A stretch of DNA of 63,958 nt, the filler included, from Bigelowiella natans CCMP2755 (taxonomy: Eukaryota; Protista; Cercozoa), in assembly GCA_000320545.1 (NCBI GenBank). It is 7 parts of 7 records of this genome, joined end to end, with 100 filler letters (N's around TTAATTAATTAA, not from the genome) between each part and the next. Parts side by side here need not be neighbours in the genome. Positions count along the whole stretch, not along the records: positions 1 to 21,438 come from ADNK01002049.1; 6 more parts are not named here. One strand, written 5' to 3'. This document shows, one piece after another, positions 1 to 63,958 of the stretch; the first letter of the stretch is position 1; the number at the start of each line of letters is the position of its first letter. The notes under the pieces are model-generated. The model saw only the letters and a list, made by a program, of their open reading frames with translations, had not been told where the DNA came from and did not search any database. The position numbers and the translations under genes were made by a program.

Positions 1-312
1 GGGGGGGGGGGTAGAATAGGAAAATGGAGGCGCCGAAAGCACTTAAACATAGATTTAGCGTCCCTTTCCTTGAGTTGATCATCATATTGTTATCATCACT
101 ATCATCGTTGCTACCATTCCCTTCTCCACCACTATCTCATTACTGAAATTTGTTTTTTTTGTTTCCCTCCCCCCCCCCCCCCCCCAAATCTGCAGTGGTC
201 AGAAAGCAAAAAAAAAACGAACAACCTCCCCCTCTATTTTTCCCTTTATTCAAAAAAAAAAAAATCCATATCACAAGAAGGTCATCTAACGGTGCCATGT
301 GTGCGTGCTCAG

Positions 313-709
313 ATCGACGCGTGGGTTCAGATCGCCTGCCCGCGTCTCTCCATCGACTGGGTAGTAGCGACAGTGAAAAATATAGATCTTTTCGAAATAA
401 CCGATATCCCTCAGAGCGAAGAGATGAAGATGCCCCCTGTATTTCCCACGGCGTTCGCAAAATCCACAACACGAAGCAACGTCTATATTTAAGGATGTTG
501 CGCCCTGATCGATCGTCACTATGGATTTGTAGGGCAGCGAGTACACTCAAAAACCTCTGCTGACGCCGTACGAGGCATTCGTGGCCTTGAACGCTACAGC
601 AGCGGAAGAGTCCACGGAAACGGCCTCGATTCCCATGGATTTCTATGCGCGCCGCGGCGGCGAATGGTCCAACTACTATCGCCGGCTGAGGGGGGGGGGG
701 GCGCAGTAG
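313..709 (+). CDS. DPH1: Diphthamide biosynthesis protein 1, last two exons (313-360, 533-709); 5' part lies outside the window
   Basis: Spliced translation IDAWVQIACPRLSIDW|GSEYTQKPLLTPYEAFVALN...IPMDFYARRGGEWSNYY matches the conserved DPH1 C-terminus (ACPRLSIDWG, KPLLTPYE, YPMDFYA). GT-AG intron at 361-532; TAG at 707-709. Confidence 0.92.
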
Positions 710-785
710 GAGGAGGAAGAAGAGAGAGCAGAAACAGAGGTAGAACTTAAGCCAATCTCTCACTAGATTATGTAGGCGGCATTCA

Positions 786-1503
786 TGCAAGTTCTTCGTG
801 AAGGAGAAAGTGCTGACGAGGCCATCGATTTAACATACAGACAGTAGTGTAGTGGCCTGCTTTGCTCTGCTGCTAATTGCTGCGCTGCGATAAGGAAAGC
901 ACCCACAGAATTCGGGCAAAATAGCGCCGCCACCCCCACCACCTCCCCCGCCCCCCATTCAAATGCACTCGTGATAATGCAAATATTGTTTTATATGCTC
1001 CTCATTTGGAAGGGAGAAAGCCGAACTGCAGGATGATGATGAGGAGGAGGAGGAGGAGGACAACGAAAACGACGGCGATTACCAAGATGAGGGACGAGAT
1101 TATGATGGCAACAAAGACGATGACGATGATGGTGATGATCGTTCCGTTTCCGCCACCGCTGCTGCCCTTGCCTGCGCCACCATCACTGAAATCGAGAAGA
1201 ACAAGAAAAGCAAGCACGGGGAAAGACGGAGGAAGGAATGTATCAGTGAGGAGGAATGGCGAGAGGAGAACGAGGCAGATCCGAAGAGCTCCAAGAAGCA
1301 GCTTCTGCACGTATGACTGCAGCTACCTTCGCCGCACGCAACCTGAATTTTCCAAATGTACTGTTGATTTTCATGCTGTTTTGCAAGGCCGAGAGCGTTG
1401 TAGCCATGCCAACTGCCAGACCTTGAGAGCTGCGAGAGAACTCACAAGTGATTATGCTTCAATGTTCCCAGAATTATGATACGAACGTGGAGAGATCGTT
1501 CTC

Positions 1504-1547
<44 letters not shown>

Positions 1548-1567
1548 GTGTGTGTTGTGGTTGTGTG

Positions 1568-1604
<37 letters not shown>

Positions 1605-3106
1605 GGGGGGGGGGTTCAGGAGCAGTCCGTTGAGTACGACCGAATAACAGGGGTCCCAGCGGAATACAATGAACATCTTCCCCGCGACTCCCCTGAGTTT
1701 AGGAGGTGGAGCGAGACGCAGCCCAAAAAGGCAGGATCACAACACTGCATAAAATGCTATTTAGAATGAAACTTGGAAGTCTAGTCGCCACCACCTGGTC
1801 GATGAGGACCTTCTTCGTTGCTCTTTCTATCTGTTACTCCGCACGAAATTCTCTCTGTGCCACGAAGAACACTCCCTACGTGAAACATCCTTGAAGTTTC
1901 CAGTAGATTCTGATTGATTCCGCAGCAGCTAACCATTCGTTGTTGGGCCGCAGGACGTCTCGCCCGCCGCTCATTCTTCCCGCTCCACCTCGTCGTCGAA
2001 AGAGGTCCTCGTTAGAATCGGCACGAGAGCGTTCAAGAAACCGGTGAGGAGTCGTGCTTGCAGAACCCCCTTTCTGTCCTCATTCACAATGGCGCATGTA
2101 TGTTTTCCCCTGCGATTGAATGACATTCATTCGCTACCACTACCATTACTACTACTAGTACTACTACTATTTCTGTACATACCACTACCACAAACAACGC
2201 GTCGCGTAATAATCGTTGGTGTGGAAGGGGACCCTGGTCATTGGCCTCGACAGCTACGGCATCGAGCTCTCAGACGCCAAGAAGAAATTTGCTAAGAAGG
2301 TTGCTGAGCGAGGAGTAGACGTGACAGGCCGTGCGCCATAGCGGAGGAGAATAAAGGGGAGGAGAAAGAAATCTAAATACATCCCATTTTTGAGTTGTTT
2401 TGGTTTGGAAAAAAAAGGCTAACCATAAGAGAACGACAGGCCTGAAACGTAGTGAATGAACTATGAATTGATATCTACAAAGCTTTCTCATCCTCCTCCT
2501 TCTCCTTCTGACTTACGCCATGCGACATAAACCATTAAAGTTCGCTTGCGCGTGCTCGGTCGGAAAGAGCTGCAAGGAGACAAACAAACCACACGTTTTC
2601 ATCCAAGGAAACAAGCTCTACGATGTACGTGTTGACGACGATATGATGATGAAGATGATGATGATGATGATAGTGATGATAGTGATAGTGGTACGACGAA
2701 AACGATCCCGGTGATAGTGAGAACACCATTCTTAATGTTACAAATCACGAGAAAACGATAGCAGAGAGAGGCGTGCTGCAGATACCAAGCATCACAACAC
2801 ACGCATGCCCATGCACACACAGAACACACAACACATATTCCACACTCACGACTATTCGTCCGAGCATGTCAGTACCGCTACTAGCATATTGGCATCGACC
2901 TTATCTTTATAACCAATTATCATCAGCACATCAGCACATCAGCACATCGCCACCACATAATGATAACGCCATTCGTCTTACCGACATAGTTGCCTGGTCT
3001 TCTAGTGGAACTCTACGGCAGTACGAATGGGATCACGCGAGCGGCTATCAAGGAGCTTCAAAAGGACGGGAAAAAACGAGCCATTCCGGACATATATGCT
3101 GATTAA
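786..3106 (+). CDS. DENR: Density-regulated protein / Tma22 (SUI1-domain translation reinitiation factor), multi-exon; start uncertain
   Basis: Exons translate to an acidic N-terminus (about 1016-1310), VEYDRITGVPAEYNEHLPRDSPEFRRW, KEVLVRIGTRAFKKP, TLVIGLDSYGIELSDAKKKFAKK, FACACSVGK...VFIQGNKLYD and a last exon ending TAA at 3106. KKFAKKFACxCSV and IQG are DENR SUI1 signatures. Confidence 0.8.
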
Positions 3107-4215
3107 TGAAACAGGAACATTTGTGCCTATCTAGCTATGTAGCTAGAAAGTGTGTCTGTCTGCTCCTCACACATTCAACGTAACGAAGGATACATCTCCA
3201 TCTCGCGCGCGCGCGCATCTGTCTGGTGCATGGTGTGCAAAGATGTGTGGCATACCCAGATGTACCATACATAATGCAAGGACAGATTCGAAGGCCAATG
3301 TTTTGCTTCCCAACTCCTGTCTGATGTGTGCTAGATGTCACAACATGTCGCCAGAAAGGGAAGCTTTGTTTGGTGGTGATACCATGCGCAAGATGGATGG
3401 AGTGAATATGCAGGAGACATGATCAAGGTGACACATGCTGTCCCACTGGCCGACAGCAAAAAAAGGTTGCTCGCTTGCATTTCACATGAAAACGCTCGTT
3501 ATGTGCTAGCATGCGCACGTGAATGCCATGCATGCCCCCCCTTTCTAGTCTTCAGCAGTGCTAGAGTGTGCTGCAGTGCACCGCCAGGCACGCACATGGT
3601 TTTGGGGGGAAATTGCCCAGCCTGCTACAGCCCACCGCTGCTGCACTTGCACACACGTGTCATCAAATCACTCGTCAGTGGAGCACGATTGTTGTGCAAT
3701 CTGTGGCGCATGATGCACACAACACACACGCGCTTAGTGTGCCTATGCGCCCCCGTAGCAGTGAAGTCAGTCTGACTGGGTGGGAACACTCGGCTTCAAC
3801 CATCACTTCAAGGCGAGTGGTCATTTGGACTTGCATGCGCTTTGGAGAAGACAAGAAGAAGAAGAAGAAGAAGCGTTTGCACAAGGCGAAAAAGTGTTAA
3901 CGCATCACGGAGTGCGCTGATCAGCGCGCTTGTCAACGAAAGGATCATTGAATTGGACGTGAAAGGACAAAGAAAAAAACGCAGTGTCCCGCACAAGGCA
4001 GAATTGAAACTGCATCATTGAACACTCTGATGAGGCGTTTCAAACAATGTTCAAGCTGATGGTGTAATATTGGCCGTCTTGCATCACACAAATAGAACGT
4101 GAGAATTTGATTGCAGCATTCAAAGCTCAACACAAAAGAGAAAAGCATAGTGTACATTGTCATTAAAGTAGATCATTAATGGTGTGAGCAGAGTTGTTCT
4201 GAAGTCAGGCCGGCA

Positions 4216-5023
4216 TCAGATTAGGGCTTTTATCTTTGCTATTTTGGATTTGTATTCGTCATCGCTTATCTCGTTAACCTCTTTCAGTTTCATAACAGCC
4301 TCGATTTTAGCCACGAGACTGTGACTAGATTTCGACGAAATGCTAACCTCGCGTGGAAGCTGCTGTTGGCTAAAAGGTTTGCCCAATCTTGCAGAAGGTG
4401 ATGCCTGCGGTGACCCCGGAGGACTTGCAACTGGGTAACTTACGGGATGTGGTGGTGACAAAGGAGAACTATCTCCTTTTTTAGACTGCCTCAGAGTAGC
4501 ACGCCGTTTGCAATGACAACTTGGTTGGTAATTATAGTCACCTCCACGAACTACTTGCCCATTCGCTCCCGGTTTATTCGCTTCTGGCTTGCCGTAGAGG
4601 CGATGCATCATTTTTACAAATAGGATTCCCTTTTGCGTAAGTTTAAATATCTCGCAACGACCTCCGACTTTTTTCTCTAGAAGACCATGCTTGATAAGGG
4701 TTTTTTTGGAGCTCCAGGCTCCAATAATCGTATTGTAGTTCTTTTTTATCCAGACGTGATTCTTGTTCGGTGGAATCAAAGTTTCCATTGGATGGTCACA
4801 GTAACGCTGTGCCAACATCTAAGAACACCAAAGTACATAATGATAATGAATGAGATGTATCAAAAAGCTGAAGAGCAAATATGAATATCAGGCGACAATC
4901 TATATCTAGAATGTAGTCTTGGCCAATACAGGAGACCATCTTTGTGTCTAATATAATTTTTGTTTCCTCATCTAGCGCTTTAGTTCAATGTCTTACATCC
5001 TTCATTATCATCATGTTCTTTTT

Positions 5024-5064
<41 letters not shown>

Positions 5065-5479
5065 GTCTCTGTCTGTCTTTTGTCACACATGTCGCTAATG
5101 TTTAAATTATTTCAGCCGACAACAATATGCGACTATGTTTGTAGTAAGTAAATATTTCCCCCAACCTTAATCTCATAGCTCCGTTCCCATTCGACATTCT
5201 TCTCCAGCAGCCAAGCCATTGCTGTAAGGATAGCCTCGGGCCCACTTCTTCTCTTCAATTTCAGTAAGTAGCCTCGGAATGTGTTGCTGAAATCACACTT
5301 CAGAATTCCAGGGTATTTATCCGGAAGGATCTCTTCCTCGTTGAGAAGAACGCGCTTCATGGTCTTAAGAACGGTTGATTCGATCCCATCGGGAGCATTA
5401 CACACCTAGCAGGTATATATATTTTAAAGATTCTATATTTTGCAATATTAATGATAAAATTTTGACATCGGTTGACGCA

Positions 5480-5522
<43 letters not shown>

Positions 5523-6870
5523 GTTGGTCAACTGTCTTTACTGTGATTCTCCCCTTCTTGTGTTCTTTAAGTCTTTTGTATGCATTCCATAACGCCGAAT
5601 GACGGTTGCCTCCATGATAAAGAGCGAAGAGAAGACGATGCTAGAATATATCGAAGATCAAAGCTCGATGTGAAAATACACGTTGCTGAATAGTGAAGAG
5701 GTTGTTTGTGATATTATTCCTGAAATAAAAATTCATGTACTTCTATAGATAACGCATTAATATTCGAAGAAATTTCTACCTTAATTGCGTCTGTAAGTTC
5801 ACTTTTGCTCCGTTGCTTCTTTGACGACTTTCGTCCAATCTAATAGTATAAGCAAAATCATCAAAATTACAAGATGTGGTGAGGAGGATAACTTGTAACT
5901 TTGTTTCTATGGCTCTCGTTACCTTTTGCATTTTTCTTAAACGCTTCATACGTTGAGTGATAGCCTGCCATTCAGATGTGCAACATTTATGAGCAACTTC
6001 AGAAGTAGCCTGTTTCTTTGTGGAAGTAGTAGCCCATTTGCTGTAACTTGATTTCGAAGGAGGAGAATGAACGGATTTGAGCCCCGACACACATTTACTG
6101 CTTTTCACATCCTCTTCGTCGTCACTTGAGATAAGCGAGACTACTTCTTGAAATGCAGCATCTACTTTCTGCACATGCGTCGTTTTTGCTTTTGTCGTTC
6201 TCGGCTTTATTGAGCGTAGGGAGCTCAGAATATCTACTTGCTTCATCCTTTTTCTTTTACATCCTATGCTTGCCCCAATCACTTTCTTTAGGCTTGTATC
6301 TTTCGTTGCTTCTTTCAACTTCATGTTGAGTCGATTTCGGTCACCCATTTCTCGCTGGTATGGAATGATTTTGGAATGTGTAACTCGCGCTGAGAAGAGG
6401 GTCTCGCATAAGGTTTGCGCTTCATCATTGAGCGACACAAAATATACCATGTCGTAGCTTTAAAATTCCAGGAGTTGACTCGTCTTATATCCGAAGAAGG
6501 ATGAAGAAAAATACATTCTGCACACAATTCTGCAGAGATCTGCAGAGATCTGCAGACGCGCACATTTTCAACAACGGGATTGATTTCAAACCTACGACAA
6601 AGAAATTGAGGCATTAAACATTGGCTGTGGCAGATACGAGTACGGCACTACAAATAGAGATTTCGGTATGAGGTTTGTGGGGAGGAAAATGCATGGAATT
6701 CCTGACTGCGACATGCAAAATGATGCTTTTCTGTATTAATTCTGCCTTTCTGCGTGCAGAATTCCACTTTTCTGTGCAGTCGGCATCATTGACGATGGAG
6801 AAAGAAAAACTAGCACAGACCCGCTGAGCAAATGTAGGGCGTTTTTGGCGGAAATGGGCAATCATGTAAT
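4216..6870 (-). CDS. Multi-exon protein with Mus81-type winged-helix domain(s), partial GRF-like Cys motif and SHOCT-like C-terminus; 5' part possibly disrupted
   Basis: KRRSGPEAILTAM...LAQRYCD...AWSSKKTLIKHGLLEK...FKLTQKG follows the Mus81 winged-helix consensus (RSGxYAIL...AQxYCD...AWSSMKTLI...YxLTxxG). PSCHCKRRATLRQSKKG resembles a GRF finger start. KLKEVNEISDDEYKSKIAKI is SHOCT-like. No ERCC4 nuclease motif seen. Confidence 0.6.
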
Positions 6871-6899
6871 GCTTTAGAAGAAATGGGAGATGGACTAAA

Positions 6900-7694
6900 A
6901 TGGACAGTGGCAACTTGCAGGATAGCGCAAGAACTTGGAGAAATCAGACGTCCATCACGATCCAACATTTCAAAACACAACAACAACTTCCAGTCACTGT
7001 AATCATGGCTACAATTCAGCAGCAAGAGAACAAGACCACGGCAGGCGCCGCCAGCGTCCATGACGACTCTCTCAATTTAATCAATGTTCAATATTTAATC
7101 TTCAGCAACGTCAGTACGCAGAACGACGAGCCAATACTATTCGGCATCGAAGACACAGTTGGGCTAGACCCGATAACCGGTCATGAGAATACACGTGAAG
7201 ATGTAAATTCAATACAACCAATGGAATCTGGGCCTTCACACCAGCCGGATGATCTCTGCGAAGAGGATCGATGTATGGCATCTGATGATGCGAAATTGAA
7301 TACCTCCTCCTCCCGTCAACTTGGACCATCGACCACATCCCATTCACTTGATCCTAATGGATCTCAAGGGCTCAGTATCCTCCCCATTCCGAATCCTCGT
7401 TATATGAATCAGAACCAGACCCTAGGGCAGATTTCACTGCAGGATTCCAAGTGCTCTAGACAAAGAGCGAGAACAAGCTGCATGATATGTGTAGCGAGAA
7501 GAGTAAAATGCGAAGGAGGATTTCCATGTAATTCTTGCAAGTTTCACAAAATTGAAAAGTATTGCGAATTATGCCCAATGGGGGGAAAGGCTGAGGCACA
7601 AAGACTATATGATTATTTACAAAAACAACACTGCTCCAGATCTTCTTGCTGTAATAAAATGCGATTCCACGGTGGAAAGTGCAAAAAGAAATAG
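6900..7694 (+). CDS. Zn(II)2Cys6 (fungal-type) DNA-binding protein with an extra C-terminal Cys/His motif
   Basis: RARTSCMICVARRVKCEGGFPCNSCKFHKIEKYC fits the CxxC-x6-C-x5-CxxC-x8-C binuclear cluster. C-terminal CSRSSCCNKMRFHGGKCKK. A small intron near the 5' end is possible. Confidence 0.85.
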   Translation: MDSGNLQDSARTWRNQTSITIQHFKTQQQLPVTVIMATIQQQENKTTAGAASVHDDSLNLINVQYLIFSNVSTQNDEPILFGIEDTVGLDPITGHENTREDVNSIQPMESGPSHQPDDLCEEDRCMASDDAKLNTSSSRQLGPSTTSHSLDPNGSQGLSILPIPNPRYMNQNQTLGQISLQDSKCSRQRARTSCMICVARRVKCEGGFPCNSCKFHKIEKYCELCPMGGKAEAQRLYDYLQKQHCSRSSCCNKMRFHGGKCKKK

Positions 7695-8162
7695 TCAAAA
7701 AGTTGAGCAATACTTCGTAGTTATTGGTTAGCCGGCTAGTCTTCAATTAAGTCAACACATAAACTTGCGCACAAATTCAGATCAGCACACAAAATAAAGA
7801 ACAAGCCTTATCAGATCATTAGAGCTCATTGCTCTCCCATTTTTGGATGCTTGCAGGTCCAGAGCACATATGCATAGCGACATGCAGCTCGTGTGGCCAT
7901 GTGCAATAATCACATGTAGTTCCCCACATATCAGCACAACAGCCACTACATTCCGATAAGACATGCGGTATCTCGCAATGATCACCACACATGATAGGAC
8001 TCCTTGTGTCTGCTGGTGCATGTCAAGTCGGACAGTTGATGTTCTTTGTACAATAAGTCGCACGAACAACATCTGCATGTGTACTTTTTCGCATGCGCAT
8101 GTAGGAATTTCATCAGCATGCACGTGTGCCAAAATCTTCAAAATGAGAGGTGGCATCCTCGA

Positions 8163-8790
8163 GCCACACAATGGTGAGAGTTCTGCACTGACGCGCTTTG
8201 GTTTGGCGAAAGAAATTGACCGCTTTCATGGCTCTGCAAGCAGCGCATTGGCCGCATGCATGCAATTGCACATCACCCGCTAAGCAGCATGTGAGTGCAT
8301 CGCTTCGGCCTACGCATGCACTGCATTCTGCGCAAAAAGACGTGCACATTGCTCGCCGACCCAGCACGAAGCAATGGTGACATCATGAGGAAAAGGCACA
8401 GCAGAGCAAGGAACGACGAAGGGAAAAGGAAACACCGGCTTTGAAAATCAAAGAGAAACTTGATGCAAGCACGGTGGTGTGTGCACGTCAACTCCAGCCA
8501 GCTCATTGCTAGATTGGTTGTTTTCAAGGTTGAAGAGTCAAGACTCGTCTAGTCATATCCATTTTGAAGTTCCATATCGGAGTGTGCTCACTCGTGAACG
8601 AGTGTGAGCCATGCCGCCATGATGGCGTAGCGGTGAGAGAAATTAAATTGCACATTGTGACGATGCACAACCTCAAAGCATTCACCAGTTCTCGCCATGA
8701 AAGAGCTAATCATTGGCAAGGCAGTGTCAAAATGAGTTCCTCTTCATTCTTCCGCAAAATCCAAGGCTTCATTCAGTGAATTTCCCGGAT
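8163..8790 (+). repeat. Left arm of a ~630 bp inverted repeat (partner 12365-13007)
   Basis: gccacacaatggtgagag...attcagtgaatttcccggat is the reverse complement of 12365-13007, with scattered substitutions and small indels. Paired ORFs 8564-8779(+) and 12376-12585(-) give near-identical peptides. Confidence 0.95.
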
Positions 8791-8847
8791 AGATTATCCT
8801 AAAAATAATTCAAATTCTCAGCACATATACTATCAACATCAATCGAA

Positions 8848-10058
8848 TTACTTCTTTGAGGGCTTGCCGTAGTTCTCCTGATTAATGTCAATTAATTTAG
8901 CCGTGCATCCCACACATATTGTAACAAAATGTTACCATCTCCACTTCCCGTGTAGTGAATTCATTAGTGTGTTCTGCATCTTCACTCCGTTCAGCACACA
9001 TCGCTGATGCATTGACATCTTCAGTCTTGGAGCTATCCATGAGTTCAGGGTTTTTGTAGACATGATTCATAAAATGCCTGTACTGAGAACCAAGATCTTT
9101 CGGGCATTTTTTTTCAAATGATTTGAAATACGTCGTGTTCCTCTTCTTGAACTCATCATCCTGTTTCCAAATCTCATATAGATCCCGATAATACTTTTTC
9201 ACAACTTTGCTATGGAAAAGAATATGCGTTCTCGTACTCTCCACATTCTTGACCTCACTAGCAGCCTCCTTCTGTATGTCCTTATAGAACTTATGCCTCA
9301 CTACTATGATCTTTTCCTTAATTGCTTTTTCGAACCTCCTACGGTGCGGTTTTTTCGGGAAGTATTTCTCAATTTCCTCACTTTCCTGAGATGTTATAAC
9401 AATAGGAAGGATGCTAAATATTATATCCAGAACTACCCTACATACTCAGACCATAAATATCACCATGTCGCTCAAGTCCTCCAGGTATTCGTAACCACCA
9501 TCACGCAACGTTTTGACGTATTCAGAGAGACATGCTTCTTTGAGAAACTGTTCAAATTCCTCATTTTCCTGCCCCTTGCTTTTCTCATCTTGCTTATGCC
9601 CCACTACTATGATCTTTTCCTTAATTGCTTTTTCGAACCTCCTACGGTGCGGTGTTTTCGGGAAGTATTTCTCAATTTCCTCACTTTCCTGAGATGTTAT
9701 AACAATAGGAAGGATGCTAAATATTATATCCAGAACTACCCTACATACTCAGACCATAAATATCACCATGTCGCTCAAGTCCTCCAGGTATTCGTAACCA
9801 CCATCACGCAACGTTTTGACGTATTCAGAGAGACATGCTTCTTTGAGAAACTGTTCAAATTCCTCATTTTCCTGCCCCTTGCTTTTCTCATCTTGCTTTG
9901 ATAATCCGGATTTCATCTGTAAAAGAGCAGCACATTTGTGATTCTGATTAGTTGCAATTTTTGAAAGTAACGTTCGAAATAATGACCTTCTTGCTAGAAC
10001 TGGGAGGATCTTCAACCATAGGTGATTTCGCTCTCTTTAGACCAGACTTCGGCGGCAT
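8848..10058 (-). CDS. Protein with two tandem SAM (sterile alpha motif) domains, multi-exon
   Basis: Spliced across a 78-nt intron (9386-9463 and its copy): FEQFLKEACLSEYVKTLRDGGYEYLEDLSDM|ESEEIEKYFPKKPHRRRFEKAIKE is a SAM pattern, present twice. Start MPPKSGLKR at 10058; last exon ENYGKPSKK*. Confidence 0.75.
9290..9898. repeat. Near-perfect tandem duplication, 303-bp period (SAM exons plus intron)
   Basis: cttatgcc(t/c)cactactatgatc... starts at 9290 and 9593; the copies differ at very few positions. Confidence 0.95.
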
Positions 10059-10201
10059 TGACTTTGTTGCAAGCACGACCTCCTTTTTAGAATGCTGCTT
10101 GGATGAATAAAATATTAAAATGAGCACACTTTTTCCGTTTGTCAAATAACACAAAGAACTAGTTCAATTTGAAAAGCACCACATTTCCTTTCATGTGCAC
10201 C

Positions 10202-11169
10202 CTAAGTTCCCTCCTCTTGACCATAATCTAGAGGCCAGTTTAATACGATGCGGTGTACCTTCTTAATGTTATTACTGCTCTGAGACTCTTTATTTGTGGT
10301 TGTTGGTTGCTCAATATCCGTATGTTCCTCTTTAACTGGCTCTTGCAACTCTGTGGACGATGGATCATTTAGCACGCCAAAGCACTCTTCAATCTGGAAC
10401 CAAAGATGCCAAGTCAAACATTGTTCGCTAAGAGATACTTGAATCAATGTACCTTCACTAGCTCGATATCAGGGAGGCTATCATGTCTGTAGGGCAACTT
10501 TTTTCGGATGGTTTTGAGCTTTCTCAGAATCTCTTCAGAAGCAGGGATCATATATGAAACCTAAGTGCACTACATGAGGCTTTTGGCTGGTTCTAAGCGC
10601 AATTTGACAAGTATCACTTCACTACAAACCTGCGATGATGTTTGAACGTCATAGATGATCTGCAAATCTTCCACGGGTTCTCCTTCGAATCGCAACTGGA
10701 GCATCGGGTGAGCCTCCTCGTCATGTATCCATTTTTCAAATGTCTCCCGACTCGTCTGTGCCTCCAGTTTGAAATGCTCGTGAATCATGATACATCCTTC
10801 GCTCACGTAGGGCGTTTGGTGTTTTATCACTCCATTTGGAGGCTGCGTTTTGTTCCATTTCTCAAAAACACTTTCAAGAACATGATAAGCATTCCTCGGA
10901 TTGTATTTCGCCTGAGGATTATCAAAACAGTATTACGAGGACACCCGAGCCGTGCAATATGTTAGCCTAACCTTTGATAATTTCAGCGTGACTTCGACCG
11001 TATTGTTCTCGATGCACCCTTCTGGCTCTGGAATTGGAGCGCTTAGGGATCGAAATTGTTGCGGAACCTCTTCAAATAGTATTCTAGCAAAGTTCTTCGC
11101 TGATTCCACGCTTTTAAAACTAAATCTATCACTGCCATCCGACGGCTTAAATGAAAAGCGAATAGCCAT
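10202..11169 (-). CDS. Hypothetical multi-exon protein
   Basis: Successive minus-strand ORF segments (MAIRFSFKPSDG...LKLSK; ...FEKWIHDEEAHPMLQLRFEGEP...; IEECFGVLNDPSSTELQEP...) bounded by GT/AG sites. No recognisable family. Confidence 0.45.
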
Positions 11170-11338
11170 CCCTGTATTGAGTTGTCAACAATATAGTATG
11201 TTTGCGCTAAGTCGAAAGGAAAGCTTATATCTCATAATAGCGATGAAAACTAATTTTCACAAATAGAACACCTCAATGATTAAATGAAAATAGAGCTGAT
11301 GCTCACCTTTCGTAGAACTGCTATGCGTTTCATCTAAA

Positions 11339-12079
11339 TCATCCTGTGGTAATGAGTAAATGTAAGACGTGGTCAAGGTTGCTAGTGAGAAGATTCAAAT
11401 TTACCCGATTCTCTGTTTGAACTTCCTGAATACCGTTTATGAGCTCATTTGCTGCGACTTTGGCGCGTTCCATCTGTCTTTCAAAGAAAGCTGTATACCC
11501 GTCTTTTGTATACCCGTCTTTCTGTTCGAGACCGGCGTAAGCTTTTTTTAAGTGCTCTTTGATATTGTATTTGTTGAAGCTACCATCTATTTTGAGGAGG
11601 CCAGTTGGTCCCCCCCTCCCAAATACGAATTTCGCACAAATGCTTCCATTTTCAATTTTTGCACGATATTGTTCCCACTTGAACTCGGTTTTATTGCTTG
11701 AGGAAGGATCGGATGAGGGTTGCAGTCTGCTGATTCGGGACCTAGAGCTAGACGAAGATTGCCGCGTGTCGTCATTCCTCATATGAGGAACCGGATTGGT
11801 TTGATGCTGCTGTCGGTTCGAGTAGCTTTGACACTTCTTTGAGGAAGGATCGTATGAGGGTTGCAGTTCGATGATCGGGGGCATAGAGCTAGACGAAGAT
11901 TGCCGCGTGTCGTCATTCCTGTGAGGAACCGGATTGGTTTGATGCTGCTGTCGGTTGGAGTAGCTTTGACACTTCTCCTCCTCCTCCCCAAACTTCCCTT
12001 TCTCCCCTAACACATCATGGCGAGAGTACGCATATTGCCCTTTGCTTTTTAACCCTGGTATGTCCCCCCCGTCCCCCAT
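11339..12079 (-). CDS. Hypothetical intronless 246-aa protein with an internal ~47-aa duplication
   Basis: ATG-initiated ORF. KCQSYSNRQQHQTNPVPH-RNDDTRQSSSSS...LQPSxDPSS occurs twice (DNA period about 140 bp, 11698-11976). Confidence 0.55.
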   Translation of the reverse strand: MGDGGDIPGLKSKGQYAYSRHDVLGEKGKFGEEEEKCQSYSNRQQHQTNPVPHRNDDTRQSSSSSMPPIIELQPSYDPSSKKCQSYSNRQQHQTNPVPHMRNDDTRQSSSSSRSRISRLQPSSDPSSSNKTEFKWEQYRAKIENGSICAKFVFGRGGPTGLLKIDGSFNKYNIKEHLKKAYAGLEQKDGYTKDGYTAFFERQMERAKVAANELINGIQEVQTENRVNLNLLTSNLDHVLHLLITTG

Positions 12080-12364
12080 TGTCTTTGATGTGATCAGGGA
12101 GACGTCGAACCGCAGACAGATGGTCGGTTACCAAACAACAAGCTTCATTTGGTGTTTGTCGGATTTTCTTCAAATTTTCCTGAAAACACAGGGCATTGTT
12201 TGGACTGCGACAAGCTCATGGATGTGATCAGCATCACATAGGCATGCGGAGGGTTTTCAAATCGGACACGATGGTCCTCGCAATGAGTTTTGTTGAGGCG
12301 CTGCTGCACGCATCGCATCCCATGTGGCTCTTGCGCAAGTGGATTTGCATCAATGCTGTGTTCC

Positions 12365-13007
12365 ATCCGGAAAATTCACTGAATGAAGCCTTGGATTTTG
12401 CGGAAGAATGAAGAGGAACTCATTTTGACACCCTTGCCAATGATTAGCAATTGATGATTGGCTCTTTCATGGCGAGAACTAGTGAATGCTTTGAGGTTGT
12501 GCATCGTCACAATGTGCAATTCAATTTCTCTCACCGCTACGCCATCATGGCGGCATGGCTCACACTCGTTCACGAGTGAGCACACTCAGATGTGGAACGT
12601 CAAAATGGACATGACTGGACGAGTCTGGACTCTTCAACCTTGAAAACAACCAATCTAGCAATGAGCTGGCTTTAGTTGACGTGCACACACCACCGTCTTG
12701 CTTGCATCAAGTTTCTCTTTGATTTTCAAAGCCGGTGTTTCCTTTTCCCTTCGTCGTTCCTTGCTCTGCTGTGCCTTTTCCTCATGATGTCACCATTGCT
12801 TCGTGCTGGGTCGGCGAGCAATGTGCACGTCTTTTTGCGCAGCAGAATGCAGTGCATGCGTGGGCCGAAGCGATGCACTGACATACTGCTTAGCGGGTGA
12901 CATGCAATTGCATGCATGGCCGATGCGCTGCTTGCAGAGCCATGAAAGCGGCCAATTTCTTTCGCCAAACCAAAAGCGTCAGTGCAGGACTCTCACCATT
13001 GTGTGGC
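12365..13007 (-). repeat. Right arm of the ~630 bp inverted repeat (partner 8163-8790)
   Basis: atccggaaaattcactgaatgaagcc...ctcaccattgtgtggc is the reverse complement of the left arm. Confidence 0.95.
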
Positions 13008-13099
13008 CAGTTTCATCAGTGGCAGTGTTGGCCAGAGTGAAAATGATGTCTAATGAACAGGATTGATGACTTAGAATGGCAGTAGATCCCGTCACAGCT

Positions 13100-16000
13100 A
13101 GACCACACAAGTGCACACATCAAGCGTTGTTTGTGTCCAAAATCTGCATGCGCTAAGCGCTCCGGCCTGGCACTTCACCCATGCCACCTTGCAAGAACAA
13201 AAAATGGCCAAAGTGCATGATGGCATGCTAAATGCATTCAGCCGAACTATGGCCAAGCTGTTACCAATGTCATCATCATGCTGCACCTCCTCGAATCTCA
13301 TTGCTTCTGCGCTGTTTGTAGCAGCTTGTGCGGCTCATTTGAAAACTTCCACAACTTCGTCTAACAAAAATTGTGGAGTTGCTTGCACGCAAGGAAGCAA
13401 CGAACAATCCAAAATCCCGCAACCTTTTGACAGCATCACATCAGTCTGCGATGAACCAGATCCCATGAAAATTTTGTAGGCTCGAGCAAACGAGCTGCTC
13501 GAGATAGCGCCTAAATATCATCACAAAATGTTGAAACGAACATTGCAAATGATCAAAGTTTTCAACAATGATGATAGCGATTTGTGTACGTAGCATGCAC
13601 CGTGCACGTGTACACAACGCATGCAACGTACATGCTACAAGTGAACGGTGCGATGCGATGCGAGAGTAACAAAGCGCAGTTGATCATCGTCGCTCTGCAC
13701 ATGCAACACACATGACATGCATAGACGTGCAGCATCTGCCGTCATGAATCACATGACCACCATGTGCCTCGCATGGATGAACAGGAGAAAACCCATTTTG
13801 CGGACGGATGATGACTCTGGACATATCACATGCAAAGATCGAAGCACCAAAGGAAGTGTATGACATCAAGGAATTTCATTCAAACTTCTGGAGTGCTGCA
13901 GTTCGCCACCAAGTCAACTCTGCGCAACCAACGCCATGCAAGATGATGCTCCTAAGATGTACGAGTTTGAGCATGCTACTTGCCCTCTCAATCCCCAATC
14001 GGACACTCTCGATCGCAGCTGGCGACTGGACATCTCTGCATATTGCCTCATTCTTGCGATTACGTTGGTTCGTTTTCTTTAAACATTCTTCGAGGCTCTG
14101 GACATTTTCTTTTGAGAGGTTCTCAAGGAGAACAGAAATAGATACGGGATAGAGACCGCAAGCAAAATCTTCTTCTAGTATCAAGAAACTAGAGCAGTTT
14201 ACTGAGGAATTCTCGAGATTACCTGAGGCTTGAATCCAATGAGTTCCTATGTTACAATAGCAATTGTCAATGTTGTTGGGGAACTAACAAAATAGAAATT
14301 ACCTGGAGGAATAGAATTCAAAATCTTTTTTGGTAAAGTTCTTTTGGACGATATTGCCTCCGAGTCCAATGATAGATATCCGATCCTTGCATCAGACTTC
14401 AAAGATTCAATAACTTCCTTGAGGCCAGCAGCTGCCTTTTCTTCCGCTTCAGATTTCTCAGAAACAGATTTCTCAATGATTTGCTGCAATGTATTACAGA
14501 GAGAAGTCGGGTTCGAAGCATTACTATTTAATCGAGTGCTGTCGAGAGCGTTATACACATCGTCAGCAATTTCTTCATCCTCTGTCAGCCGATTCACCCA
14601 ACGATTAATTCTAGAAGATCCTTTCATCAAGAATTCCTTCCTCTTTTTCATCTCAGATTCTGGAAATTTTTGAGATGAATGAATCATTTGCATGAACATC
14701 AAACTTCTTTGCATCGAAGAGTCCAATGTTTCAAAGCACCGAAAACCTGGGTTTGAATTGTATTCCTGTACCTACAATCAATGATGGACAATGTTATACA
14801 GCAGCTTGCGAGTTTGAATGAGTAAGTGCATTGTCATACCTGGCTAACATTGCCACGAATTAGAAACGCTGACGGAATCTTTAGCCCCTCGGCAACTACT
14901 TGCATGAGAGTCGACTTCATGTGGTATGTCAGAAAACTATCTTTCTCATTTCCTGCTTTACACGAGTATCTAACGGGAACAACATTTTCCATAGAAGGAG
15001 GCTTTTGTTCGCTATTTTCTTCATAGAAACACATCAATAAATAGTTGAGCAGGTTGCCCTCGGATCTTAGATTCTGAACAAAGGAATTGAATTCCGTCTT
15101 CTTCACGGAGTAATCGTACAAGATCGGATAAAGCCCTAACTTTGATTTTTGGGCACGTTGATTGTCAGATTTGGAAACAGGTGTAGGGACGTTACATGAT
15201 CGAATGCAATCTTCGATTGTCGTTTCAGTTTCTTTTGAATATCTCATGATGATTTTCTTATTGATCCTGTCAACAATGACTGAAATTCCTTCGTGGTTAG
15301 CATTCTCCCTTTCCACATATTCCCTTTCCACATATTCGCACAAATCGGCTGGCTTGCACCTCCTCAAACCATAAAAGAGTAGATCTAATCCAGCCTTGAT
15401 TTTGTCATCTGCTTTGTCAATGGTCTTGTTTTTTTTGTTTTTCCTTTTCCTGCCATAGAATGAGTCGACCTTCAATTTTTTCCCCTTCCGCAGCTGTTTA
15501 AGACTATTAAGAAGATCTGTTCCGTTGAACTTGTTTAAAATCCTGTCATTGTATTCGTGATGTTTGAAATCGTAAGCTTCAGATGTATCTATATCATCTT
15601 GTGGATTGTACGCATTCTGGTCTTCACGCGAAGGTGGAATTAAAGCTCTATTGGTCATATGTCTGTCCACCAACTTTGGTTTTGGATATGAGCTTGCATC
15701 CCAAATGAATCTGCGTCTGCTTTTAGTCAATTTGTGACTACGTTTCTGAAACCTTGTGACCAGATATTTCAAGTTCAAATATTCATCATCGTAAACCCGT
15801 TTCTTGATACCCTCCTGAATTTCATACAGATCAAGTGCTTTCACTTCTTTGATGCCTAGAGTCCTTAGGATCTTAGAGACTCTTATATCCTGTTTGTCGA
15901 GCATCTTGAGTTTACTGTTAGACTCATCATCCACTTGCTCAGTGTAGAAAGAATTTTCCTTCGCCTTAATCCAGAATTGCTCCACAACATTCTTGAGTTT

Positions 16001-17304
16001 ATTTCTACACTGATCAACCACTTGCTCAAGGTAGAAAAAGCTTTCCTTCGCCTTCTCCAACCTATCCTTTACCTCGCTCATATCGAAATCTTCAGTTTTT
16101 TGCAAATCTTCCAATTCCTGATCAAATTTTACATCTGATGTGATTGTGTCCAACAGATGGTTCCCAGCTTTCTTTGCAACTTCCTCTCCTATGCTCTCCA
16201 GTTCTTTCAAAGTTTTCGTAACACTCTTGGACAAGTCCAAAATCGTCTTGCTGTGCTTATTATTTACGTATTCTTGGACGAGCTTACTGAATTCTTCTTT
16301 GTGCTCTTCTTTTTTGGACTTTTGGTTTTTGGGTTTTTTATCTCCTGACTTTTCTCCTTTGTCGTGGTAGTCGGCGAAGAATGGGTGTTCCATCACGTTT
16401 TCAATAGTTTCTGTCCTATAAATATCGTCAACAATGGAGCTTTTGTATTTGTTAAAGAGATCGACCAGATTTTTGTCAGTTCCTTCAGGTAGTCTTAAAT
16501 ATTTCTTATCAACTGTCCTCGGATTGAATTGGCATTTAGCGTCATTGTCATAGTAAGGGACAAATGCAACACTATTAGGCCGTTTTAAAAGTAGTATGCA
16601 TCTTGTGATGGCATATATGTCGCGAAATTCAATCGCCTTTACCCTGTTCATTATATTTGCTGGAAAAATTATAAACATATACACATACACAAAAAAGTCA
16701 ACCTAGAACTGCTGTGTGTTCAGAAGAGAATACCTTCTCTTATCGTCTTGGTAGGTATGAAGCCATCGCTCCATACAATTTTCTTGGTTGTTGTTCCAAC
16801 TTTTTGGCAACCTCCAAAATCGGTCAGAAGAACACTCTAGTGGAAGATGATAGAAGTAAAATCAAACAGAATTGCCCAGAGTCACACGTTGTTACTGGAT
16901 CTTCGGCATATGTTTTTAAGTGTACACATTGTGGTCTTTAGTGGAGATTCTTACCCCATCAGTGCGTAAAAGAATGTTTTCCAGTTTGATATCACAGTGG
17001 ACATAACCAATTTTCTTGAGCTGCTTAGTACCCTACGCAGATAGAAACGTAATTAGACATCTTTATTTGTGTTGAAACTTACAATCTTCACCTCAGCTAT
17101 GTTCCAGATAATGTGCTTTATGATCGAGTCTTTCATTGAATTCGATGAATCTGAACTAGAATTTCTTTTGTTTTGGTAGTACCTACACCAACAATGTTAA
17201 GTAAATATTATCTCCTTACCCATGCGCTCAAATAGATCGCGAACAAAATAATATTTTCAACCGAAATCTGCAAGCATGTATCCCCCCCACGGATATTTTG
17301 CGAA

Positions 17305-17345
<41 letters not shown>

Positions 17346-20300
17346 TGAATGGTGACAAATGCAACTATTATACGCTGTTAGAAATTGCCGTTCAAATGAT
17401 ACAATGTGACGAAAGATGAATGTGTGATATGCTGATAGCCACTGAAAGTTCCACTGATGGATAACTTTCACGATGAAGCGCGGCTCAGAAGAAAAGAAAA
17501 TATAGATTACATGCACACACGTAGCTGCTGTTGAATATGATGAATGGATGGGAGGAATGTAGGGATTCGTACCACTTTCTGAACGACTTTAAATCTCCCG
17601 CCGAACAATACTCCATAGCATAGGCCAGACTGCCATCATGTAATTCTTCTATCTTTCCATAAAATTTAGGACCGTATTCACCCATATTGTTGAGGATTTC
17701 AACCTCTCTATCAAACGTTTTTTCGAATGGTTTGCGTTTTTTGTTCGGTTTCAGTTCGCAGTACTTGACAGCAAAAGTAGTATCATCGTCTCCGGTACTC
17801 CGGCACAGAAAAACTTTACCAAACCCCCCCGAGCCAATCTTGAATATTTTAACGAGCTTTTTCATTGAATAACGTTTTGATTTTCGCCTGGGACCTTTTG
17901 ACGATGGAACAGCAAAATGCTTTTGGCTAATAAGAATGTTTTCAATGAGACCCAGCGCCGCCTTCCTCTGTACTTCTATTTCCTCTTCATTTCCCTTTGA
18001 TAATTTGCAAAACTGGGTAGCGATATTCTTGACATTTTGTTGTGCTAATTCTTGCAATTTATCTTTAATAGACTGTTCATTTTGTGTAAAAATAAGTCCA
18101 TCATAGAAGTCAAAGTCTAAATCTTCATCAAAATTATTTTTTGGTCTCGCAATAGACATATTATTGTGAGCGTTCTTTCTGATTATGGACTTCCTTAGAA
18201 TCGTAGAAATCCCACCGTCTGCAGCCGTCAACGCGTCCTTCAGGTGGGCGAGAGTAAGATGTTGATAGAACGTTTTCAAATCTTTTCTACTGCGGTTGAA
18301 GAGCTGCTTTATCATTTCCGCAGTATCGTAACTTAGTTTATTGTGACTTGATTCCGGGTTCGGAAAATATTTCTTTTCGCATATCCCATCACATACTTCA
18401 TTTATTTTGCCTTCGGAATCGCGGGTTGCGTACCATTTTCCATCCTTACATTCAAACTCCGGGGTCTCACTAATCAGAAATAATATGAACTCTGCCTTAC
18501 TAAGTATCTCGTCCATGTAGTGTTGGTTTATCGTCAAGTCCTCTTCTCCTGTGTCATCTTCGAGGTTTGGAGCTGCAGGGGTTCCAGCTGCTAGCACATT
18601 TGGATCGTCAGAAGCAATCAGACGGATCTTAAGATCATTCTGTGCCTGTCCAAGAACCCGATCTCGGAGTTGCCGCCGCCCTTCATCCATCTTATGCCCC
18701 CAAACATCTTTGAAAATTGCCTCCCGACCAGCTATCCCCGGTCCACCTTCGAAGCTATTTGTACAGAATACGAGTCGAAGAGGGGCACTTTGTGGTTCCC
18801 GTTCTTCGAATATCCCGCACTCCGCTAATGGTTTGAAGTCATTCTTGCCCGCTTGGCCTAGTGTGGAAAACACGGATCGCATTGGAATCTTCTACGAACA
18901 GAATCTCAAACATGTAGTTCTTACAGATGACGAATAAGATGTCAATGTCCTTTATGACGCTTCGAATCTGACTAGCCTGATAAAAACGTCCAATGCAAAA
19001 CCGCAGTAGCACACATAACGCACACGCTTACAAGTGGTGGAACACGATCTGTTCCTCAGACATGAGGAAGGGGGAGGAATATAGAAAGAAAAGATCTAGT
19101 TTTAATCCTTATTGTTATCAGTGAAGGTGTTTGTGGCATTGAAAGTTAGACTAAATCACACTGTAGTACCTTTTGCGTATTTGCCCTCGCATCAGGATAT
19201 CCCGGAAGATCGTATAAGACGAACTAAAATTATCTACATCGGAAGGCATTCGAATGCTAGCACAATAACAAATTTACCCCTTCTCTGGAAATACCAAATG
19301 GCCTCTTTTCATGCCCTAGATCGCGCTTAGGACCATTTTTAGGATACAATTGAGGACCATACTTGATGTTGATGCATTTTACACTGTCCAAATACTCGTA
19401 AGAGTTCCCTTTTTGGTCTGTATCTGAACAAAGAATTACGTTCAAAACAAAGCTTTCAAATTCAATTCAAAAACCAAATTAAAAAAGATATTAATTCCCG
19501 TCACTTTTGAGGTCAAACGCGGCCTTGATCCTATCCTGAATTTTCCTCAACTCGCTCTGTACAAATTGAATTTCATTCGAATAGGACTATCAATCGAAGA
19601 TTAGTAAAAAAATACCACTAATTCTTTGGGTTCTTTTACGTCCTTAAAATCGAAATAATCCGTGGTGAGCAGTTCGTCAATTTTTCTCTTCTCTTCTTTT
19701 CCTACTTCAGCAGTTTGCTTTAGGGATTCGAGCCTCTTCCTGCCGTGATCCTTCCACTCAATTGTAATGGTAGGGTGTTCTGATTTAAAAATATAGAGGT
19801 TGGGAATGCTGCAAGTTACACTTTGTTACAATAATGACATCGCTAAATACTGCAGAGGGTCTAGGCTTCGACTACCTAAATTTGGTACATATGTCCATTT
19901 GCATATGAACGTGGTCAAGCCTACGTCTTGTCTCTGAGGATCATTAAGTGCAAATGAAGAGAACTGACAATCGCTTATTCAGAGCTCCTCTTACCCCTGA
20001 AGCCTCAGACTGAGCTAGAAAGTATTTCTTGTATTTATCTTCATTCAGAGGATCTACGATCGGATGCAGTGGTGATAGAAAAACAATATTGTTGCGTCAA
20101 TACAGGGTTGCCCTTTGGAATAGACAGGGAGATTCTTCAACTGCTCACTACTTTCGCCGTATATGAGGTAGTTCGTTAACATAGACTTTCCAGTTTGTGG
20201 TCGTCCAAAGAAGGCAACCTATATTAATACAAAAGGACATAATGAGCAAAATACTAGAGTGTGAAAGTTTCAATTTCTAATCTACCTTGATCTCTTTTAC

Positions 20301-21202
20301 GTTTTGTTTCTATTCACAACAAAAACAATGTATCAGTATATTAACAAAGGCATAATACGAAAACCAAAAGTCAAAACGAAGGAAACCTCTTGAGACTTCT
20401 CCGCAAGCTGTTTCAGGTGCGGCATGTAGGCGAAATGATTGACCTTGAAAATGAAACAAGTATGAAAAGTTATTTCTTATGGTGTACTTAAAGCTGCGTC
20501 TCAACACTTGTCACACTATGCTCTTCGTCAAATTACCGGAGCACTCCAATCCCAATCCTCACCCTTTACTTTCAAAATTTCCAACGTTTCAATTGCTTCT
20601 TTCTCCTCTTTTTTGATCGCGTCTTGAATATCTTCGTCGGTTGGATGATTTGACGCTCCAGAAGAGTAATTGTAAGTTTCTGTTATACTTATGCTGGTGG
20701 GGACCTTCATGTCTTCTAAATTATTTTCCCATTTTTTGGTGGATGGGCATAAAGATTCTGTTCCTCCTCGTTCGGGTTTTTGGATATTAGCAGCTTGAGT
20801 CTGTAATTGGAAAGTACTCAATTTGAAATTTCAGGTAACTAATAGGAGAAGTAAACCTTCTGTCTTTTGCCAGAGGAACTACTCTCAGCATCATCTCCTG
20901 AATGGTAAATATTCACATATTATCGTCTTTGTTATGCTACAGCTGTCTATTCGGCATATTACGTCGTCTCTTCTCGCTCTGTTTCGGTTTCTTGCTAGAT
21001 TTCTGGGCAGAAGTCTTTTCCTAAAATTTATTTGTCCTTTAGCAACTATAGAACGATACACCAATACATGCATCTTACCTCTTTCTTGTGTTCGGATATA
21101 AATCGATAGAACTGTTACAAACAGCAAGCATAATAGTTAGTCGCACGAAATCACACCAAAAGGATATGATTTTCGATGTACCTTGATTTCTTCTATTTTC
21201 AT
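13100..21202 (-). CDS. Large multi-exon gene: dynamin/SLIP-GC-like P-loop GTPase + Ser/Thr protein kinase + coiled coil + unknown C-terminal region; 3' end (about 13100-14150) degenerate, 5' end may run to the contig gap
   Basis: G1 VAFFGRPQTGKSMLTNYLI (about 20165-20218), G2 VGLTTFICKWTY (about 19890-19925), G3 FVLYDLPGYPDARA (about 19180-19223), G4-like LVFCTNSFE at the start of ORF 17485-18882. That same ORF contains kinase IGSGGFGKVF, FAVK, REVEIL and AMEYCSAGDL. Later exons give YVHCDIKLENILL, LLTDFGG, DIYA and EHPFF. Confidence 0.8.
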
Positions 21203-21338
21203 GTCCTGCCGCAGTGCCCTACCAATCGCCTGATCAATTTTAAAAATGAAACTACTCACAGCTGACAACCAATGTAATGTATGGATGAATATTTAACGAG
21301 TAAGTACTTTTAATATGAATGCATAAACAACCACATAA

Positions 21339-21392
<54 letters not shown>

Positions 21393-21438
21393 CTTCTCTC
21401 TCTCTCTCTCTCACACACACGCACACACACACACACGC

Positions 21439-21538
21439 NNNNNNNNNNNNNNNNNNNNNNNNNNNNNNNNNNNNNNNNNNNNTTAATTAATTAANNNNNN
21501 NNNNNNNNNNNNNNNNNNNNNNNNNNNNNNNNNNNNNN
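21439..21538. other. Artificial contig linker (N44-TTAATTAATTAA-N44)
   Basis: 100-nt spacer with stops in all six frames; the same spacer occurs six times in the window. Confidence 0.98.
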
Positions 21539-21579
21539 ACTCAAATACGCAAACATAATGTGAAAGTAATCGGACGTGT

Positions 21580-21867
21580 ACGTACCAAGCTAATAACGGT
21601 GCAAAGACTATATGCGTCCTTCACCTGAGAGCCAAAGCACACAGCAGCCACCACCATCACCACCACCAACACAAACACCGACAGCGAAGCAAACAAATGC
21701 ATCTTGAATGCACACGATGTGTACGAGCCGCTTTTTTGGCCTTTGTGCATGTTTGCGTGTGCTTGCGTGTGCGATAACCAGAAGGAGCATAGCATACTTC
21801 GTATGCGGATGGAACCCCTCCCCCTTTCAAGGCAAAGAGAGAATAAAAGTGAGGATGATAAATGAAT

Positions 21868-21905
<38 letters not shown>

Positions 21906-22126
21906 CATGTTATAAATCATAACAGGAATTTTACTCTAAATACAATCTTCCTGTAAATCGTTATCTTTTTCTTCTTCTTTATCATCATCATCATGGTCGC
22001 CTCTCTCCTCTTATGTAGTTGTAGTAGCAGCATGCTTCTCAGCAAACAGTATTGCTAACCACCTCCTCAAAGGGCTTGCACTCGCATAGATCTTTCAGCT
22101 AAATAGAGCACCAGCAATAGGTCACG

Positions 22127-22161
<35 letters not shown>

Positions 22162-22230
22162 TACCGAGCGAGATCTATTTTTTGCCATATATACATTACA
22201 CACACACACACACGCACACACACACACATA

Positions 22231-22283
<53 letters not shown>

Positions 22284-22400
22284 CATGAGTGTGTGTTTAT
22301 TGGTGAAAGAGCACATATCAAAACCTGATAGATGAGACTTTTGTACACTTTGAGGAGCTCTTTACGCGACAAGGCCTTCATCTACACGCAGACGAGCGCG

Positions 22401-22452
<52 letters not shown>

Positions 22453-22584
22453 CAACAGAACGTAAATTATGACTTTCAGTCAGAGAAGGCGGGGATTGCC
22501 AGTGAGCACGTACCTCTTGTTTCGAATCAGTAGTAAAGTGCTCGATGCTGCGACCGAATTCTCGATAGGCTATGATCTACGGAG

Positions 22585-22627
<43 letters not shown>

Positions 22628-24452
22628 AATATAAATATTATATAATTTACATTAATTACTTGACACACACACACGCACACACACACACACACACAGAGAG
22701 TGAGAGAGATAGAGAGAGAGAGAGAGAGAAATCTCCTAAACACATGTCGTGTCCTGCTCTCCTCCCACCTTGTGAGAGAGTGCTGTGTATGTTTGTGCGT
22801 GTGTTAGAGTGACCCACGCTGAGGGGGAGGGGGAGGGGGGGGAGGGACAGAGGAAGAGAATAAGAGCTCTGTAAGTAGAGCAGATACGCATATTTCAATG
22901 CCGTAGTTACCAATAATAGACAAGATGGACAGGACGCTCTCAAACATGCATAAGCATGATGTTTATGACATGCATAAGCATGATGTTTATGCTGCATCAA
23001 ATGGTGGGAAAGCAAGTACATGAGGTAGTCGTCCTGTCAAGGTAGGCGCTCAGGTTCAGGAACCCTACTGATATCCCCGCAACCCTCTGCGCAAAGAAGG
23101 CGATTGAAATTATCTTCTTGCAAGAGGATGTAGTGATGATGATAATGATGATAATGATGACGATGATGATGGTGATGATGATGCTGGTTGCTTAAAACTT
23201 TCTCAAATATATAGGAAAATAGTGAATTCTCCCTCATAAACTGGAAAGCGGTCGCAGCAAGGAAACACTGCAGACGAGAAGACTGTTTGCATAACCTTGG
23301 AAAATGAATCATCGTTCCGCTGGGACAACCCCTTGTGAATAATGAGCAACGTCTTGAAGACAATCTGCAATATATAATACATCAGATATCTAAGAATAAT
23401 GACGGAAGGAAAAAAAGAACACCGCCGCCGCTCACTGCCTCTCAATGATAAGATGAACTTCACCATTGATAATTATAGGCTCTCCGCCAAAAGACCCCAC
23501 CCTCCACATTATGCTCTAGCTTTCAAGGATTTTGAGGCACATGACCTGCCAATTTCCCTGTGTCTTTTGAGCTTTTTCGAGGCGCTTTTGTAGCAGTGCT
23601 AGCGGCTCGAGGCCCTGCATGTTAATGGAAAGCTCGATTTTCTGTCGTTTTTTGTTTTGCTGCTTTCATGGATCAATTCTCGCTATTTCCTCGAGGGCAA
23701 TATCATCATCGCCGTCATCACCATTATCATCATTGTTACTACTACTGTCTTCGTTGTGTAGAGAACACAACTTACCGCAAAGCCTTTGCGACGCATCTCA
23801 CTAAAGATTGCTGTGAATAGGGAGGAGGAGCAACATACATGTGCGGTTAGAAGCATGCTTTTCCACGCATAGTTGAGGGGGAAAAGGCGTGGAGCTGCGC
23901 GGAGCCCGCACTTACATCTACCTTTCACATGCTTCGCTTTTGGTATTTCCTGGCGTTGTGGAAAACAACACAGAAAGAGGAGGGGTTCAGTCATCGATCG
24001 ATAAAAAATCGGACTAAAGTTGATGTGGTTTGCGAGCGCGCTCATGTGTTTGATTCGTGTCACATCTTCTCACATGGTCCGGGAACGTGGCCTTGATAAC
24101 ATGAGCTTCGATTTCCGTGGCCCCAACTGAATTATCACGAATACAAAGAAACGCTCACACACAAAGACACGATAACACACGCTAGTTTATCAGAGTAAAC
24201 GCTCGCCGATTTAGAGGGATGTATTTTTCAGCTTTGCTGTTCGTGTCATGTAGATCTTCCCATCCCTCGAAATAGGTTACCAGTTGCTATTTTCCTGAGC
24301 ATCTCCTCTCCCTCCAGAACGAAATCTAAATGGAGAAAATCTCAACGACTTTGATCACGCTCGGATAGCAAACAACGGCTCAATAACGCCTTAACAACGC
24401 TACCAAGCGTCGTTGTATAAAGGCGGTTCTCTGGTTCGAAGTAGGTCTTCAT
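21580..24452 (-). CDS. ANTH-domain clathrin assembly protein (AP180/CALM/HIP1-like), 3' truncated by the linker
   Basis: Exons give IEAHVIKATFPDH|EIPKAKHVK...LLQKRLEKAQKTQGNWQ|IVFKTLLIIHKGL, matching the ANTH consensus KAT...PKxKH...RL...WxIVFKxLIxxH. Confidence 0.8.
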
Positions 24453-24611
24453 AAAATCCGGTCTTCACTTCCCATTGTGCCAGCTATAAGATACTATTCC
24501 CCTCCCCCCTCTCCCCTCGTGCTACCTGATCGAAGGAGGCAAAAGAAACTCGACTATCAGAAAATTACTTGGCTTTTTATCCCTGCGACAACTATTTTTC
24601 GACAATGTAGC

Positions 24612-24995
24612 ATGGTACGAGTCTATCGTCCTCTCAAGAACGCAAAGCAAAACTGCCATTTTCGCCTGTGCCCACGGAAGATTCTTTCGTGCGACAATTC
24701 ATTTCTAATGTTTTCAGAAGGCAAGGAGGAGTTTTTGGCCATACATAAACTGCGTCAACATCAATTATGTTGTCGCATGATGAAAAAACCATCAGTTTTG
24801 CTGGTGTGACAGTTTCGGCAGCCTCCTCCTCCTCCTCCACCACCACCTCCTCCTCCCCTTCTATTTGGAAATATTACTCTCTCTGGAGGTAACACTATGT
24901 TAACCGGATTTGCAGAGCGCGTGTCAAAGGAAATTGAAGCTTTAAATCCTCCATCTACGAAAATAAAGGCCGCTAACATTGCTAAAGCTGCATGA
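24612..24995 (+). pseudogene. Degenerate actin / actin-related fragment
   Basis: [36 protein letters not shown] (24861-24968) aligns to actin [36 protein letters not shown]. Upstream FRLCPRKIL...SFL...GKEEFLAIHK resembles FRCPExLFQPSFLGKESAGIHE but lies in another frame. Early stop. Confidence 0.7.
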
Positions 24996-25626
24996 ACCTG
25001 TCTTCTTTGTTGTGCCAGGTGCATCAAGACAAAGACATTCAATGCCAGCTTTAGTTAGCCAAGACGGGCGTGAATCGATCCCAATGTATGCATATGTAAG
25101 CTCAGTTCTGTTCCATGACATGAACACATTGTGCGCGTGCAAAAACGTAATTATCGTGCCACTGCTGGACACAGAAGTGTGTGCATTGTGCGCATCATGC
25201 ATGATGTGATCAATGAACATGCACGCCACAGTCTATAAGTGTGTGGCCTGCTAGTTTAGTACACAACCGTAGTGCAAATGCAATCATTTTCAGAATTAAT
25301 TGTCATTGTTGCATTCACATTCAAGCCGCGTGTCGTTCGTCGGCGATCAACGATGCCGCCGCGCTGCGACACACACGTTCCCCTAGCAGACCACCGTGAA
25401 AGCCTCTTGCTGCGATGCAGTATGCATATATATGATTGATCATCTAGTAGCCTTGTGTGCTTGTCATGCTAGCGTCATGCTAGTAGCTCTAGAGCTAGCA
25501 TGATCGACGCATCTGCTAAGCATGCTCTCTAGCTCTGCTAGCTAGCTAGCTGCTAGGTGCTGCTAGCGCTAGCATGCTCTAGTCATCCTAGCACAAACAC
25601 ACACACACACACACACACAGAGAGAG

Positions 25627-25676
<50 letters not shown>

Positions 25677-26004
25677 GCCATGAGCTTTCTAGCTTTGATC
25701 ACATGATGGAACCACGTTTGGTTTTTGGTCCCCGCTGCAGATATCTAGATATGTGCCACCATCCTAGCGTGCGTTAGATGCATTGCATACGTGCATGAAT
25801 GTTGGAACATGCGTCAGAGATGCACTACATGCCCACTCTAACACTGCAAACATGGCCACACGTCCATGCAATAAACACTCATCATGTGCACATAAGCACA
25901 AACGAACAGCACCAGTCAGCTATTGCTGGTTAACAAGGCTGAAGCCTATTCTTGCATTCATCACCTCTCAACACCGTTGTCATTAACCAACAGCCGCTGC
26001 TAGT

Positions 26005-26345
26005 CTAGTTTACGTAGATTTGTCTGAATATGAAGGCTATATAGCACACCCCGAGGAAAAGTGCAAGAACGTCATCGATGTACCCGAAAGTGCCGAAAAA
26101 GCTCTAACATATCGGAAGGCAGAACAACATAAAAACATAACTAAAGATTTTCTCAAGAGTGTATAGGTATGGACGGAGTCAAAGCTCATTGGAATGCAGC
26201 GCGAGCAAGCTCTATGTAATGTGATGATGACAGGGATATCGATCACCTCCGGGATAATGTCCAGAGGCGAAAGGACGTAGAGAACAGCACCCACGAGGAC
26301 AAAGATCTGCCTCTGACAAAGACACATAAATATATGTAACATTTA

Positions 26346-26423
<78 letters not shown>

Positions 26424-26681
26424 TTATTTATATTGATGATCTACATAAATTGTGCGTTCTCTTCCCCTCTCCCCCCTTCCATTTCTCACGCATCCGTCAC
26501 AGAGGTGCAACAACCACGTGCTCATAGTATTACGCACCCCTCTAACTAGCCATAATATCCCGCTTCCATCCGTAACTCTGCATAAAGAATAATAAACATT
26601 ATCGAGCGCCAGTTATCACCACAATGGATTAAGCACATACACACAGACGCGCGCGCGCGCGCGCACACACACACACACACA

Positions 26682-26725
<44 letters not shown>

Positions 26726-26759
26726 GCGCGCGCGCGCGCGCACACACACACAGACAGAC

Positions 26760-26807
<48 letters not shown>

Positions 26808-27426
26808 TGTTTATTGCAACTACCTATTAAACAAGTGCCTCAACAGCATTGGGGTGTCGTATATATGCTCTAAAAAACTGCGTGGAACACCCGAGTACTT
26901 TTGCATCAATGAAACACAGCAGGAAGAGGATATAACATTAGGTTCGCTCCGGTGTTATGCTGTCTGTAAAATGCGCGCGCATGTGTAAGAAGACGATTCG
27001 CCACAGTCCCACTTCCTCATTGGAACAGCAACCACGAAGACATGCCAATCTCTGGCTAAAAGCAGCTGTTAGTGCGCGACGATATTAATACCCTTCTGTT
27101 GTATGCGCTTGCGTGCTCGGTGCCATCGTCGCTGGGATCTATAGGCAGCAAAATGCTGACCTTTATTGCATGATTCGGAGAGAAGAAGCGAGTTATCATT
27201 TCATATCGAGCGGAGAGTGTAGGCAACATCAGATGTTGGGCTGCATTTTGCTGTTATCGAGTGGTGTATGAGGGGCTACTACTACCATCTACCATTGTTC
27301 GGCAGCATGGGCAAGGAATCTGACAGTTACGATGCTGCCAATATCTGAGAAGAGTAGAACATATATATTTACTCTTGTGTGTGAGAATGTGTGTGAGTGT
27401 GTGTGTTGCGTGTGTGTGTGTGTGTG

Positions 27427-27468
<42 letters not shown>

Positions 27469-27526
27469 TGCATGGATATCTTAACTGAACGCACAAGCGT
27501 ACACGTCAACTAAAACACACACAAGT

Positions 27527-27566
<40 letters not shown>

Positions 27567-28153
27567 TCATTTTCAACAACGCCTCTAATCGCCGCTCTCC
27601 GCAACACCACCACCCACCCAGTGATACAATCAGAGCAATACGTATGGCCACAATTCGTCTCGACCTGAAACATAGAAGAAACAAGTGAATTGCCCAGTTT
27701 GTCAAATATATCACGATAACAATGATAGTAATAATAATAGTAGTAGTAGTAGTAATAATAATAATAATAGTAATAATTATAGAAAAGACGCCAAAACACT
27801 GCAATCTTACTCGGGGACGGCATCTTTTACCTCGAAGAACATGCCCCGAAGTGCAAGTAAGATAGTGACGGTGTATATTATATAAATATACACGTTGAAT
27901 GTATTTTACGCAGCACTTCCATTTCTCGGATTTGAATTCCCCCATCACGTATCATTAAGTAATATCTTAACACTACCGGCCTCTGGGCTGCATCGAGGCA
28001 TATAGAGCAAAATATCTCCTCCTTTTTTTCATCGAAGAACGCATCTTCCCTGTTAAGCTTTTCTTCCCGTCCTAGAAATACGACGGAGCAGCTATTGAGT
28101 TGTGGAACACGCACACACACACCCTCTCTCTCTAATCCTTCCCCAACCACCTC

Positions 28154-28193
<40 letters not shown>

Positions 28194-28308
28194 TCTAAAA
28201 TGCTATCGCTAACTGACTCGCAGTAACGTAGGTGCTGGTTTTCTGTGGTCGGTTAATGCACACCTTTCCCCTCTGATAGCTTCTCCTCACGTTTGAAGTC
28301 CTCGACAT
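26005..28308 (-). CDS. RNF170: RNF170-like RING E3 ubiquitin ligase with C-terminal DUF1232 membrane region; start approximate
   Basis: CSICLDAAQRPV|VETNCGHTYCSDCI..|YWQHRNCQIPCPCCRT|...AYNRR|YSGVPRSFLEHIYDTPMLLRHLF|...LYVLSPLDIIPE|SFFGTFGYIDD is the RNF170 motif series. Confidence 0.88.
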
Positions 28309-28929
28309 ACTTCAGGAGGTTTGAAAGAGATTAAAATGAGCTTATTTGGTTTTTAATTGTGGAAAAATAAAGTTGCAGATGCGAAAGAAGAGGGGGGGGG
28401 GGGGGGGAGGGAGCAAAATGTGGACAATTTGATGTGTGTCCGGACAAATGGACGATAAGATAGCTGATAGTCTCAATTTCAAAAACACTTCTTGAAAAAT
28501 CAATTTTTTGGGTGATATTTCATTTGTGACTACATTTTCCTCCTCGACGTGAATTGAAGCTGATCGTCTCCTTCTATTAACGGGGCAAAACACATGACAC
28601 GTCATCATAATCTCAGAGTAGAAGATGAAATAATGCCCAGTGTTTAACATGAAGTCACGTACTTGAGCAACCACTCGAACGTGACCAGCCCTATGCTGAA
28701 CACCAAAATAAGGCCTAAAGGTATTGGACAAAATTCATGGTTCACTCAAAAAACCTTTAAAATATAAACGAGTACACGCGTGCCAATAAAGTAGCAAAGG
28801 CTTGCACACGTCTAGATGTTTACAAAAAAAGAGAGAAGGAATAATGAAGACGTATATATCACACATGTTTCCATTCAACAAGCCCTTTCCGAGGGACTAT
28901 TCTTCATGTGCCACCCCGTAATAGCTATA

Positions 28930-30872
28930 ATATAGAGTCTAGAGGAGTCATCTATCAGCACCTCCAGCAAGGATGACTTCCTCCCCGAATCCTGTTGTTA
29001 TCCACATTGTTTCAATGAATGTGAGTCATCATCCCGAATAAGCTCAACAGAATTTTGAGGTATGGACCTTCCATGGCTCCCGATTCTGCCACGGGTGCGA
29101 TTTCGGAAGCACAAGGGGAGGGGAAAGACAAAAGGATAGAATTTCAGAATTTCCAGATTGTGTCGCAGGTAAATAATCCCCTCATTTTCACCATTTTTAA
29201 TGGATGGCTCTGTGTTTCGTATTGAAGAGCGAAATAAGGATTTTAATGGTCTCCTGACAAATCAAATGGCAATTACATGCGAAATGAATGTATGCCGTTT
29301 ATTCGATAAAACTCTTTCTTACGAAGTCGTCGGCAAGAACTCCTCGCTTCAAATCGTATCCGGTCTTTTTTTCAAACAAAAAGGACCGGTGCATTCTTCA
29401 TTTTTGATTTGCGACAAGCAGTCTAATACTTATTGTCACCAAAACAGGTCAATCTGCTCGAAGGGCGAAGGGCACTAAAAGTTGGCTGTTGGAAGTTTGT
29501 AGCTCCATACTCTATCGATACCAGGAGAATCGAACGGCAGATTCGTACCTAAAAGACAGAAAAACAGGGGGATTTGATCACTGCGACAAAGCAACGTTTC
29601 CTTTCCAGTAGTCTGTAAGCTCCTGACCATTCTTTTCGTGCACGGTCAACTTATAAGATCAGGAGGAAGACAGCTCCTAGGACCTGGAGTGGTATTTTGT
29701 ACAGATTTTGGTAATCTTTCCTGTCGAAGAGAAAAATACACACAATTTTACTTCGTAAAAATATTTTTACATTTTTTTTGAAATCTGACAAACGTAACCA
29801 CTGGTGTGTGCTCTACCTGCAGCTACGAGGGCCTGCACATTTTAACTCTTTTGACAAAGGTGTGGGTGGGGACAATTCGAGTGAATACGGCACCGTCGGG
29901 CTCCTGCTTTCCTCCTCAATCTGCGCTCGAAAGGCTTTTACTGGTGAAGAGGATATGCTCAACAGCACTTTTGCCTTAGGACTCGTTTGGGTGGCTCTCT
30001 GCACAACCTTGGTATAGTAGAAAGGCCATCTTCCTTTCGATATCGATATGAGTGATACGGCCTCATATCCACCCACTGTTTGTATGGTTAGGTGTTGTCT
30101 CGGCATGAGGATATTAAGGTCTTTATCTCCTTCCTCATCGCAATATCGGTTCGGATAACGGCCTGGGGGCTGCTGTCTCTTTCATCCTGTTTTCGAAACA
30201 AATTCAAGTCCAAAACACCCGAGACACAGACAGACAATCAGATCTTAGAATGCTCTTTAGTTGGGGCATTCTACGCGACAATTCTTTCTTCCCTGGCCTT
30301 GCTTCTCTGCGTTGGCGAGATGGGGATTGTGAATCTAGAGGAGGAGGTGGGTGATGCTACTTGATGCAACACAGTTTTTAGTACAAACGATGGGCATTAA
30401 AACGATAAACTGTCCCCCCTCTACATAGTAACCATTCTTGGGTGGTACAGAAAATCAAACTGAATTTTACTTTGAAAACCGTGCCATAAATGCATCGTCT
30501 TTTTCCATCTCAGAGCGAGTTTGGCACATTGGTGAAAATGGCGGAGCACTGGCTTCTTATATGTTCAACAGGATATCTTTGTATGTATCTCTTCGATCAG
30601 GTAAACTGTTGCTATTAGATAACACGGGTTAACAATATCCTCACCACCACCACCACCACCACCAAACCATCATCATCATCATCATGCTAGGAAAGTCATC
30701 TAGTGAGCACGCAAAATATTGTAAGACTCCCCTCCTCTGCTAATCGATATTCAGCTTATGAACGGCCTTGTAGTCGATTCCCTTGCCAGAATGCATGTGG
30801 TTGATAGCGGCATCTTGCTGTCAACGCTTACCGCTCAGTTTCATAGGGTATTCGTCACGTACCACAATACGG

Positions 30873-30908
<36 letters not shown>

Positions 30909-31099
30909 GTACATGTATATTATATGAGATCGAATCCTGACTCTGGCTCGATGTTGCTTACTGCTAACACTTTCCCTTTGCAAAACGGCGTCCCAATTCG
31001 TTCCTTCCGCTTCTTCTTTTTTGCATTTGGAGTGCGATGAGTTTGTTCTTTGCGCGCCGTTTCAGCTTCATTAATGTGTGCTTGTTCTGGGACACGCAT
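28930..31099 (-). CDS. Possible hypothetical Ser/Pro-rich multi-exon protein
   Basis: Several short minus-strand open segments with splice-like borders (e.g. VVQRATQTSPKAKVLLSISSSPVKAF...). No domain recognised and the structure is unresolved. Confidence 0.25.
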
Positions 31100-31408
31100 G
31101 GGTGTTGTTTTTGTTGTTTCTCTTCGTCGCTACGTCGCCGGTTGGTACTCCCTCAGGACTTCCGCATCCCCCTAGCACCGTTGCTCTATTCGACGTTCTT
31201 TCACCATCTCTTCCTTCACATAAGAAACATCCGAAATCTCCTCTCCCCGTCACCCTCGTTACGTAATGCAGAGGAGCAGCGGATCAACACACGGATCTCG
31301 CTGCTGCTGTTCAAGGGAATACCGAGAATGATGCTGCTAGTACAGTTTGGCATTGCGTCATTGAGCTTTGTATTGGGAGAAAAGCACCGTCTGTTTCGAG
31401 AATCGAGA

Positions 31409-31678
31409 ATGAACACCGTGGAGGTGATTGGAACTATGGCTTCGCTCGTCCTGCTCAACGCAGCAGCGGTTGGTATCTAATCTCTTCGTCGCCGCTTGTC
31501 TGTGCTGTTTTGTGTTCCCCTGATATACTCGAACTGCGGTGCTGTTTGCTGGATAAAAGAGAAGCAAGAGGGGAGTCTAAACCTGTGCTGCTTTGTGTGA
31601 TTATTAGGTTATGTCGCTAGCAGCTGTATCAAACTCCTCGATCCCATCATCTTCATCTTCGTTATTATCATCCTCTCT

Positions 31679-31709
<31 letters not shown>

Positions 31710-32930
31710 CCGTTCTCTTCCCCCTCCTCCTCCTCTTCCTCGCAAACACCACCGCTTCCCCCCCGAAAAAGCAGTGCTCTATCCTCGAAGCATGCACGCC
31801 AACACCGCCAGGACCAACTATGGGAGGTGGGGGGGAAGCTCTATGACTTCTCCGAATTCGTAGAGCGACACCCTGGGGGAATGGCCTCTATCCTGCTGGG
31901 CAAAGGTGAAAGCACGATTTGGCTATGGGCTAGTGGCGGCGGGGCGGGTGGGGAAGTATGTAGAGCTTAAAGACGATGCTTCTTCTTCTACCAAAACGAT
32001 TATTAGCTATGCCTATTGTGGTATATCAGAACCATTGGGGAGGGAGAGAAAGTATGCACGCTCATACACATGCACAGACGCAATTGCTATCTCTCTCTCT
32101 CTCTCCCCCTTTCCCCCCTCTCTCTTTTACGCTGCTATTTCTTCTCCGCGACGGTTGCATAAACGCAGGCAGGGACGCGACAGCGCTCTTTCTCTCGTAC
32201 CACCCCTTCACTACACGCCATCGAGCGATCCTCAAAAGTAAGCACTTGGGAACGTGAGAAAAGAAGCTAAATCAACAAAATACTCGTAAAGTGAGCAGCG
32301 CCCAAATACAACGACGAGGAGCGTTCGCTTTAGAATTGCGTGCGTGTGCACGTGTGCGCGGCGTGTTTAATACGATACGCGTATTCAAATTGCCGCTCTC
32401 CACCAAAGCACCAATCTTCAATTCTACTCCTCCTCTCTCTCTCTCTCTCTCTCTCCCTCCCTCTCTCTTACTACATCCCCCCCCCTCGTCGCACAACAGA
32501 GTACCTAGTCTCCTCGACCAAAGCTGAGAAGGGCAAGAAACATTCACAGAGCAGCACCTCTCCCCCCTCCCCCCCCTGGGCGGGGGAAACCTACCCTGCA
32601 GAGGGAGACGAATTCTACCAAACGCTATGCAAAAGAGCGCGAAAGGTGGCCAATGTACACGCACGCAGCAACCATTCTCATATCACCCGTTGGACGGAGA
32701 GAATAGAGACGAGACGCCTACATCCTCACTTCCCCCCTCCACCTCGTGTACCCTCTCCCGTGCAACAACTCAGAGCTCCAGCCTACCGTCGTGTCCTTGT
32801 GCTATAAACACACACACACACACACACATAAACACACATATTTGTATATATTTATCTATATATTTTTATGTGTATATAATTATAAAAATAACATTACTAA
32901 ACATATTTACTTCACCAATATATGAAAATA

Positions 32931-32965
<35 letters not shown>

Positions 32966-33829
32966 GTATATAAAGTCATCTTCTGCTCACAGGCCATCAA
33001 GCCCTTAAACATCGATTTGACGGTCGCATCGCCTTCGAGGTGGCTATACTACGGCGGTGTATTCTCGTCTCTTGTGTACTTCTACTCGCACTACTACCGG
33101 GGTACCTCCCCCCTGCACACGTTCGGCTTCGCCCTCTCCTCGTGGCTGATGGGGGCCATGGGGCATGATGCAAGTCACTTCGCCGTATCACACACGCCCT
33201 GGGTAGAGTAGTTAGAGTGCTGCTGCTGCTGCTGCTGCTGCTACTCTTGATGATGATGATGATGATGATGATTTTGAGGCCCTTTTGTGCACGTTTCCCC
33301 CTGTTCATTTCTCTTTAGAATTTTGAATCCTCGTTCGAGTCTCTCCCCCCACGTTTTTCCTGCTTCTCTCTGCATCCGTGTCGGCGTTTTCCTGGGCAGC
33401 CGCGCGGGGGTTCTTTTGTGCGTGCGAGTGCCATCGTGTGCTGTTGCGCGTGCTCATACACTGCTAATTGTAAACTGTTAGAATGCAAATCTCAAAAAAG
33501 CTTAGATCTCATCACCCCCCCTTTACCCCCCCGCCTTCCCCCTTCCTCTATTCTCTCCTATGCCTTCATCTAGATCAACTACGCTTGCTTGGGGGGCATG
33601 GCCCTCCTTTGTTCTCCGGTGTTATGGCTGAATCAGCACACCTTCGCGCATCATTCGTTTACCAACGATTTCGATAAAGACCCCGACGTCCACCATTTTC
33701 CGTTCATCCGCACACATCCTGCTGTTCCAAAGAATGGCTCAAGTCTCTTTTATCTACAGGTGACGATTTCCCCTTGCCCCTTCAACAGTGACTCTCACCT
33801 CCCTCCACCTCCCCCCTCTCTCTGTCTCT

Positions 33830-33893
<64 letters not shown>

Positions 33894-35484
33894 GTATATA
33901 ATATTTGTTTATTTTTTGCCGCTTTATAAAGAAGATTTCACTCTGAAGAAGAAGAAGAAGAGAAGGACAACAATGAGTGTCCATGAACTGAATATATCGT
34001 CTTTTGCTATTTCTAAAGGCAGCTATGGGAAAGAAAGGGGGAGAGGGGGGAGGGGGGGGGGCAACCGTTGTAATAAATTATCTTCTTTATTTTCGTTATC
34101 ACCCAATCGTCGAGGTCATCGCTTGCATGCTCAGAATTGCTGTGTTTACTACCACTGCCTCTGCTACTACTACAACGACACAGGTATATCGGCTATATGT
34201 GTGGGGATGGTACTTCTTCATCGCCTTCGGGGAGTGCGTATGGGTGAGCGACACTCGAGCATACACAAGTTCTCGTACACATATTATACTTTTAAATATA
34301 CGCGCGCGTGTGTGTGTGTGTTTTAATCAACCGGCCGCGCCGCATTATTCAAAAGAAACGACAAAATTTGATCGATTCATTAATAATATACATATAATAT
34401 ATAATATAAATCCTCGCTCAGCTTCCGATACGCTCGATGGCGTCGGAGTCTCTCTATGGGCTGCTAAGATTCCCCGGAGAGGCTTTTGGGCGAACCTCTT
34501 GGTTTATCTCGCTCCTCCACCTCACGTGCTTCTATTCCTTCATCATCCGCTCGCCGTTTATGACTCTCCCCCCCCTCACTGCCGCCGCGCATGTCGTGGG
34601 GTACATCGCCATGTGCGGTCTATTCTTCGGATTTTGCAGCCAGGTGAACCACTTCAATGCGGAGAGTGTTCTCTCGGAGAGAGAAGGGGGGGGGGGCAGC
34701 GCCTGCAGTGCCAAGCCTATCAACAAGACTACAAAACACTCTCGAAAAAAATCGCCAAAATGCCGAATACGCAACAAGCATAAGAAAGAGGAGAAGTCAC
34801 CAGAAGAGGCGGGAGAGAAGGAGCGCGAGAAGGAGGCGCGGGGGGGAGGGGGCCGCAATGGAATACAACAACCCAAAAGCTGGGCGGCTGAGCAGGTTAT
34901 CACCAGTAACAACTTCTGCAATGACTCGGTGTTTTGGACCATCCTTGCCAACGGCCTCAATTTCCAGGTTGATTGTAGAAGCTCGTGTAGTAAGGCTCAT
35001 TTAGTACAGCATTAAACTTGTCCTCTCCTTCCCTCTCCCCCTCTCCTGCCCCCGTTCTCTGTTTCAAATGTACCCAATTGGCTATCGCCTCTGCTGTTTG
35101 TGGTGTTGATCGCCCTCCTCCTCAGATCGAACACCACTTATTCCCGGGAGTCAATCACGAGTACTTGCCGCTCCTACGACCGGTAAAAAGCCGCAATTCA
35201 CGCCAAAACTCTCCCAATGATCCATATACACTATTGCTGTTTAGCATGTCTACGATATTCGGTTGTTGTAACATCAATCTATTTTTGGCCCTCTTTGAGA
35301 TCTATCCCTAGTGTGTTCCTAGCTCCTCTATTCGTAGTATATCTCTAAATCTTCTGTGTTGCTTACGTAGATTGTTCAGCAAACCTGTGCAGAGTTTGGG
35401 GTGCAATACAAGTCGTTCGACTCAATGGCCGAGATCACAAGCGCAACATTGAGATATTACCGGGGACTGGCACCGCAGCAGTAG
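31409..35484 (+). CDS. Cytochrome b5-fused front-end fatty acid desaturase (delta-5/6-like), about 10 exons
   Basis: YDFSEFVERHPGG (b5 heme motif), GRDATALFLSYHP, His boxes HDASH, QHTFAHHSFTN and QIEHHLFP. Terminal exon IVQQTCAEFGVQYKSF...TAG at 35484. Confidence 0.95.
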
Positions 35485-35779
35485 TAGTCGATTGTTGGCT
35501 TTGATATATGCGTGTCATAGAATCGACAACACGCGATTTTCACAGTACCGACTTGCTGCAAACGTTCATTGTCTCTCTTTGTGTGTGAGTGTGCGCGTGT
35601 GCGTGTTTGCGTGTGTAGATCGCAACGCATGCATGGTGACGACAAAGAATCTAGCTAAAGGGTGCTGAGATAGGATCACATCCCACATTTTATTTGCTTG
35701 CTGTTAGTTGTTCGCGGTGGCCAAAATTGCCAAGATGCGCAACATGTAATTTTGTCTACTGACGGCCTACTGCTGAAAT

Positions 35780-36680
35780 GAATTGCTAGAATGACATGGC
35801 AGAAATCACATGCACATCACATGCTAGCATGTCTTTCGTGAAAACAACATTTGTCGAAAATGACATGGCAAAAATCCACAGCAGAGCATCGCGCCATTGC
35901 CCATGTCGCAGAATTTCTCGTCACCATGGAATTGAGTCTCCGTTTTCTCTCGTTCCAGAACACCTGGAAGGACAACCAGGCACTGGCCGAGCTCCGATTG
36001 CAGCTGGCTAGCTGCTAGGCTGGTGGAAGCCATCAACGTTTCCATGTTCCACAACCTTCAGACTTTCCCATTGGATTTTGCACAGGATTGGTGGGCAAAA
36101 TCGTTGACGCCGTCTTTGCCTCCACGCGAACTTCCCTCTGGGAGAACAAAAAGTAGAACGTGCCCTTCCAAATCCGAATGTCTCTCTTTGGCCGCCATTC
36201 ACACTGCCCCGATTCAAGCAGTTCCAACAGAATGTCTCAGGGAAAATGTCATTTGAGTGTGATGCAGAATTTTCTCGGATGTGAACAGCGAACACATGCT
36301 TTCCAGGTTGCGCCAACTAGGCTCGTGGTGGGCATCGAATTTGAATTCACAATCTTGGAAGTTTTTTTTTGTGTGAAGCATTCGTGCCCCTTGTGCCATC
36401 CATGTCAGCAAAATGCATTGCGGCTGGCCAATCGTTGCAACAATCTGCGCATTCGTGGTTCTTTGTTGCCTTTTTTGCTACCGCTGAAACCTTGCACACC
36501 TGAGCGCGCAATTTCCAGATCTGGGTGGATGGCAATGTTGGAATGTGCATGCTGCGATCTGGACAATTGACTACATTGTTAGACTCACGTGAATGGCTAC
36601 AATCATGGTACTGCGATGCAGTCACCTTGTCACGTTGCGAAAGAGTAACGTGTGAAAACAATGATGTGCATCTCCTCATC
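35780..36680 (-). pseudogene. TpA-depleted decayed coding / repeat relic of unknown origin
   Basis: Broken reading frames rich in Cys/His and almost free of Tyr (e.g. NHECADCCNDWP). Only 2 TA dinucleotides counted in 36061-36420. Confidence 0.5.
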
Positions 36681-36710
36681 TAAGAATGGATGAAGTATCA
36701 ACAGCAGGAT

Positions 36711-36744
<34 letters not shown>

Positions 36745-37714
36745 CAAGAAACTTCGTAAAGAGCAAGCGGAGAATTAAAAGGCAATTAAATTTTCCACAC
36801 AGACTCACATAAATTCTACTCGATGTTTGAGCTGTTGTTGATCTTGAGCATCATCGTGCTTGTACTTGTTTCTTCCCCTCCTGTTAATTTGCCACTCTTC
36901 CCACAATTAGAAATCTCAGAGAATCGCAGCGTAGTTGGGGCAGCTTGAAGATGAAGCTGGGAAGGTATTTTATCTTGCTGTATGCAATCATTAAAAATGC
37001 CACTAGCATAACATCTATTAAGATATGCATCATTGTGTGTGTGTGTGTGTGTGTGTGTGTGAGTGGCGCTTTGGCCGCCGCGTCTTCGAGCGACTTTCTC
37101 CTCTTCACAGAGTTTCGTCGAGCGATCTTCATGTCATAGCCCTTTTTGGATGTGAATTGATCATCAACATTTGGGACATGAGCGTTTTGCTGGCTTCTTG
37201 GACATGATTTCGGAACAATCCTTCACGGCGGCAGCATCCGTCATTTAAATGTTAACAACAGAAAAAAACATAAAGACAAAATCGGAAGCGTCCGTGACGC
37301 AGGGCAAACGGGAGGGGGGAGGAGAGGGGGGGGGATGCAACACGAAAAAGAGCAGCATTGAGCAAAAAGTACTTCCGCTACTTTTCCCATCATAATAGAC
37401 ACAGTAATATGATGTATAATATATATATCGTATTACATGTCTATAACGTGGCCCAAAAATAGAGCCATACTTATAAGACACAGTGATGTGATATGTAATA
37501 TATATATATCGTATTACATGTCTATAATCATCCATCACCGCATGTTATCAGTAGGCTTGTGCTTTTCCTTTGCCATAGAATGCCGCGTGCATCTCGTGAC
37601 TCTCGTTTGTACTAAATAAATATCCATCTGGTAACAAAAAGATAGACGAACATTTATTGAAAAATAAAAATATATTAATAAATAGAAAAATAAGAAAATT
37701 TAACGAAACTAATT

Positions 37715-50635: not shown

Positions 50636-51001
50636 CGATTATGCTTGTATTGGTGTTTGTCCTACAATGATGGAGTATTTGATGATCTTGCCAAAAATGG
50701 TAGGGTGCTCCTCCGCAAGATCGGCGCAGTAGAAGATCCCAATAGCTGGGAGAGAAAGTCAATCATCTTTTGCACAAAGTCAATCATCTTTGGCATATAA
50801 TGCCAGCAAGCCAAGCCCACGCATAACCCCTCGAAGTCAACTTCGCAACACGAATTTAAAAAAAAAAAGGCCCAATCAAAGAGCTCTACTGGGGATGATG
50901 AGCTCGTTCTTGGGGGGGTGGTGAGGCCACTTACTTACTGCGAGAGACAACCAAATAATGAAGACATAGAGAGAGGTGTAGATGAGAGTGCTCCAGATCA
51001 T
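49835..51001 (-). CDS. TEX261: TEX261/Svp26 (Erv26 family) ER-Golgi cargo adaptor, partial
   Basis: MIWSTLIYTSLYVFIIWLSLAV|xIGIFYCADLAEEHPTIFGKIIKYSII|...YFQLLKDYPRIQGLTNPWLIASLVALVIDNACW resembles the Erv26 pattern GLYYLAELxEE...KxIIKY...FPxIxLTSPxFIxS. Confidence 0.72.
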
Positions 51002-51727
51002 TTCGCCAGCCAGCACTATTGTCCCCCTCCAGCTACTACAGTTTTGTTGTGGGGAACCGGCCGGTCAGTACGCGTGCAGGACAATGTGGGAGGATAAGGG
51101 TGGGTGGGGTGAACACACCCAAGGTGACGTCACACAAAGTGATGGGGCAGTGAACGATTACAACAAAAGCTATTTCGTGAAACAAAAATAGCCTTCTTCG
51201 TTACATCAGACTTCGTTCCGAGAAAAAACAGCACCAGCACTCACGGAAACCACCGCCCCCTCCCCCCCCCCCCTGCTCTGTCGGACACCCGACAGGGTGA
51301 GAGATGCACAGCAATCCCGGCTCAAAAGGAAAACTCGTTTGCGTCTCTCACCACACTCGGTTACAACAGCTATATTTTCGTCAGTTTTATGAGGAAAGGG
51401 GCAGAGAAATGCCCATGCAGGTCGGTTTTCAGGCGGCTCGGCATGGGGGCCAAAAGGGGGGGACCCGAGGCTTCGTACCTATTGATGAGATTTAGTGTGA
51501 AGCTCGGAATCGGGACGATTTCTCCATAATCCATGTCGTTTTTGGCTAAAATATCTGTTAAAATAGCCAAATATCGATTATTCAGGGCGTTTCCGGGAAC
51601 TCCTGAGAAAGAACGCGTGTCTTACGCACTGGAATATATTGCGATTTGCATTGTATTTCGGGGTTGCGACAAGGAATGATTGACGTCGCATGTGGAATGT
51701 CGGAATTCTGAAATCCAAAGAAGGAGG

Positions 51728-52977
51728 ATGGTTGAATCTCTCCCCCTGGTGCTCTCCGCAGCGCTTCTCTTTCTGATGGCGGCGCCTCCTCGCGTTTTGG
51801 GTCAAAACGAAGGGCAGCATTCGCCGGCCTTCGTATCCGTCTTCCGTTCTGAGGAAAATGCGCGGCAGGTCAAGGGCGTCCGCGACAGCCTGAAAGGATT
51901 GTGCGTGGATGCGCGAAGGTACTCTAATAATGTTGATGGGAATTATGCAGAGACGATTGTTATGGTGGAAGGGGCGGGAAGTGAAGTAAGCTCGTTCGAC
52001 ATTCAGCGTAAGTAGGAAAAAATATTTTTTTCGGAAACTCCGCGGCGTTGCTGCGGTCCCGCAAAGGAACTTAAGTTTTCTCTCAGCTTTGATTATGTTG
52101 GCCGTTGTTGGAGCCTGATCATAACAAACAAATCGCAGGGCCAAATCCGAACTCGGCAACCCCTGTGTCTACATGGAGTCCGACGCCTTCAAATTCTTCC
52201 TGAAAACCGTCAAGGCGCAGGTGCCGGAAGGCCAAGTCACGAGGGGCTGGGAGGTGAGTGGTGGTTGCATTGACTTGAAGAAGAAGAGAGCTGTGCAAAT
52301 TAGCAGGAAGGGTGAAACACTTGCTAGTTTCATGCGCTCTCTGGGAGCTCTTAGATTCGTTAGAAATACCATACAACGCTCTTTGTCTCAAAACACTCAG
52401 GCCAAGCGGTACACTGAATGCCGTCGATTGCCTGCGAATGATGTACACGAACCTCCTGTGTGCGTAGCCTACGCATACTTTCTTCTGCCATTTGACCTGG
52501 CATTTGGGGGGGGGGACGCACTCTCCGATTGCGTGGAACGGCAGCAGCAGCGCCAACAACAAGAACAGGAAAGGCCTCTCTCCTCCAGCGATCATAGTAG
52601 CCGATATGATGTACGTGCAGTCGTCGTTGGTTTTCTCTCTGTGTTGATTGACAAGAATGAACATGAATTAGAAAAATAGAGAAGGGGGAGAGACGTAGCG
52701 AGAGTTGAAACAATTGTGCTAATTGTTTAATCCGGCATGCCCCTGCCTGAGGTACCTCGTCTAAGGAGGCAGCCAAGTACGACATCAAGGTCTTTGCGGT
52801 GGAGAGCAAACCTGAAGATAAGAAGCACTGCACTCTTGCTCGGTCAGCATGCCGCAATGGCATCGACGTGGACTTCATAGGAACCAATATCAGACGCGAA
52901 ATTCCGACCTCACTCAAGTTCAAGTAGCAAAGCACCACATGCATACACACGCGCACACGCACGCACCGTTATATACT

Positions 52978-53038
<61 letters not shown>

Positions 53039-53423
53039 CCGCCAATAAAAGAGGATGATATCACATCCCATCCTTCGCTATTTGAACAGTTAGAAATGCA
53101 TAAGAAATTTCACCAATAAAACGCCACGGTTGCTCGGCTCACGTACACTCCAGGCACATCGTTGAGTACCTCTCCAAGATTCCTCCTGGAAAGCGAAAGA
53201 CGACCATCGTCGTCAATTTAGACGCGCGAGACGTTCTTATCCAGAGAGGCGTGGATGTGCTCGTGGCACGATTTCTCGAGATTGGAGCAGGAATGGTGAT
53301 ATCCGCCGAAAGCAATTGCTGGCCAACGCACCTCTACCCAGGGAACATGATGCTGGGGAACGCTTACAATGTCATAAAAACATGCACACTTGGGAGACGT
53401 AGCGCGGCGCTCAGTTTTCATCA

Positions 53424-53462
<39 letters not shown>

Positions 53463-54160
53463 GTATCATAAAATCGGAATCGTTTCGATTTTTGAAATAA
53501 TGCTGTACCTTGCGGGGATGAGACTTGTGTGAAAGGACATCAAAAGAACTGTTAAAAAAATACAAAGAACAAACAAACCAAACAACTTTGACTCGCTTCC
53601 TCCCAGGAGCATGCGACTTGGCGGTCATTGCAAACATCATACCCGGCGTGACTGTTGCATCTTACGTGTAGGAACCGAGGCGTGATTTAGGCATTGGCCG
53701 GTCAAAATTCAAGCATTTTTACATATGCGACAAGCTGTTTCCTACAGGTTTGCAAGTGCGTTGTGCAAGGCCACAGATCTTGCTTCATTTGAAGGATGAT
53801 TATTGCATTGACGCTTTGCATGTGCGCGTAGGCTCGCATAACCGATGGCCGAATGGAGGGGCGTTTGTAGGTGTGTGTGTGATGATGCTTTCAGCTTGTT
53901 CGTTGTTTCTGGTGCACTGTCCAAACTTTGTGGGAAAACTGCGTTGATAATGCTTTCTCAGTGTGTGTATGTGCTTGTGTGCATAGGTTTGTGTGTGCGC
54001 GATTGCACCTAAATCATCCGAAGACATTTCATGAACCAATCTGTCACGATGAGCGTGCGGACACACAAGCCCTTCTTCCACACACGCCGCATCATCACAG
54101 TGCAACCTCTGAACTCCGTGCTGTGTATCATCGATCGAGTCCTCAGGCTTCGCCGACGAG
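51728..54160 (+). CDS. Secreted PLOD/LH3-type glycosyltransferase-domain protein; 3' end uncertain
   Basis: Signal peptide MVESLPLVLSAALLFLMAAPPRVLG; LARSACRNGIDVDFIG...; IVVNLDARDVLIQ...VARFLEIGAGMVISAESNCWP...YP; RWPNGGAFVG. These match PLOD GT motifs DxxDV, SAExxCWP and RxLNSGxFIG. Confidence 0.7.
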
Positions 54161-54549
54161 GTGCTCCGGGCGTTCAGGCTAATGATGGATTTAGACCTGG
54201 CATTCAAAGACAGGTCCATTCGTCATCGATGAGTCCTAAATTAACGATTGAAATCCTGCCAGTACTGCCACGTAAACGATGCCCACGCCAGTCAGTTGTC
54301 AATTTACCATCGTGTTTTTTTACAACTTTAAATTCGTAGTCATGGTTGCAGGTGTTTTATGTCACAGCCTCAACCCCCCCCCTCTTCCTCCGACGTCCTT
54401 TCTGTGCGTTGTAGCATTCCACTTTCATTGAAAGGGTGTGTGGTTGCTGTGGTGGTGTGACGTTATGCTCGCCATTCGTATGCTCCTATGTAATCAAAGA
54501 GTGATAATGGAGATCATGTAGGCTGCACAGCAGCGTCCAAAGTGATTTG

Positions 54550-54586
<37 letters not shown>

Positions 54587-54956
54587 CTTGCAAATGTGCC
54601 GCTGGCATTTTTGCTGTGATGTGGTGTGGCGCGGCGCTATTGCAGCTACCCGCTAACAGACCAGTATTTCTACACACAGCTCTTTCTCTCAAGACGGTAG
54701 GAAAGAGAAGGCACAATCAACTGCCTGTACACGCTCTCTCTCACACACACGCACACACGCACAGACACTCACTCACTCACACACTCGCATACACAATGGA
54801 TAAGGGAGGGGGGGGGGGCGGAGGGGATGTGAATAGAAAAGCATATGGAAATGCGGGTACAAGAGCACAAACCTCCAGACAAACATCAGATATCCTCATA
54901 TAGCTCCTAATACATGCTACTTCTTCTTATTATTATTCTTATCTCTACTACTGCTG

Positions 54957-55056
54957 NNNNNNNNNNNNNNNNNNNNNNNNNNNNNNNNNNNNNNNNNNNN
55001 TTAATTAATTAANNNNNNNNNNNNNNNNNNNNNNNNNNNNNNNNNNNNNNNNNNNN
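54957..55056. other. Artificial contig linker
   Basis: N44-TTAATTAATTAA-N44. Confidence 0.98.
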
Positions 55057-55181
55057 GCGAAAGCAGGTTTTTTACATTACCATACTCCCCCCCCCCCTTC
55101 CCCGCCTTAACCTGCTAATAATTGTGCATGACAACACACACACACACACACACACACACACGCCTTATCCGCCCTCTTTAG

Positions 55182-55598
55182 GATATGATAAAACGATTGA
55201 AAGAACACATCGAAATGACCTCCCCAAAGCTTTCCATCGGCGCCAGCCTAGGTCGCTTCGTTTGAATTGTCTCTTTCTTCAAAAACTTCCAATATTAAAA
55301 GGACCCGATATAAAACCCAAACCTCACACTCACACACAAACACACGTACACGTACCCGGCTTCATGAATTGGCCATTTATCGAAGCATGGAAACATCTAT
55401 TCTCTCGTCTTATGCCTCTTCTGTACTAAATCTTGACGAAAACCGTAGGTATCAGCATGGTCACGCAAATGTTCCTCCGGACCGCGCGGATTATCAATAT
55501 GGTTGGGGGAGAGAAGTCGTATACCTTTTACATCGCTGATTGCCTCACCACCATTGAAGGTAATAATAGTCATCATCGATGAAGCAGCAGTAGTAGTT

Positions 55599-55630
<32 letters not shown>

Positions 55631-56240
55631 TGGATGGTATATTCGAACTACTCTTCGTTCAAATCGATGATTCTTTCGCTTTGGCTTCATTTTTTCCGTC
55701 TCCTCCCTCCCCCCTCTTCTCCCATTTACTTCTTCTTCTTTTCTCAGGCCTACTTGCGAAGGTGCCCCCTCTTGCTCTCAAAGACTCGAGAGAATTCAGT
55801 CAGGATGTGTGTAAGAGCCTTCATGGTAATATGGATCGCTAAGCAAAACGTGCGTGCAGTGGTTATCTATCATTCGTTTCTATCGTGTTTCTTTCCTGCT
55901 TGATGATGGTCATTTTTGGGCCTAAATCATGGGACAACTGTCGGGTGCTATTGCCATTGTTAATCTCCTTAGAAAGCGATCTGATTTCTTTAGTTTTCGT
56001 TTTCGTTGTTAATCATTAAATGTACAATCGGTTTTTCTTCTTCTTCTTCTTCTTCTTCCTCCTCTTCTGAATGGCTTCTCTCCAGGACTATACGACTTCA
56101 TTCTGAACCTCATTGAGACGTCGCCTGCCACTCTCGAAGAGGCCAAAGCTGGAGGTCGCAGCACGCAACACATGAAGAGATACAGAAAGAGCGGGAAAAG
56201 AAAGAAGGGGGCGGGTGGGGGAAAATGAAGAAAGCATACA
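55182..56240 (+). CDS. 3' exons of an unidentified gene
   Basis: Short AG/GT-bounded segments (DMIKRLKEHIEMTSPKL; ISMVTQMFLRTARIINM; LYDFILNLIETSPATLEEAK...RKSGKRKK). Family not recognised. Confidence 0.3.
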
Positions 56241-56990
56241 TGTATATAAATAAATATAGTAAGGGAGGAGGGGAGCGAAGAGAGAAGGTCGACGCCTTAC
56301 GCGGGAGAAGAGACAGCAAACGTGAAAGAAAAGAAATATGACGATAATGGCAGCTAAAAATTATACTGATTAGTTGCCAATAAGCATGGTATGAATATAT
56401 AAGTATATATAATATCTATATGCGTGTGATTCCTTTGGTATGCTGGTAGGAGCAGGCATAGGAGGGCCAATGACGCCGAGAGAACTGCAAGTCTTAGCTG
56501 TGAAAACCATGTTCAGAGCGGCGCTTGCAACGGGGTATTAGTCGTCGTTGTCGTACATCACGAGTGAAATTGAGAATTGGCGTGGGAAGTAAATGCATTT
56601 ACACTCATCGCTTTGTATCTATCGAGAGCTGGGTGTTGATGTTACTTCCCGCGATTCTCTCGACATTTTGCTCTGTCTTTTGCACTCATCCCCCCCCCCC
56701 TCAACGCTAATTCACGAATGATAGTGACAACGAGAATGGTCAGTGGGCAAATCGGGCAGTGTAACTGTTATTGTTATCCCTGCACAATAAATTGCGGAGC
56801 ATCAGATCATTACGCATCTATACTAAAGACGCCAATCAAAAATGTACGCTTGGTCGGATGATGGAGCTGGCTATTTTTTAAAAAAACAACAATGATGCAA
56901 TGATGCGCTTTTATATTTAATTAGATTATCGGCTAGATTGACGTACTGTAGTTGTCGTGTGCAGCTAATTAGTATCTACTTTCTGTATAG

Positions 56991-57090
56991 NNNNNNNNNN
57001 NNNNNNNNNNNNNNNNNNNNNNNNNNNNNNNNNNTTAATTAATTAANNNNNNNNNNNNNNNNNNNNNNNNNNNNNNNNNNNNNNNNNNNN
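56991..57090. other. Artificial contig linker
   Basis: N44-TTAATTAATTAA-N44. Confidence 0.98.
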
Positions 57091-57573
57091 GGGGGAGGGG
57101 GGGGGGATTCGAACGATTGGACGCACCAACGCGCTTGGCAGTCTGAGATGCACTTGCATTTAGTCCGCTCGTGTGGAACAAAGGCGAGGATCCCTATAGT
57201 AGGTCGAAATGATACCCAACGTTATCGTACAACAGGCAAAACAACCAAGAGCACGTGAGGGGAAAAAGGAGGAGGAGATAAAGATTGAGAATCCACCACA
57301 ATCCTCCTCCTACTACTACTACTACTACAACAACAACAACAACCGCTACCAAACAAGCCCACTCCCAGCACCGAAGCTACGACGATGTTACCCCAACACG
57401 CGAGAGAACGATGACGTCTTTCAACCCTGCACATTTGGACATGTTATTCTACAATATATGCAAAGGATGATGATCATCACTCGATGCGCTTGCGTTTTGC
57501 CCGTGTTTCGTGGAATCGCAACGACATATGAAGTAGAGCCAACGATGGCTTGCATGGCAGCACACACGATACA

Positions 57574-57633
<60 letters not shown>

Positions 57634-57857
57634 AGACAATTAGACAGGGAGTGCAAAAACGCAACCTGGACCCGCCCTTAAAATCCTTAGATCTTTGTCA
57701 ATGAACGTCGTCCGAACGTATCTTGCACAGCAGCAGCAACAACAATACTAGTGATTCAGAGGGCGAAAAGATTGGGGAGAGGAAAGGGGAGGAAGGGGGG
57801 GGGGGGGATATAAAAGGCAACTACCACCATCCGGTTTATTATCACGCTTATCTATCA

Positions 57858-57894
<37 letters not shown>

Positions 57895-58654
57895 CTACGG
57901 ATGCATATTGTCGGAGGCGTAAGGTGGGGGAGGAGAAGCTTTTCCATCCTCGACAGCCGAGACCTCCGCGGTGCTGCTGCTGCTACTTTCCCCTCCAAAT
58001 TGATCGCTACCACCATTTTCTAACTGGCCTCCTTCCTCTTCGTCGTAGTTTACATACTTACTGTTCGTGCCGCTCGTGGTACTGAGCATGCGTAGCAAGG
58101 CGCTTGCACCGAGCTGTTATGGATTAGGATGTTCAAAAGAATGGGAGAAAACGGGGGGGGAGGGGGGGGGGCAGTGAAAGAGAACATTGGTCGTCGGTAA
58201 TGAGAGAACATAACTTCTTAATTCCACCAGGACAGTGTATTGCAAATAGCATCGTCATCACTATCATCATCATCATTATTATCCTCCTCCTCATCATCAT
58301 CTTTTTCGAATGGCAGGAGCACTACCAGAGACGGCTGCGTATCGATGACAACAGACAAAGAGCCATCCTTTTCGTCTTCAACGCCGTTGAGCTGACGAAC
58401 GAGTACAAGAATGATGGGTTACTACGTGATATCCCTAGATGATGATGATGATGATGACGATGGATGATGAGAGGTCTTGCAATCGAGGAGGCCGGGGGGG
58501 AGGAGAAAAGAAGAAGAACCCATCTCCCAAATCATAGATCAACGAGCGGCAGCAGACAAGCAGTTATTAGTGCATCATCGTTGCGTTTGCACGACGCTAT
58601 TAGTGTTTACTTTGTTCATAATGAGCTGCTCGTCGTACTGTTCCTCCTGTTGAA

Positions 58655-58687
<33 letters not shown>

Positions 58688-59146
58688 TATATTTACATAT
58701 ATTTACATATACGCGCGTGTTTTGTACGATAATGCGTGTATGCGTGGTGCTCCTGTGTGTCTAAGCATCTGTTTGTTTGCGTCGTCTGTCTATTCAGCAG
58801 TCGCGCACCGTCGCCATTCCTCCAAATGCCCCGCGCATATCTTCGATCCAGAAGGAGGGGAGGCCGTCAAGCCTCGTCTCCTGCAAGACCACAGCGCCGT
58901 CCCACTCTTTCCACCCGCCCAACTTGGGCTAAAATTCATCGGAGGAACAAGAAGGGAATGGAAGCCGGGCAACAGCATAATCATCAGAACACTGCCAGAG
59001 AAGAGGCACTAATAACTCAAAGAACATTAGCTATGCAGTGCTCTCGCACCTCGACGATCTGACGTATTGTGGAGAACTCGATGTTCCACTTCCCCTGTGC
59101 AAGCGGCCACGAGTAGGAATCCAAAACCTGCCCCCGTCCGCCATTA
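57895..59146 (-). CDS. 3' exons of an unidentified gene
   Basis: Splice-bounded segments VLDSYSWPLAQGKWNIEFSTIRQIVE|PKLGGWKEWDGAVVLQETRLDGLPSFWIEDMRGAFGGMAT, and terminal ...ASPPPPYASDNMHP*. Confidence 0.35.
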
Positions 59147-59275
59147 TTTAGAGCAAAGCATTGCCAGCAACGCATTGGCGCACAAGCTTCTCTCGAAGTA
59201 TCCAGTTTACATCGTAATCCCCCCCCCCCCCCCCCAACTACACCCACACACACACACACACGCACGCACGCACAT

Positions 59276-59323
<48 letters not shown>

Positions 59324-59355
59324 TGACCTGGGGGCTTAAGTCTTCGAGAGAATGT

Positions 59356-59455
59356 NNNNNNNNNNNNNNNNNNNNNNNNNNNNNNNNNNNNNNNNNNNNT
59401 TAATTAATTAANNNNNNNNNNNNNNNNNNNNNNNNNNNNNNNNNNNNNNNNNNNN
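59356..59455. other. Artificial contig linker
   Basis: N44-TTAATTAATTAA-N44. Confidence 0.98.
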
Positions 59456-59532
59456 GACGTTCAGCAGTGACAACAACGGCCACGCTTGTACTTATCATGG
59501 TGTAATTTTGCATGTTGTTTGTTGCTCCTCAC

Positions 59533-59903
59533 GCTAGGGTCTTTCCCTGTCCAGTTTTCTCTTCCAGAATCTGATCCAATGCATGTTAGCAAGCGATCTA
59601 AGGGTATGATAACTACAAACAACGGCTGCTTAGTCGTACTCGGTGTTAGTCACACTCACCAGGTCAGGTCTACTGGAAGCATTTCTCAGTAACCCAAACG
59701 GGATCGATGCCGCTTGAATTCTTGTTGGATGATATATGGCCATGTTTTGAAGTCGATGCACTAGGTATGGAGGTACGCCTATTACCCCAAACCCTCCTCC
59801 TCCTCCTCCACCACCACCATCATGATGCATCTTGCTGCTGTTTGTGGGAGGACCCACCGCCACTCCTACTTTCCTTGGATTGGTTTTGTTTTTCATCACA
59901 TGA

Positions 59904-59945
<42 letters not shown>

Positions 59946-60384
59946 TCAGCAGCTTTTGGGGGTTTTAGGGTATTTCCAAGTAAGCTGTACGGCTGAAAGC
60001 CTGATGTGAAGGGGAAAGTTTAGTAGGGTACTATACCATCAGTAATGATGCACGGAAAGAAGGTAGAGTTGTCGATGAATACGAAGACTATTTTCGAAAT
60101 AAAGAGGCTGGATTGAATATAAATTTTAAGTCAAAAGGATTAAATGAGGTGGAAAGCAAACCCTGTGTACATGGCCGAAGAAGTCTATTTGGATGGTGTC
60201 TTGAGAACAGTGTAGTTCTGCCTCTTCCTCGAACTGCTCTTGGCCTCCACAGCGCTCGTAACGTGCCAGCACTAGGGACGGTGAAGCGTGATTTTTGTTG
60301 TGCTTGGGCAGAGGAGAAGTAGGGCTGCTGAAGGTTGATAACAAAGAGGGTCAGTAGCCCTTTGACAAGGGAGGGGCTAAGCAT
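59533..60384 (-). CDS. DEAD-box RNA helicase N-terminus with a putative bipartite (signal + transit) leader; truncated by the linker
   Basis: Q motif FGVIGVPPYLVHRLQNMAIYHPTRIQAASIP, then exon ILEEKTGQGKTLA (motif I). First exon has a hydrophobic stretch followed by an Arg-rich, acid-free segment. Confidence 0.8.
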
Positions 60385-60829
60385 TCGCTTCGGGAAATTT
60401 TGCCCAAATTTTGGCAGAAAACTTTGAAAATGTTGACGCCAAAGTGAAATCGAAGCCGTTCATAGCATTAAAAATGCAGTGGAAAATCCGAGAAAATTAA
60501 AATGACGACATTCGAAAGATGGTGAAGTCCCACACGATCACCCACAATATGCGGCGAATCCCGCCGGGAGAGTTCGTTAATATCCGTTAATGTCCGTTAG
60601 TGTCCGAAAATTAGGGATTTATCCCGGATTGTCTGCAGGGAGAGTCTCCGGTGAAGAACTGATGACACGTGCCAGTGACCGGTGGCTCAATGTTTTCCGG
60701 GGACACGATGCCTCAAAGCTCCAGCCCAGTGATGGTGTTTTCGTACCCAGGTTTGTTTCACCCATTGATCCTCAAAAACATCATCAAATTCAACATCCTG
60801 AGGTGCACATTCACCGAATCCTGGACAGG

Positions 60830-61099
60830 TCTGTTGGACATTTCTGCTAAGATTGCAATCCACACAAGTCAATCTGCAGTTGCATTGTTCCAGAGATGGC
60901 TTGGGCTAGCATGTGTGGGGCACAAGTGTTGTTGTCGATTCCATCCACGGAAACATCAGCAGCAGCAAATTTGCATTTGCACACAGGACAGCAAGGGTGT
61001 CTACCAGCGATTCTACTCATCCATCTGTCATCAATGTGTGTTCTTTTTCATCCCATTTTCTGCCAGCTCTTTCATCCTGAGATTTTGTTGCGCGTAAGG
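60830..61099 (-). pseudogene. Frameshifted HNH-type endonuclease relic, Polinton/large DNA virus-like
   Basis: Across frames: KSQDERAGRKWDEKE / HIDDRWMSRIAGRHPCCPVCKCKF...VSVDGIDNN / CNCRLTCVDCNLSRN, resembling QDxKxGR...YI...CxxC...S(L/V)DRIDN...NCxLxCxxCN. Confidence 0.6.
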
Positions 61100-62120
61100 T
61101 GTTCACAGGCCGAGGCGCTACGTGCACAAGTAGGCAGGGGGGGGGAAAGGCACGTTTGCTTCCTTTTGAAGAGTTTTGTTTATTTTTATTAAAGATTATA
61201 TTTTTGTTAAATCGTGCACTGCGTAATCATTCGCGAAGCTTTCGCGAATGCCGCCGCACGTGGGGCAGCACACTTCCGGTGTGCTGCCATGAGTCCCGCC
61301 GGAACCCACGTGCCTATACTGTATTAATATCTACGTTATCTATATTCTATATCCGCGACAACCCCTTTGTTGTCGCACGTGACTTGTGCTCGCGTAGTAG
61401 TACGCACTACACCTCCCCCAAGTCACGTTGCTCCTTCCTTCCTTCCTTATTCCCTTAGACCTTTATCGCTTTCGGAACTTCACCAACCACCAGGTAATAG
61501 ATTCCTCTCTAACCTTATCTCCTTTGTCGCTTACCCAGAACTCACCTTCGTCCTTAGGTTCGTGTCCATCCCAGCCCTCTGCATCAAGGTCCCCCAGGAC
61601 CTTATACCAGTGCTCAAAGGGTAAGTCGGGAACAGCTAGGTAGAGTAGCTGATATTTTCCGTCCTTTATTTTCATAGCTACCCTCTCCATATTTCGTAAT
61701 CCAGGGTAGCCTAGATAGACAATCTTCATGCGCCAATCGTCGTTCACCCTGACCTTATTATTTCCATATTCCACATCGAACTTAGGTCGGGGTCCTAAAC
61801 AAGGCATGGCTCGCTCCCACACAGTAGGGTTTACTTTAACATCCTCTAGGAGCTTCTCACCGATATCATAATTCTTTAGGTGACTGATGTGGCGCAAGGT
61901 GACCCTGTTCCCATCATAGATGTAGTACTGCTTCCTCCCCTTCCTCTCGGTAACCTTTGCAACGCCACCCCAGAAGGGGTCTTGTTTATTTCTCGATCTC
62001 AGATTTACCTTGGCCCTAACATACTGTCCTTCCTTTAGAACTCGGCCATCGTACGGGACCTTCTCGTCTTCGCTCTCGGTATCGTCGTCGTTGTCGTCGC
62101 CTTCTTCCCTCTCCTTATCC
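61100..62120 (-). mobile_element. 3' end of a Ty3/gypsy-type LTR retrotransposon (pol tail, PPT, 3' LTR)
   Basis: Open frame from the contig edge to 61463. Purine tract gggggagg (61412-61419, minus strand) directly followed by TGTAGTG...GTGAACA, a 312-bp TG..CA LTR candidate at 61100-61411. Only one LTR is visible. Confidence 0.75.
61463..62119 (-). CDS. Pol C-terminus: integrase SH3-like tail plus degenerate N6-adenine methyltransferase-like domain
   Basis: GQYVRAK...NKQDPFWGGVAKVTERKGRKQYYI...RHISHLKNY fits the gypsy integrase tail (GDxV..KLxPxWxGP..V..Y..H.S.LK.Y). DDWRMKIVYLGYPGLRNMERVAMKIK...LYLAVPDLPFEHWYKVL parallels retroelement Dam-like domains. Confidence 0.65.
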   Translation of the reverse strand, partial: DKEREEGDDNDDDTESEDEKVPYDGRVLKEGQYVRAKVNLRSRNKQDPFWGGVAKVTERKGRKQYYIYDGNRVTLRHISHLKNYDIGEKLLEDVKVNPTVWERAMPCLGPRPKFDVEYGNNKVRVNDDWRMKIVYLGYPGLRNMERVAMKIKDGKYQLLYLAVPDLPFEHWYKVLGDLDAEGWDGHEPKDEGEFWVSDKGDKVREESITWWLVKFRKR

Positions 62121-62220
62121 NNNNNNNNNNNNNNNNNNNNNNNNNNNNNNNNNNNNNNNNNNNNTTAATTAATTAANNNNNNNNNNNNNNNNNNNNNNNN
62201 NNNNNNNNNNNNNNNNNNNN
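62121..62220. other. Artificial contig linker
   Basis: N44-TTAATTAATTAA-N44. Confidence 0.98.
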
Positions 62221-63958
62221 AACACATCTTTTTTTTTTAAACCCTCCCCCCCCCCCTTTTCCTTCTTTCCCCGCATGCAATACAATGGCATCCTGAGTAT
62301 CTCCAGTCGGCCCATGAGGGTAGAGACTCCGAAGATTTCCAAGGCTTCAAAGAGCACTCGAAGAGGGTCTTGAGAGAGAAGGGAGAGGGGGGAGAGGAGG
62401 GGGGGGGGGGGTAGGAAACCATGGAAAAAGTTTGCTCGCACTCAGTTATATCCTATTTGATGAAAACAGCCGGTTCTAACCACGTTGTTTATTCCCCATG
62501 GCTTTCACCACATGTGGTACTCGTTCTTACTAATGCACAGCTGTTCAAGGCCTTTGGAGCTGCATGCCGGCGACGACAGGGAAAGAGGAAATAAACGAGC
62601 AGAAACTTAAAAACTTAAATTCAGGCAGCGTAGCAATCGGTTTCAGCTAAAACTTAGTTCTGGCAGCCATAGAATCTACGACACTGCTGCGACACACAAC
62701 AACGCATGACTCAAGGTTGTAGGCGTAACTTATTCAAATCTCCGTTGGTGCTAGCCTGGGCGTTGTGGATGCTGCAGCTATAATGTATGCAAGCTTAGGG
62801 AGCGGCAGGTAGTCAGCAGAACTTGTCGGCTAATCTTGTATTGCGCACTAGAGTAGCAACGAGATACCATTTATCTGCTCGTTATATTATTCGATGATGT
62901 AATGGGCTCATTCGCATCGGCGCCAAAATCAAGCTCGAGCACACTCTAGATACATTGCACTAGAGAGCGGGTGTTTGATCATGCCGTCATCTTGTTCTTA
63001 GCTACAAATGCAGCTACCAAATGACATGCTAGCCTACGTCCAGTGCACATGCCTCGTGATGCACATGCTTATGTGCCCACAAGTATAATATATTCATAGT
63101 CATACATATATTATTACATTATTACGTTGTCTACAATAAATTACCTGCTACAATGAAAATTACCAGCTCATAGGTCTCGCTCCCTCGTTGCATAGCGTTA
63201 GCAGATCATTCGGTCGCTATTTTAGTACAGATGGAGGCACCAGCAATGCATCATATTGTTATATTATAACATATGATAGACTCATGCATGTAGTGTGCAA
63301 AACTAAAGGGCTGTTGCGACATAGCGCGCATGCATTATAAGTATGACACGCAGTACGCTCAATCAGCGCGAATGATCGAGTATAGCTGCGGCAATTTGCT
63401 CTTCAATAAACAATTATTGTATAACATACGATACATGAGATGCACATGACAATGTGCGGAGCACGCATTAGTGTACTGTATATATCATTACAATGTAGTT
63501 GACGCTCAAGCCGTGAATTACGTGCTGGTAATGCCAAGACACACGATAGATGGTCATTGTGTATAGTTATATTTCATTTGATTGTCCCCGAATCAAGACC
63601 CCAACATATCCTTCCATTCTTGCGACACCCTGCAAAGTAACATACCAACATACAGAAAATCACGAATGAATTTTGTGCTTACATACTGAATTGTTTCAAT
63701 TCACCATTAAAACGAGCTGAGATTCCCCCTCCCCCCGCCCCCTCCATCTCCGCATACCCCCGGTAGGTGGTTTTTGTTCGTGATTTTATTATTACTTAAT
63801 AGGGGAGGGGGGGGCTTTGGGTCGTTGAAATCTTCACGAATATGTGCAACTTAAACGTGGTATTGGATCTCCGCGTGCGTGATGTACCGCATTTTGCACA
63901 TCGCCTTCGCTACATCATCAACTTGCTAAGGAAGATTATTGTCGACCAAGGAAATATA

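What the first reader, a model, noticed from the sequence alone, without database searches (positions are those of the whole stretch)
14200..21202. Dynamin/SLIP-GC-like GTPase fused to a protein kinase
Seen: the GTPase is split over small exons the ORF track misses: G1 GRPQTGKS, G2 GLTT, G3 DLPG. It continues IDILFVIC|QAGKND...LVFCTNSFE into the ORF holding kinase subdomains I-V. HCDIK, DFG and the Lys/Glu pair are intact, followed by a coiled coil and over 500 aa of unknown sequence. Known: dynamin-like GTPases (Mx, GBP, bacterial DLPs) are often antiviral, and the familiar GTPase-kinase fusion (Roco) uses a Ras-like Roc-COR unit, which is not seen here. Inference: an architecture I do not recognise, perhaps an oligomerisation-activated defence kinase.
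Basis: partly seen in the sequence, partly recalled or inferred. Interest (0 to 1): 0.8.

Follow-up and report, generated by a model that had tools for sequence, protein, structure and literature searches.

The report
Dynamin-like NTPase fused to protein kinase
A single-copy, expressed nuclear gene of the alga Bigelowiella natans joins a dynamin-family-like nucleotide switch to an intact-looking protein kinase in one 1823-residue protein; the combination is unusual and has no detectable relatives, and its function is untested.

Summary
The window is a whole 21,438-bp nuclear contig of Bigelowiella natans, not human. On the minus strand, 22 exons (21232..13879, stop 13878-13876) match a public transcript-derived ORF (P0001, 1823 aa, MMETSP, "type:complete"). 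All 21 introns are GT-AG, and only 6 residues differ.

Exon 16 alone (18857-17573) encodes the end of the NTPase domain, a ~290-aa orphan linker and kinase subdomains I-V. The fusion therefore does not depend on splicing or transcript assembly.

The kinase clears Pfam's threshold and keeps its catalytic residues, with HCD in place of HRD (non-RD).

The NTPase is probably dynamin-family, on three weak lines of evidence:
- Pfam Dynamin_N is below threshold (17 against 27 bits).
- Language-model neighbours are all Dynamin_N clusters.
- My hhalign test aligns G1-G4 in register to a bacterial dynamin-like profile. Roc and MMR_HSR1 profiles match nothing beyond the P-loop.

G4 reads NSFE instead of NKxD, so guanine specificity is unproven. 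No dynamin stalk, Roc or COR was detected.

The linker and the ~790-aa C-terminus have no relatives in any search, and the gene has no paralogue. The defence and oligomerisation ideas remain untested. I class it as a new variant of GTPase-kinase fusion proteins, of moderate interest.

The parts
13876..21232 (-). Part of the gene held in this contig: 22 exons encoding residues 26-1823 of the transcript ORF P0001, plus the TGA stop (13878-13876). Exon limits (high..low): 21232-21182, 21111-21079, 21020-20963, 20897-20857, 20800-20537, 20443-20387, 20309-20286, 20218-20152, 20053-19995, 19933-19876, 19779-19616, 19556-19505, 19423-19278, 19223-19170, 18976-18925, 18857-17573, 17182-17092, 17032-16955, 16836-16734, 16659-14840, 14771-14303, 14246-13879.
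   Evidence: k-mer mapping of P0001. Unique GT..AG solution at all 21 junctions. 6 aa differences and the stop codon.
20537..21232 (-). N-terminal region (aa 26-175, exons 1-5). Charged and low in complexity, with basic runs such as KKPKQSEKRRR (20993-20961) that look like a nuclear localisation signal. No family match.
   Evidence: The NLS reading is an inference from sequence only.
18748..20309 (-). Dynamin-family-like P-loop NTPase domain (aa ~194-455), spread over exons 7-15 and the first 110 nt of exon 16.
   Evidence: Pfam Dynamin_N 250-421, E = 0.0058, 17.1 bits, below the 27-bit cut-off; MMR_HSR1 on the P-loop. Atlas neighbours are all Dynamin_N, score 0.94. hhalign against 38 cyanobacterial Dynamin_N ORFs gives prob 90-92% over 170 columns, aa 199-454.
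20183..20206 (-). G1 / P-loop GRPQTGKS (aa 206-213)
19910..19921 (-). G2 / switch I candidate GLTT (aa 248-251)
   Evidence: Aligned to the conserved Thr of the dynamin-like profile.
19200..19211 (-). G3 / switch II DLPG (aa 388-391)
   Evidence: Aligned to D-s-P-G of the profile.
18748..18765 (-). G4-equivalent CTNSFE (aa 450-455). N452-S-F-E455 aligns to N-K-x-D of the profile, so the Lys is lost and the Asp is replaced by Glu.
   Evidence: extended hhalign alignment
17573..18857 (-). Exon 16, one uninterrupted 1285-nt exon (aa 420-848). It holds beta4 to G4 of the NTPase, the orphan linker and kinase subdomains I-V, and is the physical proof of the fusion.
17878..18747 (-). Orphan linker or 'middle' region (aa 456-745), with no relatives and no dynamin-stalk similarity.
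   Evidence: HMMER against 1.84 billion proteins hit only P0001 outside the kinase. hhalign against full-length BDLP-size proteins scored 17.4, with shuffles reaching 23.0. The AF2 model is unusable, pLDDT 33.
16367..17877 (-). Protein kinase domain (aa ~746-1035) over exons 16-20. Motifs: G-loop 17835-17812; Lys783 in FAVK 17775-17764; Glu803 in DREVEIL 17712-17692; HCDIKLEN 16999-16976 (non-RD, Ser/Thr-type DIKxxN); DFG 16821-16813; TIRE (APE-equivalent) 16746-16735; DIYAITRC 16621-16598; HPFF 16387-16376.
   Evidence: Pfam Pkinase 5.7e-22, 78.8 bits against a 31.7-bit cut-off. Residue-by-residue alignment to NEK1 and TrkB. PADLOC kinase models cover 756-1020. Coordinates.
15767..16366 (-). 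Highly charged region (aa 1036-1235; 20% K/R, 21% D/E) with long predicted helices. A coiled coil is possible but not shown.
13879..15766 (-). Orphan C-terminal region (aa 1236-1823; rest of exon 20, exons 21-22). No family, no relatives and no paralogue.

Best explanation
This is a real, intact, expressed, single-copy nuclear gene of Bigelowiella natans. It encodes an 1823-aa multidomain signalling protein in this order:
1. A charged N-terminus.
2. A divergent dynamin-family-like P-loop NTPase, with G1, G2 and G3 canonical and G4 reading NSFE.
3. A ~290-aa orphan linker.
4. A divergent but catalytically complete non-RD Ser/Thr-type protein kinase.
5. A charged helical stretch.
6. A ~590-aa orphan C-terminal region.

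Shown: the gene structure, the single ORF, the kinase membership and its catalytic residues, and the absence of Roc/COR.

Probable: the dynamin-family affiliation of the NTPase.

Inferred mechanism, by analogy with dynamin-superfamily G domains and with ROCO kinases: the nucleotide state of the NTPase controls the kinase. This would most likely work through nucleotide-dependent G-domain dimerisation or self-assembly that brings kinase domains together. The orphan C-terminus would supply localisation or target recognition.
For: Organism and transcript:
- P0001 is an MMETSP transcript ORF marked 'type:complete'. It shares its 90% cluster with the JGI Bigelowiella natans model 77899.
- The genome is 91.4 Mb.

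Gene model:
- Colinear mapping to 22 exons.
- All 21 introns (54-390 nt) are GT-AG and reproduce the protein.
- 6 differences in about 1800 aa, and the stop codon is present.
- Exon 16 alone spans NTPase beta4-G4, the linker and kinase subdomains I-V.

Kinase:
- Pfam Pkinase scores 78.8 bits.
- Lys, Glu, HCD, Asn and DFG align to NEK1.

NTPase:
- Dynamin_N is the only GTPase family that matches beyond the P-loop in Pfam.
- 10 of 10 atlas neighbours are Dynamin_N, score 0.94 with 184 shared features.
- hhalign against a profile of 38 cyanobacterial Dynamin_N ORFs gives prob 90-92% over 170 columns, G1-G4 in register. The score is 52-54, against a maximum of 38.8 in 40 controls with the P-loop kept and the rest shuffled.
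- With the P-loop removed, the score is 32.0, against a shuffle maximum of 19.3.
- Roc (18.1) and MMR_HSR1 (20.8) profiles lie within their shuffle ranges.

Single copy: own-genome searches found only this locus plus distant kinases at 29% identity or less.
Against: - Pfam Dynamin_N is below its gathering score (17.1 against 27 bits).
- My own plain HMM of the cyanobacterial set gave only 9 bits.
- A profile of BDLP-size orthologues alone gave prob 9%.
- No stalk or GED similarity was found.
- G4 lacks the Lys and has Glu for Asp, so GTP specificity is unproven.
- Both AlphaFold2 single-sequence models were unusable, pLDDT 33 and 35, so no fold comparison was possible.
- The homodimer prediction gave no verdict.
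- The G-domain residues 176-419 were never searched by exhaustive HMMER against proteins of all lengths. They were covered only by a word search among 1003-3190-aa proteins and by atlas features.
- The regulatory mechanism rests entirely on analogy.
Confidence: 0.6

Rival explanations
1. The protein is an innate-immunity or conflict protein: a large Mx/GBP/IRG-like GTPase that oligomerises on sensing a virus or other invader and switches on its own kinase as the effector.
For: - Dynamin-like G domain.
- Non-RD kinase, HCD. From general knowledge, non-RD kinases are over-represented among innate-immune receptor kinases.
- Taxonomically orphan linker and C-terminus, as expected of fast-evolving conflict genes.
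- B. natans is reported to carry provirophages; the papers were listed but not read in detail.
- PADLOC defence-kinase models match the kinase core, but they are generic kinase profiles.
Against: - The gene is single-copy with no paralogues, and immune families are usually expanded.
- It is expressed in ordinary culture transcriptomes.
- No relatives were found in viral contigs.
- The neighbours have no informative domains.
- There are no infection or induction data.
- The oligomerisation test gave no verdict.
Confidence: 0.15
2. The NTPase is not dynamin-family. It would be another, unclassified TRAFAC or P-loop NTPase that happens to share G1 and a DxPG switch II. The protein would then be a kinase with a novel NTPase module, possibly one that uses ATP.
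For: - Sub-threshold Pfam score.
- The plain HMM score of 9 bits is no better than cross-family background.
- G4 is degenerate, NSFE.
- No stalk similarity.
- The G1-G3 spacing of about 175 aa includes inserts that are absent from the bacterial profile.
Against: - The hhalign alignment covers G1-G4 in register and beats all shuffles even without the P-loop, while the Roc and MMR_HSR1 profiles do not.
- All ten atlas neighbours are Dynamin_N.
- No other GTPase family appears in Pfam at E < 0.1 beyond the P-loop.
Confidence: 0.2
3. Artefact: two adjacent genes (NTPase and kinase) joined by a chimeric transcript assembly or by gene-model over-extension.
For: - The JGI model P0007 is clearly over-extended. 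It adds 741 N-terminal residues with an SNF2 domain from the neighbouring contig, and it splices past the transcript's stop codon.
- Residues 1-25 of P0001 are not found in the assembly.
Against: - Exon 16 is a single open 1285-nt exon that carries the NTPase beta4-G4, the linker and kinase subdomains I-V, so no splice or assembly join lies between the two domains.
- The whole 1798-aa stretch is one frame-consistent ORF across 21 canonical introns.
Confidence: 0.03
4. A lineage-specific gene with little or no enzymatic role. It would be a scaffold, pseudo-GTPase or pseudo-kinase drifting in one genus.
For: - No detectable orthologue outside Bigelowiella in 1.84 billion representatives for aa 420-750.
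- G4 is degenerate.
- The kinase is very divergent: the best non-self hit has E = 2e-5.
Against: - Every catalytic kinase residue, the P-loop and switch II are intact.
- The 1823-codon ORF and all 42 splice sites in the contig are preserved.
- The gene is transcribed.
Confidence: 0.1

Closest known systems
ROCO proteins (LRRK2, Dictyostelium Roco/GbpC, bacterial Roco)
   Same: One polypeptide in which a G domain sits N-terminal to a protein kinase, within a very large protein that has extra scaffold regions. This is the likely logic of a nucleotide-switch-controlled kinase.
   Different: ROCO is defined by a Ras-like Roc domain followed by COR. P0001 gives no Pfam Roc or COR hit. Beyond the P-loop, hhalign against a Roc profile of 26 cyanobacterial ORFs is at chance. 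The G domain here is about 260 aa with dynamin-type inserts.
Dynamin superfamily, Pfam Dynamin_N (PF00350): bacterial dynamin-like proteins such as BDLP/DynA/LeoA-type
   Same: - G1 is GxxxxGKS.
- There is a switch-I Thr.
- A beta-hairpin plus insert lies between G2 and G3.
- G3 is D-x-P-G.
- The beta4 and G4 strand positions align in register over 170 columns.
- The nearest atlas clusters are all this family.
   Different: - It is below Pfam's threshold.
- G4 is NSFE, not NKxD.
- There are extra inserts at about aa 226-243, 290-340 and 359-377.
- No helical stalk, neck or paddle similarity was found.
- It is fused to a kinase.
SLIP-GC / NUGGC-type eukaryotic dynamin-like GTPases
   Same: From memory only: a Dynamin_N-type G domain with DLPG and a nuclear location. 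The N-terminus here has NLS-like basic runs.
   Different: Not tested. No reference sequence of that family was obtained, so this stays a lead.
Interferon-inducible large GTPases (Mx, GBP, IRG)
   Same: Large G domains that act through nucleotide-dependent self-assembly. IRGs also have DLPG.
   Different: No sequence match to the GBP or IIGP Pfam models at E < 0.1. None of those families carries a kinase.
Eukaryotic protein kinases of the non-RD type; nearest solved structure NEK1 (4apc)
   Same: Full set of catalytic motifs. NEK1 is the best solved match, E = 6.7e-12.
   Different: - Very divergent: the best non-self hit in 1.84 billion proteins has E = 2e-5, and the best paralogue in the same genome is 29% identical.
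- There is an insert of roughly 15-20 residues before the catalytic loop relative to NEK1.
- The motif is HCD instead of HRD.

Membership tests
Eukaryotic protein kinase (Pfam PF00069) | Score above Pfam's gathering threshold | tested here: met
   78.8 bits against 31.7, E = 5.7e-22, aa 757-940. PADLOC kinase model PDLC04044 covers 756-1020.
Eukaryotic protein kinase (Pfam PF00069) | Catalytic residues: G-loop, VAIK Lys, alphaC Glu, HxD Asp, catalytic-loop Asn, DFG Asp | tested here: met
   GSGGFGKV, K783, E803, H-C-D891, N896 and D909-F-G all align to the NEK1 equivalents (coordinates). The Arg of HRD is Cys, so the kinase is non-RD.
Dynamin superfamily (Pfam Dynamin_N PF00350) | Score above Pfam's gathering threshold | tested here: not met
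   17.1 bits against 27, E = 0.0058, aa 250-421 on profile positions 32-138.
Dynamin superfamily (Pfam Dynamin_N PF00350) | Profile-profile similarity over the whole G domain, specific to this family | tested here: met
   hhalign against 38 cyanobacterial Dynamin_N ORFs gives prob 90-92% over 170 columns, aa 199-454. With the P-loop removed, the score is 32.0 against a shuffle maximum of 19.3. Roc and MMR_HSR1 profiles are at chance. This is a home-made profile from one phylum. A narrower BDLP-orthologue profile gave only prob 9%.
Dynamin superfamily (Pfam Dynamin_N PF00350) | G1 GxxxxGK[ST], G2 Thr, G3 DxxG | tested here: met
   GRPQTGKS (206-213), GLTT (248-251) and DLPG (388-391).
Dynamin superfamily (Pfam Dynamin_N PF00350) | G4 [N/T]KxD guanine-specificity motif | tested here: not met
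   The aligned position reads N452-S-F-E455. Asn is kept, Lys is lost and Asp becomes Glu.
Dynamin superfamily (Pfam Dynamin_N PF00350) | Helical stalk, middle domain or GED after the G domain | tested here: inconclusive
   hhalign of aa 456-750 against full-length BDLP-size proteins scored 17.4, with shuffles reaching 23.0. AF2 predicted helices, but at pLDDT 33. Stalks diverge fast, so this absence of signal is weak evidence.
Dynamin superfamily (Pfam Dynamin_N PF00350) | Nucleotide-dependent G-domain dimerisation or assembly | tested here: inconclusive
   The homodimer prediction of aa 176-520 gave no verdict. Biochemistry is needed.
ROCO (Roc-COR-kinase) | Ras-like Roc domain (PF08477) | tested here: not met
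   No Pfam hit at E < 0.1. hhalign against a Roc profile covers 43 columns, the P-loop only, at prob 10-14%. Without the P-loop the score is 18.1, within the shuffle range.
ROCO (Roc-COR-kinase) | COR domain following Roc | tested here: not met
   No COR family among the Pfam hits at E < 0.1 on P0001.
SLIP-GC / NUGGC-like GTPases | Specific sequence kinship with NUGGC-type proteins | not tested

The most novel reading that the evidence does not exclude
The protein is a protist cell-autonomous immune sensor and effector. A dynamin-like NTPase would assemble on a pathogen- or virus-derived structure, recognised through the orphan C-terminus, and directly activate its own non-RD kinase. That would be an Mx/GBP-like module hard-wired to a kinase output, evolved independently of ROCO.
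Probability: 0.12. Interest if true: 0.75.

Novelty: new variant of a known kind. Interest (0 to 1): 0.45.

Why it matters
GTPase-controlled kinases are known almost only as ROCO proteins, which include LRRK2. A second, independently assembled solution would be a natural experiment in how nucleotide switches are wired to kinases. Here the switch is a large dynamin-type NTPase, a kind that normally works by self-assembly.

It would also add a lead to the almost unknown signalling and defence repertoire of rhizarian algae.

The practical value is limited for three reasons:
- The gene is a singleton confined, as far as can be seen, to Bigelowiella.
- Its non-catalytic two-thirds are orphan sequence.
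- No functional data exist.

The public annotation lists only the kinase (precomputed Pfam). The JGI model is over-extended into a neighbouring SNF2 gene. The corrected gene structure is therefore itself a useful result.

Tried and rejected
Attempts that led nowhere:
- AlphaFold2 on exon 16 (aa 420-848) and on exon 20 (aa 939-1544), run without an alignment because no homologues exist. Mean pLDDT was 33.1 and 34.9. The models were unusable, so I ran no fold search.
- Complex prediction on a homodimer of aa 176-520: no verdict, score 0.00. This is neither for nor against binding.
- Pfam on single exons: the NTPase exons are too short to score.
- PADLOC and NCBIfam on P0001 gave only generic kinase and P-loop matches.
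- A PDB sequence search returned kinases only in the top 60.
- Word searches for relatives found only the protein itself or nothing: the G domain, the C-terminus among long proteins and the C-terminus among 333-1060-aa proteins.
- The atlas found no usable hit for aa 1230-1823.
- IMG/VR viral contigs, JGI metagenome contigs and tblastn against PLSDB plasmids held no relatives.
- The look-up of encoding contigs has no record of P0001.
- phmmer of the G domain against the genome's own canonical dynamin loci found nothing.
- Plain HMMs built from bacterial Dynamin_N, Roc and MMR_HSR1 ORFs did not discriminate. Only profile-profile alignment did.
- The contig cannot be extended: it ends at 21438.
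- A literature search for a Dynamin_N + Pkinase architecture, or for this gene, found nothing relevant. The B. natans diurnal-expression paper has no supplement held.

Ideas rejected:
- Recent viral insertion. The gene has 21 spliceosomal introns and no viral relatives.
- Human origin. The contig is from Bigelowiella natans.

Joined step left out:
- I sent no spliced model of my own to any tool. Exons were searched by reference.
- Whole-protein and residue-range analyses used the database protein P0001 as returned by the tools.
- In scripts, exons were compared one at a time. Only spans of 8-10 codons across each junction were joined, to test the splice sites.

Full report
**What the window is**

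The piece 1-21438 is the whole of contig C1688 of a 91.4-Mb, 3736-contig assembly. A HMMER search with the 468-aa open frame 18891-17488 against 1.84 billion representative proteins gave one strong hit, P0001 (1823 aa, E = 9e-290). Every other hit was a distant kinase at E >= 2e-5.

P0001 is an MMETSP transcriptome ORF (Transcript_43945, "type:complete"). The only other member of its 90% cluster, P0007, is the JGI Bigelowiella natans gene model 77899. The contig is therefore nuclear DNA of the chlorarachniophyte alga Bigelowiella natans, not human.

**Checking the observation**

P0001 maps colinearly onto the minus strand in 22 blocks from 21232 down to 13879.
- For each of the 21 junctions there is exactly one GT..AG pair that reproduces the transcript's protein across the junction. 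Introns are 54-390 nt.
- Compared exon by exon, the genome-encoded residues differ from P0001 at only six positions. A TGA follows the last codon.
- The guessed splice IDILFVIC|QAGKND is the real exon 15 / exon 16 junction.

Exon 16 (18857-17573) settles the fusion. It is one uninterrupted exon that encodes residues 420-848. These cover the last strands of the NTPase including the G4 position, a long linker, and kinase subdomains I-V. The fusion therefore does not depend on splicing or on a transcript assembler.

Two corrections:
The last exon is 14246-13879.
- Its 5' end is incomplete here. Residues 1-25 of P0001 occur nowhere in the assembly and presumably lie in the gap before the neighbouring contig C1687.

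The JGI model bridges that gap and adds 741 residues with an SNF2-related domain from C1687. It also splices past the transcript's stop. I take this to be over-extension into a neighbouring gene. The "complete" label of the transcript ORF implies its own start, though that label is the assembler's call, not proof.

**The kinase**

- Pfam Pkinase scores 78.8 bits against a 31.7-bit cut-off over aa 757-940. A PADLOC kinase profile covers 756-1020.
- In the alignment to NEK1 (4apc, E = 6.7e-12) every catalytic element matches: GSGGFGKV, Lys783, Glu803, His-Cys-Asp891, Asn896 and Asp909-Phe-Gly.
- The alignment to TrkB places TIRE at the APE position. DIYAITRC and HPFF mark subdomains IX and XI.
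- DIKLEN is the Ser/Thr-type catalytic loop. Cys in place of the HRD Arg makes this a non-RD kinase.
- It is very divergent. The best paralogue in the same genome is 29% identical.

**The NTPase**

Pfam gives only a P-loop match to MMR_HSR1, plus a sub-threshold Dynamin_N match (aa 250-421, 17.1 bits against 27, E = 0.006). No Roc, COR, Ras, septin, GBP or IIGP hit appears at E < 0.1. The atlas search on aa 176-480 returned Dynamin_N clusters for all of its best hits, with score 0.94 and 184 shared features.

The domain is split over nine exons, and the tools take no self-joined model, so I could not fold it or scan it alone. I built a discriminating test instead.
- From 100 cyanobacterial genomes I took ORFs that match Dynamin_N (38), Roc (26) and MMR_HSR1 (30).
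- I made one profile per family and aligned residues 176-520 of P0001 to each with hhalign.
- The dynamin-like profile aligns 170 columns from aa 199 to 454 (probability 90-92%, score 52-54). G1, the switch-I Thr, the following hairpin, the strand before G3, D-x-P-G, beta4 and the G4 strand are all in register.
- In forty controls with the P-loop kept and the rest shuffled, the score reached at most 38.8 and the median alignment length was 23 columns.
- With the P-loop removed, the score is still 32.0, against a shuffle maximum of 19.3.
- The Roc (18.1) and MMR_HSR1 (20.8) profiles fall within their shuffle ranges and align only the P-loop.
- The extended alignment puts N452-S-F-E455 on the profile's N-K-x-D. 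The guanine-specificity motif is therefore altered: Lys is lost and Asp becomes Glu.

Caveats to the test:
- Plain HMMs of the same sets did not discriminate.
- A profile of BDLP-size orthologues alone gave only 9% probability.
- Residues 456-750 show no similarity to bacterial dynamin stalks.

I conclude that the domain is probably (about 0.7-0.75) a divergent dynamin-family G domain of unresolved subfamily. Its nucleotide preference is unproven, and no recognisable stalk follows it. Kinship with SLIP-GC/NUGGC specifically was not tested.

**The rest of the protein**

- The N-terminus (aa 26-175) is charged, with NLS-like basic runs.
- Residues 1036-1235 are 41% charged. AF2 predicts long helices there at low confidence, and my crude heptad test was negative, so "coiled coil" is possible but not shown.
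- The linker and the last ~590 residues have no family and no relatives. This held in Pfam, the atlas, word searches at two length ranges, viral contigs, metagenome contigs and plasmids.
- There is no paralogue in the genome.
- Both AlphaFold2 runs failed for lack of an alignment.

**How it most likely works**

What is shown is the architecture: an intact nucleotide switch and an intact kinase in one chain.

The rest is inference from established behaviour of the two families. Dynamin-superfamily G domains hydrolyse on nucleotide-dependent G-G dimerisation and drive self-assembly. ROCO proteins show that a cis G domain can gate a kinase. I therefore propose that nucleotide-dependent dimerisation or assembly of the NTPase domain brings the kinase domains together and activates them, with the orphan C-terminus providing localisation or target recognition. 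A homodimer prediction gave no verdict. I put about 0.3 on this mechanism, and 0.6 on the overall statement that includes the dynamin affiliation.

It has no direct support. The gene is a singleton, it is expressed in ordinary cultures, and it has no viral relatives or informative neighbours.

**Comparison and novelty**

The protein works like a ROCO protein but fails both defining ROCO features, Roc and COR. Its G domain resembles Dynamin_N proteins but fails Pfam's threshold and the G4 motif, and it shows no stalk.

I found no description of a Dynamin_N-kinase architecture in the held literature. I could not run a domain-architecture query, so its rarity is not established.

The gene already sits in public catalogues, where it is annotated only as a kinase and is mis-modelled. 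I rate it a new variant of a known kind (GTPase-kinase fusion proteins). Interest is 0.45: the architecture is real and unusual, but the gene is a lineage-restricted singleton with no functional evidence.

Exons were searched by reference. Full-length and residue-range work used the database protein P0001. Scripts compared exons singly and joined only 8-10 codons around each junction to test the splice sites.

Noticed in passing
G000 contig C1687:515-3475 (minus), loci L020-L026: The gene immediately upstream, across an assembly gap, encodes an SNF2-related helicase-like protein. Pfam SNF2-rel_dom matches at 6.6e-13 in the N-terminal 741 aa of the JGI model P0007. The JGI model fuses it to the NTPase-kinase gene. 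The transcript ORF P0001 does not include it.
   Followed up: partly
window 9290-9892: A tandem duplication: two 300-nt copies, 99% identical, with 303-nt spacing. It produces a repeated ~100-aa segment in the + strand ORF 9212-9901. There is no family match apart from a chance-level Gemini_AL1 hit.
   Followed up: partly
window 6900-7694 (+): An ORF with a CX2CX6CX5CX2CX8C cysteine pattern (CMICVARRVKCEGGFPCNSCKFHKIEKYC) that resembles a Zn(2)Cys(6) binuclear cluster. Pfam Zn_clus scores only E = 0.038, below threshold.
   Followed up: partly
window 11339-12079 (-): An orphan ORF that contains a ~45-aa unit twice (..KCQSYSNRQQHQTNPVPH.RNDDTRQSSSSS..). It has no Pfam match.
   Followed up: no
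window 1-21438: The GC content is a mosaic. It is 0.38-0.40 across the NTPase-kinase gene and at 4500-6000 and 8500-10500. It is 0.49-0.52 at 500-4000 and 12000-13500. The low-GC blocks coincide with minus-strand orphan ORFs.
   Followed up: no
window 21310-21438, 17280-17330, about 1500-1600: (GA)n and (GT)n microsatellites. One lies at the contig end just upstream of the first exon present. Another lies inside the 390-nt intron 16 of the gene.
   Followed up: no
window 18882-18858: An in-frame ATG lies 9 codons upstream of exon 16, inside intron 15. It is the start of the listed ORF 17485-18882. An intron-retaining or internally initiated transcript could therefore encode a kinase-only product. 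No evidence was examined.
   Followed up: no
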